In this document: piece by piece, positions 1 through 64,000 of the stretch | Position numbering within the stretch: the stretch's first letter is position 1 | How the letters are laid out: each line of letters starts with the position of its first letter | Assembly (NCBI RefSeq): GCF_036405315.1 | Contig: NZ_DASWXW010000016.1 | Coordinates: 5,134 to 69,133, forward strand | Direction: 5' to 3' | Length of the DNA: 64,000 nt | Source: Brevundimonas sp. | GTDB lineage: Bacteria > Pseudomonadota > Alphaproteobacteria > Caulobacterales > Caulobacteraceae | Position numbers and translations under genes: made by a program | The notes under the pieces: model-generated | Told to the model about the DNA's origin: nothing | Databases searched by the model: none | The model's input: the letters and a program-made list of their open reading frames with translations, nothing else

Positions 1-942
1 GCCGCCGTGCGCGCCTTCGCCGGCGCCGAACGCATCAACCTGGTTGTGCTGCACCCGCTGGACCGCGTCTCGCCGGTGCAGCGCAAGCAGATGACGACGG
101 TTCAGGCCGACAACGTGCTGAATCTGGCCGTGCGCGGCGACTTCGACGACTGCCAGCGTCTGGTGAAGGGTCTGCTGGCCGAGGAATCCCTGCGCGACGG
201 CCGCCGCCTGTCGTCGGTCAACTCGATCAACTGGGGCCGGCTGGCGGGCCAGATCCCCTACTATGTCTCGGCCACGGCCCAGCTGGGTCAGGCGGCGACC
301 TTCGTCGTCCCCACCGGCAATTTCGGCGACGCCTTCGCGGGCATCGCGGCGAAGAAGATGGGCTTGCCGGTCAAGGGCTTCGTCGCCGCCGTCAATCAGA
401 ACGACGCCCTGGCCCGCGCTCTGAACGAGGGCGTCTACGCCCGCCGCCCCGCCGTCGAGAGCGGCAGCGTGTCGATGGACGTGCAGGCGCCGTCCAACTT
501 CGAACGCCTGGTCTATGAGGCCTCGGGCCGCGACGCCGAGGCGACCCGCGCCGTGTTCGAGACCTTCGCCCGCGAGGGGTCCGTCACCTTGCCTGCGGAC
601 CTGCTGGCCGCCCTGCGCGCCGAGGTGTCCGGGGTCTCGATCGACGAGGCGACGACCAAGGCCGAGATCGCCCACGCCCACGCCGCCTGGGGCCGCGTCG
701 TCTGCCCGCACACCGCCGTGGCCCTGGCCGCCGCGCGCCAACTGGACCGCGCCAACGGCCCCGTCGTCGCCCTGTCGACCGCCCACCCGTCCAAGTTCGG
801 CGCCTTTGTCTCGGATGTCCTGGGCTTCGAGCCGGAACCCGCCCCCGTCATCCGCGCCCTGGGCGACCAGCCCGAGCGCCTGACCATCATCGACAACACG
901 GCCGAGGCCGCGCTGGCCGCGGTCAGGGGCTTCGCCGGCTAA
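1..942 (+). CDS. thrC: Threonine synthase, 5'-truncated by window edge
   Basis: Motifs SSVNSINWGR, VPTGNFG, SMDVQAPSNFER, CPHTAVA, STAHPSKF; frame open from base 1. Confidence 0.93.
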   Translation, partial: AAVRAFAGAERINLVVLHPLDRVSPVQRKQMTTVQADNVLNLAVRGDFDDCQRLVKGLLAEESLRDGRRLSSVNSINWGRLAGQIPYYVSATAQLGQAATFVVPTGNFGDAFAGIAAKKMGLPVKGFVAAVNQNDALARALNEGVYARRPAVESGSVSMDVQAPSNFERLVYEASGRDAEATRAVFETFAREGSVTLPADLLAALRAEVSGVSIDEATTKAEIAHAHAAWGRVVCPHTAVALAAARQLDRANGPVVALSTAHPSKFGAFVSDVLGFEPEPAPVIRALGDQPERLTIIDNTAEAALAAVRGFAG

Positions 943-945
943 ACC

Positions 946-1890
946 CTAACCCACCGGGCGGGGGTGGCGCGGCGCCCCCTGGGGGCATTCCAGCGCCGCC
1001 CGGTCCCAGGCCGCCAGATCGGCGGCGGCCTCATACGTGGTCTCCAGAAAGGCGCAGAGGGCGGCGTCGGGATCGTCCTCGGCCCGCACCGCCGCATAGG
1101 GCAGGACGAACTCGCCGAGCCCTGCGTCCCAATGGGCCGCCACCGGCGAGACGGGCGCCGCGTCGAACCCCGGCGGCGCGGGATAGGCGTAGGCGTAGAA
1201 GCTGGGCTCGCGCCCCGGATCGCCGGGCCAGAAGCCGGCGCTGGAAACCTCATGCGAATAGGCCTCGCGCGTTACGTCGTCCGGCAGGTTCGGCACCCCG
1301 CCCGGATGCAGGGGCGCCGGTCGCCCCGAGAACCGCGTCACCGCCAGATCGAACGCGCCCCAGAACAGCTGGACGGGGCTGCACTTGCCCAGAAACCCGG
1401 TCCGGAACAGGTTGAACACCCGGTCCACCTGCACCAGCGCCCGCCAGTAGTCGCGTGCGACCTCGGGATCATAGGTGCGGAACCGCTCGTCCAGCGGAAA
1501 CGGCGTCGCCTCGGCCATTTCGTCCGGCGTCAGGTCGATGCGGCAGGCCACGCCCAGCGCGCTCAGAGCGTCCTGCACCTCGGCGTAGAAGTCAGCCACC
1601 GTCCCGGATTTCAGCCCGATCCGGCGCTCGCCCCCGTCGCTGACGCGGATGACCAGGGCCTGGGCGACAAGGTCGAACTCCATCGAAAAACCGACGCCGC
1701 CGTGGGGAATGAGGCCGGTCGTCAGCCCCCGCGCCGAGACCCGCAGCGTCACGTGCCAGCCGTGGTTCAGCCAGGGCGTCTGCGACAGCCGCGTCTTGCC
1801 GACGATCTGCGCCCACAGCTGCAGCGTTTCCATCGTCGGCCACAGCCTCGCCGCCGACAGTTCGGGCCATGCGTTCGCGCGCGCCGCCAT
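946..1890 (-). CDS. DUF5996 (Ava_C0101-like) family protein
   Basis: TLQLWAQIVGK, NHGWHVTL, FWGAFDLAVTRFSGR, YSHEVSSAGFWPG motifs. Confidence 0.8.
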   Translation of the reverse strand: MAARANAWPELSAARLWPTMETLQLWAQIVGKTRLSQTPWLNHGWHVTLRVSARGLTTGLIPHGGVGFSMEFDLVAQALVIRVSDGGERRIGLKSGTVADFYAEVQDALSALGVACRIDLTPDEMAEATPFPLDERFRTYDPEVARDYWRALVQVDRVFNLFRTGFLGKCSPVQLFWGAFDLAVTRFSGRPAPLHPGGVPNLPDDVTREAYSHEVSSAGFWPGDPGREPSFYAYAYPAPPGFDAAPVSPVAAHWDAGLGEFVLPYAAVRAEDDPDAALCAFLETTYEAAADLAAWDRAALECPQGAPRHPRPVG

Positions 1891-1917
1891 CCGAAGCCTC
1901 CTCGCCTGCCCCCTGCC

Positions 1918-2223
1918 TCAAAATCCCGCGCGGCGGGATCGTTGCATGGCGAACCGCCCCAGACCGGAAGCGGGCCTGCTTAATGTCCGCCAAGGATAGC
2001 GGTCGCTAGGCGGGAACTTATCGGACCACACCTTCATCCGCTTCCGCATCCAGCCTGCGAGGATGATGAAGGCGGCGGAAACCAAGGTCATGGTCGCGCA
2101 GAAAAACGCGGAGAGTTTGTCCCCATCGCGCAGGAAGGCGATGGCCAGAACGAGTGACCCCATCAGCACCAGCATGCCCACAAGCTGGGCCGCGTGGGAG
2201 ATCATCGAGTAGGTTCTGAGCAT
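1918..2223 (-). CDS. Low-GC hypothetical membrane protein (2 TM); 3' end reads through palindromic repeats
   Basis: Two hydrophobic segments; atypical codon usage; tail DRYPWRTL is encoded by repeat copy 1982-2004. Confidence 0.55.
   Translation of the reverse strand: MLRTYSMISHAAQLVGMLVLMGSLVLAIAFLRDGDKLSAFFCATMTLVSAAFIILAGWMRKRMKVWSDKFPPSDRYPWRTLSRPASGLGRFAMQRSRRAGF
1952..1975 (-). repeat. Degenerate GTCCGC/GCGGAC palindromic element
   Basis: Minus strand GCCCGC-TTCCGGTCTGGG-GCGGTT, 12-nt spacer. Confidence 0.45.
1982..2004 (-). repeat. GTCCGC/GCGGAC palindromic element
   Basis: Minus strand GACCGC-TATCCTTG-GCGGAC-ATT. Confidence 0.65.
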
Positions 2224-2227
2224 ACCG

Positions 2228-2569
2228 TCAGCTAGCTGTCTTTGGGGGCAGTTGACGGAGGTTCGCTCGGGCCTTCTGTGTTGACCAAAGCGCCAAGCGG
2301 GCGCGGTCAGGCTTGGCGCGTTCGATCATGACCGTCGCTCCCCGCTCCTGAAGAAACCGACGCAGGCGCTTGCCGTTTCGTCGCCCCCATACACCGACGT
2401 AGCAAGTGAAAAGTCCGCGCCTGTAAAAGACCGCGCCGCTGAAAGTCTTGGAGAGTTCCTTCACCCTCATGAACTTCGATAAGGCCCCACGCTCGACGAC
2501 GCAGACATGCGTATCGCCATCAGGGCTGAAATTCAGATCGCGAAATGCGTAGGCCGTCAGCGGCTTCAT
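2228..2569 (-). CDS. Low-GC hypothetical basic protein
   Basis: ORF MKPLTAYAF...PKTAS, 113 aa; stop 4 nt before next ATG; upstream extension in ORF track is repeat-derived (SDPLRTF). Confidence 0.55.
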   Translation of the reverse strand: MKPLTAYAFRDLNFSPDGDTHVCVVERGALSKFMRVKELSKTFSGAVFYRRGLFTCYVGVWGRRNGKRLRRFLQERGATVMIERAKPDRARLALWSTQKARANLRQLPPKTAS

Positions 2570-2594
2570 GGGGCCATGATTGCAAGCAAGTGCG

Positions 2595-2622
2595 AAGGTC
2601 CGCAATGGGTCCGAAAGCGGCC
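2595..2622 (-). repeat. GTCCGC/GCGGAC palindromic element
   Basis: Minus strand GGCCGC-TTTCGGACCCATT-GCGGAC-CTT. Confidence 0.7.
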
Positions 2623-2651
2623 CCTCGCCCGAACGCAAGAAGCCGCCCTCC

Positions 2652-3614
2652 TCAAACCGTCTCCGCCGCCTTCCAGTAGTCCAGCCGTCGGAAGAAGGGG
2701 GCCGGGTCTTTTGGCGTGACCAGGTTGGCGGGGTCGTGGAAGATGCGGTCGTGCAGGCGGGTCAGGGTGAAGCGCACCGCCGCCGCCGCGCCCAGTCCGG
2801 GAAGCGCGTCCGCCTCGGCCGGCGTCAGGGGACGCACGGACTCGTATCCCTTCTGGAAGGCGCGCAGGGCCACGGGCATGGGCCGGCCCTCGGCGTCGAA
2901 GCCCCAGGCGCTGAGCGCGATGGCCAGGTCATAGGCCAGGACGTCGGTGCAGCCGAAATAGAAGTCGATCACCCCGCCGACGTCGCTCTGGCCGTGCTCG
3001 TTCGTGGCGAACAGGACGTTGTCGGGGAAGTAGTCGGCGTGGATCGGTCCGCGCGGCAGGGCCGGATCGCTCCACGGCTCGGCCAGACGCGGCAGCAGGG
3101 CCTTGATCTGGTCCAGCATCTTGCGGTCGATCCCCTTGGCGGGCCCGTCACAGCGCGCAACCAGGGCCGCCCAGGCCTCGGGCCCGACGGGGTTTTTCCG
3201 CTCCATCGCGAAATCGGCGGCGTCGAGGTGCAGCAGGGCCAGCACCTGTCCCGCGCGATACTGCTCCTTGTCCGAGGGCTGACGCTTCCAGGCGCCCGGC
3301 GCCCAGTGCAGGATGGCGGCGGCGCGGTCGTTCAGACGGCCGATGATCTCGCCCTGACGGTCCGCCACCGGCGACGGCGTCGGGAAGCCGCGCGCCGCCA
3401 GATGCCGGGTCAGACCCAGGCAAAAGGGCAGAGACGCCGCGTCCGTCCGCCCCTCGAACAGGGTCAGGACATAGGCCCCCGACGTGGTCTCCAGCTTGTA
3501 GTTGGTGTTCTCGACCCCCTCGGCGATCGGCGTCAGCGCGACCAGATCGCCCAGGGGGTAACGCATGAGATAGTCGGCGGCCTGATCGGGCGTGACGGGC
3601 GTGAAGACAGCCAT
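2652..3614 (-). CDS. thrB: Homoserine kinase, type II (APH-like)
   Basis: MAVFTPV, GVENTNY, YVLTLFE, IHADYFPDNVLF, IDFYF, KDP motifs; ATG at 3614. Confidence 0.93.
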   Translation of the reverse strand: MAVFTPVTPDQAADYLMRYPLGDLVALTPIAEGVENTNYKLETTSGAYVLTLFEGRTDAASLPFCLGLTRHLAARGFPTPSPVADRQGEIIGRLNDRAAAILHWAPGAWKRQPSDKEQYRAGQVLALLHLDAADFAMERKNPVGPEAWAALVARCDGPAKGIDRKMLDQIKALLPRLAEPWSDPALPRGPIHADYFPDNVLFATNEHGQSDVGGVIDFYFGCTDVLAYDLAIALSAWGFDAEGRPMPVALRAFQKGYESVRPLTPAEADALPGLGAAAAVRFTLTRLHDRIFHDPANLVTPKDPAPFFRRLDYWKAAETV

Positions 3615-3616
3615 GT

Positions 3617-5359
3617 CTAGACCAGCTCCGCCGCCGCGCGACGGGCGCGCACCACGTCGGCCACGTCGGCCAGCACGCTTTCGGTCGTGGCCCAGCGCCC
3701 GGCTCCGCGCCCCTTGCACGTCCAGACGCGACCGTCCTGACCATAGACTTTCAAGGCGTTTCTCTCTCCGTTCAGCGACTGGAAGAGCGCGTCTTTCAGG
3801 TCGCCGTCAAGGCGGACCGAGGCGTCCAGATGGCCGCCCCTATCATGACAGGCGCCGATCTGGCGCACCTGGCGGTCGCCCAGCGGCGTTTCGGCCGACA
3901 GTTCGTCGCGCGGCAGGTCGGCGGGGGCGCGGCCGAAGGCCTCGAAGGACAGCAGCTTGACCTTGGCGGCGGCGTCGTGGCCCTCCAGATCCGAGGATGG
4001 GTCTTCCTCGGCGAAGCCCGCCACGCGGGCGTCGGACAGGGCGTCGGCAAAGGCCGCCCCCTCGCCCAGACGTTGCAGCATGAAGTTGACCGTGCCGTTC
4101 AGCACCGCCTCGAACCCGGCGACGGGACCGGCGGCGCGGGCGGCGCGCAAGGTCTCGATCATCGGCGCCCCGCCGCCGACCGAGGCCGACCAGGCGACGC
4201 GACAGCCGTTGGCGGCGGCCAGGGCCTGAAGCCCCGCCGGATCGCGGGCCACGGCCTGCTTGTTGGCGCTGACCACGTCGCAGCCGGCCTCCAGCGCGCG
4301 ACGGATCAGGGCGTGACCGGCCTCGCCTTCCGACAGGGCCTCCAGCAAGAGGTCCGGCTTCTTGGCCAGCAGGGCCTCGACGTCGTTGGTGAACAGGTCG
4401 GCCGGGGCCGCCACGTCGCGTTTCTTGCCCGGATTGCGGACCAGAACCCCCACCACCTCATAGCGTTTGTCCGGCAGCAGGCGGTTCAGCAGGCCGCCGC
4501 CGACCACGCCGCAACCGGCCAGGGCCACCCGCAACGGCGCGTTCGACTGCACCGGGCCGGGAGGCGCCCCGCGCTCGCCGACCACCGTGCCCTCGGCGCG
4601 GCCCAGGGCGGCCACCTCGATCTCGACCCCGCGCGCCTCGCCCAGGTCGATGGCGTCATGCTGGACCAGGGCCCCGCCCAGACGGCGCGCCGTCTCCCAA
4701 CTGGCGCGGCGATAGCGCAGCGGCGTCCCCGTCTCCGAGGCCGGATCACGGTCGTAGAGGCCGTCGACATCCTTCACCAGGCGCACCCGGTCCAGGCCCA
4801 GCTCGGCGGCCAGAACCACCGCCGTCAGGTCCGATCCGCCGCGCCCCAGCAGGGCCACGCGGCCGTTCGCGCGCACCCCGCCGAAGCCGGGAACCACCAC
4901 CACCTCATGCTCGGCCAGGGCGCCGTGCAGCCGCTCGCCCTTCAGGCTGACCGGCCGGGCGTGCTGGGCCGGACCCTCGACCACGATCCCCAGTTCCCGC
5001 ACCGACAGACCCACCGCGTCCAGACCCACCCGGTCGCAGGCGATGGCGACCAGGGCCGCCGCCTTCTCCTCGCCCAGCACCACATAGGCGGGCAGCAGTT
5101 CGTTCTCGTGATCCAGACCCAGGGCGCGGGCGTCGGCCAGCAGCCGGTCGGTGTGCCCCGACAGGGCTGAAACCACCGCCACCACCTTCCGCCCGGCGCG
5201 GACGTGACCGTAGATTTCCGAGGCCACGGCGGGGGCTTCGGCGGCGTTGCGCAGGACGGAGGAGCCGAACTTAAGCACCACGACTTCGGCGGCCACGGGG
5301 GCGTCGAGGGCCGCTTGCGGTTTCTGTTGATCGGCGACGAGAGCGAGAGAGGCGGGCAT
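3617..5359 (-). CDS. Aspartokinase-homoserine dehydrogenase fusion lacking ACT domains
   Basis: KFGSS and LLGRGGSDLTA, KDVDG (AK), followed directly by GCGVVGGG, SANK, LNGTVNF, GFAEEDPSSDLEG (HSD); 580 aa. Confidence 0.88.
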   Translation of the reverse strand: MPASLALVADQQKPQAALDAPVAAEVVVLKFGSSVLRNAAEAPAVASEIYGHVRAGRKVVAVVSALSGHTDRLLADARALGLDHENELLPAYVVLGEEKAAALVAIACDRVGLDAVGLSVRELGIVVEGPAQHARPVSLKGERLHGALAEHEVVVVPGFGGVRANGRVALLGRGGSDLTAVVLAAELGLDRVRLVKDVDGLYDRDPASETGTPLRYRRASWETARRLGGALVQHDAIDLGEARGVEIEVAALGRAEGTVVGERGAPPGPVQSNAPLRVALAGCGVVGGGLLNRLLPDKRYEVVGVLVRNPGKKRDVAAPADLFTNDVEALLAKKPDLLLEALSEGEAGHALIRRALEAGCDVVSANKQAVARDPAGLQALAAANGCRVAWSASVGGGAPMIETLRAARAAGPVAGFEAVLNGTVNFMLQRLGEGAAFADALSDARVAGFAEEDPSSDLEGHDAAAKVKLLSFEAFGRAPADLPRDELSAETPLGDRQVRQIGACHDRGGHLDASVRLDGDLKDALFQSLNGERNALKVYGQDGRVWTCKGRGAGRWATTESVLADVADVVRARRAAAELV

Positions 5360-5426
5360 CGGGGTGTTCCTGAAGGCGGGGTCTGACGGGGAGGTCGGGG
5401 AGAAGGTCGAGGTGGGCTCGGGCCAT

Positions 5427-5457
5427 AAAAAAACCCGCCCGGGGGTCCCGGGCGGGT
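5427..5457 (-). terminator. Attenuator terminator hairpin of thr leader
   Basis: Minus strand ACCCGCCCGGG-ACC-CCCGGGCGGGT followed by T run. Confidence 0.9.
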
Positions 5458-5494
5458 GATCGGTTTTCTGCGTTTTTCGCCTAGACGGCGCGCA

Positions 5495-5596
5495 TCATCC
5501 GGTCCCCGCCCGCGAGGGCATGGTGGTGGTACCGGTGGTCGTAATCATGGACGCGAAGAGACCCGTCGCCGAGGCGGCGATCGCGGTCATCTGCAT
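5495..5596 (-). CDS. Thr/Ile/Met-rich leader peptide MQMTAIAASATGLFASMITTTGTTTMPSRAGTG (alternative start 5548)
   Basis: Run ATG ATT ACG ACC ACC GGT ACC ACC ACC ATG upstream of terminator; antiterminator CGGGCGGG at 5505-5512. Confidence 0.85.
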   Translation of the reverse strand: MQMTAIAASATGLFASMITTTGTTTMPSRAGTG

Positions 5597-5805
5597 GCTG
5601 GCGAGGCGGTGAAGCACAGGCGGCGTCCGGTTGAAAATCTGACCTCAAGGTGTTCCAGGACCCCGCACCGCGTCAACCCCGAAAAGAACAAATTTTTCTC
5701 GAACCGACCAAATAGGCGCGATTTCACCGACGGATTACGCAGCCAGGCCCAAATGAGGTGAATTTTTCCGCTTGACCGGCGCTCTTCGCAACCGCAACGT
5801 AAGGT

Positions 5806-5929
5806 CACTCATCAAGACCGGCTGAGGGATTAGGCCCTTTGACGCCGGGGCAACCATCGGGTTCCGCCCGAAACGGTGCCAACTCCTGCGGGGTTTTCAG
5901 GCTTGCCTGAAAATCGCGAGAGATGGGTG
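5806..5929 (+). ncRNA. SAM-I (S-box) riboswitch
   Basis: CACTCATC/GATGGGTG P1; AUCAAGA, GAGGGA, GGCCC, GGCAACC, GGUGCCAA, CCUGC core motifs in canonical order; upstream of metX. Confidence 0.88.
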
Positions 5930-6009
5930 GAGCATCGACGAGGCGGCGCTCCACGGTCTGTCACTGCATGGGTTCCTTGGCGAGCCGTTTTGCTGAGTGA
6001 CCGAGACCC

Positions 6010-7077
6010 ATGACCCTGGCCCTGATCGAACCCGTCGCCCCCGCCGAAGAGCCCGCCTGTCGGCCTGCGTCTGCACGCCGTCCGTCCGAGCTGCTGTCGC
6101 GCGACGGAGCCCATGACGTCGTCGTCCCGATCCCAGACGGCTTCCCGCTCGATTTCGGCGGCGCCCTGAACCAGAAACAGATCGTGGGCCGCCTGCACGG
6201 CAAGGCCGGCGCCCCCCTGATCGTCGTGGCCGGCGGCATCTCGGCCGACCGCTACGTCCACCGCACCGAGACCAAGGGCCTGGGCTGGTGGTCGGGCGCC
6301 GTGGGCGTGCGCGCCCCCATCGACCTGACCCGGTTCCGCGTCCTGGCCTTTGATTTCGCCCCGGAGTTCGGCGAGGGCGTCAAAGACGCCAAGACCCCGC
6401 TGACCATCACCACCCAGGATCAGGCGCGGCTGCTGGCCCTGCTGCTGGATCACCTCGGCGTGGACAAGGTCGCGGCCTTCATCGGCTGCTCCTACGGCGG
6501 CATGATCGCCCTGGCCTTCGGCGAGATCTTCCCCGACTGGGCCGAGCAGCTGGTGGTGGTGTCCGCCGCCCACCGCCCTCACCCCCTGGCCACGGCCTGG
6601 CGCGGCATCCAGCGCCGCATCCTGCAGCTGGGCCTGGAAACCGGCCGCGTCGATCAGGCCGTGGGTCTGGCCCGCGAGCTGGCCATGACCACCTATCGCA
6701 CCCAGGAAGAGTTCGGCGAACGCTTCGATTCCGAGGCCCCCAGCCACGCAGGGCAAGCCTATCCCGTCTGCGACTATCTGACGGCGCGCGGCCGGGCCTA
6801 CCGCGACCGCACCACGCCGTCGCGCTGGCTGACCCTGTCGGACTCCATCGACCGCCACCGGGTCGAGCCCGAGGCCATCACCGCCCCCGTCACCCTGGTC
6901 GGCTTCACCACCGACCGCCTGTGCCCCATCGACGACATGAGGGAGCTGGCCGCGCGCCTGCCCAACCTCTGGCGCTTCGAACAACACCCCTCCCTCTACG
7001 GCCACGACGCCTTCTTGAAGGAAGACGCCCTGGTCGCCGACATCCTGACTTCCGTACTAAAGGACATCGACCAATGA
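6010..7077 (+). CDS. metX: Homoserine O-acyl(succinyl)transferase, alpha/beta hydrolase
   Basis: GGISA, GCSYGG nucleophile, ARELAMTTYR, YGHDAFLKE; precedes metB. Confidence 0.88.
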   Translation: MTLALIEPVAPAEEPACRPASARRPSELLSRDGAHDVVVPIPDGFPLDFGGALNQKQIVGRLHGKAGAPLIVVAGGISADRYVHRTETKGLGWWSGAVGVRAPIDLTRFRVLAFDFAPEFGEGVKDAKTPLTITTQDQARLLALLLDHLGVDKVAAFIGCSYGGMIALAFGEIFPDWAEQLVVVSAAHRPHPLATAWRGIQRRILQLGLETGRVDQAVGLARELAMTTYRTQEEFGERFDSEAPSHAGQAYPVCDYLTARGRAYRDRTTPSRWLTLSDSIDRHRVEPEAITAPVTLVGFTTDRLCPIDDMRELAARLPNLWRFEQHPSLYGHDAFLKEDALVADILTSVLKDIDQ

Positions 7078-8252
7078 GCCGCGCCCGTCCCGCCGACCCC
7101 CGCACCATCGCCGCCCGCTCGGGCGTCGATACGGATACGGCCCACGGCGCGGTCATGCCGCCGCTCTATCTGTCGTCCAACTACTCCTTCGCCGGCTTCG
7201 ACCAGAAGCGGAAATACGACTACTCGCGCTCGGGCAATCCGACCCGCGACGTCCTGGCCGAAACCCTGGCCGAGCTGGAAGGCGGCGCCGGCGCCGTCGT
7301 CACCGCCACCGGCATGGCCGCAGTCGATCTGCCGCTGTCCCTGCTGAACCCCGGCGAGCTGCTGATCGCGCCGCACGACTGTTACGGCGGCACCCATCGC
7401 CTGCTGTGCGCCCGCGCCAGGAAGGGGCACTTCCGCGTCGCCTTCGTCGATCAGAACAACGCAGAGGCCCTGGACGCGGCCCTGGCCGACGACGCGAAGC
7501 TGGTGCTGATCGAGACCCCGTCCAACCCCCTGCTGCGGGTCGTGGACGTGGCCGATGTCTGTCGTCGCGCCCATGCCGTCGGGGCCAAGGTGGTGTGCGA
7601 CAACACCTTCCTGTCGCCGGCTCTGCAACGCCCGCTGGAGCTGGGCGCCGACATCGTCGTCCACTCGACCACCAAATACATCAACGGCCACTCCGACGTG
7701 GTCGGCGGCGCCGTGATCGCGGCGGACCCGGCCGACCACGCCGAACTGGCCTGGTGGGCCAACTGCCTGGGCGTCACCGGATCTCCGTTCGACGCCTATC
7801 AGACCCTGCGGGGCTTACGCACCCTCTTCACCCGCATCGAACGCCAGCAGGCCACCGCCGGGCTGGTCGCCGCCGTCCTGGAACAGCACCCGGCGGTCAA
7901 GGCCGTCCACTATCCGGGCCTCACGTCCCACCCTGGCCACGCCCTGGCGACGCGCCAGCAGTCAGGACCGGGCGCCATGCTCAGCTTCGAGCTGAACGGC
8001 GGCACGGACGCCGTGCGCGCCCTGATCGAGGCCCTCGACATCTTCACCCTGGCCGAGTCCCTGGGCGGGGTGGAAAGCCTGATCGCCCACCCGGCCACCA
8101 TGACCCACGCCGCCATGACGCCTGAGGCTCGGGTGACGGCGGGCATCACCGACGGCCTGATCCGCCTGTCGGTCGGACTGGAGCATCAGGACGACATCCT
8201 GGCCGACCTGGTTCAGGCGCTGGACGCCCTGGTGCTGCAACAGGCCGCCTGA
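7074..8252 (+). CDS. metB: Cystathionine gamma-synthase / O-succinylhomoserine (thiol)-lyase
   Basis: YDYSRSGNPTR, ETPSNP, DNTF, HSTTKYINGHSDV, AESLGGVESL; ATGA overlap with metX. Confidence 0.92.
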   Translation: MSRARPADPRTIAARSGVDTDTAHGAVMPPLYLSSNYSFAGFDQKRKYDYSRSGNPTRDVLAETLAELEGGAGAVVTATGMAAVDLPLSLLNPGELLIAPHDCYGGTHRLLCARARKGHFRVAFVDQNNAEALDAALADDAKLVLIETPSNPLLRVVDVADVCRRAHAVGAKVVCDNTFLSPALQRPLELGADIVVHSTTKYINGHSDVVGGAVIAADPADHAELAWWANCLGVTGSPFDAYQTLRGLRTLFTRIERQQATAGLVAAVLEQHPAVKAVHYPGLTSHPGHALATRQQSGPGAMLSFELNGGTDAVRALIEALDIFTLAESLGGVESLIAHPATMTHAAMTPEARVTAGITDGLIRLSVGLEHQDDILADLVQALDALVLQQAA

Positions 8253-8262
8253 CGCTTAGGCG

Positions 8263-8431
8263 CTTCCCTCCCTGTCGCGCAGCGATAGGGTGGAGGAACA
8301 GGCGTAGGACACGCCTGGACGACGGGCGCGGCGGCGCAGCCGACGTGACGGAGGGGGCGACTCGACGTCAGCCGCCAGCGTCGCCCCCGCCACCGCTACG
8401 CGGTCCCCCACCCCCATTCATGGGGAGGAAA
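8263..8431. repeat. Degenerate Caulobacter CIR-like intergenic palindromic repeat
   Basis: GGAGGGGGCGAC...GTCGCCCCC inverted arms with GACTC (GANTC) at 8359-8363, CCGCTACGCGGTCCCCC..TGGGGAGGA; between convergent genes. Confidence 0.5.
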
Positions 8432-8441
8432 GCTGTTCTTG

Positions 8442-10262
8442 TTACGCCACGGCGCGTTCCAGCATCCGCTGCTGACCGCGCGCGTCCATCGCCGCATCTT
8501 CCAGCGAGAACTGCCCCATCATCCGGTCCAGCTCACGTGCGTCCTGCGCCAGCGAGTGGCTGGCGGCCGTGGCTTCCTCGACCATCGCAGCATTTTGTTG
8601 CGTGACCTGGTCCATCTGGGCCACGGCGGTGTTGACCTGTTGTAGCCCGCTGGACTGTTCCTGCGACGAGGCGACGATCTCGCCGGTGATGGCGGTGACG
8701 CGCTCGATCTGACCGCCGATCCGCTTCAGCGCCTCGCCGGTGTCGCCGACCAGTTGCACGCCCTCGCCGACCTGACGGCTGGAGGCCGAGATCAGCGTCT
8801 TGATCTCCTTGGCCGCCTCGGCCGAGCGCTGGGCCAGAGCCCGCACTTCCGACGCCACGACGGCGAAACCGCGACCGGCGTCGCCGGCACGGGCCGCCTC
8901 GACGCCGGCGTTCAGGGCCAGCAGGTTGGTCTGGAAGGCGATCTCGTCGATCACCCCGATGATGTTGCCGATCTCGTTCGACGAGCGCTCGATCTCGCCC
9001 ATGGCGTTGACGGCGCGGCCGACGACGGCCTGACCGTTACTCGCCTCGCTGCGAGCGGCCTCGACGACGCCTCCGGCCTCGACAGCGTTCTCGGCCGAGC
9101 GCGCCACGGTGGCGGTGATCTGCTCCAGCGCGGCGGCGGTCTCTTCCAGGGCGGCCGCCTGCTGTTCGGTCCGGCGCGACAGATCGTTGGAGGCCTGGCT
9201 GATCTCATGGGCGCTGGCGCCGATGGCGCTGGAGCGGTCGACGATGACGCTCATCGTGCTCTGCAGCTTGGCCATCGCCGCGTTGAAGTCGGCGCGCAGC
9301 TTTTCGTACTCGGGCGCGAAGGCGGTGTTCAGGCGATAGGCCAGTTGGCCGTTCGACAGACGGTCCAGACCGGCGGCGATGCCGTCCACTACCTGGGCCT
9401 GCTGGCGGGCGGCCTCGGCGTCTCGTTCGGCCTGGGCGACGCGGGCCTGTTCGGCGGCGGCGCGTTGCAGCGAGGCCTCGGCTTCCAGGCGCACCTTCTC
9501 CTCGGCGTTCTGCTTGAAGGTCAGGACGGCGTCAGCCATGTGGCCGATCTCGTCGCGACGGCCCACGGCGGGAATGGTCACGTTCAGATCGCCGCCCGCC
9601 AGACGGCTCATGGCGCGGGTCATGGCCTCGATCGGTCGACTCAGGGCGCCGATCAGCCACAGGGCGGCGCCCATGGCGATGGCCAGGGCCAGCACCCCGC
9701 CGATGGCGAAGCTGACGTATGCCTGAGCATAGGCGGATTGCTTGGCCTTGGCGCGGGCGGCGGCGACCACGCCCTCCTTCTCCTGGATGGCGGCGACGGC
9801 GGCCCGGATGTCCGACAGGCGGGCGGCGTTCTCCATGGCCGCGACAGCTTGCGCCTGGGTGGCGGGATCGCGGGCCAGGGCGATCAGGGCGTCGGCGCTC
9901 TTGTGGAACTCCACGCCAGCGGCGTTCAGCGCCGTCTGCTCGGCCTGGTAGGCGCCGGCCCCGTCGCTGGCGGCAAGATCGGCCAGACGGGCCGTGAACT
10001 GGCGACCGGGCTCTTCATACTTCGCAATGAAGTCCTCATCGCGCGTGGCGACGAAGGCGCGCATGGCGTTCTGTTGTTCCACCGCCGAAGCCAGAACCAG
10101 ATCGGAAGCCTTGAAGATCTCTCGGGAAGCGGCGTCGGCCGCGTCGGCGCGCTGAAGACCGGCGACACACCACAACACCACCAGGGTCGCCATCCCGCAG
10201 GCCGCGATCACGGCTGCGAAAGACAGCATCAGCTTCTTGGGAACGGACAGGTTCTGCAGCAT
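8442..10262 (-). CDS. Methyl-accepting chemotaxis protein (periplasmic sensor, HAMP, MCP signalling)
   Basis: Two TMs, RRDEIGHMA HAMP, IAFQTNLLALNAGVEAARAGDAGRGFAVVASEVR. Confidence 0.95.
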   Translation of the reverse strand: MLQNLSVPKKLMLSFAAVIAACGMATLVVLWCVAGLQRADAADAASREIFKASDLVLASAVEQQNAMRAFVATRDEDFIAKYEEPGRQFTARLADLAASDGAGAYQAEQTALNAAGVEFHKSADALIALARDPATQAQAVAAMENAARLSDIRAAVAAIQEKEGVVAAARAKAKQSAYAQAYVSFAIGGVLALAIAMGAALWLIGALSRPIEAMTRAMSRLAGGDLNVTIPAVGRRDEIGHMADAVLTFKQNAEEKVRLEAEASLQRAAAEQARVAQAERDAEAARQQAQVVDGIAAGLDRLSNGQLAYRLNTAFAPEYEKLRADFNAAMAKLQSTMSVIVDRSSAIGASAHEISQASNDLSRRTEQQAAALEETAAALEQITATVARSAENAVEAGGVVEAARSEASNGQAVVGRAVNAMGEIERSSNEIGNIIGVIDEIAFQTNLLALNAGVEAARAGDAGRGFAVVASEVRALAQRSAEAAKEIKTLISASSRQVGEGVQLVGDTGEALKRIGGQIERVTAITGEIVASSQEQSSGLQQVNTAVAQMDQVTQQNAAMVEEATAASHSLAQDARELDRMMGQFSLEDAAMDARGQQRMLERAVA

Positions 10263-10356
10263 TTTCTACGCTCACGGGGGGAGTGAAGCTGCTTCCTACC
10301 CATTCGCTGTTCGCCAAAGCCTTATCGTCCGACAGCGGTAATTTACTTAGTCGCCG

Positions 10357-11181
10357 CTAGAGCGCCTTCAGCACCACTGACAGGGCCGTCAGCAGCAGAT
10401 AGACCGCGAAGGCCCGGCGCAGCACCTTGCGGTCCAGCCGGTGCGCCAAACGCGCGCCATAAGGCGCAGTCAGGGCGGTCAGCAGCCCCATGATCACCGC
10501 CGCCGGCACGTTGACATAACCCAGCGACAGGGGCGGCCGGCCCGGCGCGTCCCAGCCGAAGGCGGCGAAGCCCAGGGCCGCCGTCGCCCCGATGGCCAGT
10601 CCAAAGCCGCTCGCCGTGGCCACCGCCTGATGGATGGGCCGCCCGCACAGGGTCATGGTCATGCCGCCGAAGCTGCCGCCGCCCACCCCCATCATGGCCG
10701 ACAGCAGGCCGATGCCCGTCCCCACGCCGCGCCGCCCCCAGCCCGTCGGCAGGTCCTTCCTCAGGGTCACATGTTCCGGCAACAGCCCCATCTGCATGGC
10801 GATCAGCAGCAGGCAGACGCCATAGACGATCGCCAGCCCCTCCATCGAGGTGAAGCCCGCGATCGCCGCCCCGACCAGACCGCCGAACGCCACCCAGGGC
10901 GTCCAGGTCTTCAGCACCTGTTCGTCCACCGCCCCGTGCGTCCGGTGCGTCGCCAGCGACCGCAGCGAGGTGGCGACGATGGTCAGCAGAGAGGTGCCGA
11001 TGGCGACGTGCAGATTGCTCTCGCCCCCCACGCCCAGCACCGAAAAGGCGTAAAACAGCGCGGGCACCAGCACAGTCCCGCCCCCGACCCCGAACAGGCC
11101 GCCGATCACCCCCGCCACCGCGCCCGCCGCGATCAGGGCGGCGAACATCATCAGGAGTTCGGACAGGGGCAAGGCGCTCAT
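10357..11181 (-). CDS. TauE/SafE sulfite exporter family membrane protein
   Basis: GLFGVGGG, AIGTSL, GVGGGSFG, AVATAS motifs; multiple TMs. Confidence 0.88.
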   Translation of the reverse strand: MSALPLSELLMMFAALIAAGAVAGVIGGLFGVGGGTVLVPALFYAFSVLGVGGESNLHVAIGTSLLTIVATSLRSLATHRTHGAVDEQVLKTWTPWVAFGGLVGAAIAGFTSMEGLAIVYGVCLLLIAMQMGLLPEHVTLRKDLPTGWGRRGVGTGIGLLSAMMGVGGGSFGGMTMTLCGRPIHQAVATASGFGLAIGATAALGFAAFGWDAPGRPPLSLGYVNVPAAVIMGLLTALTAPYGARLAHRLDRKVLRRAFAVYLLLTALSVVLKAL

Positions 11182-11210
11182 GGCTTGGGCATAGCCCTCG
11201 CCCGGCCCTT

Positions 11211-11296
11211 CGTCATCCCGGAAGCGGCGCAGCCGCTATCCGGGACCGCAGAAACGACGCCGCCTTGGGCGGTCCCGGCTCAAGGCCGGGATGACG
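11211..11296. repeat. CGTC-tagged REP-like palindromic element
   Basis: Terminal inverted repeat CGTCATCCCGG...CCGGGATGACG; internal CCGGGACCGC/GCGGTCCCGG pair. Confidence 0.75.
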
Positions 11297-11306
11297 GATG
11301 GAAGGA

Positions 11307-12341
11307 TCAGGCGGCTTCTTCGCTCTCGCCCAGCCGCGCCTGCCGCGCCTCGGCCTCGCGCACGGCCTCGACCGCGCGGTCCACGACCTCCAGCCCGGCT
11401 CCGGCCTTGACGCCCTCGACGGTCAGGATGCGACGGAAGGCCCGCGCCCCGGCCCGCCCGTGCATCAGACCCAGCATGTGCCGCGCCATGCTCGCCAGAT
11501 GCGCCCCCTCGGCCAACCGTCCGGCCATGTAGGGCCTATAGCGTTCGATGGCGGCGAAGGGATCGACGTCCTCGACATCCATCCCGAACAGCCGCCGGTC
11601 CACCTGCCCCAGCAGGGCCGGCTCGTGATAGGCGGCGCGGCCCAGCATGACCCCGTCCAGTTGCACCCCGTCAGCGTCGTCCAGATGCGCCTCGGCCTGA
11701 TCCAGGTCCGCGACGCCGCCGTTGATGCAGATGGTCAGATGCGGCCGCTCGCGCTTCAGGCGCCGCACCAGAGCATAGTCCAGCGGCGGCACGTCGCGGT
11801 TTTCCTTGGGCGACAGGCCCTTCAGCCAGGCCTTGCGCGCGTGGACGATGAAGCTGGTGATACCGACGGCGGCCGAGGCGTCCACCGTGGCGAACAGGCT
11901 TTCCTGCGGGTCCTGATCATCGACGCCGATGCGGCATTTGACGGTGGCCGGGACGCTGACCGCCTCCTTGATCGCCGCCATGCAGTCGGCCACCAGCTCC
12001 GGCTCGCGCATCAGACAGGCGCCGAACCTGCCTGACTGCACCCGGTCCGAGGGACAGCCGACGTTCAGGTTGATCTCGTCATAGCCGTAAGATTCGCCGA
12101 TCCGCGCCGCCTCGGCCAGTTGCGCCGGGTCCGACCCGCCCAGCTGCAGCGCCACCGGATGCTCGACCGGATCGAAGCCCAGCAGCCGCTCGCGGTCGCC
12201 GTGGATCACCGCGGGGGCCGTGACCATCTCGGTATAGAGCAGCGCCCGGCTGCTCAGCGCACGGTGAAACGCCCGGCAGTTGCGGTCGGTCCAGTCCATC
12301 ATCGGGGCGACGGACAGTCTGTGCGGCGGGTGTTGGCTCAT
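11307..12341 (-). CDS. dusA: tRNA dihydrouridine(20/20a) synthase
   Basis: VAPMMDWTD, LYTEMV, LQLGGSDP, NLNVGCPSDRVQSGRFGACLM, INGG, GVMLGRAAY. Confidence 0.95.
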   Translation of the reverse strand: MSQHPPHRLSVAPMMDWTDRNCRAFHRALSSRALLYTEMVTAPAVIHGDRERLLGFDPVEHPVALQLGGSDPAQLAEAARIGESYGYDEINLNVGCPSDRVQSGRFGACLMREPELVADCMAAIKEAVSVPATVKCRIGVDDQDPQESLFATVDASAAVGITSFIVHARKAWLKGLSPKENRDVPPLDYALVRRLKRERPHLTICINGGVADLDQAEAHLDDADGVQLDGVMLGRAAYHEPALLGQVDRRLFGMDVEDVDPFAAIERYRPYMAGRLAEGAHLASMARHMLGLMHGRAGARAFRRILTVEGVKAGAGLEVVDRAVEAVREAEARQARLGESEEAA

Positions 12342-12394
12342 GGCCCGCCCCTATAATGACAATGGGCCGGAATGGCGACCGGCCTGGCCCGGGG

Positions 12395-13144
12395 TCAGCC
12401 CCGCGCCACCTGGAAGCCGGCGAAGGACTGGCTGACCGGCATCAGCTCCAGGGCGTTGATGTTCAGGTGCGGCGGCAGGCTTGCGACCCAGAACAGGGTC
12501 TCGGCGATGTCCTCGCCGGTCATCGGTTTCGCGCCGCCATAGAGAGCGTCGGAGGCCGCCTGATCCCCGCCGGTGCGGACCAGGGTGAACTCGGTCTCGG
12601 TCATGCCAGGCTCGATCGAGGTGACGCGCACCCCCGTCCCGTGCAAGTCGGCGCGCAGCCCCAGCGAGAACTGGCGCACGAAGGCCTTGGTCCCGCTATA
12701 GGCGTTGCCGCCCTTGTAGGGATAGGTCGCGGCCACCGAACTGATGTTCAGGATCGCCCCCTTGCGTTCGATCAGGAGGGGCAGCAGGCGGCGCGTGATG
12801 GTCACAAGTCCGGTGATGTTGGTGTCGATCATCTGGCGCCACTGATCCAGATCGGCGTCCTGGGCCGCCGCCGTGCCCAGCGCCAGACCGGCGTTGTTCA
12901 GCAACACGTCGATGTCGCCGAAGCCTTCGGGCAAGGCCGCCAGCGCCGCGTCGATAGCGGCCTCGTCGCGCATGTCGAAGGCGGCGGCATGGACCTTGTC
13001 CGCGCCCAGTTCGGCGACCAGGGCGTCCAGACGGTCCTGACGGCGGCCGGTGGCGACGACCTTCCAGCCGGCGCTGACAAAGCGGCGCGCCGCCGCCTGG
13101 CCGATGCCCGCCGTCGCGCCGGTGATCAGAATCGTGCCGCTCAT
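12395..13144 (-). CDS. SDR oxidoreductase, YdfG-like NADP-dependent 3-hydroxy acid dehydrogenase
   Basis: TGATAGIG, LLNNAG, YSGTKAF, EPGMTETEF. Confidence 0.88.
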   Translation of the reverse strand: MSGTILITGATAGIGQAAARRFVSAGWKVVATGRRQDRLDALVAELGADKVHAAAFDMRDEAAIDAALAALPEGFGDIDVLLNNAGLALGTAAAQDADLDQWRQMIDTNITGLVTITRRLLPLLIERKGAILNISSVAATYPYKGGNAYSGTKAFVRQFSLGLRADLHGTGVRVTSIEPGMTETEFTLVRTGGDQAASDALYGGAKPMTGEDIAETLFWVASLPPHLNINALELMPVSQSFAGFQVARG

Positions 13145-13177
13145 GTCCGCTCCGCTGTCAGGGATTTCGCGGCAGGC

Positions 13178-13279
13178 TTAGTCCCTGACCAGGCCGCCGT
13201 CGACCACCAGATTCTGACCCGTCACCGCCCGGCTCCACGGCGAGGCGAAGAACAGGACCGCGTCGGCGAACTCCTGCGG
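13178..13279 (-). pseudogene. C-terminal remnant of a FabG-like SDR
   Basis: PQEFADAVLFFASPWSRAVTGQNLVVDGGLVRD* with an in-frame stop and no start upstream. Confidence 0.75.
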
Positions 13280-13296
13280 ACGAACGCGGGTTGCAT

Positions 13297-13312
13297 TTAG
13301 GATACTTCCTAA
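13297..13312. promoter_or_regulatory. Palindromic operator for SdpR-like repressor
   Basis: TTAGGA-TACT-TCCTAA next to TTGCAT (-35-like), 15 nt before ATG. Confidence 0.65.
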
Positions 13313-13327
13313 TTAGCCTTCTCCCTC

Positions 13328-13612
13328 ATGAACAACCTGTTCAAGGCCCTGTCCCATCCGGTGCGCCGTCGCATCATCGCCATGCTGCGGGCTGGTCCGC
13401 TGTCCTCGGGCGAGATCGCCGCCGCCTTCGACATGAGCTGGCCGACCGTCACCGGACACCTCAACGCGCTGAAGGAGGCCGAACTGGTCAGCACCGAGCG
13501 CGACGGCCAGTCGATCCGCTATCGGCTGGAGATCTCGGCGGTGGAGGAGGCCCTGGCCTTCCTGATGGACCTGAGCAGAACGGGCAAAATGGACGAGGAG
13601 GAGCCCCTATGA
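13328..13612 (+). CDS. ArsR/SdpR-family autorepressor
   Basis: FKALSHPVRRRII, SWPTVTGHLNALKEAELV, RDGQSIRY. Confidence 0.88.
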   Translation: MNNLFKALSHPVRRRIIAMLRAGPLSSGEIAAAFDMSWPTVTGHLNALKEAELVSTERDGQSIRYRLEISAVEEALAFLMDLSRTGKMDEEEPL

Positions 13613-14283
13613 AACCTTTCACCGCAGCCGACACGGCCGCAGCCATCGTCTCGCTTCTGATCCTGACCGGGGCGGCATGGATCGCGATCTACGGCCCCGA
13701 GACGCCGATTCCGGTGCATTTCAACGCCGCCGGGCAGGCCGACCGTTACGGCAGTCGATATGAAGTCGCGGCCACCCTGGCCGGTCTGGCCCTGCTCAAT
13801 GTGCTGGCGGCCTGGATGACCGGACGCCAGGCCGAGTCCGTCGTGGACCCGGTCCGACGCAAGGGGCTTCGGCGCGGACAATGGCTGTCGATCGGCATCA
13901 TCGGCGCGGTGGCCGCCTTCATCGCCTGGGCCAGCCTCGGCCCCGCCGCCGCTTCCGGAGCGAGCCATCCGGGCGTCGCCATGGCCTTTACCGCCTTCAT
14001 CCTGCTGATCACGGGCGCGGTTCTGGGCCGCGTCACCCCCAACCCCTTCATCGGGGTCAAGACGCCCTGGGCCTACAAGTCGCGGCTGGCGTGGGATCGT
14101 TCCAACCGCCTGGCCGGCCGACTGATGTTCTGGCTGGGGGCGGTCGGCTTGATCGCCAGCCCCTTCATCCCCCAGCCCGCGGGACTGATCAGCCTGATCG
14201 TCGGCGTCCTGATCGCCGCCGCCTGGTCGGTGTTCGAGAGCTGGCGTGTCTGGCGCGCCGATCCCGACCGGCAGCCCTTCTGA
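13609..14283 (+). CDS. SdpI-family immunity membrane protein with DUF1648
   Basis: IPVHFNAAGQADRYG, PNPFIGVKTPWA, WDRSNRLAG. Confidence 0.85.
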   Translation: MKPFTAADTAAAIVSLLILTGAAWIAIYGPETPIPVHFNAAGQADRYGSRYEVAATLAGLALLNVLAAWMTGRQAESVVDPVRRKGLRRGQWLSIGIIGAVAAFIAWASLGPAAASGASHPGVAMAFTAFILLITGAVLGRVTPNPFIGVKTPWAYKSRLAWDRSNRLAGRLMFWLGAVGLIASPFIPQPAGLISLIVGVLIAAAWSVFESWRVWRADPDRQPF

Positions 14284-14314
14284 TTTCACCCCGAACCTCA
14301 AGACGGAGACAAGC

Positions 14315-15238
14315 ATGCTGACCCTCGCCGCCGCCCTGCTGCTCTCGCCGGTCGCGACGCCTGTCGAACTGGCCTCCAGCCCTGCGCCCCTGCACGGAAC
14401 CCTGCTGACGCCGGAGGGTCCGACGCGGGCCGCCGCCGTCGTCCTGCCCGGCTCCGGCCCGACCGACCGCGACGGCGACAGCGCCCAGTTCGGCCTCCGC
14501 GCCGCGCCCTATCGCCTGCTGGCCGAGGGTCTGGCCGAGCGCGGGATCGCCACCATCCGCATCGACAAGCGCGGCGTCGGCGAAAGCGCCGCCGCCGGTC
14601 CCGCCGAGGCTAACCTGCGTTTCAACGCCTATGTCGACGACGCCCGCGCCTGGGCCGCCGAGGCGGCGGCGAAGACCGGCCGCCCCTGCGCCTGGCTGAT
14701 CGGCCACAGCGAGGGCGCTCTGGTCGCCTTGGCCGCCGTGGCGAACGGCGACGACAAGATCTGCGGCCTGATCCTGCTGTCCGGCGCCGGGCGGCCGGCG
14801 GGCGCGGTGCTGCGCGAACAACTGGCGGCCCTGCCCGAGCCGCTCAAGACCCAGGCCGACGCCGCCCTGACCGAACTGGAGGCTGGCCGCACGGTGGCGA
14901 ACCCGCCCGCCGAACTGGCCGCCCTGTTCCGTCCCTCGGTCCAGCCCTACCTCATCTCGTGGCTGGCGCTGGACCCGGCCAAGCTGGCCGCCGCCTACGA
15001 CGGCCCGATCTTCGTCGGTCAGGGAACCACCGATCTTCAGGTCGGCGTCGCCGACGCCGAGGCGATCAAGGCCGCCCAGCCCCGCGCCACGCTCGTCCTC
15101 TGGGACGGCGTCAACCACGTGCTGAAGACCGCGCCCGCCGACCGCGCCGCCAACGCCGCCACCTACATGGACCCGACCCTGCCGCTGGCCCCCGGCGTGG
15201 TCGAGGCGGTGGCGGACTTCGTGCTGCAGTCGCGCTGA
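14315..15238 (+). CDS. Secreted alpha/beta hydrolase
   Basis: Signal peptide, GSGPTDRDG, RIDKRGVG, GHSEG, GVNHVLK. Confidence 0.85.
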   Translation: MLTLAAALLLSPVATPVELASSPAPLHGTLLTPEGPTRAAAVVLPGSGPTDRDGDSAQFGLRAAPYRLLAEGLAERGIATIRIDKRGVGESAAAGPAEANLRFNAYVDDARAWAAEAAAKTGRPCAWLIGHSEGALVALAAVANGDDKICGLILLSGAGRPAGAVLREQLAALPEPLKTQADAALTELEAGRTVANPPAELAALFRPSVQPYLISWLALDPAKLAAAYDGPIFVGQGTTDLQVGVADAEAIKAAQPRATLVLWDGVNHVLKTAPADRAANAATYMDPTLPLAPGVVEAVADFVLQSR

Positions 15239-15244
15239 GGCGCC

Positions 15245-15979
15245 CTACCCGTCCAGTTCCGCCCGCGCCTGTTCGGCCAGATCAAAGAACCGCCGCCGCA
15301 CCTCGGCCGCATAAGGGTTGTCGTGTTCGATGGCGCGGAACACCGCCGCGCTGTCGTGGCGGACCATGTCGACGCCCTGCATGACGCGCTCGAAGCTGGC
15401 CGTGGTCATGCGGGTCGGCAGCGGCTCCATGGCCAGCAGCACCTTGGCGATCAGGTGGGTCAGGCCCTGGACCGTGGCCGCCTCGCGGTCATGATCCTCA
15501 GGCGTGACGACGAAGACCTTGAGGCCCAGCGCCTTCCTGCAAAACGCCGCCACGCGCCACGCGGCCTTATCGCCGCGCACCGGACAGACGGCGATGCGCA
15601 AGCCCGCGATGCCGTCCTTGCCGCTCTGGGGTCCGAACAGGGGGTGGGTTCCGACGATCTGGACACCCTCGGGCAGCCCCTGCAGCATGACCTTAGCCGG
15701 CTTCACCTTCACCGACCCCACGTCGAGGATCAGGGCGCCGGGCGACACATGCGGCGCTATCGCCGCGACCGTCTCCGCCAGCACCCCGACCGGCACGGCC
15801 AGCACCACCGTCGGACAGGCGGCGGCCTCCTCCAGCGTCGTCAGCCGCGCCAGCCCCTCGCCGTCGCTCGCCGCCGGATCATGGGCGAGGATGTCGAACC
15901 AGGGCGACAGATGCTTGGCCGTCAGCCGCCCGAAGGCGCCGAAGCCGATCAGTCCGAGCGTAGGCTTGGCGCCGCTCAC
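15245..15979 (-). CDS. Prephenate/arogenate dehydrogenase family protein
   Basis: GFGAFG, DVGSVK, VGTHPLFGP, EDHDR, QGLTH. Confidence 0.85.
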   Translation of the reverse strand: MSGAKPTLGLIGFGAFGRLTAKHLSPWFDILAHDPAASDGEGLARLTTLEEAAACPTVVLAVPVGVLAETVAAIAPHVSPGALILDVGSVKVKPAKVMLQGLPEGVQIVGTHPLFGPQSGKDGIAGLRIAVCPVRGDKAAWRVAAFCRKALGLKVFVVTPEDHDREAATVQGLTHLIAKVLLAMEPLPTRMTTASFERVMQGVDMVRHDSAAVFRAIEHDNPYAAEVRRRFFDLAEQARAELDG

Positions 15980-17313
15980 CCCGCCAGGGTTTCCTGGAAC
16001 CGCACCGGCTGGCCGTGGGCCTGGCCGATCAGTTCGCCGTCCTTCATCACCACGCGGCCGCGCACGATGGTGGCCACCGGCCAGCCCGTCGTCTCGAAGC
16101 CGTCGAACGGGGTCCAGCCGCAGCGGCTGGCCTGCTGGTCGTGGGTGATCGTCTTCTTCGCCTTCAGGTCCACGATGGTCAGGTCGGCGTCATAGCTGAC
16201 GGCCATCCGCCCCTTGTTGGCCGTGCCGAACACCCGCTGCGCCCCGCCCGAGGTCAGGTCGATGAAGCGTTCCAGCGACAGACGGCCCTCAGCGACATGG
16301 GTCAGCATCAGCGGCACCAGGGTCTGCACCCCCGGCATGCCCGACGGCGAGGCCGGATAGGGCTTGGACTTTTCTTCCCTGGTGTGCGGCGCGTGGTCCG
16401 ATCCCAAGACGTCGGCGACGCCCTGCTGCATCCCCCACAGCCACAGGGCGTCGACATGCTCCTGCGACCGGATCGGCGGGTTCATCTGGGCATAGGCGCC
16501 GAGCCGCTCATAGGCCTCGGGCGCCACCAGGGTCAGGTGCTGCGGCGTGATCTCGACGGTGGCGACATCCTTGTGGAAGCGCAGGAACTCCATCTCGTCC
16601 TTGGTCGTCACGTGCAGGACGTGGATGCGGGCGCCGGTCTCCTTGGCCAGTCCGACCAGACGGCGGGTGGACATGATGGCGCTTTCGGCGTCGCGGACCT
16701 CGGGGTGGCTGGTCCAGTCGCCGGTGCGGGCCAGGCCGCGGCGCTCGACCAGTCGGTATTCGTCCTCGGAGTGGAAGGTGGCGCGGCGGCGCACGTTCGA
16801 CAGGACCTTCCTCACCCCCTCGTCGTCGGCGATCAGCAGGTCGCCGGTCGAGGCGCCCATGAAGACCTTGACCCCGCAGCAGCCCGGCAACCGTTCCAGA
16901 TCGGCCAGATGCTCGGCGTTCTCATGCGTGCCGCCGACGTAGAAGGCGTGGTCGGTCCACATCCGGTTATTGGCCCGGACCAGCTTGTCGGCCATGGTGT
17001 CGGGGTCGGTGGTGTTGGGGTTGGTGTTCGGCATCTCGAACACGGCGACGACGCCGCCCAAAGCCGCCGCGCGGCTGCCGGTCTCCAGATCTTCCTTCCA
17101 TTCCAGACCCGGCTCGCGGAAATGGACCTGGGTGTCGATGACGCCGGGCAGGACCGTCAGGCCGGTGGCGTCGAACACCTCGCCCGCCGAGGCCTGGCTC
17201 AGGTCGCCGATGAAGGCGATGCGCCCGTCGATGACGCCGACGTCCGCCTTGCCGCGTCCGGCGTGGTTGGCGACTTCGCCGCCCCGCACGATCAGGTCAT
17301 AGGTCTGGGTCAT
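15976..17313 (-). CDS. pyrC: Dihydroorotase
   Basis: PGVIDTQVHFREPG, VFEMPNT, GSDHAPH, SGMPGV. Confidence 0.9.
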   Translation of the reverse strand: MTQTYDLIVRGGEVANHAGRGKADVGVIDGRIAFIGDLSQASAGEVFDATGLTVLPGVIDTQVHFREPGLEWKEDLETGSRAAALGGVVAVFEMPNTNPNTTDPDTMADKLVRANNRMWTDHAFYVGGTHENAEHLADLERLPGCCGVKVFMGASTGDLLIADDEGVRKVLSNVRRRATFHSEDEYRLVERRGLARTGDWTSHPEVRDAESAIMSTRRLVGLAKETGARIHVLHVTTKDEMEFLRFHKDVATVEITPQHLTLVAPEAYERLGAYAQMNPPIRSQEHVDALWLWGMQQGVADVLGSDHAPHTREEKSKPYPASPSGMPGVQTLVPLMLTHVAEGRLSLERFIDLTSGGAQRVFGTANKGRMAVSYDADLTIVDLKAKKTITHDQQASRCGWTPFDGFETTGWPVATIVRGRVVMKDGELIGQAHGQPVRFQETLAG

Positions 17314-17379
17314 CGGCGCATCTCCTGAGGTCGAGGCGCTTATGCGCGTCCGACGGCCCAGGGGACAACCCCCGAAGGC

Positions 17380-18336
17380 CTAGTCGGCCAGTTGCGCCAG
17401 CAGCTTCTTCGACGCCTTCAGCACCCGCTCATAGGGCAGGTCCATCATGTGCTGGATGTGCTGGTTCAGACGCGGGTCCAGGTCGATGAACTCCTGCAGG
17501 CTGCGCGGGCCGCGCACCGCCACCCCCGTCCAGGGACGGCGCAGGGTCTCGTCCGAAGGGCCGAACACCCCGACCGCCGGCACGCCCGCCGCCACCGCCA
17601 GCTGGGTCCACAGCGAGTCCCCGCCGATATAGAAGTCGGCCCGCGACAGGGCCGCCACCGTCTGCAGCCGCGTCAGCCGCCCCTGCAGTTCGATCACCCG
17701 CTCGCGCTTGACGGCGAAACGGATGGAGTGGGCCGCGTCGCGGTCCGCCTCCTCGCCGACGATCATCAGCCGCCCGCCCGCCAGAGGCCCGTCCTCGCCC
17801 AGCAGGGACAGGGCCACCTTGGCGTAGCGGTCGGCGGGCCAACGCTTGCCGATCCAGTCCACGCCCGGCCCGACAGCCAGGATCGGGCCGTCACCCGGCG
17901 GGATCAGAGCGTCTGCGGCTTCCTGCGCATCGCGCCCGACAAACAGTTTCGGCGCCGGAATTTCGTCCAGTTGCAGCACCCGCGCCGCCTGCTCGACCAG
18001 ATGGACGTCGGGCAGGACCTTGCCCTTCACCGCCCGTTTCTGGCGCCGCAGCTTGCCCGACAGGGTCGAGCCGCGCATGTCGACCACCAGGCCCCAGTTG
18101 GTCTCGCGCACCTGGTTCCACAGGGCGATCCAGTCCCAGCGCCCGTCACGGTCCAGAACGATCAGCCGCTCCAGCCGAGGCGTGTCCGCGAACAGGGGCG
18201 CGCTGGCCGGCGATCCGACGACGGTGAAGGTGGCCTGCGGGATGGCCTCGACCAGATGGGCGAGCGCCCCCGACGAGAGGACCGCCTCTTCGGCGTCCGC
18301 CTCGGCGATATAGAGGATCGGGAACCGCCCATGCAT
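17380..18336 (-). CDS. Glycosyltransferase family 9 (heptosyltransferase-like)
   Basis: GKRWP, GRLTRLQTVAAL, GGDSLWTQLAVAAGVPAVGVFGPS. Confidence 0.8.
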   Translation of the reverse strand: MHGRFPILYIAEADAEEAVLSSGALAHLVEAIPQATFTVVGSPASAPLFADTPRLERLIVLDRDGRWDWIALWNQVRETNWGLVVDMRGSTLSGKLRRQKRAVKGKVLPDVHLVEQAARVLQLDEIPAPKLFVGRDAQEAADALIPPGDGPILAVGPGVDWIGKRWPADRYAKVALSLLGEDGPLAGGRLMIVGEEADRDAAHSIRFAVKRERVIELQGRLTRLQTVAALSRADFYIGGDSLWTQLAVAAGVPAVGVFGPSDETLRRPWTGVAVRGPRSLQEFIDLDPRLNQHIQHMMDLPYERVLKASKKLLAQLAD

Positions 18337-18487
18337 AACGCTGACCCTAGAGGGATTCTCTACGGAATTCAGCGTAGATGCGATGAGAGGCTGTCACGAG
18401 GATTCTGGTCGCAGCGGGCCAGCGGCCTCATAGAGGGTTACACACGCGAGTCAGCGGCAGCTTGTCCGCGATAGGGATGCGTCTGAG

Positions 18488-19561
18488 TTGATCGAGCAAT
18501 ACGGATGGTCTGACCTGCTGACGCAGGCTTTTGCGCCGCACGCGCGCGCCGGCCACACGCCCGGGCGCGTCGTTTTGCAGCAACGGGACGGCTATCTGGT
18601 CGTCACGGATCAGGGTGAGGTGCGGGCCAAGGCCTCCGGCCGCCTGCTGCATGAGGCCAAGGAAATCGGCCACCCGGCCGTCGGCGACTGGGTGGCCGTG
18701 TCGCTGACCCCGCAGGAACGCACCGGCGTCATCCAGGCCATCCTGCCGCGAAGCACGGCCTTTGTCCGCCGGGCGGCGCACAGCTCGCGCGGGCTGCAGA
18801 TCATCGCCGCCAATATCGATGTCGCCTTTGTCGTCACCTCGATGAACGCCGACCTCAATCCGCGCCGTATCCAGCGCTATCTCGCCGCCGCTTGGCAGAG
18901 CGGCGCCCGGCCCGTTGTGGTGCTGACCAAGTCTGACCTCTGCGATGATCCGCAGGCTCAGGTCGCCGAGATCGCAGCCCTGGCGACCGACTGTCCGGTG
19001 CTCATGGTCTCGGCCCGACAAGATCTCGGCCTCGACGCCCTGCTCGCCCAGGTCAAGCCCGGCGAGACCTGCGTGCTCATCGGCTCGTCCGGCGTGGGCA
19101 AGTCCAGCCTGGTCAACGCCTTCCTGAACGAGGACCGGATGGCGACCCAGGCCATTCGCGAGGCCGACGACCAGGGGCGCCACACCACCAGCCATCGCCA
19201 ATTGATCCTCCTGCCCGGCGGCGGAATGATAATCGACACGCCCGGCGTTCGCGAAGTCGGTTTGATCGACGCCGAAGAGGGCGTCGATGCGGTGTTTGAC
19301 GACATCGAGCGCCTGCCCCAGGACTGCCGCTTCAACGATTGCAGTCACGCCAACGAGCCCGGTTGCGCCGTGCGCGCGGCGCTTGAAAGCGGGGCCCTCG
19401 CCCCCGAACGCTGGGCCCACTTCCAGAAGCTGAAGCTGGAACTGGCGGCGGCCGAAGAAAAGGCGGAACGCGCCGCCAGGGACGTCGAACGCCGCCGCCT
19501 CGCGGGCCTACAGAAACATTACCGCGCCACCAAGAGGAACGACCGGGGCCTGCGCGACTGA
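18488..19561 (+). CDS. rsgA: Ribosome small subunit-dependent GTPase A
   Basis: TKSD, GSSGVGKSSL, GRHTT, DTPG, CRFNDCSHANEPGC zinc site; TTG start. Confidence 0.9.
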   Translation: MIEQYGWSDLLTQAFAPHARAGHTPGRVVLQQRDGYLVVTDQGEVRAKASGRLLHEAKEIGHPAVGDWVAVSLTPQERTGVIQAILPRSTAFVRRAAHSSRGLQIIAANIDVAFVVTSMNADLNPRRIQRYLAAAWQSGARPVVVLTKSDLCDDPQAQVAEIAALATDCPVLMVSARQDLGLDALLAQVKPGETCVLIGSSGVGKSSLVNAFLNEDRMATQAIREADDQGRHTTSHRQLILLPGGGMIIDTPGVREVGLIDAEEGVDAVFDDIERLPQDCRFNDCSHANEPGCAVRAALESGALAPERWAHFQKLKLELAAAEEKAERAARDVERRRLAGLQKHYRATKRNDRGLRD

Positions 19562-19677
19562 TCCTGCAACGGGGCGTCGCCATGCTCATGGTCACGAACG
19601 GTTCAGTTTTGCAGAATCTAGGCGGCGCCCGTCGGCAAACGGGTTAGTGGGAAGATCCAATTCCAAGAGAGACGCCC

Positions 19678-20004
19678 ATGCCCGCCTATACCATCGTCAC
19701 CACCAGCGCGACCGAAGGCAGCGAGGCGGCCGAGGTCAACACGCTTTCCGACGAGTTCGTCGATGTCAGCGAAGCCTTGGGCTACTCGCGCCGCATGGCC
19801 GAAGAAATGGTCGGCATGGCCGGTCAACTGCTTCTCGACTTCGACTACAGCAATATCGGCCTCTACGACGGCGACCTGATCGACGAGGACCTCGACCCCG
19901 AACACCCCGCCTTCATCGGCATGTGGGTGCTGGACCATGAGGGCGCCGCCTTCGTCCCGGCTGACGAATTCCAGGACAGCGTCACCGACGCCGACCCCGC
20001 CTGA
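19678..20004 (+). CDS. Hypothetical strongly acidic protein
   Basis: 108 aa, typical high-GC codon usage, D/E rich. Confidence 0.7.
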   Translation: MPAYTIVTTSATEGSEAAEVNTLSDEFVDVSEALGYSRRMAEEMVGMAGQLLLDFDYSNIGLYDGDLIDEDLDPEHPAFIGMWVLDHEGAAFVPADEFQDSVTDADPA

Positions 20005-20078
20005 CCGGACGTTCGCGCTCGATTAACGCAAGGCGAGCGGCCCGCGCATTTCCGCTCGCCTTGCGCTAGACCCCGCCC

Positions 20079-20624
20079 ATGAGCCTTCCTCTCCTTCCTG
20101 ATCGGACCTGCGGCGGCTGCGTCGAGTGCTGCCGCGTGATCCCGCTGAACCTGCCCGAACTGGCCAAGCCGACGGGCGAGCTGTGCGGCTATTGCGTCGA
20201 CGGGGCGGGCTGTTCGGTGCATGAAATCCGGCCCCAGACCTGCCGCGTCTGGTTCTGCCTGTGGCGGGCGGTCGAGCTGTCGGACGACTGGCGGCCCGAT
20301 CGCAGCGGCGTCATCATCCGCCCCGACGGCGTCGAGCGCGGCGAGATCACCCTCTATGTCGTGCGCCGCTCCGACTTCCTGGCGGGGATGGACTTCTTCG
20401 CTGCGGTCGCCGGCTGGATCGCCGAGGGGGTCGAGGTGGCCCTCAGCGTGCCCGGCCCGGTCGGGACCTATCCGGCCCGCGCCGTCGTCACCGACTGGCT
20501 GCGCCCCGCCGTCGAGGAGGGCGATCCCGAAGACTTCGTCGCCCGCGTGATCGCTTCGCTGGACAGGCTGGCCGAGCATGACTTTCAGCCCGACGGCGTC
20601 ACGGCGCGGTATGCGGTGGTGTAG
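20079..20624 (+). CDS. Cysteine-cluster (YkgJ-like) hypothetical protein
   Basis: CGGCVECC...C..C...C...RPQTC...CLW. Confidence 0.7.
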   Translation: MSLPLLPDRTCGGCVECCRVIPLNLPELAKPTGELCGYCVDGAGCSVHEIRPQTCRVWFCLWRAVELSDDWRPDRSGVIIRPDGVERGEITLYVVRRSDFLAGMDFFAAVAGWIAEGVEVALSVPGPVGTYPARAVVTDWLRPAVEEGDPEDFVARVIASLDRLAEHDFQPDGVTARYAVV

Positions 20625-20651
20625 CCGCCCGCCCCTCCCTATCTTGGCCTT

Positions 20652-21443
20652 ATGTCCATCGCCCGCCTCGACAGCCGCGCCCTGATCCGCGTCACCGGCC
20701 CTGACGCCCGAACCTTCCTGCACAATCTGCTGACCCAGGACGTGGAGACCCTGACGCCCGGCGCACTGCGCTTCGGCGCCCTGCTGTCTCCGCCGGGGCG
20801 GCTGCTGTTCGACCTCTTCCTGTGGGGCGAGGAGAACGGCGTGGTGCTGGACGTCGCCGCCGAGCGGCGCGACGCCCTGGTCCAGCGTCTGTCGATGTAT
20901 CGCCTGCGCTCCGACGTCGAGGTCATGCCCATCCCCGACGCGGTCTTCGTCGCCTGGAACCAGACGCCAGAGGGCTTCGTCCCCGACCCCCGCCTGCCGG
21001 ACCTCGGCGGTCGCCGCTGGGGCGATCAGTGCGAGATCGACGCGACCGAGGCCGACTGGCAGGCGCACCGCCTGGCCCTGGGCGTGCCGGACCCGACGGC
21101 GGATGCCCTGACCGACAAGACCTATCCGATCGAGGCGGACTTCGACCTGCTGAACGGCATCGACTTCCACAAGGGCTGCTTCATCGGTCAGGAGACCACC
21201 TCTCGGATGAAGCGGCGCGGCTCGATCAAGAACCGCATGATGGCCATCGCCTTCGACGGGCCCGCGCCCGAACGCGGGGCCGAGGTGCTGAACGGCGAGC
21301 TTCGCGCCGGCGAGGTCATGACCGGAGACGACGGCCGCGCCATCGCCCTGATGCGTCTGGACCGCCTGGAGGGCGAATTGAGCGTCGATGGCCGTCCCGT
21401 GCGCGTCCAAAAGCCCGGCTGGATTCCTGATTTTCAAGGCTAA
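20652..21443 (+). CDS. ygfZ: YgfZ/GcvT folate-binding protein
   Basis: FLHNLLTQDV, GRLLFD, KGCFIGQETTSR. Confidence 0.88.
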   Translation: MSIARLDSRALIRVTGPDARTFLHNLLTQDVETLTPGALRFGALLSPPGRLLFDLFLWGEENGVVLDVAAERRDALVQRLSMYRLRSDVEVMPIPDAVFVAWNQTPEGFVPDPRLPDLGGRRWGDQCEIDATEADWQAHRLALGVPDPTADALTDKTYPIEADFDLLNGIDFHKGCFIGQETTSRMKRRGSIKNRMMAIAFDGPAPERGAEVLNGELRAGEVMTGDDGRAIALMRLDRLEGELSVDGRPVRVQKPGWIPDFQG

Positions 21444-21476
21444 TTTCGGAAAGACGGAAAATCTGCTTGTCATGAT

Positions 21477-21524
21477 GTAAAAGTTGCTTGACGCAAAACG
21501 CGACGTTGGTAAAGTTCACTTGTC
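21477..21524 (+). promoter_or_regulatory. Two 16-bp boxes, probable XRE operator/promoter
   Basis: GTAAAAGTTGCTTGAC and GTAAAGTTCACTTGTC, 32 bp apart; first contains TTGAC. Confidence 0.5.
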
Positions 21525-21545
21525 ACAACGACATGGGAGCTTGTC

Positions 21546-21998
21546 ATGAACACCGCAACCAAGACCGCCGCCGCCAACAAGAAGAAGATGGACGATCTGA
21601 CGGTCGGCCTGTGCGCCCTCACCGTGGTCGGCGTCAGCGCCACCGCCGCCACCCCCTTCTGGCCCGCCGTCTGGGGTCAGGCCCCGTCGATCGGCGTGGT
21701 CGTCCTGGCCGCCGGTCTGGCCGTCTTCCTGGCCCTGCACACCCTCTACTGGTGGCGCGCCCTCGATGAAGCCGCGAAGGAAGCCCACAAGTGGGCCTGG
21801 TGGTGGGGCGGCAATCTGGGCTTCATCGCCGGCGGCGCCGCCGTCGTCATCGCGGCCCTGAACGGAGCCGACCTGCTGCCGGCCCGCGTGCCGCACACCG
21901 ACACCGCCCTGATCGCCCTCGGCGTCGTCGCCGCCTTCGCCGCCCAGGCCATCGGCTACGGCATCGCCTGGTGCGCCTGGTGGACGGCCCGCCGATGA
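21546..21998 (+). CDS. Hypothetical multi-pass membrane protein
   Basis: About 4-5 hydrophobic segments; ATGA-coupled to XRE gene. Confidence 0.75.
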   Translation: MNTATKTAAANKKKMDDLTVGLCALTVVGVSATAATPFWPAVWGQAPSIGVVVLAAGLAVFLALHTLYWWRALDEAAKEAHKWAWWWGGNLGFIAGGAAVVIAALNGADLLPARVPHTDTALIALGVVAAFAAQAIGYGIAWCAWWTARR

Positions 21999-22195
21999 CC
22001 AGCGATTTCGTCAACCGCCTCAAGGTCTGCCGCGCCGAGCGCAACTGGACCCAGGCCGACCTCGCCGAACGGCTCGACGTCTCCCGTCAAACCGTTCAGG
22101 CGCTGGAAAAGGGCCGCTACGACCCCTCCCTGCCCCTGGCCTTCCGCATCGCCCGCCTCTTCGGCCGACCGATCGAAGCCATCTTCGTGCAGTGA
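21995..22195 (+). CDS. XRE-family HTH regulator
   Basis: NRLKVCRAERNWTQADLA..VSRQTVQALEKGRYDPSLPLAFRIA. Confidence 0.9.
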   Translation: MTSDFVNRLKVCRAERNWTQADLAERLDVSRQTVQALEKGRYDPSLPLAFRIARLFGRPIEAIFVQ

Positions 22196-22257
22196 TCCCG
22201 GCGAGCCCTAGTGCCCGCCAGCTACCAAAAACACACCGACATTCAAAGGATTAACCA

Positions 22258-22419
22258 ATGACCTGCGCCAACCGCATGGGCCAAGCGGCCAGACACGTCT
22301 CCGACCTCGCCCTGGGCGTCTGCGGAGCCCTGCTGATCAGCCTCGCCGTCATGACCCTCCCCAGCCCCGGCCAGGCCGCCGCCTGGTTCAACGCCCCCGC
22401 CGCCGTCACCGCTCGCTAA
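22258..22419 (+). CDS. Small single-TM protein, 53 aa (paralogue 1)
   Basis: RBS AAAGGA; MTCANRMGQAARHVSDLALGVCGALLISLAVMTLPSPGQAAAWFNAPAAVTAR; absent from ORF track. Confidence 0.65.
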   Translation: MTCANRMGQAARHVSDLALGVCGALLISLAVMTLPSPGQAAAWFNAPAAVTAR

Positions 22420-22447
22420 GCCCTCAGCTCATTTCAGGACCAGACCC

Positions 22448-22606
22448 ATGTTCAATCTCTATTCCTCGATCGTCGACCGCTTCTCGGGCTTCGCCCTCGG
22501 CCTCTGCGGCGCCCTGCTGATCACCACGGCCATCGAGGCCGTCCCCACCTTCGGCCGGGCCCAGCCCGTCGCCGTCATCGCCAGCAATGTTTCCAACACC
22601 TTCTGA
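22448..22606 (+). CDS. Small single-TM protein, 52 aa (paralogue 2)
   Basis: RBS CAGGA; MFNLYSSIVDRFSGFALGLCGALLITTAIEAVPTFGRAQPVAVIASNVSNTF. Confidence 0.65.
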   Translation: MFNLYSSIVDRFSGFALGLCGALLITTAIEAVPTFGRAQPVAVIASNVSNTF

Positions 22607-22786
22607 TCCAACCTCCCAGCCCTCCCGGCCGACGCCGCCGCCCTCGCCGCCTTCCCCGGCGCCGCTCACGCCGAACAGGCCGCTGCGCCGGCCGCTGCTG
22701 TCGCCGTCGGCGTCGCCCACCTGGCCGATCAGGACAGCGTCGTGGATATGCTGAAGGCGCGCGGCTACACGGTCGAACGCCTGTAA
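22607..22786 (+). pseudogene. Startless remnant resembling a TraB/GumN-family protein (signal-peptide end joined to C-terminus)
   Basis: ..LAAFPGAAHAEQAAAPAAA-VAVGVAHLADQDSVVDMLKARGYTVERL*. Confidence 0.55.
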
Positions 22787-22808
22787 GCGGCACGCCCGAT
22801 GCGACGAG

Positions 22809-22835
22809 AGGCCCGGCCGCAACGCCGGGCCTTTT
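22809..22835 (+). terminator. Rho-independent terminator
   Basis: AGGCCCGGC-CGCAAC-GCCGGGCCT-TTT. Confidence 0.7.
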
Positions 22836-22872
22836 CACTTGCGCCACCAGAACATTCCCGCAACATCGCCCC

Positions 22873-23490
22873 ATGACCGAATCCGAAAAGGCTGAAGGCC
22901 GCTGCGGCTGGTGCGGCACGACCGACCCGCTCTACATCGCCTATCACGACACCGAATGGGGCGTGCCCGAATACGACCCCCGCGCCCTGTGGGAGAAGCT
23001 GGTGCTGGACGGGTTTCAGGCCGGACTGGCCTGGATCACCATCCTGAGAAAGCGCGAAGGGATGCGCGAGGCCTTCCACGGCTTCGATCCCGAGATCATC
23101 GCCCGCTACGACGACGCCGACCGCGCCCGATTGCTGGCCGACCCACGCATCATCCGCTCGCGCGCCAAGATCGAGGCCGCCATCAACGGCGCCCGCCTCT
23201 GGCTGAACATGCGCGACAACGGCGAGGACTTCTCCGCCTGGCTCTGGTCTTTCGTCGATGGAAAGCCGCTGGTGAACCAGTGGAGCCATTTCCGCGAGGC
23301 CCCGACCCAGACCGCCGAAAGCCTCGCCATGGCCAAGGCCCTGAAGGCCCGCGGCTTCAAATTCTGCGGCCCGGTCATCACCTACGCCTTCATGCAGGCC
23401 GTCGGCATGGTCAACGACCACCAGACGACGTGCTTCCGGCATGGGGAGGTGGGCGGGGCGGGCGGATCAGGGCTGGCCGCCAAGGTCTGA
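22873..23490 (+). CDS. tag: DNA-3-methyladenine glycosylase I
   Basis: RCGW, YHDTEWG, LDGFQAGLAW, RSRAKI, GFKFCGP, GMVNDH..CF. Confidence 0.93.
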   Translation: MTESEKAEGRCGWCGTTDPLYIAYHDTEWGVPEYDPRALWEKLVLDGFQAGLAWITILRKREGMREAFHGFDPEIIARYDDADRARLLADPRIIRSRAKIEAAINGARLWLNMRDNGEDFSAWLWSFVDGKPLVNQWSHFREAPTQTAESLAMAKALKARGFKFCGPVITYAFMQAVGMVNDHQTTCFRHGEVGGAGGSGLAAKV

Positions 23491-23509
23491 TTTCCGGCGT
23501 GACGCTGCC

Positions 23510-23536
23510 GTCCGCTTTCGCCCCGTTGCGGACATT
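23510..23536 (+). repeat. GTCCGC/GCGGAC palindromic element
   Basis: GTCCGC-TTTCGCCCCGTT-GCGGAC-ATT. Confidence 0.75.
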
Positions 23537-23569
23537 GACTTCCTTCACTCGATGGCGAGTTCTTCCCTT

Positions 23570-23758
23570 ATGAACAAGCGCCACAAGATCATTTTAGGGA
23601 TCGGTCTCGGAGTTGTCGTCGCTGGGTTAGGAGCCACGTTGATCTTCTTCGACAAGGTTGACGCCTGTTACGACAGCGGCGGAGTGTACCTAGATGAGAT
23701 AGGGAAATGTTCGCATTCCCAAACCGAGGTAGATCGCTACCGACCGAAATCGGGCTGA
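23570..23758 (+). CDS. Low-GC small membrane protein, 62 aa, two Cys
   Basis: MNKRHK + TM + C..C; about 52% GC by hand count (99/189). Confidence 0.6.
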   Translation: MNKRHKIILGIGLGVVVAGLGATLIFFDKVDACYDSGGVYLDEIGKCSHSQTEVDRYRPKSG

Positions 23759-23767
23759 TCGGGCAGA

Positions 23768-23794
23768 GTCCGCGTCCCACCCCCAGCTGACGTT
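23768..23794 (+). repeat. GTCCGC/GCGGAC palindromic element
   Basis: GTCCGC-GTCCCACCCCCA-GCTGAC-GTT. Confidence 0.7.
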
Positions 23795-23866
23795 CAACGT
23801 GCCTGCTTAGCGCCGCCTACCCTCGACCGGCTTCCGCCCCGCGCCCGTTCATGGCACTGACGCGCG

Positions 23867-24517
23867 ATGAAGCCGCCCAAAGCCGCCGCCAAGATCGACC
23901 GCCCCTTCCCCACCCTGATGCTGGAGCTTGAGGCCAGCGCGACGTGGAACGGCCATGTCTGCGGCGTGGACGAGGCGGGGCGCGGGCCTTGGGCCGGGCC
24001 GGTGTCGGCGGCGGCGGTGATCCTGAACCCCGACGACCTGCCGCCGGGCATCGACGACTCCAAGGCCCTGACGGAAAAGCGCCGCGCCGCGCTGGAACCC
24101 GAGATCAAGGCCCGCGCCCTGGCCTGGGCCGTCGGCTTCGCCTCGGTCGAGGAGATCGACGAACTGAACATCCTGCACGCCACGGGCCTGGCCATGCGCC
24201 GCGCGGTCGAGGCCCTGGCCCATCCGCCGGTTCACGCCCTGGTGGACGGCAACTACCGCTTCAAGCTGCCCTGCGCGGTGACGCCCGTGGTCGGCGGCGA
24301 CGCCCTGTCCCTGTCGATCGCCGCGGCCTCGATCCTGGCCAAGACGGCGCGCGACCGCCTGATGATCGAAATGGACGCCGTCTATCCCGGCTACGGCTTC
24401 GCCAGCCACAAGGGCTACAACGCCCCCATCCATCAGAACGCTCTGAACACCCTCGGCCCCTGCCCGGCGCACCGCCGCAGCTGGGCCCCGATCAAGGCCT
24501 TGCTGGAGACCGCCTAG
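23867..24517 (+). CDS. rnhB: Ribonuclease HII
   Basis: [34 protein letters not shown]. Confidence 0.95.
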
Positions 24518-24648
24518 ACCCCCAGAGCCCCGCCGACCAGCAACCCGATCACCAATACGACCACGGCGACGGCGAGGATGATCGCCCAGTTGGGAAGGCC
24601 GGTTGAAGCCCGGTGATGGGACGGCGGACGTTGGGCAGGCATACTCAT
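24514..24648 (-). CDS. Small single-TM protein, 44 aa
   Basis: [44 protein letters not shown]; stop overlaps rnhB stop. Confidence 0.5.
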
Positions 24649-24685
24649 GCTGCCGATAACCCGACCCCCGCAAGAATGTTCCGCG

Positions 24686-25726
24686 TCAGGCGGCGACGGG
24701 CAGGCTCAGTGGTTTCTGGGTCACGACGAACAGATGCTCGACGTTGCGCAGACGCCCGACCGCCCCGACCTTTTCGCCCTTCAGATTGTGGATGCCGATG
24801 CGGGCGCCGACGTAGCGGGGTCGCGGTATCTCGACCACCTGGACATGGCCGCGCGCCGACAGCATGGCCGTCAGGTCGTCACGGCTCAGATAGCCCTCGT
24901 CGTTGAAGCTGACGATCAGGTTGGGCGCCTGAAGCCGCTCGACCACGGATTGCAGCGCCGGGCCGATGCCGGGGCGGCTGTTGAACGGGCTCTTGCGGGT
25001 CTTCACGTCCACCCGCTTGTTGGCCACGCCGTAGGTCTCGGGCTTGTCCCACAGGATCAGGCTTTCCCAGCAATGGTAGTTGGCCAGATAGGAGTGCTGG
25101 TTGTAGGGCGGGTCCAGATAGACGAGATCGGCCGCGACCTGATCGGCGATCTCGACCGCGTCGTCCTGGGTGGCCTTGCACGGCCCCGCCGCCACGCCCG
25201 GCAGCAGGTCTGGCAGTCGCAGCTCCAGCGGCTTCAGCGCGCGCGGCGCCCACTGCTTCATATAGGCCATCTGCAGCCCGGCGGTGGAATCCACCCGGTC
25301 CGCCGCCTCCATCAGGGCGACCAGAACCACGGCCTTCAGCTCCGGCTCCAGCCCCATGGCCTCGATGCGGGTGCGCATGGCGTCGATGCGGGCGCCGTTG
25401 TCGGGGTGGAAGAAGCGGGCGTCCTCGCAGAAGGCCTTGGTGAACCAGCCGGCCTCGGGCGTCAGCGTCCGCAGCTCGGCCAGAACCATCTCGGCCTGGC
25501 TCGCCCAGCGTTCGCGGTCGGCCTGGACATAGGCCGTGGCCAGGGTGTGGGCGTAGGCGTTGTGGTCGTTCGACCAGACGCGAAACCCCTGTCCCTTCAG
25601 GGCGTGACCGACGCGGGCCGAACCGGAAAACAGGTCGCACACCGTCCCGCCGTCCGGCAGGGCGGCGCGCACCGCACCCGTGACATGGCCCAGAAGCGCG
25701 CGCTTTGAGCCGATGTACTTGATCAT
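24686..25726 (-). CDS. Orphan alpha-class N6-adenine DNA methyltransferase (D12/FokI-M-like)
   Basis: IKYIGSK, DLFSGS (motif I) N-terminal, YLDPPY (motif IV) C-terminal. Confidence 0.88.
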   Translation of the reverse strand: MIKYIGSKRALLGHVTGAVRAALPDGGTVCDLFSGSARVGHALKGQGFRVWSNDHNAYAHTLATAYVQADRERWASQAEMVLAELRTLTPEAGWFTKAFCEDARFFHPDNGARIDAMRTRIEAMGLEPELKAVVLVALMEAADRVDSTAGLQMAYMKQWAPRALKPLELRLPDLLPGVAAGPCKATQDDAVEIADQVAADLVYLDPPYNQHSYLANYHCWESLILWDKPETYGVANKRVDVKTRKSPFNSRPGIGPALQSVVERLQAPNLIVSFNDEGYLSRDDLTAMLSARGHVQVVEIPRPRYVGARIGIHNLKGEKVGAVGRLRNVEHLFVVTQKPLSLPVAA

Positions 25727-25735
25727 TCCGCCCCG

Positions 25736-27190
25736 TCAGGTCTTCCGGGCGCGCTTCGCCCCTTGCGGAACATGGGCCGGAGCATGGGCCAGACGCAACA
25801 GATTCGCGGCCCCCGGCGCGCCGAAAGGCGTTCCGGCCAGGATCAGGATGCGCTGACCGGCTTCGGCCAGGCCATAGATCATGGCCGCCTCGACCGCATC
25901 ATCGGTCAGGCCTTCCAGCGAGGTCGGCTGCTCGCCCAGGCGCGGCTCCAGCCCCCAGACCAGGGCCAGGCGGCGCGCCGTCTCGGGCTTGGGCGTCAGG
26001 GCCAGCACCGGCTGCAAGGGGCGCTCGCGCGACATCCGCCGCGCCGTGCCGCCCAGGGTCGTGAACACCACCATGCAGGCGGTCGAGGCCGCCTCCGCCG
26101 CCTTCCTCGCCGCCGCCACCAAAGCATCGACGTCGTGGATGTCCATGCCCGCGTGCTCGGCGTCCATCAGGCCGGGCCACAGGGGGTCGCGCTCCACCCG
26201 CTCCATGATGCGGTTCATGATCTGGACCGACTCCATCGGATAGTCGCCCGAGGCCGTTTCCGCCGACAACATCAGGGCGTCGGCGCCCTCATAGACGGCG
26301 TTGGCCACGTCGGACGCCTCGGCCCGCGTCGGGGCCGGCGAACTGGTCATGGACTCCAGCATCTGGGTCGCGACGATGGCGGGCACGCCGCGTTGGCGAG
26401 CAGCGCGCAGGATCTTCTTCTGCGCCACCGGCACTTCTTCCGGGTCCATCTCGACGCCCAGGTCGCCGCGCGCGACCATGACCCCGTCGCAGTAGTCGAG
26501 GATGCTCTCCAGATCGTTCAGGGCCTGGGGCTTCTCGATCTTGGCCAGACAGGCAGCCTGACCGTTCACGATGCGCTTCAGCTCGGCCATGTCCTCGGCC
26601 TTCTGCACGAAGCTGAGCGCCACCCAGTCGACGCCGAGACGAAGGGCGAAGGCCAGATCCTCGCGGTCCTTGGGCGTGAGGGCCGACACAGGAATGACGG
26701 CCTCAGGCACGGCCACGCCCTTGCGGTCGGACAGTTTGGAGCCGCTTTCGACCGTCACATCGGCCCATTTGTCGCTGCGCTCGCCGACCCGCAGGCGGAT
26801 GCGCCCGTCGTCGATCAGCAGCAGCATGCCGGTGCGCAGGGCCTTGAAGATTTCCGGGTGCGGCATCTGCACCCGCGTCTCGTCGCCGAGCGCAGGGTTC
26901 AGGTCGAAGCGCATCCTGTGGCCCGGCTTGATGGCGATCTCGACGTCGGCGAAGCGGCCCAGCCGCAGCTTGGGACCCTGCAGGTCGGCCAGCACGCCCA
27001 GCGGGCGCTTCAGCGCCATCTCGGCGCCGCGCACGGCTTTCAGCGCGGCGGCGTGATCCTCATGCGAGCCGTGGCTGAAGTTCAGGCGGAAGACATCGAC
27101 GCCTGCCTGGGCCAGCGCCTTGACCGTGCCCGGGGCGCGGCTGGCGGGTCCAAGGGTCGCGACGATGCGCGCGCGGCGGGCTCTGTTCAT
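25736..27190 (-). CDS. pyk: Pyruvate kinase
   Basis: ATLGPAS, RLNFSHG, DLQGPKLR, AKIEKP, MVARGDLGVE, ATQMLESM, MLSAETA. Confidence 0.96.
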   Translation of the reverse strand: MNRARRARIVATLGPASRAPGTVKALAQAGVDVFRLNFSHGSHEDHAAALKAVRGAEMALKRPLGVLADLQGPKLRLGRFADVEIAIKPGHRMRFDLNPALGDETRVQMPHPEIFKALRTGMLLLIDDGRIRLRVGERSDKWADVTVESGSKLSDRKGVAVPEAVIPVSALTPKDREDLAFALRLGVDWVALSFVQKAEDMAELKRIVNGQAACLAKIEKPQALNDLESILDYCDGVMVARGDLGVEMDPEEVPVAQKKILRAARQRGVPAIVATQMLESMTSSPAPTRAEASDVANAVYEGADALMLSAETASGDYPMESVQIMNRIMERVERDPLWPGLMDAEHAGMDIHDVDALVAAARKAAEAASTACMVVFTTLGGTARRMSRERPLQPVLALTPKPETARRLALVWGLEPRLGEQPTSLEGLTDDAVEAAMIYGLAEAGQRILILAGTPFGAPGAANLLRLAHAPAHVPQGAKRARKT

Positions 27191-27326
27191 GGTGCTTCCT
27201 CAGGCGGCTCTCACGGCCATGACCTCCCCTCAGAGGCCTTGAGGTCCCTTGTGCCAACGAAACGCCGAGGGCGTAAGACCACGCCTCCGGCCGGAAACAC
27301 GAGTTTATGAGCCTTGGAACACGACC

Positions 27327-29033
27327 TTACGGCTGCACCGTCTCGCAACGCCCCGTCGCGAAGCCGGGCAGGTCGATGCATCGGCCTTCGACCTTGGGGG
27401 CGGTCACGCCCATGACGTGGGCCAGGGTCGGGGCGATGTCGAGGGTGCGGATCGGCAGGAAGCGTTCCTGCCCCAAACCTTCCGCCCCCTTGGTCCAGAA
27501 GATGATCGGCACGCGACGGTCATAGTCGAAGGGCGTGCCGTGGCCGCTGATGGCGCGGCCGACGCTGCCGCCCGGCACCACGTTCTGGGCGTAGAAGATC
27601 AGGATGTCGGGCGAACGTCCCGCCACGGCGCTGAGGCGCGCGCGCTCGCGCAGGGTCAGCATGTCGGGATTGTCCGAGGCCGGGATCGGGTCCGTCAGCA
27701 CCGCGTCGCGCGTGGCGACGAAGGCGATCTCGGGATTGGTCTTCAGCATCTCGACCGCCGCATTCGCGACCTCGGTCCGCAGCGGATCGGCCAGGGCCAC
27801 GCCGCCGCGCCCGGCCACCATCAGGCCGCTGCCGCCCTGCTGCAGCGGATTGACCTCCAGGTTGAAACGTTCCTTCAGCGCCAGATTGACCCGCGCCACC
27901 CGCTCCAGATCGGCGCGATGCGCGTGCGGATAGCCGTGGTCGTGCAGGCGCTCGACGAAGTCCGATCCGCCGTGGTCCGCCGTCAGCACGACCAGCGTCC
28001 CTTCCGGCAGCTTGTTCAGGAACAGGCCGAGGGCTGCATCCAGGCGGTGCATCTGCTCGCACATTTCCGGCCCCTGGGTGCCGAAGCTGTGGCCGATGCG
28101 GTCGGTGGCCGACAGGCTGACGCCCAGCATGTCCGTGGTCCCGCGCCGGCCCAGTTGCTGCGACTGCAGCAGGTCCGCCGCCGCCACCAGGGTCGCTTCG
28201 TCCAGGGCCGGCGAGGTGTCGAACACCGGGTTGGCCGGCGGCACGGCCGCGCGGAAGGTCTGGCCGCGAATGGTCCAGTCGCCGTCCAGCCCCTGGCAGT
28301 CGCTGAACGCCCCCGTCCAGTAGGGCGCCGGGTTCGACGCCTCGCTCATGGCGCGGAAGCGGGCGTTGAAGGCCGCCACCGGCGCCAGCCGCGCCTCGGC
28401 GCTCTGACCCGGCTCGACATAGGTGGTCAGGCCGAAGCCGTCGGTGAACCAGTAGGCCCCGTCGCCCTTGTGCCCGTTCAGGTTGATCGCGCCGCGATCC
28501 TTGCCCGAAACGGCGAAGATCCGGCTCTGCGGGTTCTTTTCCTTCAACCAGTCGGCCAGGGTCGAAACCATCAGCTGGTCGGGGCCGACCGGGCCGTTGT
28601 CGGTGTTCTTGCCGTGCGCCAGCGTGTTCTGCGGCGCGGCCAGGCAATAGACTTCCTTGCCCGTGGCCGGATCGACCCAGTCGTTGGCGAGGATGCCGGT
28701 CTCGGTCGGGTGCATCCCGGTCAGGATGGTGGAGTGGCCCGGGCAGGTCTCGGTCAGGCCGTGCGTCTGATAGCCGTTGACATGCACCAGCCCCTGATCC
28801 GCCAGAGTCTTCAGACCGCCGGTGAACCGGCTGCGATACTGGCTGAACAGATTGGCGCTGAACTGGTCCACCACGATGGTCACTACCAGCGGCGGCGCCG
28901 CACGCGCGGTCGAAGCGGCGACCGGGGCCGTCGTCGCTGCGGGCTGGGCCGCCTGCTGCGCCAGAGCCGGCAGGGACGCGCCCGACAGAAGAGCGAACGT
29001 CAGGGTGGAGGCCAGAACACGGCTGCGGATCAT
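27327..29033 (-). CDS. Secreted alkaline phosphatase family protein (PafA/PhoV type)
   Basis: Signal peptide, VVDQF, TETCPGHSTILTG, SGKDRGA, TDRIGH, LTADHG, GHGT..DYD. Confidence 0.88.
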   Translation of the reverse strand: MIRSRVLASTLTFALLSGASLPALAQQAAQPAATTAPVAASTARAAPPLVVTIVVDQFSANLFSQYRSRFTGGLKTLADQGLVHVNGYQTHGLTETCPGHSTILTGMHPTETGILANDWVDPATGKEVYCLAAPQNTLAHGKNTDNGPVGPDQLMVSTLADWLKEKNPQSRIFAVSGKDRGAINLNGHKGDGAYWFTDGFGLTTYVEPGQSAEARLAPVAAFNARFRAMSEASNPAPYWTGAFSDCQGLDGDWTIRGQTFRAAVPPANPVFDTSPALDEATLVAAADLLQSQQLGRRGTTDMLGVSLSATDRIGHSFGTQGPEMCEQMHRLDAALGLFLNKLPEGTLVVLTADHGGSDFVERLHDHGYPHAHRADLERVARVNLALKERFNLEVNPLQQGGSGLMVAGRGGVALADPLRTEVANAAVEMLKTNPEIAFVATRDAVLTDPIPASDNPDMLTLRERARLSAVAGRSPDILIFYAQNVVPGGSVGRAISGHGTPFDYDRRVPIIFWTKGAEGLGQERFLPIRTLDIAPTLAHVMGVTAPKVEGRCIDLPGFATGRCETVQP

Positions 29034-29310
29034 CTTGGACACCGGAAACACGACAGGATGAAGGGTGACTACCCCCCCAGCGTAACGGCGCCAAGACAAC
29101 GGCTCAGATGAGCGGCTCAGCCGGTTCCAGAAGCGTCGGGCCGTGACATCCGCCTTGCATGACCGGAGGCCCGGCATCACTCGCCGATCAGTTTCGCCGC
29201 GCGCGAACACTATTACCGCTTGCACCAATAGAACGCCGTTCTACAGTTTTTTGGAGCCACAATGGGAAGGGAAGCCGAAGCCCATTGCAGCCAATCAATG
29301 AGAGGCCATC

Positions 29311-29538
29311 ATGACTGACACCTGGATTTCTCGTCGCGGCCGCACCTTTGGCATGGCAGTCAGCCTGTTCGGCGTCATCGCATACATCGCCTGCCGTCTA
29401 GTATTCGCAAAATACTGGCTCGACATAGTGGCCAACGACGCCTTGGGCTGGACCATAACAGCTGCTTATGCGGCGATCGGATCCATCATTGCTGGCGCCG
29501 TGATAGTGACAGCGTCCTTCATCAGGAAACCCCGCTAG
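29311..29538 (+). CDS. Low-GC hypothetical membrane protein (2 TM)
   Basis: 75 aa, RBS GAGAGG, atypical codons. Confidence 0.55.
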   Translation: MTDTWISRRGRTFGMAVSLFGVIAYIACRLVFAKYWLDIVANDALGWTITAAYAAIGSIIAGAVIVTASFIRKPR

Positions 29539-29595
29539 ACGCGATTACCGAAGCCCCCGGAGGCTGACCGGGGGACTTCTCATCGGCGCAAAAAT

Positions 29596-29652
29596 TGGTG
29601 CGAGCGGCGGGGGTCGAACCCGCAAGACCGAGGTCGGCAGATTTTAAGTCTG
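29596..29652 (-). tRNA. 3' half of tRNA-Leu(TAA); prophage att duplicate, not a full gene
   Basis: CAGA-CTTAAAA-TCTG anticodon arm, long variable arm, GGTTCGACCCC T arm, ..GCTCGCACCA; no D arm or 5' acceptor strand upstream. Confidence 0.88.
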
Positions 29653-29708
29653 AGACGCCCTGAGCAATTTCAACACTTTGCCGGATTTGCGGCGCTGGCG
29701 CGGCGCTA

Positions 29709-30935
29709 TCAGATTATGAGCCGCTCGCTGGCCTGGGCGATGGCGTCGTCCTCTTCCTCGTCGCGCCAGAGATGGCCGTAGGTGTCCATCGTCATCTTCA
29801 GCGTGGCGTGTCCGACCAGCTCCTGAACCTTCTTCGGCTTGGGCTGCGGCGTTTGCGCCAGCCAGAGGCTGACGGCGACATGGCGCAGGACGTGGGGCTT
29901 GAACTCGGCAACCGGGCGGTTCTTGCCCTTGCTGTCGGGGAGCATCATCACCAGCCCGGCGGCGCGCATCAGCGGCATCCAGCAATCGCGGATGAAGTCC
30001 TCATAGCCCCACACGCCCTCGCCGGTCTTCGGGTTCGGGAACAGCCGGCCCGGCATCATTCGGCGCTCCCGGCGGCCGTCTACGTGCTGGAAGTGGCCGA
30101 CCGGCCCGCGCTTCAGGCGCCAGGCGCGCACGGCAAGGGCTGTCGTCTGCCCGATCGGCACGTCGCGTTGGCCCTTCTTCGTCTTCGGCGGGTCCAGTGT
30201 CCGGTGCGTCCGGTCTAGCCGCTCCTTCACGCGCAGCTTGCCGCCCGTCGTCCGAACAGCTGCGGCATCGTCTGCCATGCCAAGAGCTTCCGAGATCCGC
30301 AGCCCTCCGAACATGAGGATGCGCACCACGGCGCTGTCGCGTTCAGGGTTGGCGCTCTCGGTCGCGGCCTTCACCAATGCGGCGAGCTGATCCTTCGACG
30401 GCAAAGAGAAGGGCTCGCTGTCGGCCTTTTCCCCATCGCCCTCGACGGCGCAGGCCTGAGCCGGGTTCGCCAGCAGCCAGCCGCGGCGAGCTCCGAACCG
30501 GCACCACGTCACCAGAGAGCGCCTGATCTGGCGCGCGAGGTTGATGGAGCCGCCGCTCTGCACGACCTCGTCGAGGAAACCTTGAATGTCGGGAGACCGC
30601 AGGTTGGAGAGCCGGGTGCGTCCGATCTTGTGGTCGCGGATATGGGTGTCGAGGATCGACTGATAGCCGTCCGCCGTCCCGGTGCGTCGGGCGCCCGCCC
30701 TGACCAGGCCGTGGAAGTTCGCGATGTGGGCCTCGGCCAGCTGCGTCACTGTCATGGTGGACGACCCGCCGACCAGCCCGGCCGAAACGCTGTCGAGCCA
30801 CGCCTTGGCCTCACCCTTCAGGTCGAAGTTCTTGGACTGCCTGACGCCGTCAGGGCCAGCCCAGGTCGCGCGCCAGCTGACCTTGACGCTACCGTCCTGG
30901 CGCGGCCGGTTCTTGATCTTGCGGACGTTAGCCAT
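29709..30935 (-). CDS. Tyrosine integrase
   Basis: GLRISE (R), PKT (K), HVLRH, GH..KMTMDTYGH; catalytic residues intact. Confidence 0.93.
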   Translation of the reverse strand: MANVRKIKNRPRQDGSVKVSWRATWAGPDGVRQSKNFDLKGEAKAWLDSVSAGLVGGSSTMTVTQLAEAHIANFHGLVRAGARRTGTADGYQSILDTHIRDHKIGRTRLSNLRSPDIQGFLDEVVQSGGSINLARQIRRSLVTWCRFGARRGWLLANPAQACAVEGDGEKADSEPFSLPSKDQLAALVKAATESANPERDSAVVRILMFGGLRISEALGMADDAAAVRTTGGKLRVKERLDRTHRTLDPPKTKKGQRDVPIGQTTALAVRAWRLKRGPVGHFQHVDGRRERRMMPGRLFPNPKTGEGVWGYEDFIRDCWMPLMRAAGLVMMLPDSKGKNRPVAEFKPHVLRHVAVSLWLAQTPQPKPKKVQELVGHATLKMTMDTYGHLWRDEEEDDAIAQASERLII

Positions 30936-30989
30936 GCGAAGCCCCTGAGCGTGCCGCATACAGGCACGTCAGGCCGCCGATGTCATCCG

Positions 30990-31220
30990 TCACGCGACCC
31001 GCACATTCGGCGCTAGGGTCTCGTCAGCCTCCAGCCATGCGTCCAGCTCGTCGGGGAAGGCATAGAGCCCGATCCCGTCCCGCTTCCGGATCGGGCAGGT
31101 CCAGCCTTTCTCCCGCGCGTGGTAGACCCAGCGCTCGGGGCGGCCGAGATAGCTGGCGATGTCGGCGGCGCCCTCCAGACGGACGCGGCGGGTCGGCGTG
31201 CTGTCGTTCGCGGCGCTCAT
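30990..31220 (-). CDS. Excisionase-like winged-HTH protein
   Basis: AADIASYLG..ERWVY, PIRK, ELDAWL; adjacent to int. Confidence 0.7.
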   Translation of the reverse strand: MSAANDSTPTRRVRLEGAADIASYLGRPERWVYHAREKGWTCPIRKRDGIGLYAFPDELDAWLEADETLAPNVRVA

Positions 31221-31390
31221 CGTCCCTCTCCATCAGGGGGCGTGGTGGGGGCGCGAAGACGGGCGCGGCGCTCGGACCATTCCTGCACCAGTTCGGTCGC
31301 GGCGAGCGGCCCGTCCTCAGCCAATGTCCGCGCGAACTCACGAGCAATCGCGGCCTCCTGTTTGTCGTATAGCCTGACGACTTCGCTCAT
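31217..31390 (-). CDS. Phage hypothetical protein, 57 aa
   Basis: ATGA-coupled on both sides; MSEVVRLYDK..DGEGR. Confidence 0.6.
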   Translation of the reverse strand: MSEVVRLYDKQEAAIAREFARTLAEDGPLAATELVQEWSERRARLRAPTTPPDGEGR

Positions 31391-31587
31391 CCGCCCTGTG
31401 CCTTGGCTTTGAGAATAGGGGAGACTACGCCGCTTTCAGCGCCTTCGTTCCGTCGCCGCACGATCACCTTGTCCAGACCATCGAGGCCGAACATGCGGAT
31501 TGCCAGCGCCACGGCCTGAAGCTCAGTGATGACGGCGAGATTGTCAGGCACAGGGATGGAGCCGTCTTCGGCGGAATGTACCATCAC
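31387..31587 (-). CDS. Phage hypothetical protein
   Basis: ATGA overlaps. Confidence 0.6.
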   Translation of the reverse strand: MMVHSAEDGSIPVPDNLAVITELQAVALAIRMFGLDGLDKVIVRRRNEGAESGVVSPILKAKAQGG

Positions 31588-31844
31588 TCTCCAGCCTCCT
31601 TTGCTTGGTTAGGGGCGGATGGGAGGGGGAGCCAGTAAATGTCGTTGGCGGACGTGTAGCGATCCGCCCGGACGACACGGCCCGCCTTTTCGAGCCGCCG
31701 CATACGGCGAAGGATGTAGGGGCGGCGAATGAGCATACCGAGGCGGTCAGCAACGTGTGCCGTTCGCCCGCCGTCGCGCAGTGCGGTGACGATCTGATCG
31801 TCTGTCGGCTCCAGCCGTTCGATGAGCGCGCTATGGTCGGTCAT
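31584..31844 (-). CDS. Phage winged-HTH-like protein
   Basis: TAHVADRLG..ILRRMRRLEKAGRV; ATGA overlaps. Confidence 0.55.
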   Translation of the reverse strand: MTDHSALIERLEPTDDQIVTALRDGGRTAHVADRLGMLIRRPYILRRMRRLEKAGRVVRADRYTSANDIYWLPLPSAPNQAKEAGE

Positions 31845-31960
31845 TTCCACGCGTCCTTCTTCTTTCTTCGGCATGACGGACACAACCTCGGATGGAGGCT
31901 GTTCATGTTTGCTGCGTAGTGAAGCCCGCAAATCAGGCAGACAATCAGCCGCACGGTCAT
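31841..31960 (-). CDS. Small zinc-ribbon protein, 39 aa
   Basis: CLIC...CPSC; ATGA overlap. Confidence 0.55.
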   Translation of the reverse strand: MTVRLIVCLICGLHYAANMNSLHPRLCPSCRRKKKDAWK

Positions 31961-32298
31961 TGGTCGGCTCCCTGGTTGGCTAGCAGCGCGCGGGCATTGG
32001 TCTTGAACGACGCGAAGCCGCGCCAGTCGTCGCATTTCAGGCCCGTCGCCTTTCGCAGCAGCCCTACGGCCTCGTCGCGCTGGCGTCGGTATTCGAGCGC
32101 CTCTTTCGCAACATCGCGTCCGTAGCCACGCAGCGCCGCTATCTCGGACAGGAGGGCTTCGAGGACGTCGGCAGCACGCGGGCCATCAGGGTTGGCTAAA
32201 ACGCGGCCATAGATGCCGTGGCGGTCCCGCTTCGATGCACGCAAAGACGCCAGCAGTTCCGCATGGTCGGCTGTCTCTCGGGTGGTGGGGGCGGTCAT
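31957..32298 (-). CDS. Phage hypothetical protein
   Basis: Coupled ORF with coiled-coil segment. Confidence 0.6.
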   Translation of the reverse strand: MTAPTTRETADHAELLASLRASKRDRHGIYGRVLANPDGPRAADVLEALLSEIAALRGYGRDVAKEALEYRRQRDEAVGLLRKATGLKCDDWRGFASFKTNARALLANQGADQ

Positions 32299-32534
32299 TT
32301 ACGTGCCTCACGATCTTTGCGCTCGCCCATGCCGATCTCAACTGCGATCTTCACTCCATCGTCGGTCAGCCAGTTCCAGCCGTCCGCGCGCTGAACCAGA
32401 CCACGGTCAAAGAGGTCAGAGCGACCGGCCTTGCTGGGAACCTCGCCGTCCCATGTCGGCCCGTGCTTGAACAAGCACCACATGACTTCCCATTCTGCGC
32501 CGGTCAGCGCCTTCGGTGTTGCGATCACGCTCAT
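32295..32534 (-). CDS. Phage hypothetical protein
   Basis: GPTWDGEVPSKAGRSDL motif of small lambdoid proteins. Confidence 0.6.
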   Translation of the reverse strand: MSVIATPKALTGAEWEVMWCLFKHGPTWDGEVPSKAGRSDLFDRGLVQRADGWNWLTDDGVKIAVEIGMGERKDREARK

Positions 32535-32878
32535 TTCGCATCCCCCTTCAGGGCGTCAGGGGTGGAGAGGGGGCCGATGCACGCGCGGAACGCAGCCTTG
32601 ACTAGTTCGCGCTTGGCAGGGGTCAGCGCCAGCTTTTCGATGTTGTCGGCCATCTGGTTGATGACGTCTTGGCGGACCTCCCGCAGCTTGTCGGCGCTCG
32701 GGGCGGCTGGGTGGGGGTAGAGGGGCTGGGTGAAATGCCCCTCGCGGGCTTCCGGCTGGCGACGATGAGACAACAGATGCGATGCAAGTTCATCGCGCAG
32801 CTTCCACGGCGGGGCGCTGAGCCCGTGCTTGGCGAACAGGTCGTTGATGACCTGAAAGGCGGGGCGTTCATCGGCCAT
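32531..32878 (-). CDS. Phage modular hypothetical protein
   Basis: RBS GGAGGG; QPEAR and FTQPLYPHPAAP linker motifs. Confidence 0.6.
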   Translation of the reverse strand: MADERPAFQVINDLFAKHGLSAPPWKLRDELASHLLSHRRQPEAREGHFTQPLYPHPAAPSADKLREVRQDVINQMADNIEKLALTPAKRELVKAAFRACIGPLSTPDALKGDAK

Positions 32879-32880
32879 CG

Positions 32881-33105
32881 TCAGGCCCTCCATTTCAGGT
32901 GATTGCGGGCGTAAACGACCCAGAGCGCGACGTTCATGGGGAGCAGACCCCAAGTCGCTGACGTGACGATCCAGCCAAGCCAAAGCGCCTGATTGCCGAG
33001 GCCGATGGCCCATGCGGAGCGATGCTTGTTGCCCGCCAGCACGGTCATCCAGATCGTGATCGCGGACAGGAGCCAGGGCAGATAGGTGATGATCTCCGCT
33101 TTCAT
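32881..33105 (-). CDS. 3-TM PnuC/SemiSWEET-like membrane protein
   Basis: WLLSAITIWM..AWAIGLGNQALW..WGLLPMN..YARNHLKW. Confidence 0.55.
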   Translation of the reverse strand: MKAEIITYLPWLLSAITIWMTVLAGNKHRSAWAIGLGNQALWLGWIVTSATWGLLPMNVALWVVYARNHLKWRA

Positions 33106-34460
33106 GAGCGGGCTTCCGGCGCAGACGAACGGGCGCGGAGGGCGAGAACCTTGATCAGGTCCGAGCGAAACTCGACTGCCGGGTCGAGGCACCATTCGCC
33201 GCCATAGACCTGCTCAACCTGCGCGCCCGCCGCGACGGCGGCCACGCGAACTTCCGCATCTCGGCCTTCACGCTCCCCCGCCCCCTCGGCTGGGGCTTCA
33301 TGGCTCGCGGCAACCATGGCGGCGAATATCGCCTCTACAGCCCCAGCCCCCACAACTTCGGAGCCGTCCATGTATGTGTCGGTAAAGTCTCGAAGCGCTC
33401 CTTCTCCCGCTTCGACCATGGCTTCCGTGATAGGCGCGGCTTCCGCGTTGAGAGCGTTGAACTTGGCAAGCTCTCGGTCGTACCGTTTCCAGTGCCCCGC
33501 CGCCTGCGTCTCAGCGTCAGACCGGGCTGTCGGGTCCGCCGCGCTTCGTGCGATCCGATCTTGCCCCTCAGCGGCCTCTCTGATGGCCTCTACGCGGTTG
33601 TATTCGTCTCGCCATGCCGGTGAGGCTGGGGCTTCATGGCGGGGGGTGAGAGCTGGCGGCATGACTGATAGGTCAATCAGCTTGGTCCAGTCCGGCGTGT
33701 GGATGTTGCAGGACCATCGGCCACATGGTTTGTCCTGCTGGTCGCCGTTGACGATCGATCCGCCAAGCCCATACGCGATGTGCTGCGCCAGTTCGGACGC
33801 TCCAACTGCCTCAGCCACCCAAGGTGCGGCGATCAGGTCCAGGTCGCGCTCCATCGTGCCATGAACGCCGATGGCGTAGCCGACTTCCCGCGCCAGTTCG
33901 CGGATGCGGTCGATGTCAGGAAGGCCGGGCCATTCCCACCCGTCAGCGGGCTTCGTCAGCGCGGTCCCGCATTTCTGGCAGGGATCGACGGCGCGCGGCG
34001 AGTTACAGGTCATGCAGGCCCATTCCACCCCCTCCCGCTCTGGGGCTTCCGGGGATAGGGCGGCGAGGCCAAACTCGCGGATCAGCGCCTTTGCCAGCCG
34101 CTCTTTCGAGCCCGTTAGAGATGTGGCGTAGAAATCCTCGAACACGATCCGCTCGACGCGATTCTGCACGTCCTCCCCACCCGCCAGCGATGACGGGGCG
34201 GGGGCGGCTTGAGCCTTCGCCAGTTCGATCGACAGCCAGCGGATGCGCTCCTTGGCAGCGGTCTGCCAGACGATCAGGTCGAGGTCGTTCCGATCCGCCA
34301 TGAAGACGCGGTTCGCCAGTGCGAAGTCGGTCAGGTCGGGCCGCGAACGGGGCTGTCCGTCATACTGGCGGACGAACTCGGCCCATGCGGCGTCATCATC
34401 GCAATGGCCGGGGCCGCGAACCGGAACGACGACGCTCTGGGTGGTTGGGGTGACGGTCAT
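33102..34460 (-). CDS. Mosaic Ead/Ea22-like multi-module phage protein
   Basis: Modules joined by PEAP/HEAPA/PEAR linkers; CxxC..CxxC; GYAIGVHGT..DLD. Confidence 0.65.
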   Translation of the reverse strand: MTVTPTTQSVVVPVRGPGHCDDDAAWAEFVRQYDGQPRSRPDLTDFALANRVFMADRNDLDLIVWQTAAKERIRWLSIELAKAQAAPAPSSLAGGEDVQNRVERIVFEDFYATSLTGSKERLAKALIREFGLAALSPEAPEREGVEWACMTCNSPRAVDPCQKCGTALTKPADGWEWPGLPDIDRIRELAREVGYAIGVHGTMERDLDLIAAPWVAEAVGASELAQHIAYGLGGSIVNGDQQDKPCGRWSCNIHTPDWTKLIDLSVMPPALTPRHEAPASPAWRDEYNRVEAIREAAEGQDRIARSAADPTARSDAETQAAGHWKRYDRELAKFNALNAEAAPITEAMVEAGEGALRDFTDTYMDGSEVVGAGAVEAIFAAMVAASHEAPAEGAGEREGRDAEVRVAAVAAGAQVEQVYGGEWCLDPAVEFRSDLIKVLALRARSSAPEARS

Positions 34461-34783
34461 GCGCGGTTCTCCCGGCGATAGATGTCTGTCTCGGCGGCTT
34501 CGGCCATCAGGTAGGCGTCGTGGTCGCCCGTGTCGAACCTGGCCAGGATCGCCTCTTCCGTGGCCTCGTCGCCCGTCGAGACGGGATGCCCGTCGATCTT
34601 CTCGACGCGGATGTCCTCGATCTCCGCATCCTCGGCTGGCAGTCCGCCATGAGCGTAGGCGGGGGGCGTTTCGGCCCGGCCCTGGCGGACGACATAGCTG
34701 ATCGTCGCGTCCAGCTCGCAGTAGTCCGCCTCGCCATCCGTCCCGAACGACAGGCAGGTGCTGTAGCTATATCGGCGGCTCAT
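34457..34783 (-). CDS. Acidic phage hypothetical protein
   Basis: ATGA overlaps. Confidence 0.65.
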   Translation of the reverse strand: MSRRYSYSTCLSFGTDGEADYCELDATISYVVRQGRAETPPAYAHGGLPAEDAEIEDIRVEKIDGHPVSTGDEATEEAILARFDTGDHDAYLMAEAAETDIYRRENRA

Positions 34784-35007
34784 GCCTCACCCCCACGGCG
34801 GGAGGCTTGGCGGATTCTAGCCTCGCGCTGGGCGTCATGCCCGGCCGGATCGGCGGCGAAGTAGAAGCTTCTCGCTCTGGCGTAGAGTGCGAACAGCTTG
34901 TCCGACTGAGCTTCGGGGATAGTTCCGGTGAAGTCGTCGACCCAATCGATGAAATCAACAATCAAGCGAACCGAATCCGCCTCAAGCACTTCCGTTGGGG
35001 TGGTCAT
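34780..35007 (-). CDS. Phage hypothetical protein
   Basis: ATGA overlaps. Confidence 0.6.
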   Translation of the reverse strand: MTTPTEVLEADSVRLIVDFIDWVDDFTGTIPEAQSDKLFALYARARSFYFAADPAGHDAQREARIRQASRRGGEA

Positions 35008-35480
35008 GGCTGGGACTCCTGGGGGCGGTGGTTGCGGATGATCTGCTCACCGGCGGTGATGTCGCCGGAGACGGCGTAGAGGGCCTGGCACAGTTCGAAG
35101 GGGTCGATGCCCAGGGCGTGCCAGAAGGTCAGTTCGGCGCCGGAGTGCTGCTTGGTGTGGCAGTCCCGGCAAAGGGGCGCGGTCCAGCGATCGGACGGCT
35201 TCTCAGCCTTGCCGGTGTGGCGCTTGCCGATGGTGATGTCCCCTGCCCTCAGGTGGGCGGCGTCGCAGGGGCCCGGAACCCGGCAGGCGGCGCAGGGCAG
35301 CCGGCGGATGAAGGCCAGATGCTTGTTGTCGCGCTCGCGCGGCTGGCGCTGGCCGGGGCCCTCGGGCCGGAAGGACCGGGACCGGACATGGCCCGGGGCG
35401 AAGTGCTTGCGCTTGAGCGCCCGCTTCTCCTCGCGCAACCGCGTGAGATCGGCGTTGATATGGAACAGCGACCGACTCAT
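35004..35480 (-). CDS. DUF968 / HNH-like zinc-binding protein
   Basis: HLAFIRRLPCAAC, AAH, KPSDRWTAPLCRDCH..QH. Confidence 0.78.
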   Translation of the reverse strand: MSRSLFHINADLTRLREEKRALKRKHFAPGHVRSRSFRPEGPGQRQPRERDNKHLAFIRRLPCAACRVPGPCDAAHLRAGDITIGKRHTGKAEKPSDRWTAPLCRDCHTKQHSGAELTFWHALGIDPFELCQALYAVSGDITAGEQIIRNHRPQESQP

Positions 35481-35821
35481 GCGGCGGCCCTGTCGATGGT
35501 GACCGTGCAGCTCTGCTTCAGGAGGCTGTTGCGGGTGCGCTCGCCCTCTGGGGTGAGCAGGACCGTGAAAGGCCGGGCGGGGATGCCGCGCTCAGGCCAT
35601 GCGGCGGCCTGCTGGACAGCGAGGAGATAGCCCTTGGCGATCAGGCGCAGGACCAGCTCTTCGGGGAAGGTCAGGCGGTCGTCATAGCCGCCCATGACCT
35701 CGGGCAGCAGGCGGAAAGGCACGCCTGCGAAGGCGCAGCGGTTCAACTGCTGGAGCGGCCTGACGGCGCGCAGTAGGTCGGCCTCGTCGGCCAGCAGTCG
35801 GCGGGGATGCTCGTGGATCAT
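35477..35821 (-). CDS. Phage hypothetical protein
   Basis: ATGA overlaps. Confidence 0.6.
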   Translation of the reverse strand: MIHEHPRRLLADEADLLRAVRPLQQLNRCAFAGVPFRLLPEVMGGYDDRLTFPEELVLRLIAKGYLLAVQQAAAWPERGIPARPFTVLLTPEGERTRNSLLKQSCTVTIDRAAA

Positions 35822-36351
35822 GCCGCTTCCTGACTGGCGGTTTCGACGTAGCGGGTCTGGAGCTTACGGCCGATGGGGCCGCGGTAGCGGAAGGGGCAGG
35901 CCTTGAGGCCCAGACCGTTCTCGGCCTCCAGCATGGCGAGCTGGCTGTCCGAGGTGGCGAGATCCACACGGCGCTCGAAGGCCTCGGCCCAGCCGCGCCA
36001 GTCGGTGGCGGTCAGGTCTTCGGGCAGGAACAGGCGCTCGGACCAGTCCACGTCCTCGACGTACTCGGGCAGGCTGTAGGGCCCGACCTCTTCGACGACG
36101 GCCGCCGCGACGTGTTGAACAGGCGGCGGCGCCGGGTTGGCGAGGTTCTGGTTGTCGTTCAGCCAGGTCATGGCGTCGCACAGGCGCTGTGCGAACACCC
36201 CGGCGTCGTCGACATAAGCCGACAGGTAGAGGACAGGCACCCCTGCCCCGCCCGGCTCGCGGGCGCCGTCGATGCGGACGGTCGTAGGGCCGAACAGGTC
36301 GATGTCGCGCTTCGGCGTGCCGGTGCTGACGATGGAATAGAACTCTCGCAT
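35818..36351 (-). CDS. Phage hypothetical protein
   Basis: ATG 36351 in TGATG overlap; MREFYSIV..SQEAA. Confidence 0.6.
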   Translation of the reverse strand: MREFYSIVSTGTPKRDIDLFGPTTVRIDGAREPGGAGVPVLYLSAYVDDAGVFAQRLCDAMTWLNDNQNLANPAPPPVQHVAAAVVEEVGPYSLPEYVEDVDWSERLFLPEDLTATDWRGWAEAFERRVDLATSDSQLAMLEAENGLGLKACPFRYRGPIGRKLQTRYVETASQEAA

Positions 36352-36611
36352 CAGACCAGGGCCCACCAGAAGCAGGCGGCGAGGCCGAGGCAGGTCCCCG
36401 CCTGCCAGGTGATGACGAAGGCCCTGCCGGCGCGGCCGGCGGCGGACTTGGCGGCGGCTTCGCGGCGCTCCTGACGCTGGGCCTCGGCGGCCTGACGCAG
36501 GATCAGGTTGCACTCGCGCTCAGCGCGCCGGTCGCGAACAGCTTGCCAGTTCGGATGGAAGCCGATGCCCAGCGGATGCGGGCGCATGTCGATGTAGGCG
36601 TCTTGGGCCAC
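36351..36611 (-). CDS. First gene of PL operon, C-terminal TM
   Basis: GTG start with GGGGGAG RBS; coiled coil plus TM. Confidence 0.55.
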   Translation of the reverse strand: MAQDAYIDMRPHPLGIGFHPNWQAVRDRRAERECNLILRQAAEAQRQERREAAAKSAAGRAGRAFVITWQAGTCLGLAACFWWALV

Positions 36612-36641
36612 GAACGTCTCCCCCTTTGATGTTGAGAGATG

Positions 36642-36692
36642 GTTCACATCATTTGAACTGAACGTCAAGAGATTAGTTCACACCTTTTGAAC
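36642..36692. promoter_or_regulatory. OL operators and leftward promoter
   Basis: GTTCA-N7-TGAAC at 36642-36658 and 36676-36692; TTGACG on minus strand at 36663-36668. Confidence 0.8.
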
Positions 36693-36772
36693 TAACGACC
36701 GAGACTGACGCATCGCCCCTCGACACCGCCCGATAGGTCAGCGATCAGTGTGCGTTAACTTCTGAGGGCGGG

Positions 36773-37018
36773 ATGCGAAGGGATCGGACTTACCACGTGG
36801 CGCAGTTCAAGCGTCGCCGAGGCAAACTGGCCGAAGGCGATCTGCTGACCTTCCCAGACGAGGCGGCGGCCTTTCGCCAGGGCAAAGCGATGATGGGTCG
36901 CGTAGACGGCCTGGTCTTCTTCAAGATTGAGTGCGGCGAGGAAGGGGACATCTGGAGCGCTGTCGAAACGCTGGCGACAGTAGGAGACGTCCCGCAGGAA
37001 GCCGAGGATGCCGCCTGA
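36773..37018 (+). CDS. Phage hypothetical protein
   Basis: RBS GAGGG; 81 aa. Confidence 0.65.
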   Translation: MRRDRTYHVAQFKRRRGKLAEGDLLTFPDEAAAFRQGKAMMGRVDGLVFFKIECGEEGDIWSAVETLATVGDVPQEAEDAA

Positions 37019-37055
37019 GGTTCACAGGAATTCGTTCCTATGGCAGCATGCCACT

Positions 37056-37304
37056 ATGACCGAAGCCGAAGCCAGAGAGATTGTTGAGCGCTACGAAGCG
37101 CTTTTGGCTGCTGCGCTCGGCCGTCTGCCCTACCCGCTTGAGGATGGCGATGTCCCGCGCCTTGTCATAATGCGCGATGATACCGTCGGCCTTGAGGTCA
37201 TCAGCGCCGACTCCATGGAAAACGACGACGGAAACCCTTGCGGAGGGATGCTCAGCTCGAGCTATTTCCCGGCGCGCTTCGACGCCCCTTCTTCGCGACC
37301 TTAG
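37056..37304 (+). CDS. Low-GC hypothetical protein (moron)
   Basis: MTEAEAREIV..; convergent overlap with next gene. Confidence 0.45.
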   Translation: MTEAEAREIVERYEALLAAALGRLPYPLEDGDVPRLVIMRDDTVGLEVISADSMENDDGNPCGGMLSSSYFPARFDAPSSRP

Positions 37305-37911
37305 CTTTAGTCGCACCCTGGGCGGCCTGACCCAGCCGGCGGCTTTGAAGGCGTGGCTTTCGAACATACGGCCGTGGTCGGCCGGTTGGCCGCATCGCCA
37401 TGCCAATGCCTCGGATGTAGTCGGCGATAGCGTAAAGATCACCGACGAGCGCGTCAGCGTCGTCCATCCATGGATCGCTCTCATGGCGATTGATCTTCTT
37501 GATGTCCGTCGTGAAATAATCGGGAGTGATCGTGTCGCCCCAGTCTCGAAGATAGACGTGTGCGGCAAACTTCCTCTGTTCATTCGCGCTGTCGAGCTGA
37601 TCAAGCGACCAGATGAGGGCCGAGTGGAGCGTCTTCTTGTGATCGATCGCCGCAGCTCCCGCCCGAACCGCCTTACGGCGCATGTCGTCGGACTGGAGCG
37701 CCAGCCAGAGGTTGCGGGCCACGACGGTGTCGCCGTCCACGACCATCCACTGAAACACGTCGAAGAGGCTTCCATGCGCCTCATTCCAGGCCATCAGAAG
37801 AGAACCGATAGCCATCGCGTTCTTCTTGACGATCGGGCGTAGGTGCGGCCTCGGCCTTCTGGCGGCCGTCCACGGCGGCAGCTTCACGGCCGCTGGATCA
37901 ACATTGCCCAC
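37252..37911 (-). CDS. Hypothetical protein downstream of cI, HEPN-like
   Basis: AIGSLLMAWNEAH helix and R-x4-H (RKFAAH); RBS GGAGAGG. Confidence 0.5.
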   Translation of the reverse strand: MGNVDPAAVKLPPWTAARRPRPHLRPIVKKNAMAIGSLLMAWNEAHGSLFDVFQWMVVDGDTVVARNLWLALQSDDMRRKAVRAGAAAIDHKKTLHSALIWSLDQLDSANEQRKFAAHVYLRDWGDTITPDYFTTDIKKINRHESDPWMDDADALVGDLYAIADYIRGIGMAMRPTGRPRPYVRKPRLQSRRLGQAAQGATKAKVAKKGRRSAPGNSSS

Positions 37912-37953
37912 TTACCTCTCCCCCGAGGTCATTCGACATTCACCAGTGAATGT

Positions 37954-38280
37954 TTATGCGGCGCGGCCGGTCGGCTTTTTGCTCTCAGCCGTCGCCTTTA
38001 CGACTGGCACTGCTTCTTCTTTTGCCACCTCGCGCACAGCGGCCTCTAGGCGCCGGATACGCATAGCCTCCTCTGGATGCATCAGAAGCTCGTGCGGCCG
38101 GATATTCAGCAGCTCGGAAATGGCCTGGATGTGATCACGCCGGAACGGCTGGAGGCCGTGCCACAAGCGGTTCGCCGTGTTCTTCGGATAGTCCAGCTTC
38201 GTGACAAGGTCATGCTGCTTCAGGCCCGCCGTGGCGAACCACTCGTGCAAATACCAGTCGGGGCCATCGGGCTGTTCCAT
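37954..38280 (-). CDS. CI-like XRE repressor without S24 peptidase domain
   Basis: YLHEW..GLKQHDL..ANRLW..ISELLNIRPHELL; divergent from cro; 108 aa. Confidence 0.78.
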   Translation of the reverse strand: MEQPDGPDWYLHEWFATAGLKQHDLVTKLDYPKNTANRLWHGLQPFRRDHIQAISELLNIRPHELLMHPEEAMRIRRLEAAVREVAKEEAVPVVKATAESKKPTGRAA

Positions 38281-38366
38281 GTTCACATGATGCGAACTTC
38301 TCCACAGGAAGTCGCCCGCCACCATGTGAACATGTGAGATTGACGAGAGGTTCAAACTATGTGAAC
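38281..38366. promoter_or_regulatory. OR operators and PR
   Basis: GTTCA-N7-TGAAC at 38350-38366, GTTCA-N7-CGAAC at 38281-38297, half-site 38327-38331; TTGACG at 38340. Confidence 0.8.
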
Positions 38367-38374
38367 CTCTCTGC

Positions 38375-38647
38375 ATGACATTCGCTCAGCATCGCGCAGC
38401 CCTCGGCCTCTCGCTTGAGCAGTGCGCCGTGGCCCTCGGCCTCAGCCCTTCAAGCAAGGGCTGGCTCTCCGAAATCGAGAACGGGAAGCGCGACGCCTCT
38501 CTTCGACTGGCGCTCAGGATCGAGCGCTGGAGCAAGGGCGAGGTGAAGGCGGCCTCGGTCTGCGCCGAACTTCGCGCGGCAAACGACGGAGCCGCCGACG
38601 AAGACCCCGGGGCCGAAGACCCCGAAGCCCGACAGCGAGCGGCCTGA
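38375..38647 (+). CDS. Cro-like HTH protein
   Basis: LGLSLEQCAVALG..WLSEIENGKRDASLRLALRIE. Confidence 0.8.
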   Translation: MTFAQHRAALGLSLEQCAVALGLSPSSKGWLSEIENGKRDASLRLALRIERWSKGEVKAASVCAELRAANDGAADEDPGAEDPEARQRAA

Positions 38648-38649
38648 CC

Positions 38650-38955
38650 ATGGCGGGGGGCAACATCAAGGGGACGAGGCCGACGCGGTCGGTGGTCGAC
38701 ATCCTGATCAGCACGATCCGGTCGCAGGCCGAGGCGACGCTGGCGCTGGAAAGCCTGCTGGCTGACCGAGCGGACGAGTTCACCATCGCGCGGGCGAGGC
38801 GGATCGTTCTCGACACCGCCCTGACAGCTCAGTCGACAGCCGACGGCGCCGAGCGCCTGCAACGCGCCGCGCTGGCTGGACTGCCGCCCTCCATGACCGT
38901 CGCCAACACCGACCACCCTTCACCTCCCGATGAGCCGCCACCTCGGGCGGCCTGA
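38650..38955 (+). CDS. Phage hypothetical protein
   Basis: ATG 2 nt after cro stop. Confidence 0.55.
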   Translation: MAGGNIKGTRPTRSVVDILISTIRSQAEATLALESLLADRADEFTIARARRIVLDTALTAQSTADGAERLQRAALAGLPPSMTVANTDHPSPPDEPPPRAA

Positions 38956-39015
38956 CCCTTTGACCGTATGGCCGGGCTTCCCGGTCGTCACCTTGCCCCA
39001 GACCGGAACTTCGCA

Positions 39016-39456
39016 ATGCGCGAGCTGAACCCCACCCACATCAAGGCCCTGTTCGACCAACTGGTCGCGGCGGTCGGCACCCAGGACGCAGCGGCGGTGT
39101 TCCTGGGCATCAGCCGCCAGCGCGTAGGCCAACTGATCAGCACGACCAACAACGACCTGCCCACGGTGATGCAGATCGCCAAGCTGGAGCAGGTCTGCGG
39201 TCAGTCGCTCGTCTTTGGCACGCTAGCGCGTGAAGTCGAGGGCGACCCCGCGGCGGACACCCTTGCTGCGGCCGTCCTGTCCACTGCCGCGAGTTCAGCC
39301 GCCCTGACAGCCATCCACGCCGCGAAGGCCGATGGGATCATCGATCCGCTTGAGGATGAGGCGATCAAGGACCGGGCGCGGGAGAACCTTGAGGCCGCGC
39401 AGCGCCAGTACGACGCCGCCATGAACATCCGGCCGACGCTTCGGGTGGTGGCCTGA
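39016..39456 (+). CDS. CII-like regulator
   Basis: DAAAVFLGISRQRVGQL HTH; position after cro. Confidence 0.6.
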   Translation: MRELNPTHIKALFDQLVAAVGTQDAAAVFLGISRQRVGQLISTTNNDLPTVMQIAKLEQVCGQSLVFGTLAREVEGDPAADTLAAAVLSTAASSAALTAIHAAKADGIIDPLEDEAIKDRARENLEAAQRQYDAAMNIRPTLRVVA

Positions 39457-39629
39457 TGCGAACGATCCTCGCAGGCATTGCCTTGTTGACCATCGCCCCG
39501 GCCGTGGCCGGTCGGATGGCTCGGATCTTCCTCGACTCGATGGAGGGGCCGCCGCCGCCCAGCGTCTTCGTTGCGCTGGTCCTGCTGGCGCTCGCGGCCT
39601 TCTGGCCCCGGCGAAAGGACGCCGCCTGA
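39456..39629 (+). CDS. Small 2-TM phage protein, 57 aa
   Basis: TGATG overlaps. Confidence 0.55.
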   Translation: MRTILAGIALLTIAPAVAGRMARIFLDSMEGPPPPSVFVALVLLALAAFWPRRKDAA

Positions 39630-39844
39630 TGGGCTCGTTCCTCGCACGTCTTCACGCCGCCGTTCTGGCCCTGACCGGCAAAGACAGCCTCCTGCGCGGC
39701 CAGCCCGACCCGTTCGCCACGGTTCAGGGTGTCTTCGACGCCCTCGAGCAGCGCGCGACTGAGCGCCGCGACATGACCGCTGTCGGAAAGCTGAAGGCTG
39801 CCCGCAACATCGTGACCAACGAGTGCCTGCGAGGTGCCCGATGA
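39629..39844 (+). CDS. Phage hypothetical protein
   Basis: Coupled ORF. Confidence 0.55.
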   Translation: MGSFLARLHAAVLALTGKDSLLRGQPDPFATVQGVFDALEQRATERRDMTAVGKLKAARNIVTNECLRGAR

Positions 39845-40215
39845 CAGTCGCCACCAATCGCGCCAACACCACCAACACCGGCGCCTTCGCCACGTCCCGG
39901 CGAGGCGGCCTGACGCCGCAAGAGGTCCAGATGGCCCGCCAAATGCGGTCCAAGGGTCGGGGTTGGCAGACCATCGCCAACGTCATGGGGCGTTGTCGTG
40001 AAGACCTGCAGGGCCTGGAAGCCTCCAACGACGAAGGCTTGCCGGTCGGCGGTCCGCGTCCACGCCCTTTCGCCTGGACGGAAGAGAAACTGGCCGAGTC
40101 GGAGCGCCTGTACCTGGAGGGGTTCGGCGCCAACACCATCGCGACAGCGGTCGATTGCGACCTGAGGACGGCGGAGGCTCGGTACAGCCTGCTTCGCCGG
40201 AAGGTGAAGCGATGA
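39841..40215 (+). CDS. Phage tandem-HTH protein
   Basis: GRGWQTIANVMG and GFGANTIATAVDC helices. Confidence 0.55.
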   Translation: MTVATNRANTTNTGAFATSRRGGLTPQEVQMARQMRSKGRGWQTIANVMGRCREDLQGLEASNDEGLPVGGPRPRPFAWTEEKLAESERLYLEGFGANTIATAVDCDLRTAEARYSLLRRKVKR

Positions 40216-40634
40216 TGCACATCAACCGTATCTCGGCCCGCTCGGTGATCGAGCACGTCGGGGCCAGGCATGGTCTGGACTTCGCGGTCATGGCGGGGGT
40301 CAACCGCGCCTACCGGATAGCCCGCCCCCGTCAGGTGGCGATGTATTGCGCGCACACGCTGTGCCCGCATGTCAGCTCGGCGATGATCGGCAGGCTGCTG
40401 GGCGGGCGTGACCACACGACCATTCTGCACGGCATCCGAAAGATCGAGAGCCTGCTGCCGGTCGATGACGCGATCCGCGCAGAGGTGGCCGAGGTCGTGG
40501 CTCATTTCCGGCTGAGCAGCACCGAGCCGCGCGACCTGATGCTGTCGGCGCAAATCGACGCCGCGTCGAAGCATCTGGAAGCCCTGATCAACGAAGCCCG
40601 CGTGCGGGTGGATAGGGCGAGGCTGGCGGCATGA
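40212..40634 (+). CDS. DnaA C-terminal (Bac_DnaA_C)-like DNA-binding protein
   Basis: ARPRQVAMY..IGRLLGGRDHTTILHGIRKI. Confidence 0.82.
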   Translation: MMHINRISARSVIEHVGARHGLDFAVMAGVNRAYRIARPRQVAMYCAHTLCPHVSSAMIGRLLGGRDHTTILHGIRKIESLLPVDDAIRAEVAEVVAHFRLSSTEPRDLMLSAQIDAASKHLEALINEARVRVDRARLAA

Positions 40635-41536
40635 GCGTTCAGGCCATCACATGGGCTCTGGAGCAGACGTGCGCGACGGCGACCGAGAAGGCCGTGCTGC
40701 TGGTCGTGGCCAACTACGTGGGGCCTGACGGCACGACGTTCGTGGGTCAGGAGACCATTTCGGAACAGGCGTGCTGCTCGATCAAGACGGTCGAGCGGTC
40801 GCTCGCGGCCTTCGAAAAGGCGGGCTGGATTGAGCGTGAACGTCGCCACCGGAAGGACGGTTCGCGGACGTCGGATCTGATCATCTCGAAGGGTCCGAAA
40901 CACCCTGAACGGAGGGAGAACGACCAAACCGACAATAAGTCGGGTAGGCGCGCGCCTAACAGACACCCTGTCCAAACCAAACAGACATCCTGTCCAAACC
41001 TACCCGACACAGTGTCGGGGCCCACTTCGTTTGAACCGTTAGAGGAACCGTTAGGGGAAGATGCTGTTGCTGCGCGCGAGCCGGCGAACGATCCGGTCCC
41101 GGTGGCTCAGGTCGTCGAGACGGTGGTCAGCGACTGGCCCGAGGGCGACGCCCGCCATCACGCTGAGCTGCTGAGCCGGGCCGCCAAGACGATCCGCCTC
41201 GACCCATCCCGCCAGCCCGGCCTGACCACGACGCTGGGCCGCCTGGCCGCCTGGCGCCGAGACGGGGCGAGCTGGGAACACGACGTCCTGCCCGTAGTCA
41301 CCACCATCGCCGCCAAGCCCGGCCAGCCGATCTCGTCGTGGAAGTTCTTCGACGCCCCCATCGCCCAGTCCATCGCCGACAACCGCCAAGCCCTGAACAT
41401 TCCTGAGGCCCGCCATGCAGCCCCTTCCGATGTCCGCCGCACCGATCGCCACGTCGCCGTCCTCGACAACTACGACCGCCACTGGTCCGGCGCTGAGCAG
41501 GGCGCTGAGTTGCTGGCTGCTCGACGAAACCTCTGA
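40631..41536 (+). CDS. Phage replication initiator (HTH_36, lambda O-like)
   Basis: MSVQAITWA..KAVLLVVANY..QETISEQ..KTVERSL; contains iterons. Confidence 0.8.
   Translation: MSVQAITWALEQTCATATEKAVLLVVANYVGPDGTTFVGQETISEQACCSIKTVERSLAAFEKAGWIERERRHRKDGSRTSDLIISKGPKHPERRENDQTDNKSGRRAPNRHPVQTKQTSCPNLPDTVSGPTSFEPLEEPLGEDAVAAREPANDPVPVAQVVETVVSDWPEGDARHHAELLSRAAKTIRLDPSRQPGLTTTLGRLAAWRRDGASWEHDVLPVVTTIAAKPGQPISSWKFFDAPIAQSIADNRQALNIPEARHAAPSDVRRTDRHVAVLDNYDRHWSGAEQGAELLAARRNL
40929..41054 (+). repeat. Replication origin iterons
   Basis: Four GACA-N3-(T/A)GTC units at 40931, 40962, 40984, 41006; 21-bp near-identical direct repeat; GAACCGTTAG x2. Confidence 0.75.
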
Positions 41537-42179
41537 CGCCAAGGCCATCGAGGTCATCGCCAAGAGCGACCTGCTGCGGAGCGAGGCGACGATGGCCATG
41601 CCAGCGCTGCGCGCGGCAGCCTTGCGCCCGGCGAGCCCGGACGAGATCCGCGCCATCATCGGTTCGCGGTTCCCGACCTATCCGCAGCCCAAGCGCACCG
41701 AGGGCGAGGCAGCGGCGTTCTGGGCGGACTACTTCGACGCGCTGGAGGGCCTGACCCCGGCGATGATCGAGGCGGGCATGGCTGCGCACGTGAAGGACCC
41801 CAAGGCCGAGTTCCTGCCGAAGCCCGGCCGCCTGGCCGAACTGGCGAAGACCACGCCGACGACCGGCCGCTTCACCCGGGCCTATAACCGCGCCCGCTCT
41901 GCGGTGGTCGCCAACCAGAAGGCGGCAGAGCCCAAGCCGGCGGTCGAGGAGCGCCCTTCGCCTGAGGAGGTGAAGGCCATGGTCGCCGAGACGCTGGCCG
42001 CCCTGGCCGAGACACCGACAGCGAAGGCGCTGGCGGCGCGGAAGCAGGCGATGAAGCCGACGCCGTCCGCGCCGCTGCCCGCCGGCAGCCACATGAGCGC
42101 GGAGATGCGCGCCAAGCTGGAGACCCGCAAGGCGATCCAGCCCCGATACGACCTCGACCAGTATGGAGAAGCCGCATGA
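41415..42179 (+). CDS. Replication accessory protein (P-like/helicase loader-like)
   Basis: WADYFDALEGL..EFLPKPGRL; follows the initiator. Confidence 0.55.
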   Translation: MQPLPMSAAPIATSPSSTTTTATGPALSRALSCWLLDETSDAKAIEVIAKSDLLRSEATMAMPALRAAALRPASPDEIRAIIGSRFPTYPQPKRTEGEAAAFWADYFDALEGLTPAMIEAGMAAHVKDPKAEFLPKPGRLAELAKTTPTTGRFTRAYNRARSAVVANQKAAEPKPAVEERPSPEEVKAMVAETLAALAETPTAKALAARKQAMKPTPSAPLPAGSHMSAEMRAKLETRKAIQPRYDLDQYGEAA

Positions 42180-42760
42180 GCCGGAAGAAGAAGCCTTATG
42201 ATCCGGCCGCAGCCGCACGGCATCGCCAGGAGCGCGCCGAGAGCCAAGCTGAGATAGCGCGTCTGCGGGCCCAGCCCAGCACGGCAGTCAACGTGGATAA
42301 GCGGACGGGCCGCCTGACGGGCGCCTGGCGGCTGAACTGCTTCAACACTTTGCTCACGGCCGGGGCCCGCGAACGGGAGGCGATCGACTGGCTCGAAGAG
42401 ACGGTGCGGACCGCAAACGGCGAGAACGTCGAGGAGCGCCGGCCTGATCATGTCCGCTCCAGCGGCGCAGGCGCACCGGGGCAGAACATCACCGACGCTA
42501 TGGTCGCCGCCAGCCGAGACCTTGAGATCGTGGGCCAGTCGATGCGCCCCGACCAGTGGCGTATGATCCTGGCATTGCTGCAGCCGGACGCTGATCTGAT
42601 GACGCGTTGGCGGGCGGTGGTGGAACGCTACACCGCTGAGAGCGATCCGCGCGCACAAGCTTCCCGCGTCCGAGAAACCTGCGCGCATCTGGCTTGGGTG
42701 TGGGATCGGATGCCCACCCTTCGCCGCGAGTTTCAGGAGCGGCGCGCACAAGCCGCATAG
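42176..42760 (+). CDS. Hypothetical protein in the late-activator (Q) position
   Basis: Last early gene before terminator and packaging genes. Confidence 0.55.
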   Translation: MSRKKKPYDPAAAARHRQERAESQAEIARLRAQPSTAVNVDKRTGRLTGAWRLNCFNTLLTAGAREREAIDWLEETVRTANGENVEERRPDHVRSSGAGAPGQNITDAMVAASRDLEIVGQSMRPDQWRMILALLQPDADLMTRWRAVVERYTAESDPRAQASRVRETCAHLAWVWDRMPTLRREFQERRAQAA

Positions 42761-42824
42761 GGGGCTTTTCAACGCCACCATATGTGGTACAAAAGGCCAA
42801 GGTCGCTTCGCGCGTCCACAAGAT

Positions 42825-42858
42825 AGGCCCATCGGGAAACCGGCGGGCCTTTTCTTTT
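42825..42858 (+). terminator. Rho-independent terminator (tR'-like)
   Basis: AGGCCC-ATCGG-GAAA-CCGGC-GGGCCT-TTTCTTTT. Confidence 0.75.
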
Positions 42859-42905
42859 ACCCGCATAGTTCAGATAGTCACCTTATCTGAAGCGGGGTTC
42901 GCAGC

Positions 42906-43076
42906 ATGATCAGGCTTTCTCGCCCCGGCGATATGTTTTGCATCGGCGCGCTTGCGGCTGCCGGCGCGCTACATTTCGACGTGCCTGGGTGGATCATTTT
43001 TGTGGTCGCCCTGGCTGCAGGTTGGGCATTGAACGAGGAAGAGCGACGCCTATCGGAGCGGCGATCCCGTCAATAG
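42906..43076 (+). CDS. Small membrane protein, 56 aa
   Basis: MIRLSRPGDMFCIG..WALNEEERR. Confidence 0.45.
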   Translation: MIRLSRPGDMFCIGALAAAGALHFDVPGWIIFVVALAAGWALNEEERRLSERRSRQ

Positions 43077-43156
43077 GTTCGGTCTCTTCGCCGATCGCTT
43101 TCATGCCAACCAAACCGACTCGGACGCGAGCTGGTCGGATGAGATTGGATGACAGC

Positions 43157-43489
43157 ATGGCCCGCCGACCTGACCACATCTCGGCCATTGGTACTCAGCG
43201 CCTGCGAGGACGCCGAGGTGTCGAGCAGCGCAAGCGCCGCCTTGCTGCCGAGCCCTTGTGCAGGGACTGCCTTGTCAAAGGCGTCGTCACCGCCTCGACC
43301 GTGCCTGACCACATCAAGCCGCTGAGCCAAGGCGGACCAGACACGGACGACAACATCCGCTGCCTCTGCGCGGATTGTCACACCATCAGGACCAGGGAGC
43401 AGTTTGGTCAGCGGCAAGCCAGTCCAGTCAGCATTTCGGGTCGACCACTCGACCCGGCGCACCCCTGGAACCGCGCCCGCCCCGCCTGA
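43157..43489 (+). CDS. HNH endonuclease (terminase-associated)
   Basis: PLCRDC, DHIKPL..GG..DNIRCLC..CH. Confidence 0.88.
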   Translation: MARRPDHISAIGTQRLRGRRGVEQRKRRLAAEPLCRDCLVKGVVTASTVPDHIKPLSQGGPDTDDNIRCLCADCHTIRTREQFGQRQASPVSISGRPLDPAHPWNRARPA

Positions 43490-43618
43490 CCGCACTGGGA
43501 GGGGGGAGTCAAAAGCTCCAGACCTTTCGGACGGACACCGGCGGCCTAGCTGCATTCGCACCGAGAGTAGTTTCGAACCTAAAAGTTGGGGGCTCCCCCC
43601 GTAGGGGGGAGATGCAGC

Positions 43619-44053
43619 ATGAACATAGTGCCGGGGACGGGCGACATCGTGCCGGAGCCGCACTGGCGCATGCTCCTGACCGACGATCTGGAGATCGAGG
43701 CCGCCGGTGATCACTGGCGGCGCATCGCCACGGAGATGAAGGAGCGGGACATCCTGTCGCCGTCGAACGGCCACGCCGTCCAGCGCCTCGTCCTGTCCTA
43801 CGTCATCTACGACCGCTGCTCTCGCGAGGTCGCCGAGAACGGCGCGGTGCTGAAACCGAAGCGCGGCAACCCGAAGGCCATCGCCCGACTGAGCCCGCAC
43901 TTTCAGGCCATGCGTGAAGCGGCGTCGGACGCCGCCGCGCTGGAGGCCGAACTGGGCTTGTCGCCGCGACGCCGCTCCGGCGCCGCGAAGATCGTGAAGA
44001 AAGCGAGGGCTGAGCGTGCCTCGGACTCGTATCTCCGGCCCGTCGCCAAGTGA
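43619..44053 (+). CDS. Terminase small subunit (P27 family)
   Basis: ELGLSPRRR; position before TerL. Confidence 0.82.
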   Translation: MNIVPGTGDIVPEPHWRMLLTDDLEIEAAGDHWRRIATEMKERDILSPSNGHAVQRLVLSYVIYDRCSREVAENGAVLKPKRGNPKAIARLSPHFQAMREAASDAAALEAELGLSPRRRSGAAKIVKKARAERASDSYLRPVAK

Positions 44054-45854
44054 CCCCACGTCCCGCTGGGCAACCGACGTCGTCGCCGGGCGGATTATAG
44101 CGGGAGAGCTGGTCGGCCTGGCTGCCGAGCGCCACCTTCGCGACCTGAAGGACGGCGCCGCGCGTGGACTCTATTTCGATGAGGCGGCAGCGGCCCGGGT
44201 GCTGGGCTTCTTCCCGGCTCTACTGACGATCACCGCGGGGACGCACGAGGGGAAGCCGTTCACCCTGCTTCCCTGGCACGCTTTCACCGTCGGTTCGCTG
44301 TTTGGCTGGAAGAAGGAAAGCGGCCGCCTCCGGTTCCGCCAAGGCTGGCTGGAGACCGGCAAGGGACAGGCCAAGTCGCCGCTCATGGCGGGCATCGGCC
44401 TTTACATGATGGGCTGGCACGGCGTGAAACGGTCTGAGGTCTATGCCATCGGGCAGGACCGAGCGACCGCCAACGTGTTGTTCAAGGACGGCGTGGCCAT
44501 GTGCCGGGCCAACCTGCCCGACACCCCGGAAGATGAGACCGACAGCCTCCTTTCCCGGGGCGAGATCGTCATCCGCGGCGAGGGCGACAACGCCTGGAAG
44601 ATCGAGCATCCCGAGTCGGGATCGAAGTTTCAGGCTTTGGCGAACGGCGACGCCATCTCGGGTCCGCGCCCGACGTTGGTGACGGCGGACGAAATCCACG
44701 AGTTCAAGACCGGCGCCCCCATCGAGACGTGGCGGCGCGCCATCGCGAAGATGCCGGGCGATGCCATGATGCTGTTGGGGACCAACACCCCGGCAACGAC
44801 GCAACTGGTCGGCACCGCCTACAGCGACTTCTTCCAGAAGGTGCTCAAGGGCGACGTCAGGGACGACGAAGCCTTCGCCTTCATCGCCCGCGTCGATCAG
44901 GCCGACCGCGAGACGATCTTCGACAACCCCACGGCATGGGTGAAGGCCCTCCCCGCACTCGGCATCACCTTCCCCATGGAGAACATCCAGGGCGAGGTGA
45001 ACACCGCGCGGGTGCTGCTCTCGACCGCCATGTCGGTGAAGCGCCTCTACTTCGGCATCCCGACCGGAGCGGTTGATTTCTGGATCGACGAAAGCGCCTG
45101 GGCCGCTGTTCAGGGTGCGGTCGATCCGGCCGAGTTCCGGGGCTGCCCCTGTTGGGCCTCACTCGACCTGTCGCAGAAGAACGACCTCACGGCCCTGACG
45201 GTGGTCTGGCTGAAGGACGGCCGGCTCTACGCGAAGACTTGGTACTGGACGACGCGCGTAGGCCTCGAAGACCGCGCCAAGAAGGACGGCGCTCCCTACG
45301 AGGTATGGGTCGCGGCCGGGCACCTGACCGCTGTTCCCGGCCCCGTAATCGACAAGTCTTTCGTGGCCGCCCAGCTCGCCGAAATCGCGGCCGAGCACGA
45401 TCTGCAGTTCATGGCCTTCGACCCGGCCGGCATCGCCGACTTCATCGCCGCCTGTGACGAGATCGGTTTCCCGGTCTGGCGGTGGTTGGGGGCGGACAAA
45501 CCCGAGGGAACCGGGCTGAAGCTGGTCGCTCACGCACAGGGAACGCGGGTCGTCTTCGAGGACCGGCAGCTCTGCATGCCGCGTTCGGTCGAGCGTCTGG
45601 AAGACGCGATCCTGAACAAGACCATCACGGTCGATGCGTCGCCTGTGACCTACATGTGCGCGGGCAACGCCCTGTTGATCGCCGACGGACAGAAGAACCG
45701 AGCCTTCGACAAGAAGGCGTCCCGCGGCCGGATCGACGGCCTGGTCACCTTGGCTATGGGCGCCGGCGCGGCCCTCTACGCCGCTCCGACCGAACCCGAG
45801 CCGGTTTCGCCCTGGGACGACCCGAACTTCTCGCTGATGGGGATGGTTGCATGA
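44016..45854 (+). CDS. Terminase large subunit
   Basis: TGKGQAKS Walker A, ADEIHE, LDLSQKNDLTA, RIDGLV. Confidence 0.93.
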   Translation: MPRTRISGPSPSDPTSRWATDVVAGRIIAGELVGLAAERHLRDLKDGAARGLYFDEAAAARVLGFFPALLTITAGTHEGKPFTLLPWHAFTVGSLFGWKKESGRLRFRQGWLETGKGQAKSPLMAGIGLYMMGWHGVKRSEVYAIGQDRATANVLFKDGVAMCRANLPDTPEDETDSLLSRGEIVIRGEGDNAWKIEHPESGSKFQALANGDAISGPRPTLVTADEIHEFKTGAPIETWRRAIAKMPGDAMMLLGTNTPATTQLVGTAYSDFFQKVLKGDVRDDEAFAFIARVDQADRETIFDNPTAWVKALPALGITFPMENIQGEVNTARVLLSTAMSVKRLYFGIPTGAVDFWIDESAWAAVQGAVDPAEFRGCPCWASLDLSQKNDLTALTVVWLKDGRLYAKTWYWTTRVGLEDRAKKDGAPYEVWVAAGHLTAVPGPVIDKSFVAAQLAEIAAEHDLQFMAFDPAGIADFIAACDEIGFPVWRWLGADKPEGTGLKLVAHAQGTRVVFEDRQLCMPRSVERLEDAILNKTITVDASPVTYMCAGNALLIADGQKNRAFDKKASRGRIDGLVTLAMGAGAALYAAPTEPEPVSPWDDPNFSLMGMVA

Positions 45855-47134
45855 ACCTGTTCGACCGCCTCCGAGGGAAGGACCGCACTGCGGCTGGTGT
45901 TGAAACGCGCTCGGCGAACATCGAGAACCCGACGGTTCCGGTCAGCAGCGCCAACTTCCTCGAGTTCTTCGGCGTCGACACCGGACCGCTTCCGACCGTG
46001 ACGCTCGATGAGGCGCTTCGGGTGCCGGCCTTCGGCTCCGCGGTGGCGTTCCTGTCGCGTTCGCTCGCCAACCTACCCCTGCACGCCTATCGGAAAAAGG
46101 CCAAGGGCTCGGCCGAACGCCTGCCCGGCAAGCTGCAGGCGGTCTTGAACGAGGCGCCGAACGCCGAGTGGACCAGCTTCGGTCTGCGCCAGTATTTCTG
46201 GCAGCAGGTCTTCACGCGCGGCCGCGGGTTGATGTGGATCGAGCGGCAGGGCTCGACTGTCGTCGCACTCTGGCCCATGGACGCCGCCAAGACGACGGTC
46301 TCCCGCAAGGCGGGCCGGAAGGTTTACACTTACGAGGGCAAGACCTACCCGGCCGCCGATGTGATCGACGTGCCGTTCATGCTGCGAGACGACCAGCTTC
46401 GCGTTCGCAGCCCGCTCTACTTCGCGAATGACGCCATCGTCCTGGCCAGGCGCATGGCTCGCTACTCAGGCGGCTTCTTCAAGGGCGGCGGCGTTCCGCC
46501 CCTCGCTCTGACGGGGCCGCTTCCAGCCGGCGCCGACGCCATGGCACGCGCTCTGCGCGATCAGCAGGCTGTCATCAAGGCGGCGCAGGAAACGGGCTCC
46601 CAGATATTCCCGGTGGCGCCGGGCTATGAACTGAAGCCGGTCGGCTTCGACCCCGCCAAGGGTCAGATGACCGAGGCGATGAAGTTCGTCATCGAGGAGA
46701 TCGCGCGGTCGCTGAACATGCCGCCCGTCTTCGTCGGCGACCTGACCCACGGCACCTTCTCCAACACCGAGCAGCAGGACCTGCATCTGGTGAAGCATCT
46801 GCTGGCCCAGTGGGCAAAGGCGCTGGAGGAAGAGGTCAACCTCAAGGTGTTCGGCCTGTCGAATGGCGGGCGCTACGTCGAGCACAACCTCGACGCCGTT
46901 CAGCGCGGCGTCCTGAAGGACCGGATCGAGGCCTACGCTCGTGCGATCCAGACCAGCCAGATGCAGCCGGACGAGGCCCGGGCTCTGGAGAACCGCCCGC
47001 CTGACCCGTCCGGCGCAGGCGGCAAGCTCTACATTCAGGGGGCGACGGTGCCGCTCGGCACCCAGCCCGTCGGCACCACGAACAATGGAGGGGCGGATGA
47101 CCCTGGAAACCCGGACCCTGAGCCAAAGGGTTGA
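45851..47134 (+). CDS. HK97-family portal protein
   Basis: LNEAPN..TSF, EEIARSLNMPP, TFSNTEQQ. Confidence 0.92.
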   Translation: MNLFDRLRGKDRTAAGVETRSANIENPTVPVSSANFLEFFGVDTGPLPTVTLDEALRVPAFGSAVAFLSRSLANLPLHAYRKKAKGSAERLPGKLQAVLNEAPNAEWTSFGLRQYFWQQVFTRGRGLMWIERQGSTVVALWPMDAAKTTVSRKAGRKVYTYEGKTYPAADVIDVPFMLRDDQLRVRSPLYFANDAIVLARRMARYSGGFFKGGGVPPLALTGPLPAGADAMARALRDQQAVIKAAQETGSQIFPVAPGYELKPVGFDPAKGQMTEAMKFVIEEIARSLNMPPVFVGDLTHGTFSNTEQQDLHLVKHLLAQWAKALEEEVNLKVFGLSNGGRYVEHNLDAVQRGVLKDRIEAYARAIQTSQMQPDEARALENRPPDPSGAGGKLYIQGATVPLGTQPVGTTNNGGADDPGNPDPEPKG

Positions 47135-47675
47135 GGCGCGGGCGACGGCTGACGGCCAGCTCGTCGGCGGCGTCGGGATCGCTTACGGCGAGACGACTGA
47201 CATCGGCGACAGCTTCCGTGAGGTCTTTGCTCCTGGCGCATTCCGCAATGCTCTGAGCGCCGACATCCTCGCGCTGTTTGGTCATGACCGGAACCGCGTC
47301 CTCGGCCGCACCACGGCCGGAACGCTGCGCCTGCGCGAGGATCAGCAAGGCGTCCATTACGAGATCGACCTGCCCGACACGACCGATGGCCGGGATCTGG
47401 CTGTTTCGGTCGGTCGGGGTGACATCACCGGCACGTCGTTCGGTTTCCGCGCCATCAAGGAAACCTGGGACGATACGGTCGAGCCGCCGCTGCGGACGAT
47501 CCACGAAGCCCTTCTGCGTGAAATCTCGCCCACGGCCGATCCGGCCTACGGCGACACCACCATCGCCCTGCGCTCGCTCGATGCGGCGCGGAAGGAGCGT
47601 CGCTCCTCCAACTTCAGCCACGCGGCGCGTCGGCTACGCATGAAGATTTCCCTCGACCTCAAGGGCCGAGAGTAA
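47097..47675 (+). CDS. HK97-family prohead protease
   Basis: EVFAPGAF, GHD, GTSFGF, EISPTADPAYGDT. Confidence 0.92.
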   Translation: MTLETRTLSQRVEARATADGQLVGGVGIAYGETTDIGDSFREVFAPGAFRNALSADILALFGHDRNRVLGRTTAGTLRLREDQQGVHYEIDLPDTTDGRDLAVSVGRGDITGTSFGFRAIKETWDDTVEPPLRTIHEALLREISPTADPAYGDTTIALRSLDAARKERRSSNFSHAARRLRMKISLDLKGRE

Positions 47676-47733
47676 GGCGGCGCGCCTCCCGCGACCGACC
47701 GAACCCATCAACGCGACAACATAGGAGATCGCC

Positions 47734-48996
47734 ATGTCGCGCATTACCGAACTGCGGGAGAAGCAGGACACCGTCCTGTCGGAAGCCCGCGAGCGTCTCG
47801 ACCAGATCAACGCCAACACCGACGAGAGCCGAGCCGCCGAACTGGAAGCCTCGCACGATACCGCCATGGCGGAGTACGATCGCCTGGGCGGCCTGATCGC
47901 GCGTGAGGAGCGCACGGCCGAAGCTGAGGCCCGCGCCGAAGAGCGCCGCAAGCAACGCCGGCCCATCCCGAAGGACGATGAGAACCGCGGCGGCGATGAC
48001 ACCGACAGCGTCGAGTATCGCAGCGTCTTCGCCAAGGTCGTTTGCGGCGTGCCGCTGGACGAGCTGAGCACCGAGGAGCGCACCGTTCTGCGCGGCGGCG
48101 TTCGCAAGTTCGAGCAACGTACCCAGGTCGCCGGCACGGCGGCGGCCGGTGGTTACACGGTTCCGACCGAGCTGATGAACCACATCGAGATCGCCATGAA
48201 GGCGCATGGTCCGATGTATGACGGCGACGTCGTGCAGGAGATGATGACCTCCAGTGGCAACCGTCAGACCATTCCCTCGGTCGACGACACCGGCAAGAGC
48301 GGAGACGCGCACAACGAAGGCGCGGACATCGCCGACGACGGCTCGCAGGACGTCGAGTTCGGCCAGAAGACGCTGGACGCCTATTCCTTCGACACCGAGT
48401 TCATCAAGTGGACGTGGGAACTGGATCAGGACTCGATCTTCAGCATGGAAGCCCTGCTGGGCAGCCTGATCGGTGAACGCCTGGGCCGGATCGCCAACCG
48501 TCAACTGACCGTCGGCACGGGCGCTTCGGCCCCGAACGGCATCGTCACCGCCTCCTCGCTCGGCATCACCGCCGTGGCCCAGGCGGCGCTGACCGCCGAC
48601 GAACTGATCGACCTCGAACACTCGGTTGACCCGGCCTATCGTCAGGCGCCGGGCGTCGGCTTCATGTTCAACGACACCACCCTGAAGGCGATCCGCAAGC
48701 TGAAGGACGGCGACGGCAACTATCTCTGGAACAAGGGCGACTTCCAGGCGGGCGTGCCGGCGACGATCAACGGCCGTCGCTTCCGTATCAATCAGGACAT
48801 GGACAGCCTGGCTGCCGCCAAGAAGGCGGTGATCTTCGGCGACCTGAAGAAGTACTGGGTCCGCAAGGTCGGCTCGCCGGTCATCGGCGTGCTGCGCGAG
48901 CGGTTCTGGCCGCAGGTCGGCATCGCCGGCCTCATCCGCTTCGACGGCGAGCTGGTCCAGCCCGCCGCCGTGAAGCACCTGATCACCGCAGCCTAA
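47734..48996 (+). CDS. HK97-family major capsid protein
   Basis: N-terminal coiled-coil delta domain, AGGYTVP, GTGASAPNGI, FGDLKKY, RFDG. Confidence 0.94.
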   Translation: MSRITELREKQDTVLSEARERLDQINANTDESRAAELEASHDTAMAEYDRLGGLIAREERTAEAEARAEERRKQRRPIPKDDENRGGDDTDSVEYRSVFAKVVCGVPLDELSTEERTVLRGGVRKFEQRTQVAGTAAAGGYTVPTELMNHIEIAMKAHGPMYDGDVVQEMMTSSGNRQTIPSVDDTGKSGDAHNEGADIADDGSQDVEFGQKTLDAYSFDTEFIKWTWELDQDSIFSMEALLGSLIGERLGRIANRQLTVGTGASAPNGIVTASSLGITAVAQAALTADELIDLEHSVDPAYRQAPGVGFMFNDTTLKAIRKLKDGDGNYLWNKGDFQAGVPATINGRRFRINQDMDSLAAAKKAVIFGDLKKYWVRKVGSPVIGVLRERFWPQVGIAGLIRFDGELVQPAAVKHLITAA

Positions 48997-49033
48997 GAGG
49001 ACGGGGCGGCTGTAGTGGCCGTCCCGCACCGCC

Positions 49034-49216
49034 ATGAAAATCAAGATGCTGACGTCCCTCGCGGGCGACGACTTTGCGCTGTCGCCGGGCGATGAGACCG
49101 ACCGTTTCGCCGACGACGAAGCCGGACGCCTTATCGAGGCCGGGTTCGCTGCACCGGCGATCGAAGATAAAATCGAGCGCGCGGTGAAGAAGCCCGCAGC
49201 CGAGAAACGCGACTGA
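49034..49216 (+). CDS. Small head-associated protein
   Basis: EAGRLIEAGFA motif typical after capsid genes. Confidence 0.6.
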   Translation: MKIKMLTSLAGDDFALSPGDETDRFADDEAGRLIEAGFAAPAIEDKIERAVKKPAAEKRD

Positions 49217-49785
49217 TGTGGCGCCCGCCTGTCGTCACGGCGGCGCCGACCGATCAGGCGATCACGTTGGCCGCCGCGAAGAAGCATTTGCGCGTCGATC
49301 ACGATGACGACGACGCCCTCATCGAGGGGATGGTCGCGGCAGCCGTCGGTCACGTCGAGAGCGTGACCGGTCAGCGCCTCGTCCGGCAGACCCTGACGAT
49401 CCGGTGCGGCGGCTGGAACGACCTGGCCGCCCTATCGGTAGCTCCGGTCGTCGAAATCCTCGCCATCCGATACCGCGACGGTTCCGGCGTCGATCAGACC
49501 CTATCCGCCGCCGAATATGAGGCCCGACTGGAGGGGTTACTGCCCGAGATCGTTCGTGCGGGCGGCGCATCGTGGCCGTCCGTTCAGGCGGGAAGCCTGA
49601 TCACCGTGGAGATGATGGCTGGATATGACGACGGCGCCGCGCCGCCTGAACTAATGGCAGCCGCGAAACTGATCCTCGGCGATCTCTACACCTACCGCGA
49701 GACTGTCGGCGGCGATGCAAGCGCGATCCCGACCAGCGCAACGGTCGAGGCGCTGCTGACCAATCATCGCCGGTTCTTGCTCTGA
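49216..49785 (+). CDS. Head-tail connector (gp6-like)
   Basis: AKKHLRVDHDDDDALI, YTYRE. Confidence 0.88.
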   Translation: MWRPPVVTAAPTDQAITLAAAKKHLRVDHDDDDALIEGMVAAAVGHVESVTGQRLVRQTLTIRCGGWNDLAALSVAPVVEILAIRYRDGSGVDQTLSAAEYEARLEGLLPEIVRAGGASWPSVQAGSLITVEMMAGYDDGAAPPELMAAAKLILGDLYTYRETVGGDASAIPTSATVEALLTNHRRFLL

Positions 49786-49795
49786 GGAGATCGCC

Positions 49796-49981
49796 ATGCA
49801 CGTTCGCATTCTTCGCGACCGCAACTGGACGCCGCCCGAGGATCGCCGGATGACGGTCGCCTACAAGGCCGGTTGGAAGGGTCCGGTGAAGCGCGCCTGG
49901 GGACAGCAGTTGGTCAAAGACGGCGACGCCGTCGAGATCAGCGCTCCCGCGCGCGGCGCTGTCGCAAAGGCTAAACCCTGA
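49796..49981 (+). CDS. Small virion-region hypothetical protein
   Basis: RBS GAGGAG; VAYKAG motif. Confidence 0.6.
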   Translation: MHVRILRDRNWTPPEDRRMTVAYKAGWKGPVKRAWGQQLVKDGDAVEISAPARGAVAKAKP

Positions 49982-50319
49982 TGCCTACCGGCGCCGGAGA
50001 CCTAAAGGACAAAGTGCGGTTCGACAGCCGCGAAGAGGACGCCAACGGCGACCCGTTGGGCGTGTTCAAACCCGGCTTCACTGTCTGGGCGAAGGTCGAC
50101 TATCTGCGAGGTTCGGAAGCCGCCATCCAGCAGCGGCTGGAAAAGCGCCAGCCGGTCAGCATGACGGTCCGCGACAGCTCTCAGACCCGCACGATCACAC
50201 CCGCCATGCGGGTGGTGAACGTCCGCACCGGCGAAATCTTCAACGTGACGGCGGCCAGCCCTGGCCGGGATGCCGGGTTCCGCAACATCCTTGCCGTTTC
50301 GGGCGGAGCGCCAGGCTGA
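49981..50319 (+). CDS. Head closure / head-tail adaptor
   Basis: AGDLKDKVRF, VWAKV, position. Confidence 0.82.
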   Translation: MPTGAGDLKDKVRFDSREEDANGDPLGVFKPGFTVWAKVDYLRGSEAAIQQRLEKRQPVSMTVRDSSQTRTITPAMRVVNVRTGEIFNVTAASPGRDAGFRNILAVSGGAPG

Positions 50320-50690
50320 TGGCCTTCTCCAATCGCGACCGTCTGCGCCGAAAGATCAGGGCGATCCCGGTTCAGGTCCGTAAGGCCGCTCGCGACCAAC
50401 TGAAGGCCAATGCGCAGGAGCTGGTCGAGACCATGAAGGGCTTTGCGCCCGTTCAAGAAGGTCCGCTCGTTTCCTCGATCAAGGAGCAGGACGTCTCTGA
50501 CAGCACCCGGATCAGCCGCCGCGTCTCGGCCGGCGACCGCTCGGCGCCGTACGTCTCCTGGGTCGAGTTCGGTCATGGCCAGGCAGCGCCGCGGCCGTTC
50601 TTCTGGCCTGCCTATCGCCTCAAGAGGCGTCGTTTCAAGGCCCGCATGACCCGCACCGCCAAGAAGGCCGTCCAGGAGGCGATCAAGTGA
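50319..50690 (+). CDS. HK97 gp10-like neck protein
   Basis: APVQEG.L..SI, VEFG, RPFFWPA. Confidence 0.85.
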   Translation: MAFSNRDRLRRKIRAIPVQVRKAARDQLKANAQELVETMKGFAPVQEGPLVSSIKEQDVSDSTRISRRVSAGDRSAPYVSWVEFGHGQAAPRPFFWPAYRLKRRRFKARMTRTAKKAVQEAIK

Positions 50691-51109
50691 ACATCGCCAC
50701 TGCCCTGCGCACCGCAGCCGAAACAGCCCTGCGCGCCGACCCCGCGACGGTGGCGGTCTTCAGCCCCTCGAACGTTCGCCTCTACCCGCTTGCGGCCCCG
50801 ATGCCGCCCGTCTTTCCCTACGGGCTTATGCTGACCGACGTTGCCGGAGATGACACCGAGTGCGGCGAAGGCTCCGAGGTCACGCTGACGCTGGAGTTGT
50901 TCGCCCGCGAGGCCACGCACGCCGAGAGCGCCGCCAAGGTCGAGGCCATGGCGGGCGCCGCGCGCAAGGCCCTGACCAAGACCCTCACGCTGGCCGGCCA
51001 TGTCGTCGATGACTGGGAGTTCCAGTTCGACCGCGCCGTCAGCGACCCGGATGTCCTGACCGCGCACCGCTCGGTCTCGATCACCTATCTGACCTCGGCT
51101 TCGGCCTAG
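50687..51109 (+). CDS. Tail terminator (DUF3168)
   Basis: Position and PYG..D, DPDVLTAH motifs. Confidence 0.78.
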   Translation: MNIATALRTAAETALRADPATVAVFSPSNVRLYPLAAPMPPVFPYGLMLTDVAGDDTECGEGSEVTLTLELFAREATHAESAAKVEAMAGAARKALTKTLTLAGHVVDDWEFQFDRAVSDPDVLTAHRSVSITYLTSASA

Positions 51110-51153
51110 CAGACCCCGCCGCCTCGCGCGGCTTCTCATCAAAGGAGGCCGCG

Positions 51154-51624
51154 ATGGCCGCTGTTAAGTACACGCGCGGCGTCAAGCTCGTGCTCAAGGT
51201 TGGCGACGGAGCGACGCCGGGCCCGGAGGTCTTCACCGCCCTCTGCACGATCAACGCCGAGCGCGGGATCACCTTCAACGCCCAGACCAACGACGCCACC
51301 ATTCCCGACTGCGCCGATCTGGAGGCCATCGCCTTCACCGCGCGTGAGAAACAGTCCCTGTCGGTCGACTTCACTGGCGGCGGCATGTCCGACAAGTCGG
51401 ACGTGAAGAAGCTGTGGGACTGGTGGAAGAACGAAGAGTCGAAGAACTGCCAGATCATCCTGGACGACGACACGGTGGGCAACGTCATCACCTTCGCCGG
51501 CGCTTTCCACCTGACCCAGTTCGATCTGAACGGGAACCGGGGCGAGAAGGTCAACTCGACCATGACCCTGGCGTCTGACGGCATCGTTACGGCGACCTTC
51601 GGCGCGAACGTCGGCGGCGCTTAA
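51154..51624 (+). CDS. Major tail tube protein
   Basis: LKVGDG..PEVFTALC, FAGAFHLT, LASDG. Confidence 0.85.
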   Translation: MAAVKYTRGVKLVLKVGDGATPGPEVFTALCTINAERGITFNAQTNDATIPDCADLEAIAFTAREKQSLSVDFTGGGMSDKSDVKKLWDWWKNEESKNCQIILDDDTVGNVITFAGAFHLTQFDLNGNRGEKVNSTMTLASDGIVTATFGANVGGA

Positions 51625-52055
51625 TGAGCCGATCGGCAGAAGTCACCCTAGCGTTCGGGGGCGAAGACCGGCTGTTCCGGCTTCCCCTCGGGCGCCTCCG
51701 GGCGCTGCAGGAGAAGACGGACGCCGGGCCGATGGAGTTGCTGCAGCGCTATGCCGCCAGCAACTGGCGGATCGACGATGTTCGCGAGGCCATCCTGCAG
51801 GGCCTCATCGGTGGCGGCACGGATCAGCATTCCGCGACCAAGCTGGTGCAGTCCTATTTCGACGACACTCCGGTCTTCCCTCACGTCGCCCTGGCGCAGT
51901 CCATCGTCGCCGCCTCAATCATCGGCGTGGAGGACGAGAGCCTGGGGGAGCCTCAGGCGGGAGTGCGGTCGAAGAAGCGCTCCCGCGCAGCAAAATCCGC
52001 TTCGCCAGCATCTACGGCACAGGCGCGGTCGTCGGGTACAGCCCGCGCGAAGTAG
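51624..52055 (+). CDS. Tail assembly chaperone G
   Basis: FRLP.G..LQEKTDAGP, DVREAILQGLIGGG. Confidence 0.82.
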   Translation: MSRSAEVTLAFGGEDRLFRLPLGRLRALQEKTDAGPMELLQRYAASNWRIDDVREAILQGLIGGGTDQHSATKLVQSYFDDTPVFPHVALAQSIVAASIIGVEDESLGEPQAGVRSKKRSRAAKSASPASTAQARSSGTARAK

Positions 52056-52183
52056 ACGAGCTGTCCCTGTGGGAGTTCGCGGCTGCCGTCACCGGATGGG
52101 CCAGCGCTCAGCCAGGCGCCGATCAGAAGCCGTCCAGCCTCTCGGAAGAGGAGCACGACGCCCTGATGGTGAAATACGCCTAG
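51944..52183 (+). CDS. Chaperone T extension reached by -1 frameshift at G GGG GAG
   Basis: Startless -1 frame IYGTGAVVGYSPREVDELSLWEFAAAVTGW..ALMVKYA. Confidence 0.72.
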   Translation, partial: GGASGGSAVEEALPRSKIRFASIYGTGAVVGYSPREVDELSLWEFAAAVTGWASAQPGADQKPSSLSEEEHDALMVKYA

Positions 52184-52395
52184 GGGCGTTTCTGCAGGGC
52201 GTCGAGGATCATCGCGAGCCAACCGCCAACGAAGGTTCCGCCTCCAGTTAGAGCGAACAACAGGCGCTGGTTCAGCAGGTCATTGTTGGCGATCACATCG
52301 CCTGACAGCGGCTCGATCACCGCGACGGGCATGAAGAACGCCCACAGCGTCAGCGCGACGCCGATCCCCACCAACACACGTCCGATTGTTCGCAT
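52180..52395 (-). CDS. Antisense moron, 71-aa 2-TM protein
   Basis: RBS GGAG; MRTIGRVLVG..LQKRP; lower GC. Confidence 0.6.
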   Translation of the reverse strand: MRTIGRVLVGIGVALTLWAFFMPVAVIEPLSGDVIANNDLLNQRLLFALTGGGTFVGGWLAMILDALQKRP

Positions 52396-52447
52396 CCCGC
52401 ACTCTCCCTGAGGCGGGACGCTATTCGCTGCGCAACCGTGAGGCAAC

Positions 52448-54952
52448 ATGGCCCGAGACATCGAAAGCCTCGTCCTCACGATGAGCGCCGACATTCGCCG
52501 CATGGAGAAGTCGCTCGCGCAGGGCCAGCGGACCTTCGACAAAACGGCCGACGCCATCGAACGCCGTCAGCGCCAGCTCGACAAGAACCTGGCGAACCTC
52601 GGGCGCGAGGCGGGCAACTTCGCGCGGCCGGTTCAACTGGCTGCGACCGTCGCTCTCGGCGCCATCACGGCCATGTCCTATCAGGCCGCGCGCCGGGCCG
52701 AGGCTGTCAGCGGCGCCTTCGAGCAGACCTTCCGCGATATGCCGAAGGAGGCCGCCCTCGCCGCCTCCGGCATCGCGTCGGAGTTCGGCCGGCTTGAGAC
52801 GGACATCAAGGACAACTTCACTCAGCTGCGATCCGTCCTGACAGCGCTCGGCGTGGATGCCCAGCAGTCGCTGTCGATCGTCGACCAGTTGCAGCGCAGG
52901 TCGCTGGACATCGCCGCCTTCCGCGACGTGTCGGACGCCGATGCTTTCCGGGCGGTGATCTCTGGCATCACCGGCGAGACCGAGCCGCTGAAGCGCTTCG
53001 GTATCGTGGTCAACGAGACGGCGGTAAAGGCCGAGCTGCTGAAGTTGGGGTTCAAGGGCAACGCAACCAATGCGTCGGAGGCCGCCAAATCCATCGCGCG
53101 CGCCAACATCATCATGCGCCAGTCGGCCGAGGCGCAGGGGCAGGTGGCGCGTGAGGCTGATGGTCTCGCTGAGAAGGAAAAGCGAGCAACGGTCGCTTTT
53201 CAAGAGCAGGCCGAAATGTTCGGCGACCAGTTTCTTCCGATCGCTGGAGAGGTGCTGACGTGGGCCACTGACGCCCTGAAAGCGTTCAACGATCTCCCGT
53301 CCGGCGTGCAGATCGCCGGGCTCTCGCTGCTGGGTCTTGTCGCCGCCGCTGGTCCCATCGCCATGGTGATCACCGGCCTCAGCAATCTAGTCAAAGCCGC
53401 CGTTGCCGCACGGGTCGCCATTGCCGGGATCGGGGCCACGTCAGCCGGCGCAGGCGTGGCTGCCGGAGCTGGTGCTGTAGCCGGTGCTGCGGCGCGGGCG
53501 CTGCCTGTTGTCGCGGCCGGTTCCGCCGTGATCTCGCTCGGCGGTGACACCAACCAGAAGGCCCTGCAAGGCCAAGAGCGTGTCAACGCTCAGCTTCGCG
53601 AAGAGGCTCGTGTTCGCCAGTCTATCGCCCGCCTGACGCGCGAGGGGAATGTGGCCGAGGCGCAGCGCCAGCAAGCCTACCTGCAGCGCGTCGAGACCAG
53701 CCGGAAGGCTGGTCAGTCGGCCCTTGCCTCTGCCGCTCCTGCCGCTGCCGCGACCGAGGCCCAGAAGGCCGCCGCTGAGATCCAGTCCGCACTTGGCGGG
53801 TTTACCCTTTCATCGGATCAGCAGGCACCAGTCGGTGGCGCTGGCGCTGGCGCTTCAGGTGCAGGTCGCGCCAAGGCGGAAGCCGCTGCAGCAGCGCGCC
53901 GCGCCGAGGCCCAGGAAGCCCTCTCCCTCCAGCGCGCCATCGACATCGCCCGCGCCTCGGGCAACGAAACGTCGATCAAGGCGGCAGAAGAGCGCCAGAC
54001 ACTGGTCCAGATGACGGCGCAATATGAGGCTGCTGGCTATACCGACGCCCGCGCGCGGGCCGTCGAGCACCTGTCCTACATCAATGCCGCTGAGGTCGCC
54101 GCCGAGGACCGCGAGAAGGCCGAAGAGCAGATCGAGATCATTCTCGCCGGGCGACGACGCCAACTTGAACGCGAGGAGGAATATCAGCGACGCATCCAGG
54201 ACCAGATGTTCGACAGGCTGGCTATGGAGGCAGAACTGGCCCGCCTGTCGGGTCATGAGGGCCGCCTCAAGAGCGCCGAGCGCGAACTCTGGATCGAGGA
54301 GCGGATCAACGAACTCCTGCGCCTGCGCCCCGAACTGAGCAAGGCGGACGCCCGCCAACAGGCCGGCGCTGACTGGCAGAACCTGGACAGCGCCGACAAC
54401 GAAGGCCGGATGCGCGACGAGTTCCGTCGCTCTTTCTCCGAGGGCATCCGAGCCGCGATTGACGGCGACCTGGGCGGCTTCTTCGAGAACCTGGCGGACC
54501 GCTTCACCGACCGGATGCTGGAAAACCTGGCGGACGATCTGTTCGACGTCGTGGCCGAAGCCGCCAAGGGCTTCATGTCCAGCGGCGGCGGTGGTTCAGG
54601 ATGGATCAGCGCTATCGCCTCCGCGTTCACCGGCTCCAAGCGCGCCGTCGGCGGCCCTGTCATGGCGGGTCGCCCCTATCTGGTCGGCGAACGCAAGGCT
54701 GAGGTCTTCGTGCCGAACGTCAACGGCAACGTGGTCTCCAGCGTCAACGCCGCCATGGGGCGAGTGCAGGCTACGTCTGCACGGCCGGCCGCGGCTCAAC
54801 CCATCATGTTCGATCTGCGGGGGGCCATCGTGACGGAAGATATCCTGCAGAAGATCAATCAGGTCGGCGTCATGGCGGCGCAGGGGGCAGTGGCGACCAG
54901 CAGTCAGGTCATCCCTGCGCAGCAGGCGCGGACGCAAAGGTACACGCGCTGA
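52448..54952 (+). CDS. Tape measure protein
   Basis: Ala-rich helical, ITGETEPLKRFG, RAVGGPV..Y.VGERKAEVFVP. Confidence 0.92.
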   Translation: MARDIESLVLTMSADIRRMEKSLAQGQRTFDKTADAIERRQRQLDKNLANLGREAGNFARPVQLAATVALGAITAMSYQAARRAEAVSGAFEQTFRDMPKEAALAASGIASEFGRLETDIKDNFTQLRSVLTALGVDAQQSLSIVDQLQRRSLDIAAFRDVSDADAFRAVISGITGETEPLKRFGIVVNETAVKAELLKLGFKGNATNASEAAKSIARANIIMRQSAEAQGQVAREADGLAEKEKRATVAFQEQAEMFGDQFLPIAGEVLTWATDALKAFNDLPSGVQIAGLSLLGLVAAAGPIAMVITGLSNLVKAAVAARVAIAGIGATSAGAGVAAGAGAVAGAAARALPVVAAGSAVISLGGDTNQKALQGQERVNAQLREEARVRQSIARLTREGNVAEAQRQQAYLQRVETSRKAGQSALASAAPAAAATEAQKAAAEIQSALGGFTLSSDQQAPVGGAGAGASGAGRAKAEAAAAARRAEAQEALSLQRAIDIARASGNETSIKAAEERQTLVQMTAQYEAAGYTDARARAVEHLSYINAAEVAAEDREKAEEQIEIILAGRRRQLEREEEYQRRIQDQMFDRLAMEAELARLSGHEGRLKSAERELWIEERINELLRLRPELSKADARQQAGADWQNLDSADNEGRMRDEFRRSFSEGIRAAIDGDLGGFFENLADRFTDRMLENLADDLFDVVAEAAKGFMSSGGGGSGWISAIASAFTGSKRAVGGPVMAGRPYLVGERKAEVFVPNVNGNVVSSVNAAMGRVQATSARPAAAQPIMFDLRGAIVTEDILQKINQVGVMAAQGAVATSSQVIPAQQARTQRYTR

Positions 54953-55539
54953 TGGGGGTCCTGCTTCAAGGCCTGCCGCGCTCGACGCAGTACAACATGC
55001 GGGCGATCTCGGCGGCCAATACCATGAGCCCTGCCTTCGCCGGCGCCGACCAAAGGCTGAGCCGGAAGGGCTCGCGGTTCGCCCTGGACGTGTCCATCCC
55101 GGCCCTGTCGGCTGCTGGGTGCGGCATGGGGCTGATCGCGGACCTGCTGCGCGGTGAGACCGAGCCGCTGGTGCTGGCGATCCCGGAGCACCTGCCCACT
55201 GTCGCCTATGGCGCGCCGGTCTCAAACGGCGTCGTCGCAGGTTCGGTTCTGCCCGCGCGTGGGCTGGAGCCCGGCGTCGTCATCCGCAAGGGCAAGTTCC
55301 TTTCGGTCATCCTCGGCGGGCAGCGCTTCGTTCACATTGTGACGGCCGAGGCGACAGCGAACGGGATCGGCCAGGCCAACCTGTCGATCTGGCCCATGCT
55401 GCGTCGTCCGACCATCGACGGCGCCGTGATTGAACTGGCCGAACCCAAGATCGAAGGCTTTGTCGAGCCGGGTCAGGACTGGTCGATCAACAGCCTGAAG
55501 GCGGTCGGGCTGTCGTTCAGCTTGAAGGAGCGCGAATAG
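54952..55539 (+). CDS. Distal tail protein-like
   Basis: Position after TMP. Confidence 0.65.
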   Translation: MGVLLQGLPRSTQYNMRAISAANTMSPAFAGADQRLSRKGSRFALDVSIPALSAAGCGMGLIADLLRGETEPLVLAIPEHLPTVAYGAPVSNGVVAGSVLPARGLEPGVVIRKGKFLSVILGGQRFVHIVTAEATANGIGQANLSIWPMLRRPTIDGAVIELAEPKIEGFVEPGQDWSINSLKAVGLSFSLKERE

Positions 55540-56172
55540 ATGGGCGCCTCCCTCGTCGCCGCATTCCAGCAACCCGCCCCGATCAAATGCACCCTGGTTC
55601 GCCTGGACATGGCGGGCGGCGCGGTCTGCCTGACCGATGGCGGCTTCGCGCAGTTCGACGCGGGCGAAGGCGATGGGCCGGAGATCTACTACGGCCGCCA
55701 CCCGATCTACGGCGTCCTGTCTTCGGTCGGCGCCATCAAGGACGGCGCGGACGCGCAGACCACGCGCGTCGACATCGTCATCCTGCCGGCGTCGGACGTG
55801 GCCACGGCCGCGCTGGGTTCGCCGTCCACCCAGGGCGCGCGCGTCCAGTGGTGGGAGGGCGTCATCGACCCGGCGACAGGCGGCCTGATCGGCGCCCCCG
55901 AACTGAAGTTCGGGGGCGAGATCGACAAGCCTCGGCTTCAGGTCGGTGACAGCTGGTCCCTGACGCTGGAATGCGGCACCCAGGCCGAGCGCCAGCTGGA
56001 GCCGAACGCCGACTGGCGCCTGAACGACGCCTTCCACCGGCGCGTCTGGGGCGGCGAACTGGGCCTCGTCTTTGTCGACGGCGTCGCCCGCAAGGAAGAG
56101 TGGCGCTCGCGTCCGCCCGATCCCGGCCTGTTCAAGCGCCTGCTGAACACCTTCGTCCCCTTCTCAAAATAA
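55540..56172 (+). CDS. Tail tip hub protein (gpL-like)
   Basis: Position; FV..V..WG pattern. Confidence 0.6.
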   Translation: MGASLVAAFQQPAPIKCTLVRLDMAGGAVCLTDGGFAQFDAGEGDGPEIYYGRHPIYGVLSSVGAIKDGADAQTTRVDIVILPASDVATAALGSPSTQGARVQWWEGVIDPATGGLIGAPELKFGGEIDKPRLQVGDSWSLTLECGTQAERQLEPNADWRLNDAFHRRVWGGELGLVFVDGVARKEEWRSRPPDPGLFKRLLNTFVPFSK

Positions 56173-56181
56173 GGGCGATCC

Positions 56182-56601
56182 ATGCCTGACATGATCAAGC
56201 GGGCTGCGGCGACGCAGGCCTGCATGGACCGCTTTGCCGGTCGCTTCTACGCGCCTGGAACCCGGGACTGCGGCAAGCTGGCGGCCCACGCCCTGCACAA
56301 GCAGGGGCGCAGGGCCAAGCTGCTGACGGCCGCCCGTCACAAGACCGAGGCCGGGGCCGTTCGCTACATCCGCAAGGCCGGGTTCAAGGACCTGGTCGAG
56401 CTGATGGACGCGGTCGGTCTGGAGCGCATTCCGCCCGCCGCCGCCCTGCCCGGCGACATCGTCGCCATGGCCATGCCTGAGGGCGATCCCTTCGGCTGCT
56501 CGCTGACCGTCGCCCTCGATAACGGCCGCATCCTCGGCTTCAAGGACGGCGTCTGCCAGGTGCTGGTCCCCCACGACTTCGTGACGGCCTGGAGGGTCTG
56601 A
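56182..56601 (+). CDS. NlpC/P60-like tail assembly protein (DUF6950-like)
   Basis: GTRDC..A, PGDIV. Confidence 0.7.
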   Translation: MPDMIKRAAATQACMDRFAGRFYAPGTRDCGKLAAHALHKQGRRAKLLTAARHKTEAGAVRYIRKAGFKDLVELMDAVGLERIPPAAALPGDIVAMAMPEGDPFGCSLTVALDNGRILGFKDGVCQVLVPHDFVTAWRV

Positions 56602-59600
56602 ATGCCTCAGCTTGCGCTTGCGGCCTCGACCCTGACGACGGCCGGCACTACGGCGGCCGTGACGACGGCGACGACGGCCGCCGCCTCGGCGGCCGCGACC
56701 GCGACGCTGACCTCGACCCTTATGTCGGTGGCCACGAACGTCCTGACCAATCTGGCGATCTCGGCGGCCCTGTCGGCGCTGCAGCCTCAGGTCGGCGTGG
56801 CCGGGCGGACGTTCGAATGGACGCTGGACCCTGACGGCCCGATCCCGTTCGCGGCGGGCCGCGTCGGCGTGGCCGGGTCGGTCGTCTATCGGAAAACCTA
56901 CGGCCCTGACCTGATGTATTACGGCTTCGTCTCGGTGCTTTCGGGCGCCGGGCCGATCGACGGGTTCGAGACCTTCCGGGGCGACGACGAGTTCGTCACC
57001 TTTGACGGCGCGGGCAAGGCGATCACCTCGCAGTGGAAGGGCGAGATGTGGCTGAAGCAGTCCTTCGGGACGCAGCCGGACACCGCCCTGGTCTCGCCCG
57101 CCGGCCTCAAGAATAACGTCACCCTGCCGGGCTGGACGGGCGCGAACCGTCTGTCGGGCAAGGCGGCCTATATGCTGGTGCTGGGGGAGAACTCCAAGCG
57201 CACCGCCTATCCGACCGGCGAGCCCAAGCCCCTCTATGTCATCCGGGGCCTGAAGGGCTGGGACCCGCGCCAAGACAGCACCTACCCGGGCGGCGCCGGA
57301 CCATGTCGACTGAACGACCCCTCGACCTGGGTCTATATCGCCAACCCGATCCTGTGGGCGCTGAAATGGTCGCTGGGCCTGTGGGAAGGCCCGATCGGTA
57401 AGGGCGCGCCTCAGGTCGATTATCAGGTCGGGGGCATCGGGGCGAAGCTGTCGGGCATCGACGTGCCGGCCTTCGTCGCCGCCGCCAACGTGGCCGACGC
57501 CAACGGCTGGACCGTCGCCGCCTATCCGACGACCGACGACGACAAGAGCCAGGTGCTGGACGCCTTCCTGCAGGCGGGAGGGGCCATCTATGCTCAGCGC
57601 GCGGGCAAGATCAGTTGCATCCAGCGCGCCGCGCCGCGCGCCAGCATCGTCACCATCTCGGCCGCCGACACGGCCGGGCCGCTGGAGATCGACACGGCCG
57701 CCAGCCGCATCGACCGCATCAACACCATCCGGCCGCGCTACTGGTCCGAAGCGCATCGCTGGCAGTTGACCGCCCTGGATGAGGTGACGGCCGAGTCCTA
57801 TCAGGTTGAGGACGGCGGCAAGCGCACCCGGGGCATCGACTATCCCTATGTGACGGACGCCAAGCAGGCGGCCCAGCTGGCGGCCCTGCAGATCGCCAAC
57901 ACGCGCGAGGGCATCGCGGGCGTGATCCCGTTGAAGCCGCACCTGCAGCGCATCCGGCCTGGCGACGCCTTCACTATCACCGAGCCGGGCTTTGTCCTGA
58001 ACGGCCTGAAGTGCCTGTGCCTGAACACCGACTATGACCCGGCGACGGGCGTGGTGCGCGTGTCCTTCGTCAGCGAGACGGATCAGAAGTATCCCTTCGC
58101 CCTGGGCCAGTCGCCGGTCCCGCCGGCGCCGCCGACCCTGACGCCGTCCGATCCGACCGTCGTCTCGCCGCCGGGTCCGAACGACTGGGTGATCACGCCG
58201 CGCCCGCCGGGCACGGGCGGGACGCGCTTGCCGGGCTTCAACCTGTCGGGCGTCGTCGGCAACAGCACCGCCACGGCCATCGAGGTCCAGTGGTGGGAGG
58301 TGCCGGACGGCGTCGATCCGATGGACGAGCCGCCGGAAGACGCCAAGTGGCAGTCGGCCGGGACGTGGCCGCCGACCGCGACGGATATCCCCATCAACGT
58401 GCCGGGCGGTCGCTATTACTGGATCGGCCTGATCCACGTCCGCAACCTGAACTACTCGGAGCGGACGGTTTACGGTCCCTATCTGGCTGGGGTTCTGGTC
58501 GCCGACATGGCCCCCGACGCCCCGGCGCTGGAGGACATCAGGGCCGAGGCCCGCGCCAAGGCCGCGCTTCTGATCAAGGAAGCCGCCGCTCGCTGGAACC
58601 GTGCCGAGACGGACAAGCGGTTCGTGATCCAGAATATCGAGTTCGTCAGCGAGAAGCTGGCGATCACGCGCGAGACGCTGGAGCTGGCGGACGCGGATCA
58701 GATCGCGCTGCTGGAGGTCGAGCGGGTCGCCCGGATCGACGGCGACGAGGCCGAGAGCATCGCTCGACAACTGCAGATCGCCGGGGTGGAGGACGCCCTG
58801 TCCGTCGTGGACGAGTTTTCGCGCGCCACAGCGACTGCGCTGGGCACCGAGACCGAGACGCGGACGTCACAGGTCAGCAGCCTGGGCGACGCCCTGGCCA
58901 TTGTGGACGACAAGGCCACCACGGCGGTCACGACAGCGAGCGCGGCGGCGGAGCAAACCACGGCCCTGGTCGCGGAGGTCGGCGACGTCAAGTCCGCCGT
59001 CACCATCAACGCCGAGGCCATCGCCGACCTGGAGGCCCAGAACAACATCGCCCGGTTCGACCTGGAGGTCGCGGCGGGCGGCGGGAAGCCAGCTCGGGTT
59101 TCTCTCATCTCGCAGGCGTCGGGATCGGACATCGCCCTGCTGGCCGAACAGATCTGGTTCGGCGACAACACCTTCTGGGCCGATGGGTCGGACACCTTCC
59201 AGACCCTGACAGCGGGCGGGCGGCGTCTGGTGACGCACGGGCCGTTCGGCGTCGGCGGCGAGATGTTGATGTGGCTTGGGCCGTCCAGCATCGCCGTCTC
59301 GTCGATGTCGCGGGCCAATGCGGACTTCTTCATCGCTGTGAACGCGCCGCGCATCGGCGGGGCGGACTTCCCGGTCGGAGGCGGATCAAGCGGCTCGGCG
59401 ACCGGGCGCAGGGAGTCGCTGTCCAACAGCTTCAACACCGGCAACACCTGGGCCACGGTCGAGGTGTTGACGCCGAGCGGGGTGCCTGCGGCGCCCTTCA
59501 TCAGCGCCAACGTCGAATGGCTTTCGGCGCCGTCGGTTTCGGACACCGGCACCTGGGTCGGCGAGTTGCGCCTGATCGAGGTGGCGTCGGAGACGGTTGT

Positions 59601-59781
59601 CGGCGGACCGGAGCCGATTTCGATCACCCACTACAACGAGCCTCCGGGCCTCACCCTGACTGGTCCGGGCTCTGCAACCGGCGCGGTTCAATACGCCCTG
59701 CAGTGCCGCCGGACGAGCGGGTCCAACAACGTCTCCAGCATCGCCTTCGCCATCAACTTCGACGCTTACCAGAGGCTCTAG
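56602..59781 (+). CDS. Central tail tip / host-specificity protein (gpJ-like)
   Basis: GRVGVAG, DPRQD, NP.LWAL, coiled-coil region, 1059 aa. Confidence 0.82.
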   Translation: MPQLALAASTLTTAGTTAAVTTATTAAASAAATATLTSTLMSVATNVLTNLAISAALSALQPQVGVAGRTFEWTLDPDGPIPFAAGRVGVAGSVVYRKTYGPDLMYYGFVSVLSGAGPIDGFETFRGDDEFVTFDGAGKAITSQWKGEMWLKQSFGTQPDTALVSPAGLKNNVTLPGWTGANRLSGKAAYMLVLGENSKRTAYPTGEPKPLYVIRGLKGWDPRQDSTYPGGAGPCRLNDPSTWVYIANPILWALKWSLGLWEGPIGKGAPQVDYQVGGIGAKLSGIDVPAFVAAANVADANGWTVAAYPTTDDDKSQVLDAFLQAGGAIYAQRAGKISCIQRAAPRASIVTISAADTAGPLEIDTAASRIDRINTIRPRYWSEAHRWQLTALDEVTAESYQVEDGGKRTRGIDYPYVTDAKQAAQLAALQIANTREGIAGVIPLKPHLQRIRPGDAFTITEPGFVLNGLKCLCLNTDYDPATGVVRVSFVSETDQKYPFALGQSPVPPAPPTLTPSDPTVVSPPGPNDWVITPRPPGTGGTRLPGFNLSGVVGNSTATAIEVQWWEVPDGVDPMDEPPEDAKWQSAGTWPPTATDIPINVPGGRYYWIGLIHVRNLNYSERTVYGPYLAGVLVADMAPDAPALEDIRAEARAKAALLIKEAAARWNRAETDKRFVIQNIEFVSEKLAITRETLELADADQIALLEVERVARIDGDEAESIARQLQIAGVEDALSVVDEFSRATATALGTETETRTSQVSSLGDALAIVDDKATTAVTTASAAAEQTTALVAEVGDVKSAVTINAEAIADLEAQNNIARFDLEVAAGGGKPARVSLISQASGSDIALLAEQIWFGDNTFWADGSDTFQTLTAGGRRLVTHGPFGVGGEMLMWLGPSSIAVSSMSRANADFFIAVNAPRIGGADFPVGGGSSGSATGRRESLSNSFNTGNTWATVEVLTPSGVPAAPFISANVEWLSAPSVSDTGTWVGELRLIEVASETVVGGPEPISITHYNEPPGLTLTGPGSATGAVQYALQCRRTSGSNNVSSIAFAINFDAYQRL

Positions 59782-59790
59782 GAGGCCGAC

Positions 59791-61248
59791 ATGACGACGC
59801 CCGACCTCACAGAGATCGCGATCATCCTCCAGGACACCCTGGGGCGGATCGACAACACCATCATCATCACCGCGCCGCCCGCTGCTGACCTGGGCAGCAT
59901 CGGGGCTATGGCGCTCGATCTGGAAAACAACCTGCTCTACGGCCCGAAGACGACGCTGGGGTGGGGCGTGGGGCGGCCGACCATCGGCGGCCAAGGTCCC
60001 GCCGGCGTCATCAGCGATGCGTCAATTGCGATGCTGGCGCCGGGGGCTGATCCCACCATCACGCTCGGCGGAACGCCGGAAGACCGCACCATCGCCTTCG
60101 GCGTTCCGGCCGCCGCTGACGGCGTCACGCCGAACGTCAGTTTTGAGATCGTCATGGTGGCCCATGGCGAGCCCGCGACTGTGGTCCAGTCGGGCACGGT
60201 TGAGGCGCCGCATCTGATCTTCAACATCCCGTCGCCCCTGCCGGGCGTGGACGGGAAGAATGTCGAGATCCAGAAGTCGGCGACCCATATCCAGTGGCGC
60301 CGCGTCGGCGACGTGGCCTGGACCGATTTGGTCGCCCTGACCGACCTGATGGTGAAGGGCGACAAGGGCGACGCGTTCGAGTTCAACGCCAAGCCCGCCG
60401 ATCTGGCCGCCCGCGCCGCCTATGACGCCGAGCCGGAAGGTTTCACCGTTCTGGTGATGGATACGGGCTACGTCTATGCCCGCATCGGCGCGACGCCGGG
60501 CGTGTGGTCGGACGGCTTCCCCTTCGGACAGACCCAGAACGCCATCCTTGAGGCTTTGTCGGCCCTGAACGCTACGGAAGGCGTGCTGGTCCAGACCGGC
60601 GCGGCGACCTTCGCCAAACGGGCCATCGGCGCCGCTTCCGACGATGACCTGCTGAACCGTGGCGCGGCCGACGGGCGCTATCGCCTGAAGGGCGAGGCGG
60701 TGGCGCTGGCGGACGTAACCGGCCTGGCGTTGGCGCTGGACGACAAGGCCAACGCGGCGGCGGTTCTCGCCCTGCTGGCGCAGAAGGAAGACAAGACCGC
60801 CAAGGGCGCGGCCAATGGCTATGCGGGGTTGGACGCCGACAGCAAGGTTCCGGCGGCGCAACTGACCTTCGCCACCAAGGAGGAGGTCTGGGCCGGGACG
60901 GTGGCCGACAAGATCGTTCCCCCCTCAGTCCTTAAGACCGCGCTCGAGTTTCAGGCCCTGGCGCTGGTGTCCAACGTCGCGACGATGAACTGCCATGCCG
61001 GGATCAACTTCACGGTTCCGCAGCTGACCGCGAACGCCACGCTGGCCAACCCGACGAACAAGGTCGATGGCCGGGACGGGAAGATCAACTTCAGCTACGA
61101 CGCCTCGGCGAGGACCCTCAGCCTCGGCTCGGACTGGAAGAAGTTCGCCGCCTCCCCCGCGATCCCGACCGCTGCGAACAGCAAGTTCACCATCGTCTAT
61201 TCGATCATCGGGACGGACGTCTTCTACAGCGTCCTGGTGAAGCCATGA
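59791..61248 (+). CDS. Tail fibre protein
   Basis: G-x-x segments, KEDKTAKGAANGYAGLD repeat module, C-terminal beta domain. Confidence 0.75.
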   Translation: MTTPDLTEIAIILQDTLGRIDNTIIITAPPAADLGSIGAMALDLENNLLYGPKTTLGWGVGRPTIGGQGPAGVISDASIAMLAPGADPTITLGGTPEDRTIAFGVPAAADGVTPNVSFEIVMVAHGEPATVVQSGTVEAPHLIFNIPSPLPGVDGKNVEIQKSATHIQWRRVGDVAWTDLVALTDLMVKGDKGDAFEFNAKPADLAARAAYDAEPEGFTVLVMDTGYVYARIGATPGVWSDGFPFGQTQNAILEALSALNATEGVLVQTGAATFAKRAIGAASDDDLLNRGAADGRYRLKGEAVALADVTGLALALDDKANAAAVLALLAQKEDKTAKGAANGYAGLDADSKVPAAQLTFATKEEVWAGTVADKIVPPSVLKTALEFQALALVSNVATMNCHAGINFTVPQLTANATLANPTNKVDGRDGKINFSYDASARTLSLGSDWKKFAASPAIPTAANSKFTIVYSIIGTDVFYSVLVKP

Positions 61249-61766
61249 TCTGCGCCTCTCCCCTGCTTCATGCCGGAGCTACGCCCGGCGGGAAGACATA
61301 CGAGGATTGGGCCGCTCACGCCGCGTCCAGAGTTCCGACGGTCCAAGGCCCCGCAAGCAACATTCCGTATAACGGAGTGGCCGGGTCTCGCCTGTTTCGT
61401 GCGACGTATTCGGCCGCTGCGGTTTCCCCTTCGGCCGTCGGGTCGCCGTGGAGTTACCGGTATGCCGGAAACTTTGAAGTCTTGCTTATCCATTCCATGA
61501 TTTCGGCTGCTGCCGCTGAGGAGCAGAAGGCGAACAACGGAACGGTTATTTTCAACGTAAACGGCCTATACGAAGTCGACTATCTGGCGGGAATAACTAG
61601 GAACGGGATAACGACAAGCACATACGACCTACCGGGCAATCCCGGGACTTTCTATTGGATAACAGAAGCGTCGTTTTGGGATTTCACGCTAGGTAAGCCT
61701 AGAACAATCAACCCTTACACCGCCTCTGGACCTGTCGACTACACTAACCCCGGATGGACGCCATGA
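61245..61766 (+). CDS. Low-GC putative fibre-tip adhesin
   Basis: ATGA-coupled to fibre; A/T-ending codons; aromatic/Gly/Thr rich. Confidence 0.6.
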   Translation: MICASPLLHAGATPGGKTYEDWAAHAASRVPTVQGPASNIPYNGVAGSRLFRATYSAAAVSPSAVGSPWSYRYAGNFEVLLIHSMISAAAAEEQKANNGTVIFNVNGLYEVDYLAGITRNGITTSTYDLPGNPGTFYWITEASFWDFTLGKPRTINPYTASGPVDYTNPGWTP

Positions 61767-62374
61767 CCTCTTACGCCTTCACCATCGGCGGAGAGCCGAT
61801 CCAGTTCCGTGGCGCCGACGACCACTTCCGCGCCGACGTCGATGGCGTCGAGACTTGGCACCCGCGCGCGGCTCTGACGATCTGGGGCGATGAAGAGCGG
61901 TCGGCGCTGAGCATCGTCAGAACTGAGATCCCGGCGCCTCTGCCGACTGTCGAGGTGCTCTGCGCCTTGATCGACGCCGAGCGCGACCGGCGCATGGCCG
62001 AGGACTTCGCCCATGACTTCGGCGAGACCCTGGCCTTCGACGACGAGCGCACCTTGCTGGGGCCGGGGCAGGGACAAGAGATCCCTGCAGGCCTGCGGCT
62101 GCTCCAGATGCAGCCAGATCCCGATCAGCGAAACTGGCAGGCCCTTCAGGGCGCCGCCCTGACGGCCGTGGTTTCGGGCGCGCCTGAAACCGTCCTGCCG
62201 ATGCGGGCCGAGGATAACTGGAACATCCAGACCACGGCGCTGCAGGTCCTGGCGGTGTTGTCGGCCATGACCGCCAAGGGGGCCGAGCTACTGTTCCATG
62301 GCGGGGCGTTGAAGTCGCAGCAACGAGCCGCCTATCCCGTCATCATCGACCGAACGGCGGGCTGGCCATCGTGA
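61763..62374 (+). CDS. Tail fibre assembly-like protein (DUF4376-like)
   Basis: IDAERDRR, MRAEDN. Confidence 0.6.
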   Translation: MTSYAFTIGGEPIQFRGADDHFRADVDGVETWHPRAALTIWGDEERSALSIVRTEIPAPLPTVEVLCALIDAERDRRMAEDFAHDFGETLAFDDERTLLGPGQGQEIPAGLRLLQMQPDPDQRNWQALQGAALTAVVSGAPETVLPMRAEDNWNIQTTALQVLAVLSAMTAKGAELLFHGGALKSQQRAAYPVIIDRTAGWPS

Positions 62375-62727
62375 TCCAGTTCGGACCCGTCCACGTCCGC
62401 GTCATCGATCGGAAGTGGCAGGAGGTGGTCGAGCCCTGCCCCGTCACCCTGAACGGATACCCACTTTGCATCATCGAGGCGGGATATCGCAGCGATGGTC
62501 TTTCGCGCCGCTGGTGGATGCCGGCCAAGTGGGGCCGCTTCGTTGAGCGTTACCGCGCCGCCGCCTTGTTGCATGACCGTCTCCTGGATGCGGCCGAGCA
62601 TCCGAAGTGGGTGATCGACTGGCTGTTCATGGGCGCGCTGCGTGCGTCCGGCGTGTCCGCCCTGGAGGCGGGCATGTTTTGGCTGGCCGTTCGCACCCGC
62701 CGACCGGGCAAGGCCTTCGGGGCCTGA
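62371..62727 (+). CDS. DUF1353 protein
   Basis: GYRSDGLS, AAALLHD, DWLFMGALRASGV, AVR. Confidence 0.78.
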   Translation: MIQFGPVHVRVIDRKWQEVVEPCPVTLNGYPLCIIEAGYRSDGLSRRWWMPAKWGRFVERYRAAALLHDRLLDAAEHPKWVIDWLFMGALRASGVSALEAGMFWLAVRTRRPGKAFGA

Positions 62728-62784
62728 CCTGACGAACCCGGTTCGCGCCGGGACACCATCACAATCCCTCGCGTAGGAGCCCGC

Positions 62785-63234
62785 ATGTCCGCAGGCCACC
62801 ACCTTTCCACGCCCTTCGCGTCCTGGGAGGGCATCGTCACGCTGCTGACGGCCCTTGGGCTTGGCGGGGTGCTTACCGCCCTTGTGCAGCGGCCATCGCG
62901 TCGCGCGATCGACGCCACGGCCTCAAAGGATCACGCAACCGGCGAGGCTGCCGTCATCAGCGCAACGGCGTCGGCCTTCACGGAAGTGACGAGTGGGCTG
63001 CGCGAGGAGATCGAACGGCTTCAGCGTGTGGCCGTCACGTTCGAAGCCGACCTAGCCGCCGCCCATGACCGCGCTGTCGCGCTGGATGCTCAGGTCAGGA
63101 AGCTGACGGCCGACCTCGACCGCGTGCGCCGTGAACGTGATGCTGCGCTGGAGAAGGCCGAGCAAAAGGAAGGCGAGATCAGGCAACTTCAGCAGGTGAT
63201 CTCTTCCCTGCGTCGTTCGGAGGACCTCGCATGA
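62785..63234 (+). CDS. TM plus coiled-coil protein (lysis region)
   Basis: N-terminal TM, long heptad repeat. Confidence 0.65.
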   Translation: MSAGHHLSTPFASWEGIVTLLTALGLGGVLTALVQRPSRRAIDATASKDHATGEAAVISATASAFTEVTSGLREEIERLQRVAVTFEADLAAAHDRAVALDAQVRKLTADLDRVRRERDAALEKAEQKEGEIRQLQQVISSLRRSEDLA

Positions 63235-63518
63235 CCGACACGCCCATCCAGCAGCCGCCGACCCGTCTTGAGCGCGTGAAGGCCTTCATCGGTGATCTGG
63301 CGCGGCCGTTCGCCATCATCGCCACGTCGTTCGCCGCGTCCTGGGCCACCATCGTCATCGCCTATCGCGTCGAGAACGGAAACGACGGCGCCATCTTCAT
63401 CGGCGGCGTGTTCGCCGGCGTCGGCGCGCTCTACATCGGCAAGGCTTGGGAGGTGGCGAAGACCGGCAAGCAGTCGGCCGAAGTCGAGATCGCCAAGGCC
63501 AAGTCGGAAGCGGGGTAG
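63231..63518 (+). CDS. Holin-like 2-TM protein
   Basis: Two TMs, charged C-terminus, position. Confidence 0.55.
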   Translation: MTDTPIQQPPTRLERVKAFIGDLARPFAIIATSFAASWATIVIAYRVENGNDGAIFIGGVFAGVGALYIGKAWEVAKTGKQSAEVEIAKAKSEAG

Positions 63519-63686
63519 CAAAGCCTCCCCTTCGCCCTAATGATGGCCTGAGGAACCCTCATTCCTAGCTGACAGCTTTCTGCGGGCTGGCGTTTTCCAA
63601 AGGTCCCGTCAGCTCAAATCCATGCCAGTGGATAGGCCCCCGTCGTGCAAACGGCGGGGGTTTTCCGTGATGCGGCCCAGAGACGG

Positions 63687-63881
63687 CTAACTGCCTGGGT
63701 TCTGGATCCAGCGGACTGCGCCGATGACGAGCAACAGGGCGCTGAAGATCGCCAGTCCGATGGTCGACGGCACAAGGTGCGGGTGCCAGGGCGCACGGGT
63801 CCGCAGCTTGCCCCAGGTGTCCAGGCACCAGATCAGGCCGCAACCGCCGAGCAGGATGTCCACCCATGCGGGCCAGATCAC
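63687..63881 (-). CDS. Small 2-TM protein, 64 aa
   Basis: GTG start overlapping upstream TGA (GTGA); WPAWVDILLGGCGLIWC..LLVIGAVRW. Confidence 0.55.
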   Translation of the reverse strand: MIWPAWVDILLGGCGLIWCLDTWGKLRTRAPWHPHLVPSTIGLAIFSALLLVIGAVRWIQNPGS

Positions 63882-64000
63882 AGGACATTCCCCGGCGCAG
63901 TCCGGCGCGGGCCCGGCTTGATCGGGTTCGGCATGAAGTCCTCGCACTTCCAGTCGTCGTCACCTGAAATGACCAAGCAGGCGTCATAAACGCGGTCGTA
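63878..64000 (-). CDS. 3' end of a hypothetical gene cut by the window edge
   Basis: Open frame ..YDACLVISGDDDWKCEDFMPNPIKPGPRRTAPGNVL*, coupled to next GTG. Confidence 0.45.
   Translation of the reverse strand, partial: YDRVYDACLVISGDDDWKCEDFMPNPIKPGPRRTAPGNVL

Follow-up and report, generated by a model that had tools for sequence, protein, structure and literature searches.

The DNA analysed here is a 64-kb stretch from Brevundimonas (hereafter the window), in which two small ORFs on the minus strand, ORF1 and ORF2, lie between thrB and a DUF5996 gene and are bordered by copies of a short repeat. In its full form the repeat unit is ~30 bp long and reads (AAT)GTCCGC-TYYCSACCCRTW-GCGGAC(ATT), with a 12-nt spacer, asymmetric and conserved in sequence, between two inverted arms of 6 bp each. 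Neighbouring cassettes are usually separated by a double unit: first an A unit, with right arm GCGAC and a 13-nt spacer, and then, 1–9 nt further on, a B unit. The locus comprises the following features (basis of each call in brackets):

1918–2223, minus strand: ORF2, a two-helix membrane protein, 101 aa here (family comparison)
1952–1975, minus strand: distal partial unit D2, GCCCGC-TTCCGGTCTGGG-GCGGTT (comparison with relatives)
1982–2004, minus strand: distal unit D1 (A type), GACCGC-TATCCTTG-GCGGAC-ATT, of the ORF2 cassette (comparison)
2224–2238, minus strand: decayed half A at the ORF1/ORF2 junction, CAGCTA, GCTGAC, GGT (intact form in relatives)
2228–2569, minus strand: ORF1, 113 aa, function unknown (conserved cassette protein)
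2570–2597, minus strand: 28-nt cassette-specific promoter spacer without a Shine-Dalgarno sequence (offset histogram and logo)
2595–2622, minus strand: proximal unit (B type), GGCCGC-TTTCGGACCCATT-GCGGAC-CTT (weight matrix and comparison)
2623–2647, minus strand: hairpin stem of the thrB intrinsic terminator, GGCGGCTTCTTGC..GCGAGGGGCCGC (genus-wide comparison)

All four repeat-like sequences named in a preliminary description of this locus (2622–2595, 2004–1982, 1975–1952 and 2232–2224) are indeed present on the minus strand, as is the low GC content that it noted (0.56–0.64 over 1901–2700 vs. 0.68–0.77 in the flanks). Searches of Pfam, NCBIfam and PADLOC returned nothing for ORF1, ORF2 or the ORF of a second locus at 23.5 kb, and the only Rfam match in the window (gathering thresholds) was a SAM riboswitch, with none at the sites. 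ORF1 has 30 homologues at 59–96% identity, and its AF2 model (pLDDT 83) gave no significant fold match in the PDB, the best being an eIF1/SUI1-like fold (TM 0.48, E 0.04).

Relatives of ORF2, taken from a representative library, are 74–77 aa long and end in ..VR*, a terminus encoded by the left arm of the unit; more generally, a stop codon lies inside or just before that arm (..VR* = GTC CGC TAA). The ORF2 of the window does read through the distal sites, as had been observed, and extends to 101 aa because this in-unit stop is lost (GAC CGC TAT instead of GTC CGC TAA). D1 carries a 4-nt deletion in its spacer; a near-identical metagenome allele reads GACCGC-TAACCATCCTTG-GCGGAC, and its 4 extra bases restore both the 12-nt spacer and the TAA stop. 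With +TGGT, the X7 allele regains the TAA stop in ORF2. Peptides of the kind expected to derive from the repeat (xDPLRT, VRFRPVADI) were also seen at ORF termini.

The preliminary description also pointed to a locus of the same architecture at 23.5 kb; it lies between tag and rnhB and proved to be the same kind of element (bits are weight-matrix scores):

23507–23536, plus strand: B-type unit GTCCGC-TTTCGCCCCGTT-GCGGAC-ATT(GAC), 37.9 bits
23570–23758, plus strand: cassette ORF of 62 aa (68 aa if the start is at 23552), no family match
23765–23794, plus strand: A-type unit GTCCGC-GTCCCACCCCCA-GCTGAC-GTT, the cassette end, 19.1 bits
~23801–23817 and ~23825–23844: partial units past the A-type unit

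The first unit starts 17 nt after the tag stop, and the cassette protein has an N-terminal hydrophobic helix. In another organism the same cassette is 94% identical from 23512 to 23782 only, i.e., from unit to unit. The region ~23450–23846 is missing as a whole from most related strains, an insertion polymorphism; in the empty allele no unit can be clearly made out where the flanks meet.

Unit copies from unrelated metagenome contigs were used to train a weight matrix, which scored the proximal unit at 33.1 bits (2595–2625, minus strand, one 1-nt gap allowed) and the two 23.5-kb units as listed, against a maximum of 12–16 bits in shuffled windows, 15.6 bits being the ceiling in the shuffles for the proximal unit, and a window search for the unit at 23507–23536 gave one match vs. 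0.01 expected. These three sites form one repeat family, far beyond chance; the 64-kb window holds three full unit copies. Decay has gone too far in the junction remnant and the two distal sites for a score of their own, and these were validated by comparison. The earlier argument that the sites exceed chance stands for the full unit, but not for the loose pattern G.CCGC-N6-20-GCGG.C, which occurs 21 times in the window. The spacer is not a variable loop; a search keyed on the arms alone recovered a 12-nt spacer reading TYYCSACCCRTW in 143 of 199 hits. As single-stranded DNA the unit pairs only along its 6–11-bp outer arms, and for the window sites folding is not better than in shuffles (z −0.4 to −2.3); the unit is not a hairpin with a free loop. 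We found no description of the repeat in the literature, by sequence strings or by topic, which is not proof of its absence.

The proximal hairpin (2623–2647) lies directly 3′ of the thrB stop (2652–2654), in the place that half A takes in the arrays described below. It consists of a 12-bp stem (G-U pairs included) followed by TTTCG and is kept in nine species; hairpin and T-tract are retained genus-wide, also in species without any unit, and in the B. diminuta group, where the unit is absent, the tract is a clearer TTTTC. A GC-rich hairpin followed by a T-tract after a gene, the hallmark of an intrinsic terminator, is thereby met, at the proximal site only; a simple terminator scan left it uncalled because the T-tract is short. 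The alternative of a decayed half A was ruled out by the genus-wide comparison. Judging from these alignments, the proximal hairpin is the thrB terminator with the unit fused onto it. The proximal unit itself is a hybrid: the left arm GGCCGC and TTTCG represent the terminator (descending stem and T-tract), and ACCC-ATT-GCGGAC the cassette part. Homology to relatives breaks off within it, at 2612–2607. Across six taxa the locus-specific left part of this site, GGCCGC/GGCCGT-TTTCGA(C/T)CC, is constant and the right arm changes with the cassette. Of the TTTCG start noted earlier for the spacers of the 2595 and 23510 copies, the proximal one is the T-tract of the thrB terminator.

At the ORF1/ORF2 junction, the GCTGAC-GGT at 2232–2224, between ORF1 (2569–2228) and ORF2 (2223–1918), corresponds to CAGCTAACCACCCTTAGCGGAC minus ~10 nt. 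Its intact form is found 3′ of an ORF1 homologue in an RNA-seq contig and also in loci L082 and L083. The next B unit is absent, and with it ORF2's own promoter is missing too. At the distal end, D2 begins 9 nt after D1; its left arm and spacer are cassette-derived, and its right arm GCGGTTC is common to locus L008, whose cassette differs. In relatives, an A-type unit occupies the position of D1, and the layout unit-N9-partial unit recurs there. The stacked distal copies reported earlier are real but need no serial insertion and deletion; a cassette regularly ends in such a composite. In this strain two to three sites have suffered small deletions (junction, D1).

An invariant thrB–DUF5996 interval would have undermined the idea of exchangeable content, but across 80 Brevundimonas loci the interval holds different genes on either strand and spans 588–2441 bp. 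ORF1 and ORF2 occur in none of these 80 related loci, and homology to the window stops at 2612–2595 and at ~1950, i.e., inside the sites. Metagenome depth was 45–860 in the flanks vs. 0–15 over the cassette interval, and both cassette intervals of the window are rare alleles in metagenomes, where empty and alternative alleles exist. Within ~1 Mb around thrB of 80 species there are only a handful of unit copies, all within the variable interval, and a loose arm-and-spacer regular expression run across the 80 thrB loci returned noise only. The thrB-locus cassettes of some relatives (e.g., L008, L009) lie on the strand opposite to their units.

Finding the ORFs elsewhere without flanking sites would likewise have been damaging; they were found elsewhere, always with sites. 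Homologues of ORF1 lie in four unrelated contigs with the same units on both sides, and in loci L081–L083 they stand among 6–10 small ORFs on a single strand, with A and B in nearly every spacer. Array ORFs are mostly domain-less and ~500 bp apart, and signal, lipoprotein or membrane features are seen in many of the cassette proteins. The 16-mer core of the unit matched more than 120 metagenome contigs, and 45 loci carry at least two unit copies (median spacing 507 bp). The copies lie on one strand, i.e., as direct repeats, in 36 of 42 multi-copy loci, and across 69 intervals the cassette ORF runs with the units in ~49 and against them in ~20. Arrays end in L083, L088, L090, L125, L175 and L227 as unit-N9-GTCCGCTTTCGG.., and a plasmid search with the double unit gave three weak hits only. 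Overall, unrelated cassettes in dozens of independent contigs have the same 22–30-nt sequence at their edges, and where the same cassette occurs in different contexts, homology is confined to the stretch from unit to unit. Both marks of a cassette system, variable arrays of single-gene cassettes and the same cassette in different arrays, are met, and we conclude that the repeats are the edges of small strain-specific cassettes recurring in arrays of other alphaproteobacteria.

A share of the units also stands at a set distance from a start codon. In 25 of 108 unique unit copies, the ATG of an ORF of at least 50 codons lies 26–29 nt after GCGGAC (exactly 27 nt in 15 copies, other offsets occurring about once each), and the ATG-aligned logo shows A at −11 (0.72) and T at −7 (0.76). 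This spacing and these two positions place TTGCGG at the −35 position, and the mRNA would be leaderless. The pattern of a leaderless sigma-70 promoter (TTG at −35 to −33, A at −11, T at −7) is met, and it is very probable that each cassette's promoter has its −35 box in the repeat, with the 27-nt rule obeyed by only about a quarter of unit copies. In the window, the ORF1 ATG (2569) lies 28 nt after the GCGGAC of the proximal unit, in the order TTGCGG, 17–18 nt, AATCAT, ATG. We infer that TTGCGG (2605–2600) is the −35 box, with a −10-like hexamer AATCAT at 2581–2576 (minus strand), and that transcription starts at the A of the ATG, no 5′ ends having been mapped. A scan with the E. coli consensus made no call at this promoter (TTGCGG matches TTGACA at 3/6). 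At 23.5 kb the ATG follows GCGGAC by 36 nt, a minor peak of the histogram, and TTGACT just past the 23507–23536 unit may be its −35 box. Caulobacter makes frequent use of leaderless mRNAs, which number 375 and account for 9.6% of CDSs (PMC4117421). Related RNA sequence was available only as assembled contigs of two RNA runs, without 5′ ends, and no public RNA run with raw reads contains these cassettes. One RNA-seq contig crosses a unit, which reflects either read-through transcription or DNA in that run.

Locus L083 contains a tyrosine recombinase gene whose 208-aa Xer-like product has the catalytic domain only, without an N-terminal core-binding domain. This gene is bracketed by inverted unit-N9-partial unit arrangements, and the recombinase is also flanked by unit halves on several alphaproteobacterial plasmids. 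Within 300 nt on either side of the L083 gene and 8 plasmid homologues (9 genes), the right part of the unit occurs at 0.93 per kb vs. a background of 0.017 per kb, and the left part at 2.8 per kb vs. 0.27. This makes the 208-aa protein a candidate enzyme of the system, which is the weakest step of our argument. A Phage_integrase gene is nearby in only 2 of 42 array loci, no relative of the L083 protein was found in the other array loci examined, and the 64-kb window contains no recombinase and, specifically, no homologue of the array-linked one. Sequence searches with the L083 protein gave no relative of solved structure, and the candidate's wider family is common on Firmicutes plasmids, where units are not expected.

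On balance we consider it rather probable, without being confident, that the sites are boundary repeats of small mobile cassettes, a single unit closing an ORF, supplying a −35 box and serving as a recombination site. One cassette would then begin with the B right arm and continue through ~27 nt, the ORF and the A unit into the next B, of which it includes left arm and spacer. The first role would be to close the upstream ORF with a stop in or just before the left arm, the part shown by the termini above. In the second, TTGCGG would act as the −35 box of a sigma-70-type promoter whose −10 box lies inside the cassette, and the leaderless transcript would begin at the A of the ATG, as strong positional statistics indicate in the absence of mapped 5′ ends. 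The third role would be that of a site where cassettes enter and leave through reciprocal, site-specific recombination, the crossover lying within the spacer, and here recombination is inferred from comparative anatomy only. The entire B unit seems to move with ORF1 in L081 and L082, so that a crossover at the A|B junction would fit better than one inside B. The partner of a circular cassette with A-N-B would be a unit in the chromosome or a sequence resembling one, and a pair of hybrid sites would result; at the window locus, the thrB terminator would provide the resembling sequence with its descending stem and T-tract. The enzyme would probably be a tyrosine recombinase acting in trans, possibly the ~200-aa Xer-like candidate. 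This strain would accordingly hold two cassettes (ORF1, ORF2) between thrB and DUF5996 and one between tag and rnhB, and later damage would explain the 10-nt loss and missing B unit at the ORF1/ORF2 junction and the 4-nt loss in D1.

No excised circle, empty/filled pair from the same lineage or recombination junction has been observed directly, which counts against the recombination reading.

The promoter geometry, and inverted 6–11-bp arms about two helical turns apart, could also belong to a unit that is promoter and operator only, i.e., a −35 box with a palindromic site for a dimeric regulator near −39.5 and no role in mobility. The cassette genes would then be a regulon of small, mostly exported proteins spread by ordinary horizontal transfer and flank recombination, as the signal, lipoprotein or membrane features of many cassette proteins and the lack of a linked recombinase at most loci would allow. 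We regard this as unlikely, though it keeps some force, because it leaves several features unexplained: the A unit, without an ORF at the distance expected of a promoter, left arms that contain a stop codon, hybrid sites at both the proximal and the distal end, and cassette-copy homology that stops exactly at units. Nor does it account for arrays that end in partial units or for the unit halves that are enriched near the recombinase gene.

We give still less credence to units as REP/BIME-like selfish palindromes that are spread by a RAYT (Y1 HUH) and pile up in flexible islets without moving genes. The likeness is that of short imperfect palindromes, intergenic, often paired and near gene ends and stop codons, whereas the present units are low-copy and confined to variable islets (3 full copies per 64 kb and a handful per ~1 Mb at thrB loci). 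This comparison with the hundreds of core copies of REP covers the window and the ~1 Mb thrB loci, not whole genomes. Units are also direct rather than paired inversely as in REPINs, lack the GTAG head, have a conserved asymmetric spacer and a promoter role, and in the window fold no better as single strands than shuffles. No Y1 transposase appeared among the 25 most frequent families in 88 array-flanking ORFs (singletons not all listed). Finally, chance GC-rich inverted hexamers and the thrB terminator beside ordinary strain-specific genes would fit the 21 loose matches and a proximal left arm that truly is terminator stem, but this reading is refuted by scores far above shuffles and by the same sequence at unrelated cassettes in dozens of contigs.

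If the units are recombination sites, they would belong to a second, independently built counterpart of integrons, in a class reported to be without them (PMC9668308), and the origin of tiny strain-specific islets at gene ends in Caulobacterales and relatives would be explained. One short sequence would then be gene end, promoter half and recombination site at once, and a very small recombinase with a ~30-bp site would be a possible tool. For annotation, the termini ..VR*, MSAFDP.. and VRFRPxADI can be recognized as read from the repeat, and read-through ORFs such as ORF2 of the window as artefacts of a decayed site. With the promoter role alone, the unit would still clearly exemplify a portable −35 module serving leaderless genes.

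Among known systems, the dif modules/IMEX of Acinetobacter plasmids are small gene modules at short sites of tyrosine-recombinase type, shuffled between replicons without a recombinase gene inside the module (PMC6449649, PMC13141974). The present cassettes are likewise small modules at short sites, and the unit can be read, by inference, as 12-6-12 vs. 11-6-11 for dif, a site composed of XerC and XerD arms. The dif site of the host itself lies outside the window. In contrast, dif sites are inversely oriented and units direct in most multi-copy loci, and dif modules are plasmid-borne whereas units are chromosomal with few and weak plasmid hits. We know of no resemblance between the unit and the dif sequence.

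The rAID arrays of Bacteroidales (recombinase-associated, with immunity genes) are integron-like and stand apart from classical integrons. They consist of small genes separated by conserved intergenic repeats, with a tyrosine recombinase at the head of the array. They differ from the present arrays in phylum, repeat and recombinase, and the function of the present cassettes is unknown.

Parallels also exist with integrons, in which an IntI-type integrase with its extra domain stands beside the array together with attI and Pc, and whose attC sites have the form R″(RYYYAAC)-L″...L′-R′(GTTRRRY), 57–141 nt long, and fold into a long imperfect hairpin with extrahelical bases. The attC analogy, drawn earlier for ORFs running into the sites, fails if taken literally: the R″/L″-L′/R′ boxes and the long bulged hairpin are absent from both unit and double unit, and no integron integrase is linked to the arrays (none of IntI type was found with them, the one recombinase examined being Xer-like, without a direct IntI profile search). 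The unit reads instead as a double-stranded lox/dif-like core with a conserved spacer. Integron cassettes are promoter-less and share one orientation, whereas the present ones seem to bring a promoter along (a quarter of units show the geometry) and differ in the orientation of their ORFs. As in integrons, there are arrays of compact, mostly ORFan single-gene cassettes with one composite repeat each, ORFs that run into the repeat and the same cassette in different arrays, together with solitary cassettes at secondary sites and presence/absence differences between strains. Alphaproteobacteria are reported to lack integrons entirely (PMC9668308), and in this class the repeats look like the sites of an integron-like system. 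More speculatively, and with doubt prevailing for now, we suggest an alphaproteobacterial analogue of integrons, with a lox/dif-like double-stranded site, a minimal, catalytic-domain-only tyrosine recombinase in trans, insertion of compact cassettes at gene ends, among them terminators that resemble half a site, a promoter rebuilt at the junction and leaderless translation.

The source of the window is a Brevundimonas that, with 96% identity in the thrB protein, stands close to B. bullata. The genes in and around the thrB-DUF5996 interval are as follows:

5359-3617, minus: aspartokinase-homoserine dehydrogenase fusion, a single ORF of 580 aa that immediately precedes thrB
3614-2652, minus: thrB, starting 3 nt past the stop of the fusion ORF
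2569-2228, minus: ORF1, 113 aa
2223-1918, minus: ORF2, 101 aa, two membrane helices
1890-946, minus: DUF5996
7-942, plus: thrC

GC content is 0.56-0.64 across 1901-2700, vs. 0.68-0.77 on either side, and the four short sequences from which the preliminary description had inferred mobile cassettes (1952-2622, minus strand) are all found there. The fused aspartokinase and homoserine dehydrogenase adjoin thrB in 80/80 Brevundimonas loci, and a SAM riboswitch (RF00162, 77 bits, 5806-5929, plus strand) lies divergent from this operon, upstream of the next plus-strand gene.

ORF1 and ORF2 were both absent from the thrB loci of all 80 Brevundimonas compared. The interval following thrB contains differing genes on either strand and spans 588-2441 bp among the 11 closest relatives. 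Towards thrB, homology to the window ends at 2654-2595, and towards DUF5996 at ~1950. Other cassettes lie between the same types of site in the relatives L004, L005, L008, L009 and L017. In metagenomes rich in Brevundimonas, read depth was 200-860 on the thrB flank and 45-330 on the DUF5996 flank, vs. 0-15 across the cassette interval (1946-2642). Likewise, the tag and rnhB flanks of the second locus (plus strand) were covered hundreds to 1900 times, vs. 0-6 for the 23.5-kb cassette between them (23479-23819). Several metagenome contigs join ~23444-23471 directly to 23831-23847, one of these empty alleles having tag and rnhB overlapping as ATGA (our reading of the joint 23444/AGAA/23847), and one metagenome carries a different, also unit-bordered, cassette at this spot (loose ends 23492 and 23830). 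The insertion also supplies the last 13 codons of tag (..GGAGGSGLAAKV and stop, 23453-23490, plus strand); the Tag of empty alleles terminates in ..HGEVHGTDAR, its TGA overlapping the rnhB ATG. With the 23.5-kb cassette, a housekeeping protein has thus had its C-terminus replaced, and tag is no longer coupled to rnhB.

The pattern initially proposed for these sites, two matching six-base arms that leave one position free and enclose any spacer, has 21 occurrences in the window and is not beyond chance. A longer, ~30-bp unit is: using a weight matrix trained on copies from unrelated metagenome contigs, the window sites scored 37.9 bits (23507-23536), 33.1 bits (2595-2625, minus strand, one gap) and 19.1 bits (23765-23794), vs. 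at most 12-16 bits in shuffled windows, and a pattern search of the window DNA yielded one unit match vs. 0.01 expected. When array loci were searched with the arms alone, the spacer was 12 nt in 143 of 199 matches and read TYYCSACCCRTW, which defines the unit as GTCCGC-TYYCSACCCRTW-GCGGAC, often extended to CTAATGTCCGC...GCGGACATTAG, and directional since this spacer is conserved and asymmetric. Intergenic copies are usually double, an A unit (GTCCGC-TWTCCACCCYYAG-GCGAC) preceding a B unit (GTCKGC-TYCCGACCCATT-GCGGAC). Array ends and solitary cassettes display a unit, nine bases (N9) and a partial unit (GTCCGCTTTCGG..) that has a left arm but lacks a proper right one; the distal sites of the window (2004-1982, nine bases, 1975-1952) and 23768-23791 with its downstream sequence share this arrangement. 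The unit matched no family in an Rfam scan, was rare on plasmids in a plasmid search, and no description of it was found in the literature searched by sequence and topic.

ORF1 has 30 relatives (59-96% identity), three of which were traced to long contigs (L081-L083), within runs of six to ten small ORFs lacking Pfam matches, with a double unit in almost every spacer and all units on the same strand. The core 16-mer of the unit matched >120 metagenome contigs (many single matches must be chance, given the collection size); at least two extended copies were present in 45 loci, same-strand in 36 of 42, with a median spacing of 507 bp. Where one cassette occurs in different contigs, similarity is confined to the stretch from one B unit to the next, and the 23.5-kb cassette is 94% identical (23512-23782) to an RNA-seq contig from another organism, unrelated outside. 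Both tests set for mobile cassettes between repeated sites thus came out in their favor, the interval not being invariant across strains and the ORFs not occurring elsewhere without sites; that the units bound variable cassettes is shown, and we hold it with little reservation. Three IMG/VR contigs filed as viral (L204, L206 and L227) carry three units each at array-like spacing, and are probably cellular islets or prophage-adjacent DNA, not phage genes.

ORF2 family members are 74-77 aa long and end in ..FPPSVR, and most ORF1 relatives end in ..KVR, VR-stop being GTC CGC TAA, the left arm of the unit. The window ORF2 does read through the distal sites, as first noted, reaching 101 aa owing to a four-base loss from its unit (GAC CGC TAT); in a near-identical allele from a metagenome these bases are retained (GACCGC-TAACCATCCTTG-GCGGAC) and ORF2 stops at 75 aa. 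The GCTGAC-GGT at the ORF1/ORF2 junction, described as a right arm only, is present and represents half an A unit lacking about ten bases, whose intact form (CAGCTAACCACCCTTAGCGGA) lies downstream of an ORF1 relative in an RNA-seq contig. Pfam domains are missing from ~80% of 53 putative cassette proteins, and features of signal peptides, lipoproteins or membrane proteins are seen in many. The conserved ORF1 protein is basic and of alpha/beta type, and its AF2 model (pLDDT 83) had no significant structural relative (best eIF1/SUI1-like, TM 0.48).

Across six taxa with different cassettes, the left part of the proximal site is constant and locus-specific (GGCCGC or GGCCGT, then TTTCGAYCC), and the right arm differs in each (ATTGCGGAC, ATAGCGGAC, GTTGCAGAC, GTGCCGGGC, ACCGTCGAT, GTAGTGGAT); Blast homology on the thrB side ends at 2612-2607, within the spacer. 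This constant part belongs to the thrB terminator, as its descending stem and T-tract; the terminator stands alone in the B. diminuta group (GGCGGC..GCCGCC-TTTTC, no unit behind). Distally, the right arm GCGGTTC is common to the window and L008 despite differing cassettes and left arms. Such hybrid sites would be the expected leftovers of a reciprocal crossover inside the spacer, between a circular cassette with A-N-B and a chromosomal site or half-site look-alike, which would also explain the A+B between array ORFs. Site-specific recombination at the units is the best explanation of this anatomy, and one we moderately favor, although inferred and not demonstrated. Against a crossover within the spacer, the whole B unit upstream of ORF1 is common to L081 and L082, and the empty tag-rnhB allele has no clear unit, so that the crossover point is unsettled.

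The thrB hot spot takes insertions by more than one route, since in L004 (6961-8780) and L009 (1912-3190) the thrB stop and the terminator-like hairpin are separated by an inserted AraC-type regulator (joined in L004 by a small ORF on the reverse strand), hairpin and unit being displaced from thrB by 1.8 and 1.3 kb, respectively. Repeats of other types occur there in two further loci: a palindromic GTCATCCTCCGGCGAGCGCAGCGAGACCGGGGGATCC element (L008, 7000-7230), and a long inverted repeat (GTCATCCTAGGCCTTGTGCCTAGGAT..) bordered by tandem AGTCCGAAAYGTCCGAA motifs (L063, 7050-7330).

A candidate enzyme lies at the array end of L083: a 208-aa Phage_integrase gene in opposite orientation, bracketed by inverted copies of the unit-N9-partial unit arrangement, with a catalytic domain only and nearest to Xer proteins (below their family cut-offs). 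Homologues (59-68% identity) occur on plasmids of Bosea, Methylobacterium, Azospirillum, Roseomonas, Sinorhizobium and others, several with ..GACCCnTnGCGGAC 40-70 nt past the stop and GTCCGCT.. arms upstream. Within 300 nt of nine genes (that of L083 and eight plasmid homologues), the right part of the unit occurs at 0.93 per kb vs. 0.017 in the background, and the left part at 2.8 vs. 0.27, a rough ratio as the background was taken from other genomes. Genes adjoining arrays are mostly housekeeping and the 64-kb window contains no homologue of this gene, so the enzyme would act in trans; we consider its action on the units a tentative lead. In L088 (370-700), two unit-N9-partial unit ends face each other only ~45 nt apart, which looks like the L083 module minus its gene, an empty or MITE-like form.

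Units probably also have a promoter role. Of 108 unique copies, 25 are followed by the ATG of an ORF of at least 50 codons at a distance of 26-29 nt from GCGGAC (15 at exactly 27), with about one case at each other offset. The leaders in between are mutually unrelated and mostly lack a Shine-Dalgarno sequence; ATG-aligned copies mostly carry A at -11 (72%) and T at -7 (76%), and the 27-nt distance places TTGCGG at -35 to -30. These position statistics support well, and make fairly likely, a sigma-70 promoter with the transcript starting at the ATG (leaderless, without mapped 5' ends). In Caulobacter, leaderless mRNAs represent 9.6% of CDSs, and their translation matches that of other mRNAs (PMC4117421). 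ORF1 conforms (28 nt, AATCAT at -12 to -7), and ORF2, having lost its B unit, must be expressed from the ORF1 transcript. The 23.5-kb ORF starts 36 nt from its unit, a minor peak of offsets, and may use a TTGACT just past the unit. An E. coli-consensus promoter scan called none of these putative promoters.

Elsewhere in the window, a 346-aa ORF convergent with rnhB (24686-25726, minus; begins MIKYIGSKR, contains DPPYN) resembles a Dam-type N6-adenine DNA methyltransferase. Two neighboring small ORFs (22259-22420 and 22449-22606, plus), located downstream of an XRE-like regulator ORF, resemble each other in their hydrophobic cores (..LGVCGALLISLAV.. and ..LGLCGALLITTAI..) and could be a small-peptide pair that arose by duplication. 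The ~29000-38000 region, of lower GC (0.61-0.65) than its surroundings, could be an integrated element with no relation to the cassettes; 37134-37442 (minus) gave a weak tyrosine-recombinase-like match (E 0.06 to the L083 recombinase).

The unit is not REP-like in copy number, as counted in the window and the thrB loci, nor in orientation or spacer. The attC analogy drawn in the preliminary description could not be upheld, the unit having neither attC boxes nor a long hairpin, and a classical integron was also rejected as the identity of the system; Alphaproteobacteria are stated to have no integrons (PMC9668308). Besides integrons, the closest parallel in logic is provided by the dif modules of Acinetobacter plasmids.

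Follow-up and report, generated by a model that had tools for sequence, protein, structure and literature searches.

Multivalent control of the thr operon of Escherichia coli by threonine and isoleucine is established. For thrA of Pasteurellales, Vitreschak and co-workers reportedly predicted, in 2004, attenuators with Thr, Ile, and Met codons, and the reasoning is said to have been that where a single aspartokinase-homoserine dehydrogenase serves three branches, the leader should carry codons for all three. These are, by the same account, gammaproteobacterial systems whose ThrA is canonical (~820 aa) and whose leader is short, and they are computational predictions only, as is the system described here.

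In Alphaproteobacteria, the ilvL-ilvIH/ilvBN leader of Caulobacter contains Ile/Val codons and has the support of RNA-seq and ribosome profiling (PMC4117421), and a trpL-trpE(G) attenuator has been described in Sinorhizobium (PMC6614838). The two cases indicate that leader-peptide attenuation operates in Alphaproteobacteria, including Caulobacterales. However, they concern other amino acids and other operons, and neither paper mentions an attenuator of Thr type or a leader of a homoserine dehydrogenase gene. A Thr attenuator of Brevundimonas or Caulobacterales was not described in any of the full-text literature that we searched.

The leader described here is encoded by the minus strand of a 64,000-nt stretch of Brevundimonas sp. 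DNA (the window), in the 320-nt gap between two divergent units. It is a real, conserved, and lineage-specific attenuator, the mechanism of which is textbook, while the version is uncatalogued. Since the mechanism is textbook, the finding may interest a specialist without surprising one. We lean, with modest confidence, towards reading it as a ribosome-mediated transcription attenuator of an operon that consists of an aspartokinase-homoserine dehydrogenase fusion gene and thrB, with threonine, by expectation isoleucine, and probably methionine as inputs.

The operon and the layout of its leader

The first gene of the operon (3617..5359, minus strand) encodes a 580 aa protein with the Pfam domains AA_kinase (aa 26-235), NAD_binding_3 (aa 282-388), and Homoserine_dh (aa 399-566), which confirms the initial annotation in its placement of the leader upstream of an aspartokinase-homoserine dehydrogenase fusion. 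Pfam detects no ACT domain in the fusion, and its best NCBIfam matches, all below the cut-off, cover the catalytic parts only (3-242 of 407 positions of the aspartate kinase model and 3-324 of 430 positions of the homoserine dehydrogenase model). Neither this genome nor any of three complete Brevundimonas genomes has a Homoserine_dh (PF00742) gene other than that of the fusion; a separate, canonical aspartokinase is encoded elsewhere in this genome. The second gene (2652..3614, minus strand), whose ATG at 3614 comes 2 nt after the TAG of the fusion gene, encodes a homoserine kinase of the thrB_alt (protein-kinase fold) type (TIGR00938, 301 bits at a cut-off of 256). This gene content indicates that the operon supplies the sole homoserine dehydrogenase, on which Thr, Ile, and Met synthesis all depend, as well as the first enzyme that is specific to Thr. 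The divergent, plus-strand unit begins with a SAM-I riboswitch (RF00162, 77 bits, 5806-5929), followed by genes of a metX-type homoserine O-succinyltransferase and a metB-type protein.

All elements of the leader are located in the minus strand. A -35-like box of a putative leader promoter, TTGACG (5671..5676), precedes the GTG codon at 5617 by 59 nt, and its spacing to the in-frame start is conserved. A promoter scan of the E. coli type found no promoter in the leader region, and the candidate box is therefore proposed on the basis of its conservation only. The predicted leader ORF (5495..5617), the start position of which is conserved, comprises 40 codons and a stop, (V/M)LHRLASMQMTAIAASATGLFASMITTTGTTTMPSRAGTG, and the complete frame 5617..5495 reads VLHRLASMQMTAIAASATGLFASMITTTGTTTMPSRAGTG. 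The ATG at 5596 is internal to this ORF and in frame with it; the Shine-Dalgarno sequence ahead of GTG 5617 is weak, and the window's sequence leaves the start codon ambiguous. The control codons AUG AUU ACG ACC ACC GGU ACC ACC ACC AUG (M I T T T G T T T M), six of which specify Thr, one Ile, and two Met, occupy 5519..5548, and the ORF that contains them is indeed present as an unannotated leader ORF, as originally noticed.

Four segments of the leader RNA can be distinguished. Segment 1 (5518..5537 in the MFE fold), composed of Thr codons and AUG CCC, is the predicted partner of segment 2 in an anti-antiterminator. Segment 2 (5499..5515), formed by the G-rich last sense codons, can pair with segment 1 or with segment 3, and its core, CGGGCGGG at 5512..5505, is identical to the terminator 3' arm at 5441..5434, in line with the initial annotation, which had located this 8-nt copy in the last leader codons. 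The leader stop codon, UGA (5495..5497), lies 8 nt past the core. It is followed by a spacer hairpin (5469..5494), which is predicted in both folds, would be enclosed within the antiterminator, and has outer GCG:CGC pairs that recur in most clades. Segment 3 (5446..5463), the partner of segment 2 or 4, consists of the terminator 5' arm and the bases upstream of it, and segment 4 (5427..5443) consists of the terminator 3' arm and the U7 tract. The terminator itself, ACCCGCCCGGG-ACC-CCCGGGCGGGT at 5457..5433, has 11 pairs, 10 of them G-C, and seven T in all (5433..5427), so that the GC-rich hairpin of 11 bp and the T run recognized at the outset are both present; its end is separated from the structural gene by 67 nt.

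The arrangement contains the parts of a classical attenuator: a short predicted ORF with codons for end-product amino acids between promoter and gene, a terminator, an antiterminator that shares a strand with it, a 1:2 pairing in which the control codons take part, and a stop codon from which a terminating ribosome would mask segment 2. The similarity to the enterobacterial thrL region extends to the Thr run with interspersed Ile codons, the G-rich last codons, the stop just before or in segment 2, the mutually exclusive 1:2, 2:3, and 3:4 pairings, and the intrinsic terminator, as well as to the position directly upstream of an aspartokinase-homoserine dehydrogenase gene that is followed by a homoserine kinase gene. 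This position upstream of a thrA-type fusion and thrB is also that of the leaders of Rfam family RF00506. However, the Brevundimonas leaders are longer (38-58 codons vs. 21 codons in thrL) and contain Met codons in the run, their enzyme lacks both ACT regions, the thrB gene is of the unrelated thrB_alt type, and thrC is located outside the operon. No sequence or structure homology to the enterobacterial leader is detectable by RF00506 either. With this model (Thr_leader), the Brevundimonas leader scores 15.6 bits (E = 5.3), whereas the gathering score is 55; no site of the genome exceeds the cut-off, which the E. coli control did pass. A search of the region 5200-6200 against Rfam at permissive thresholds returned only weak, terminator-driven matches and the neighboring SAM-I riboswitch, and three representative leader peptides matched nothing in Pfam-A or NCBIfam at E values up to 10. 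These negative searches fit the remark of the initial annotation that Thr attenuators are uncatalogued in Alphaproteobacteria. Both the leader ORF and the RNA element have been missed by current annotation pipelines.

The octamer CGGGCGGG alone is not rare, as it occurs in 14 copies in the window vs. 16.8 expected, and the chance of finding one in a given 60-nt stretch of one strand is ~0.7%. As for the combination of elements, an ORF with a Thr run (at least 6 Thr in 10 codons) upstream of a terminator-like site occurs at one of 229 such sites in the 2.7-Mb genome, namely at the one described here.

Conservation of the leader in Caulobacterales

Sixteen of the 24 other Brevundimonas genomes of our first sample carry the fusion gene, and the leader is present at every one of their loci with readable upstream sequence. 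Of 110 Brevundimonas loci, 87 combine a TTGAC box with an in-frame start, a terminator, and a leader that is 38-58 codons long, and the unit is kept in 87 of ~90 loci that are orthologous. The distance from TTGAC to the in-frame start at the 87 loci is 55-68 nt, mostly 58-61 nt, and the codon at the conserved start position is GTG in 69, TTG in 10, and ATG in 8 of them. This start remains in frame with the Thr run despite a start-to-run distance that varies between clades, which favors GTG 5617 over ATG 5596; the latter is missing in some close relatives. The comparison of these loci indicates that the leader probably starts at GTG 5617. Of the initial proposal of a leader from ATG 5596, the frame stands and the start probably does not, which would give 40 codons instead of 33 and leaves the reading of the Thr run unchanged. 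In other frames, the ACC repeat would be read as His or Pro codons; we rejected these readings because the start and stop are conserved in the Thr frame only.

The leader stop codon is located at a fixed distance from the G-rich core at all loci, and we infer from this that a terminating ribosome would cover segment 2. Although the N-terminal half of the leader is poorly conserved as a protein, the Thr run, the G-rich last codons, the position of the stop, and the terminator are conserved. This pattern bears on the possibility that the hairpin terminates transcription constitutively or under regulation but without ribosome control, either because a protein or a small RNA acts on the leader or because the ORF encodes a small, possibly membrane, protein and has its own terminator, with the Thr run being a feature of that protein. 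Such a role would be in keeping with the length of the leader, twice that of enterobacterial thr leaders, with its Ala/Ser/Thr-rich, hydrophobic N-terminal half, and with the weak covariation of the antiterminator. We regard it as very unlikely, as it is precisely the N-terminal half that is poorly conserved, complementarity to the terminator arm keeps the last codons fixed, the leader matches no riboswitch or protein-binding leader family, and its peptide matches no protein family. Neither a plus-strand gene nor an upstream minus-strand gene that the hairpin could terminate is present, and its assignment as a terminator of such a gene was rejected.

The conservation across Caulobacterales, the verification of which had been suggested together with the initial annotation, extends beyond the genus. 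A covariance model that we built from 34 leaders gives scores of 97-119 bits in Brevundimonas and full-length matches of 40-58 bits in four genera of a second Caulobacterales family, where the leader ORF with its T/I/M-rich run, the stop at its fixed spacing behind the G-rich segment, and the terminator again directly precede the same fusion gene and the leaders read, e.g., GSTLTTTMTITMTTSGMRGRVGVD, GGLGTTTMIITTTSWTRGAAGVA, and ALGTTTTTTTTTSDTGGRAGAG*. A second genus of Caulobacteraceae (g21) has the same design upstream of the same fusion gene, with the leader GGLGTTITMTTMTMPTGAGMD*. Among 401 sampled alphaproteobacterial genomes of 307 genera, the fusion is limited to these lineages. Our results add to Alphaproteobacteria a well-supported family of Thr-type attenuators, which is confined to Caulobacterales and tied to an unusual, ACT-less fusion enzyme. 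The covariance model could seed an Rfam family.

Alternative folds of the leader RNA

Structure predictions indicate that the leader folds as a classical four-segment attenuator, with 1:2, 2:3, and 3:4 pairings. The predicted fold of the full leader contains the 1:2 hairpin (5537-5518 paired with 5513-5496), the small spacer hairpin, and the terminator 3:4. When the terminator 3' arm is omitted, the predicted fold changes to 2:3, in which 5515-5499 are paired with 5463-5446, including the whole terminator 5' arm. The pairing of the octamer with the 5' arm as an antiterminator, put forward in the initial annotation, is hence predicted to be part of a longer helix and to exclude the terminator, and the 1:2 anti-antiterminator is a third pairing that the initial annotation did not include. 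The predicted energies are -20.2 kcal/mol for the isolated 1:2 hairpin, -38.9 kcal/mol for the 2:3 region with the enclosed spacer hairpin included, and -24.9 kcal/mol for the terminator hairpin. The folding z-score of the whole leader is only -1.6.

The three pairings were assessed with the use of an alignment of 63 leaders (A3), derived from the covariance model. A consensus obtained for 34 leaders by MAFFT and RNAalifold was poor (9 pairs), since indels misalign the terminator, and it was replaced by the covariance-model alignment. On A3, 91% of the terminator cells are paired and compensatory changes occur in 8 of 10 pairs, a result that none of 500 shuffles reaches; the terminator is thus demonstrated. 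The 1:2 hairpin has 83% of cells paired and a covariation of 0.170 vs. 0.112 in shuffles (0 of 500 reach the observed value), and the U of its AUG codon has U-G, C-G, and U-A alternatives in the same alignment. This anti-antiterminator is moderately supported.

In the case of the antiterminator, 78% of A3 cells are paired in the fixed register vs. 40-50% when the register is slid, and its covariation is not above that of shuffles, 38-39 of 500 of which reach the observed value. The helices that extend it differ in register between clades: CGG:CCG in the clade of the window, GGUU:AACC in most others, and GGGU:ACCC, GUGA:UCAC, or UGG:CCA in the remaining ones. Because of these clade-specific registers, duplex energies and a partner-permutation test were chosen. 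Each of the 49 representative leaders is predicted to form a 2:3 duplex, with energies of -21 to -34 kcal/mol, and own partners form more stable duplexes than permuted ones (0 of 10,000 permutations reach the observed value, in a test that ignores phylogeny). The comparison of leaders thus supports the antiterminator by conserved complementarity and not by covariation.

From the layout and the folds we infer that the leader is translated, that the ribosome is coupled to RNA polymerase, and that the individual amino acids elicit a response, in the following way. Transcription would begin downstream of the conserved TTGACG box, and the 40-codon leader, probably from GTG 5617, would be translated while RNA polymerase proceeds. 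When charged tRNAs are plentiful, the ribosome would reach the UGA at 5497-5495 and mask segment 2, allowing the 3:4 terminator to form. If the leader were not translated, segment 2 would be held by segment 1, and the 3:4 terminator would form as well and stop transcription. In both situations termination would occur at the 11-bp stem and U7, 67 nt ahead of the structural gene. A scarcity of Thr-tRNA, on the other hand, would stall the ribosome in the run (at about 5548-5519), with 1:2 opened and segment 2 free; the free segment 2 may then capture segment 3, i.e., the terminator 5' arm, and let the polymerase read through. Scarcity of Ile-tRNA is expected to act likewise, and scarcity of Met-tRNA probably does too.

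Amino acids specified by the control codons

The codon alphabet of the run is strongly biased. Over the stretch of 15 codons that precedes the last seven, Thr makes up 40%, Gly 18.5%, Met 10.5%, and Ile 10% of the codons of 72 unique Brevundimonas leaders, as compared to 5.3%, 9.4%, 2.1%, and 4.2%, respectively, in genome usage in the true frame, which corresponds to an enrichment of ~7.5-fold for Thr, ~5-fold for Met, and ~2.4-fold for Ile. At codon positions -16 to -9 from the stop of these leaders, 96-100% of codons are those of T, I, M, or G. The rare ATT accounts for 56% of leader Ile codons vs. 6.7% genome-wide, being favored 8-fold. When the leaders of both families were clustered at 60% identity and a control window of 14 codons, with the codon before Pro left out, was compared with proteome frequencies, 20 of the 24 clusters proved to have Met in that window (binomial P = 5e-9) and 19 to have Ile (binomial P = 7e-4). 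Ala, Ser, Asn, and Pro codons are one-step neighbors of ACC too, yet they are nearly absent at -16 to -9, which argues against mutational noise as the source of the Ile and Met codons.

On the premise that the leader is indeed an attenuator, we consider the sensing of threonine highly probable. The sensing of methionine is plausible, given the 20 of 24 clusters with Met and the lack of any homoserine dehydrogenase other than the fusion; that of isoleucine is rated above it. The case for methionine is weaker in the clade of the window itself. In the window's own cluster, an upstream Met is present in the control window in only 44% of leaders, and where the window has its upstream Met (5548-5546), close relatives have M, V, T, or A. 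The second, conserved AUG (5521-5519) is located 10 nt from the segment 2 core, is paired in the 1:2 hairpin, and is replaced by ACG or GGC in other clades. One of the two flanking Met codons is, therefore, partly structural. The suggestion made at the outset that these codons add methionine as a third input retains the support of the cluster counts and of the enzyme's position in metabolism, and loses that of the variable upstream codon and, in part, that of the conserved one.

The same features may be explained by the same ribosome-mediated attenuator with Thr only or Thr and Ile as inputs, in which Met codons are not sensors; we see this as possible but rather unlikely. The AUG would then be kept for RNA reasons, namely, the 1:2 pairing of its U and G, and A/U-rich codons would interrupt (ACC)n against over-strong pairing or slippage; alternatively, one Met would be the true start of a shorter leader. 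Consistent with a role in the RNA, the AUG before CCC pairs with segment 2, and the ACG that replaces it elsewhere exchanges U-G for C-G. Gly codons, which have no metabolic rationale, are as common as Met codons in the run, and the rare GGT is enriched among them, which indicates that RNA-level constraints also shape the run and that the choice of codons is partly RNA-driven. The run frequently begins with the motif 'G-M-T', a possible internal start. The variability of the upstream Met in the clade of the window points in the same direction, as does the purely Thr run of one genus (g5), which likewise has no homoserine dehydrogenase besides the fusion. On the other hand, Met codons recur at shifting positions, in two families and with different flanks, and a purely structural explanation leaves the near absence of the other one-step neighbors of ACC unaccounted for. 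Moreover, the enzyme is required for Met synthesis and is under SAM riboswitch control in sister species. The idea that Met codons track the need for Met sensing gave no clean fit, since the run is Thr-only in genus g5 and Met-rich in genus g21, which has kept it despite a second fusion copy in a met operon.

More tentatively, and with somewhat less than even confidence, we propose that the leader is a three-input Thr/Ile/Met sensor that replaces the feedback control lost with both ACT domains of the sole fusion. The long N-terminal half, conserved in position, would in such a sensor synchronize the ribosome and the polymerase; alternatively, the terminated RNA or the peptide may have a role of its own, like the products of the Sinorhizobium trp attenuator. 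The T/I/M codon alphabet makes this leader a clean, testable case of one leader that integrates three amino acids derived from homoserine. If the three-input sensor is real, sister species of Brevundimonas would have solved the same control problem by means of a SAM-I riboswitch on hom. In Brevundimonas species without the leader, hom comes third in an operon with a SAM-I riboswitch (metX-metB-hom), which indicates that methionine-linked control of homoserine dehydrogenase recurs in the genus. The same enzyme is thus found in one genus with an attenuator or with a SAM-I riboswitch, a natural experiment in regulatory replacement.

Probable attenuator and riboswitch control in Brevundimonas

Divergently from the leader, the predicted Thr/Ile/Met-rich attenuator upstream of the aspartokinase-homoserine dehydrogenase fusion gene, the window carries a SAM-I riboswitch on the forward strand (5806-5929; RF00162, 77 bits), which is unusual in an alphaproteobacterium. 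It is followed on the same strand by a succinyltransferase-type metX (6010-7077; 386 bits with PRK08775) and by a gene of metB-type cystathionine gamma-synthase (6921-8252). Brevundimonas species that have neither the leader nor the full fusion possess a metX-metB-hom operon under a SAM-I riboswitch, with the homoserine dehydrogenase gene in the third position, as at L169 (G023:C1:748000-755000, riboswitch at 3939-3818, reverse strand), and in some of these hom genes a short kinase-domain remnant persists. Since hom lies in the SAM-I operon of the species devoid of the leader, the gene arrangement indicates that, within one genus, one enzyme is controlled by either an attenuator or a riboswitch.

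Fusion copies and a related cassette in other genera

In the Caulobacteraceae genus g21, the fusion, which is devoid of ACT domains, is present twice per genome (L115-L118 vs. L137 and L120). The first copy is preceded by a Met-rich Thr leader, while the other has a metB-like gene directly upstream and no leader. More distant copies (37-46% identity) occur in genera g13 (L121, L122) and g28 (L123-L132); no Thr leader was found in their long 5' regions, and a divergent SAM-I riboswitch adjoins some of them.

A related terminator/antiterminator cassette was detected in the Caulobacteraceae genus g38 (L178, 401-529, forward strand, and also L179), scoring 41 bits with R1, a covariance model built from the leaders. 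Its leader, which ends with ...ARAMTIMMSIKTPKPGTGRRAP*, is abundant in Met, Ile and Thr as well as Lys. Downstream are two small ORFs, for which no Pfam match was obtained, and a gene of a MatE transporter.

Glycine codons in the control runs

The second commonest residue of the control runs (5519-5548 in the window and the orthologous runs) is Gly (18.5%). GGT, a rare codon, accounts for 30% of Gly codons in these runs vs. 7.8% genome-wide, and GGUACC recurs in the runs of both Caulobacterales families. The abundance of Gly and GGT may reflect local base pairing between GGU and ACC in the RNA.

Follow-up and report, generated by a model that had tools for sequence, protein, structure and literature searches.

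Integrons are the textbook route by which small genes are stockpiled and shuffled, and the class that hosts the locus described here is reported to lack them: an IntegronFinder survey of 243 alphaproteobacterial genomes returned no integron, In0 or CALIN, a result that was termed 'extremely puzzling' (PMC4889954). In T4-type phages, ORFans are flanked by promoter-early stem-loops (PeSLs), mobile regulatory cassettes that mediate replacement between closely related phages and give rise to mini-circles (Arbiol et al. 2010, PMC2839356; Comeau et al. 2014, PMC4122927). REP/BIME sequences, which are associated with RAYT transposases, are likewise short and extragenic and have inverted arms, and the minimal mobile elements of Neisseria and the morons of phages are alternative, self-contained small units of deviant GC that occupy one position between conserved genes. 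Xer/dif-type sites have an 11-6-11 organization with a conserved XerD arm (TTATGTTAAAT-like), and pdif modules lie between inverted sites. The motif described below brackets orphan ORFs, singly and in arrays, and suggests cassette shuffling in a class without integrons.

One such unit had been noticed in the window (i.e. the whole 64-kb stretch of Brevundimonas sp. DNA analysed here) in a preliminary description, whose reading of the two sites, the 62-aa membrane ORF and the 258-bp site-to-site unit stands as it was given. The sites fall into two classes that differ at centre position 11, namely B (centre CGACCC), found 5′ of cassettes, and A (centre CCACCC), found 3′ of cassettes. The features of this unit and its surroundings are:

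22873-23490, plus strand: tag (DNA-3-methyladenine glycosylase I), Pfam PF03352, E = 5e-77
23426-23481, plus strand: left copy of a duplicated target segment of ~57 bp, made up of the ancestral 3′ end of tag and the start of rnhB, by local alignment to positions 2021-2130 of locus L020
23485-23509, plus strand: degenerate upstream unit A′, GTCTGATTTCCGGCGTGACGCTGCC, overlapping the tag stop codon and abutting the B unit
23510-23536, plus strand: left site, B-class, GTCCGC-TTTCGCCCCGTT-GCGGAC-ATT, centre CGCCCC (family consensus CGACCC), arms 6/6 on both sides
23535-23562, plus strand: putative promoter, with a -35-like TTGAC (23535-23539) and a -10-like GCGAGTTC (23555-23562)
23570-23758, plus strand: cargo ORF, 62 aa, with an N-terminal transmembrane or signal helix
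23768-23794, plus strand: right site, A-class, GTCCGC-GTCCCACCCCCA-GCTGAC-GTT, centre CCACCC, left arm 6/6, right arm (GCTGAC) 5/6
23795-23823, plus strand: older slot DNA beyond A, TCAACGTGCCTGCTTAGCGCCGCCTACCC, which shares homology with the sequence that follows the A unit in locus L018, whose cassette differs
23824-23878, plus strand: right copy of the duplicated target segment, by alignment to L020; conserved in L012, L013, L016 and L018
23867-24517, plus strand: rnhB (RNase HII), Pfam PF01351, E = 1.6e-39

The neighbours had been taken to be the core genes tag and rnhB, which both Pfam matches uphold, and the ORF to be poorer in GC than its flanks, as it is (0.524 vs 0.665 in tag and 0.711 in rnhB, with 0.674 for the whole window). 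The term ORFan holds in that the ORF has no family match in Pfam, PHROG or PADLOC, but not in the strict sense, as 11 homologues that are 50-94% identical to it occur in Brevundimonas and Caulobacter sequences, and in the columns of these homologues the stretch VDACYDxGGVYLxExxKCSxSQxEVD, with two Cys, is invariant after the N-terminal helix. Because the degenerate unit A′ abuts the B unit, the left site is a doublet, and a GTCTG... unit precedes B in the corresponding place in L001, L002, L003, L010 and L018. The right site begins 9 nt past the stop codon of the ORF, likewise in L001, L002 and L006, and the slot DNA after it is possibly a decayed further unit.

The bare pattern GTCCGC-N12-GCGGAC, with at most one mismatch, occurs 2 times vs 1.17 expected, and at least twice in 34 of 100 shuffles; moreover, the pattern of the arms is its own reverse complement, and therefore the window alone lends no significance to the count or to the 'orientation'. 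The significance of both sites comes solely from the family profile built from other loci (66 unique copies, ~35 bits, consensus GTCCGCTTTC[G/C]ACCCRTTGCGGAC-ATT), to which the left site matches with an nhmmer E-value of 2.2e-7 and the right site with one of 5.8e-3; only one other match in the 64-kb window has E < 0.01. Hence the 6-12-6 geometry and the shared direct orientation, noted in the preliminary description, are not significant within the window, but both sites do belong to the family. The full form of the motif is (AT)GTCCGC-TTTC[G/C]ACCCRTT-GCGGAC(ATT), with a unit of 24-30 bp and a doublet of 52 nt. What had been called an asymmetric 12-nt 'spacer' turns out to be the most strongly conserved portion, in which C10, A12 and C13-15 reach nearly 2 bits each and the centre bases are identical across hosts with a GC of 0.52 to 0.69. 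The NTT tail, by contrast, was rightly recognized as part of the sites, being conserved in the profile (A-T-T-[G/C]); positions -4 to -1 (G/A/A/T) carry less than 0.5 bit each.

The inverted arms do not behave as a hairpin. No covariation of arm base pairs was detected (331 paired cells vs a shuffle mean of 335.7), all six arm pairs are kept in only 25 of the 66 copies, with pairing not above that of shuffles, and the fold stability of the units is not unusual (z-scores from -1.9 to +1.9). The site is therefore read as duplex sequence and behaves like a site for a protein on double-stranded DNA, and a hairpin, a terminator or an attC-like fold is ruled out by the stability and covariation results together with a terminator scan that detected none at the sites. 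A hint that the base preceding unit A covaries with the one following unit B proved to be at chance level (4/11). Conservation is organized half-wise: the cassette-proximal halves (right arm of B, left arm of A) are conserved and the distal halves are degenerate, as expected of hybrid attL/attR-like sites.

All motif copies found are extragenic, with tandem clusters of 2-4 units, and some 3 good copies per 64 kb suggest that a genome holds of the order of 100 copies or more. The hosts are Brevundimonas, prophage-like contigs and several alphaproteobacterial orders (abutting A-B doublets occur on Sphingomonas and Methylobacterium plasmids), and many copies lie in prophage- or GTA-like DNA. Rfam has no family at the sites (the window at gathering threshold, four site-rich loci at E <= 1), the doublet has no match among GenBank phages, and the motif string is absent from the literature searched, with no description in work on Brevundimonas integrons, Caulobacter REP/RAYT or RIME. 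The ends of MITEs or ISs were rejected, as the A and B centres are direct and not inverted, no short duplication of fixed length (as at a target site) accompanies the copies and the cargo varies between them. A tRNA origin was likewise rejected, since ARAGORN gives no tRNA at or beside the copies (11 loci and the window); the centre TTCGACC merely resembles a T-loop.

The sites follow a strict order. Spaced pairs run from B to A in 28 cases vs A to B in 3 (p = 5e-6), and abutting pairs are A-B in 9 cases and B-A in none. Every site is on one strand in 22 of 25 multi-site loci, and among the 10 loci that have 3 or more sites the joint chance of such co-orientation is ~1e-13. Cassette ORFs are found on either strand, about one third of them facing away from B with the B-to-A order and the strand of the sites kept, and therefore the polarity is in the DNA and not in transcription. 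Arrays of at least 9 cassettes (L007, adjoining a Brevundimonas GTA-type terminase) and of at least 6 cassettes (L010) were found; the 5′ ends of the arrays fall off the contigs. Most cassette ORFs have no match in Pfam, PHROG or PADLOC.

The units also move. A search for the 62-aa ORF together with one site at other loci had been proposed, and the ORF does recur, with both sites, in at least 6 unrelated genomic contexts. Where copies of the same cassette are compared, homology breaks off within the units or on reaching them (B positions 1-13, A positions 12-29); as all copies share the conserved motif, the breakpoints are blurred. Motif copies also bound replacements or indels in comparisons of L056 with L049 and L023, and of the window with L018, L012 and L016. 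In the prophage-like pair L056 and L049, whose flanks share 95-96% identity, the segment that has been swapped extends from a B unit to the following A unit; doublets that otherwise match have different arms, a pattern that resembles gene conversion. At the tag-rnhB slot itself, the orphan ORF that lies between the two site types changes from one close relative to another (62 aa in the window, 92 aa in L018, 229 aa in L012 and 148 aa, on the minus strand, in L016). The site-ORF-site arrangement as cassette logic is thus largely borne out by the repeat contexts, the replacement of ORFs in one slot and the arrays.

An empty tag-rnhB junction with one copy of the site had been named as support for the idea. 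Taken simply, this key test goes against it: the empty junctions of L020 and of metagenome contigs have none, and therefore the first insertion here used no pre-existing site. L021 and L022 carry inserts at this junction without any motif. The sole duplication found is a ~57-85 bp junction segment at tag-rnhB: the last ~17 codons of tag (GEVGGAGGSGLAAKV*) are a remodelled tail that aligns as DNA to the ancestral tag end and rnhB start in the empty junction of L020, and the right copy of the segment is a remnant of the ancestral tag 3′ end that is now the upstream region and start of rnhB. An analogous but longer junction duplication is present in L062 and L063, with a 45-aa tag remnant 3′ of the cassette. 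These two loci have the same ORF in the same slot, at identities of 71% for Tag, 71% for RnhB and 66% for the ORF, so that the ORF has diverged about as much as the flanking genes, which fits vertical descent or transfer via flanking homology. Exchange via flanking homology is plausible here too (L062/L063), as for the minimal mobile elements of Neisseria, which the slot also resembles, as it does phage morons, in holding alternative small units of deviant GC; unlike the present units, however, minimal mobile elements and morons are defined by position only and have no bounding motif, arrays or order rule.

The reading that we favour, with a confidence somewhat short of even, is that of mini-cassettes with the motif as the core site of a trans-acting site-specific recombinase. 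The family extends over Brevundimonas, other Alphaproteobacteria and their prophage- or GTA-like regions, and each cassette consists of a B motif, ~36 nt of promoter-like sequence (which would yield an mRNA without a leader), a single small ORF, mostly an orphan and in either direction, and an A motif. The motif acts as a sequence-specific double-stranded site whose inverted arms enclose a conserved asymmetric centre that confers polarity, and the recombinase, probably of the tyrosine type, would cross over in or beside this centre. If A and B are a heterospecific pair by virtue of centre position 11 (which is the one position from which we infer it), B × B and A × A events would result in exchange and stacking and not in deletion, and this would explain the strict B-ORF-A order and the abutting A-B doublets in arrays. 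The same logic is used in engineered cassette exchange with heterospecific lox or FRT sites, where a non-cross-reacting pair permits exchange without loss. A simple central-crossover model leads to one site between cassettes; a doublet is observed instead. On this reading, an old insertion at the tag-rnhB slot split the overlapping genes, the ~57-bp junction duplication keeping both intact, and the content between B and A has since been replaced repeatedly among strains. A wider claim, namely that Alphaproteobacteria possess an integron-independent cassette system in which a trans-acting recombinase exchanges and stacks cassettes via two heterospecific ~26-bp sites between slots, arrays, plasmids and prophage/GTA regions, is possible but rather doubtful. 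Should there be a dedicated recombinase, the units would form an independent second cassette system that might also yield new heterospecific recombination sites for engineering.

The search for such an enzyme was performed by tblastn with four tyrosine integrases, a resolvase and a large serine recombinase against the motif loci, and gave no recurrent neighbour and none beside an array; thus, no recombinase is consistently linked to the sites in 458 kb of site-bearing sequence, where a recombinase family co-occurring with the motif had been proposed. The unit in the window had been described as having no recombinase close by, which is true to ~5 kb, but a prophage tyrosine integrase (29709-30959) lies 5.9 kb off. 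This integrase adjoins its own tRNA-fragment att and has no motif copy beside it, and was rejected as a candidate. Elsewhere, a strong B copy lies 86 nt past a tyrosine integrase gene, at the end of the homology between L026 and L033, and another copy is found 382 nt upstream of the integrase of L031; the two integrases share only 26% identity, and the L026-type enzyme was rejected as well, since its plasmid homologues (46-51% identity, in Sinorhizobium and Phaeobacter) have no motif alongside. Acinetobacter pdif modules (XerC/D) are similar in that short core-type sites delimit them, one arm being strong and the other weak, but pdif is 11-6-11, dif-like and placed in inverted flanking pairs, whereas the sites described here are direct. 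By inspection, the motif seems unlike the general proteobacterial dif consensus. The 'capture system acting in trans' of the preliminary description is accordingly hypothetical, because no recombinase is linked, the empty junctions are free of sites and homologous recombination, whether between repeats or in the flanking genes, can account for some of the data.

A recombinase may not be needed at all. The units may instead be mobile regulatory cassettes of the PeSL type, in which the motif is an expression signal and the repeats act as 25-55 bp patches for RecA or for phage/GTA recombination; this is a serious possibility, if on balance an unlikely one. On the B side, the motif would serve as a protein-binding or UP-like element directly adjoining the -35 box, and on the A side as an end-of-gene element; recombination between its copies would reshuffle, remove or exchange the ORFs that lie between them. 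The promoter-like signals of the window (23535-23562) were read against the Caulobacter promoter consensus, and would place a putative transcription start at or near the ATG, i.e. a leaderless mRNA. In keeping with this, the TTGAC-like tail ends B, the distance from the end of B to an ATG is 36-38 nt in 9 of 33 B sites vs none of 25 A sites, and A units start 1-22 nt past stop codons; yet all but about 3 of those spacings come from the 62-aa ORF family. Moreover, a generic sigma-70 scan detected no promoter at the sites (its sole match is antisense, at 23619-23591 within the ORF), neither a terminator nor a stable stem-loop is found there, and the strongest conservation is in the motif centre, upstream of any -35 box, across hosts differing widely in GC (0.52-0.69). 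The B-to-A order and strand also hold where the ORF points away from B (~1/3 of cassettes). As regards exchange, the variable breakpoints within units, the mosaic arm differences, the many copies in prophage- or GTA-like DNA and the lack of a linked recombinase all suit recombination by homology, although 24-nt patches are short for RecA and sit at the lower limit of its homology.

The precedent for this alternative is well documented, PeSLs being known to flank ORFans, to drive replacement among close phages and to form mini-circles (PMC2839356, PMC4122927). Like the motif, PeSLs are conserved intergenic elements (of ~50 bp) that flank ORFans in hyperplastic regions, with a -35-like element within; in both cases copies bound insertions, deletions and replacements among close relatives, and many copies are in phage-like DNA. 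The motif differs in showing no sigma-70 consensus to a generic scan and no stable stem-loop, in a conserved core that lies upstream of the putative promoter, in a polarity that is kept with an inverted ORF, in its ordered A and B classes and in its occurrence across alphaproteobacterial orders, on chromosomes as well as plasmids. Homologous exchange would mean that the PeSL principle reaches beyond T4-type phages to bacterial chromosomes; either way, the 30-nt profile provides a handle for hypervariable orphan-gene slots in Alphaproteobacteria and for questions about their cargo.

A distinctly unlikely alternative is that the motif is a REP/BIME-like repeat, spread in a RAYT-like manner or having a structural role, whose copies are passengers in dispensable DNA, the variation of the slot being due to homologous replacement via the flanking core genes. 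The palindromic arms, the length of 24-30 nt, the strictly extragenic location at gene ends and in variable intergenic regions, the tandem clusters of 2-4, the estimated copy number (from ~3 good copies per 64 kb) and the presence in several alphaproteobacterial orders are all typical of such repeats; furthermore, L062/L063 and the ~57-bp duplication show that flanking homology has shaped the tag-rnhB slot, and the junction inserts of L021/L022 have no motif. However, the arms show no hairpin covariation, and a hairpin is impossible for many copies. A GTAG-type head is missing, with positions -4 to -1 only weakly conserved, in line with the preliminary statement that the site is not a GTAG/CGTC REP, and no RAYT was seen in the contigs analysed. 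Copies within a locus are always direct, never alternating as in BIMEs. Neither the strict B-ORF-A order, which is a rule relative to cargo ORFs, nor the half-wise conservation is expected of passengers, the 62-aa ORF and its two sites have moved as one from context to unrelated context, and the three significant copies in the window (the third is described below) all border low-GC inserts, which make up 8.7% of the sequence.

It is very improbable that these are classical integron cassettes or CALINs with unusual attC sites and an IntI encoded elsewhere. The resemblance consists of small, mostly orphan low-GC ORFs bounded by recombination-site-like repeats, of co-oriented sites that separate single ORFs in arrays, of the occurrence of both single cassettes and arrays and of a recombinase that need not adjoin (CALIN), and the conserved NTT tail recalls the G/TT of R′. 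Nevertheless, the motif is not attC, as had been stated: of 8 array sites, no more than 1-2 have an RYYYAAC-like 5′ flank, and the tail reads ATT[G/C]NN and not GTTRRRY. The site here is a conserved duplex of 24-30 bp (52 nt as a doublet) with no hairpin covariation, whereas attC is a structure-defined hairpin of 57-141 nt, so that conservation of sequence and not of structure is the opposite of attC. Integrons also lack two site classes at the 5′ and 3′ ends, doublets between cassettes and a mixed cassette orientation (one third of ORFs inverted); many cassettes here seem to carry their own promoter and also occur singly between core genes, no IntI was found beside an array, and the IntegronFinder survey gave no integron in 243 alphaproteobacterial genomes (PMC4889954). 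Finally, two unrelated weak palindromes that lie beside a small gene by chance are an explanation of almost negligible probability, already refuted, the commonness of the bare 6-12-6 pattern in shuffles notwithstanding, by the match of both sites to the 66-copy profile (E = 2e-7 and 6e-3), by the same site pair around the same ORF elsewhere and by other ORFs between such sites at tag-rnhB.

The remaining significant match belongs to a second cassette-like unit in the window, with the following features:

2598-2622, minus strand: B-class copy, GGCCGCTTTCGGACCCATTGCGGAC, with a 1-nt insertion, nhmmer E = 7e-5
1918-2569, minus strand: cargo of two small orphan ORFs (2231-2569, 113 aa; 1918-2223, 101 aa, membrane)
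1985-2004, minus strand: degenerate A-like copy with a shortened centre, GACCGC-TATCCTTG-GCGGAC(ATT), at the distal end of the unit; a weak nhmmer match (E ~ 3) that gives slight support alone

The B-class copy lies 29 nt past the stop codon (2652-2654) of an APH-family (thrB-like) gene, and Pfam matches to APH and DUF5996 flank the unit, which has a GC of 0.60 vs 0.71 in the flanks. In the viral locus L054, a DNA homologue of the 101-aa ORF is flanked by motif copies.

The unit between tag and rnhB was re-read in the window, and the coordinates and sequence of its three elements, as well as the identity of its neighbours (tag, PF03352, and rnhB, PF01351, by Pfam), agree with the preliminary description:

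23510-23536, left site, GTCCGC-TTTCGCCCCGTT-GCGGAC-ATT (sequence read)
23570-23758, 62-codon ORF with an ATG start (sequence read)
23768-23794, right site, GTCCGC-GTCCCACCCCCA-GCTGAC-GTT (sequence read)

The ORF is indeed low in GC (0.524, against 0.665 and 0.711 in the flanking genes and 0.674 in the window). The shared orientation claimed for the two sites holds for their centres only, as the pattern of the arms is self-complementary. Judged from the window alone, the pair is not remarkable: for the 6-12-6 pattern with at most one mismatch the expectation is 1.17 and the count is two, which 34 of 100 shuffles equal or exceed. Window counts do not settle the significance of the sites, and other sequences were therefore needed for comparison. 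The only sigma-70-like promoter match within 23300-24000 (23619-23591, minus strand, ACGACA-17-TAAAAT, 0.1 expected) lies antisense within the 5′ part of the ORF; a small hydrophobic protein with such a promoter-like match is reminiscent of type I toxin-antitoxin pairs.

The 62-aa ORF has 11 homologues (50-94% identity), all of which combine a hydrophobic helix at the N-terminus with the invariant block VDACYDxGGVYLxExxKCSxSQxEVD, and the family matched none in Pfam, PHROG or PADLOC. The same ORF had been expected at other loci together with a site, and it was found in several differing contexts among the comparison loci:

L002, between an amidohydrolase gene and a DUF488 gene
L001, with a large serine recombinase and a giant cadherin-like gene close by
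L009, behind a large repeat protein
L003, in a Brevundimonas MAG
L007 and L010, each in an array
L004, L005 and L011 (Caulobacter), ~3989-4171, GC-rich, starting with GTG and lacking sites

When contexts of the Brevundimonas type are compared, their DNA homology starts inside the left site and stops at the right site; the window and L002 are 93% identical over 280 bp, from left-unit position 3 to right-unit position 24. Such comparisons indicate that the ORF is a real small gene, present at differing places. In Caulobacter, its GTG start overlaps the stop of an upstream gene whose C-terminus resembles L-serine dehydratase, CCCCCGGAGGGGG hairpins lie 3′ of it and the GTCCGC motif is absent; this looks like a resident, operonic form of the gene.

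The motif that bounds these mobile or replaceable ORFs is conserved, has polarity, is read as duplex DNA and falls into two classes with a set order. A profile made from the first motif copies and searched against other loci picked up about 17 copies in L007, within 4.4 kb, and some 10 in L010, with no change of strand, and copies also occur in 35 IMG/VR contigs (GC 0.52 to 0.69) and on plasmids of Sphingomonas, Methylobacterium and Sinorhizobium. The logo of 66 unique copies reads (A)(T)GTCCGC-TTTC[G/C]ACCC-RTT-GCGGAC-ATT (about 35 bits), and the centre, previously regarded as a spacer, holds its best-conserved positions (C10, A12 and C13-C15). Covariation of the arms is absent across these copies (331 paired cells versus a shuffle mean of 335.7), all six arm pairs being retained in only 25, and units fold no better than shuffled sequence, which argues that the motif is read as duplex sequence and not as a hairpin. 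Class B, 5′ of the cassette, has the centre CGACCC, a conserved right arm and a degenerate left arm; class A, 3′ of it, has the centre CCACCC, a conserved left arm and a degenerate right arm. The left site of the window belongs to class B (arms 6/6) and the right site to class A, and a degenerate unit overlapping the tag stop codon precedes the left site. The locus order is B, ORF, A: spaced pairs run from B to A in 28 cases versus 3 from A to B (p = 5e-6), and abutting pairs (doublets) place A before B in nine cases and B before A in none. Every copy lies on one strand in 22 of 25 multi-site loci, and the ORFs between B and A occur on both strands (DUF805-like and molybdopterin-oxidoreductase-like ORFs being examples of the opposite one), so that polarity is a property of the DNA and not of transcription. 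The inter-cassette spacers of L010 (~2143-2260, 231-345 and 1148-1260) hold as many as four ~25-30-nt units of this family in tandem, recurring as a ~100-nt module that is more complex than the doublet and is accounted for by none of the models considered here.

Only three profile matches with E < 0.01 exist in the 64 kb, namely the left site, the right site and the B copy of a second cassette-like unit of the same design:

~1985-2622, minus strand, second cassette-like unit

This unit has a GC of 0.60. Its B copy lies 29 nt past the end of an APH-family gene (stop codon 2652-2654), and it contains two orphan ORFs, one of which also lies between motif copies in the viral locus L054, and a degenerate distal motif copy. 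All three significant copies adjoin inserts of low GC, and such inserts account for 8.7% of the window.

The window was assigned to Brevundimonas through its Tag homologues, and the tag-rnhB junction was compared across relatives (brackets give the identity of their Tag to that of the window):

L018 (88%), 92-aa ORF with a B copy on one side and an A copy on the other
L012 (93%), 229-aa ORF following a B copy
L016/L017 (92%), oppositely oriented 148-aa ORF, flanked by a B-like copy and an A copy
L013-15 (96%), membrane ORF of ~95 aa, its sites decayed
L021/L022 (81-82%), another ORF, without sites
L020 (79%), empty and without a site, the tag stop overlapping the rnhB start by 8 nt

The junction is a slot with changing content, and metagenome contigs bear this out. 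Their depth over 23461-23817 is 10-300 times below that of the flanking genes; some close relatives among them fuse the tag end straight to the rnhB start, and others carry a different A-type unit adjoining rnhB. One site had been predicted at an empty junction; L020 and the metagenome contigs have zero copies there. About 57 bp of the old tag-end/rnhB-start is present twice (23426-23481 and 23824-23878), and the slot originated in an insertion that duplicated this stretch; recombination between the duplicated segments could restore the empty junction. In L062 and L063, the slot holds the same ORF family with decayed B and A copies; behind these the tag 3′ end recurs as a remnant of 45 aa (AFMQATGMVNDH…VRTMGAS*; L062 2467-2604, L063 1916-2053) that overlaps the rnhB start, and the intact upstream tag bears its own diverged copy. 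This duplicated target shows how a gene came to lie between overlapping genes with neither broken. Identity at L062/L063 is 66% for the ORF and 71% each for Tag and RnhB, and since the ORF has diverged like its neighbours, the history of the slot is in part either vertical or carried by flanking homology.

Around the slot, the window is without (at 22195-22873) the ~323-aa TraB/GumN-family gene that sits between an HTH_3 gene and tag in L012, L016, L018 and L019; two paralogous ~52-aa membrane ORFs (22258-22419 and 22448-22606) occupy its position, and a further ORF of this type occurs in L016 and L018. A D12-class (Dam-like) N6-adenine DNA methyltransferase gene (24686-25726, minus strand) adjoins rnhB in the window and is kept there in six of the Brevundimonas relatives compared (L012, L013-L015, L017 and L018); no partner restriction gene is visible nearby.

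Recent exchange is also seen at other loci. Two prophage- or GTA-like ones, L056 and L049, share 95-96% identity to either side of a swapped segment (895 versus 653 bp), which starts at the right arm of a B unit and stops where the next A unit begins, and between L056 and L023 divergence begins exactly past a unit. An AAA_33 kinase gene there is itself bracketed by B and A. The array end of L007 adjoins a terminase 99% identical to a Brevundimonas protein of a conserved GTA-type packaging family. L056 (4270-7112) and L049 (256-3465) also encode three ~210-240-aa paralogues weakly similar to Anp1-type glycosyltransferases, surrounding a 470-618-aa protein.

From these patterns we infer that recombination takes place at the motif. 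The favoured agent would be a trans-acting site-specific recombinase with its crossover in the conserved centre, for four reasons: core-type sites are built in this way, with inverted arms about a conserved, asymmetric centre; the halves facing the cassette are the conserved ones, which recalls hybrid attL/attR sites; the closest bounds from any pair of loci sharing a cassette put the junctions near positions 11-13 in B and 12 in A; and polarity is independent of gene orientation. Through the one-base difference between their centres (position 11), A and B could be heterospecific; speculatively, this would account for both the B-ORF-A order and the A-B doublets. Blurred breakpoints and mosaic-looking arms speak against a recombinase, as do the doublets themselves, which are not expected from a simple central crossover. 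A recombinase co-occurring with the motif had been anticipated; none is recurrently linked to it in the site-bearing loci searched. Candidate users are the tyrosine integrases of L026 (1329-2556) and L033 (1-1228), with a strong B copy 86 nt past the stop and mutual homology that stops exactly at the motif behind the gene, and that of L031 (12015-13667), with a strong B copy 382 nt upstream of the start. Against them, the L026/L033 type and L031 are unrelated to each other (26% identity only), and plasmid homologues of one are without the motif.

The main rival is homologous exchange between regulatory repeats, as in the promoter-early stem-loop (PeSL) regulatory cassettes (PMC2839356). The TTGAC tail at B and the B-to-ATG spacing of 36-38 nt fit such exchange, but cargoes are inverted in some cassettes, no promoter or terminator was detected at the sites and the motif centre is deeply conserved. 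Third comes a passive REP-like repeat; the motif fails as a REP, as already proposed, on hairpin, head and alternation. It is likewise neither attC (failing on boxes, structure and length) nor a MITE (failing on inverted ends and target duplication); a tRNA-att origin also failed its test. No Rfam family matches at the motif, and none of the papers searched contains it. The authors of IntegronFinder reported 243 alphaproteobacterial genomes without integron, In0 or CALIN (PMC4889954). The system is kin to known cassette or regulatory-cassette shuffling, of which it is a variant; a recombinase-based cassette system that is new in kind is less likely than not.

The window also carries a prophage, within which (29560-64000) no motif copies occur:

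29560-64000, prophage of about 34 kb, including capsid and tail genes
29709-30959, minus strand, tyrosine integrase (PF00589)
30990-31220, small Xis-like ORF
44016-45854, large terminase

By ARAGORN, the window has no intact tRNA; beside the integrase, a tRNA 3′-end fragment (…GGTTCGACCCCCGCCGCTCGCACCA; minus strand, ~29596-29630) looks like the prophage att site. Finally, a SAM riboswitch (Rfam RF00162, 77 bits) lies at 5806-5929 on the plus strand, upstream of the gene at 6010-7077.
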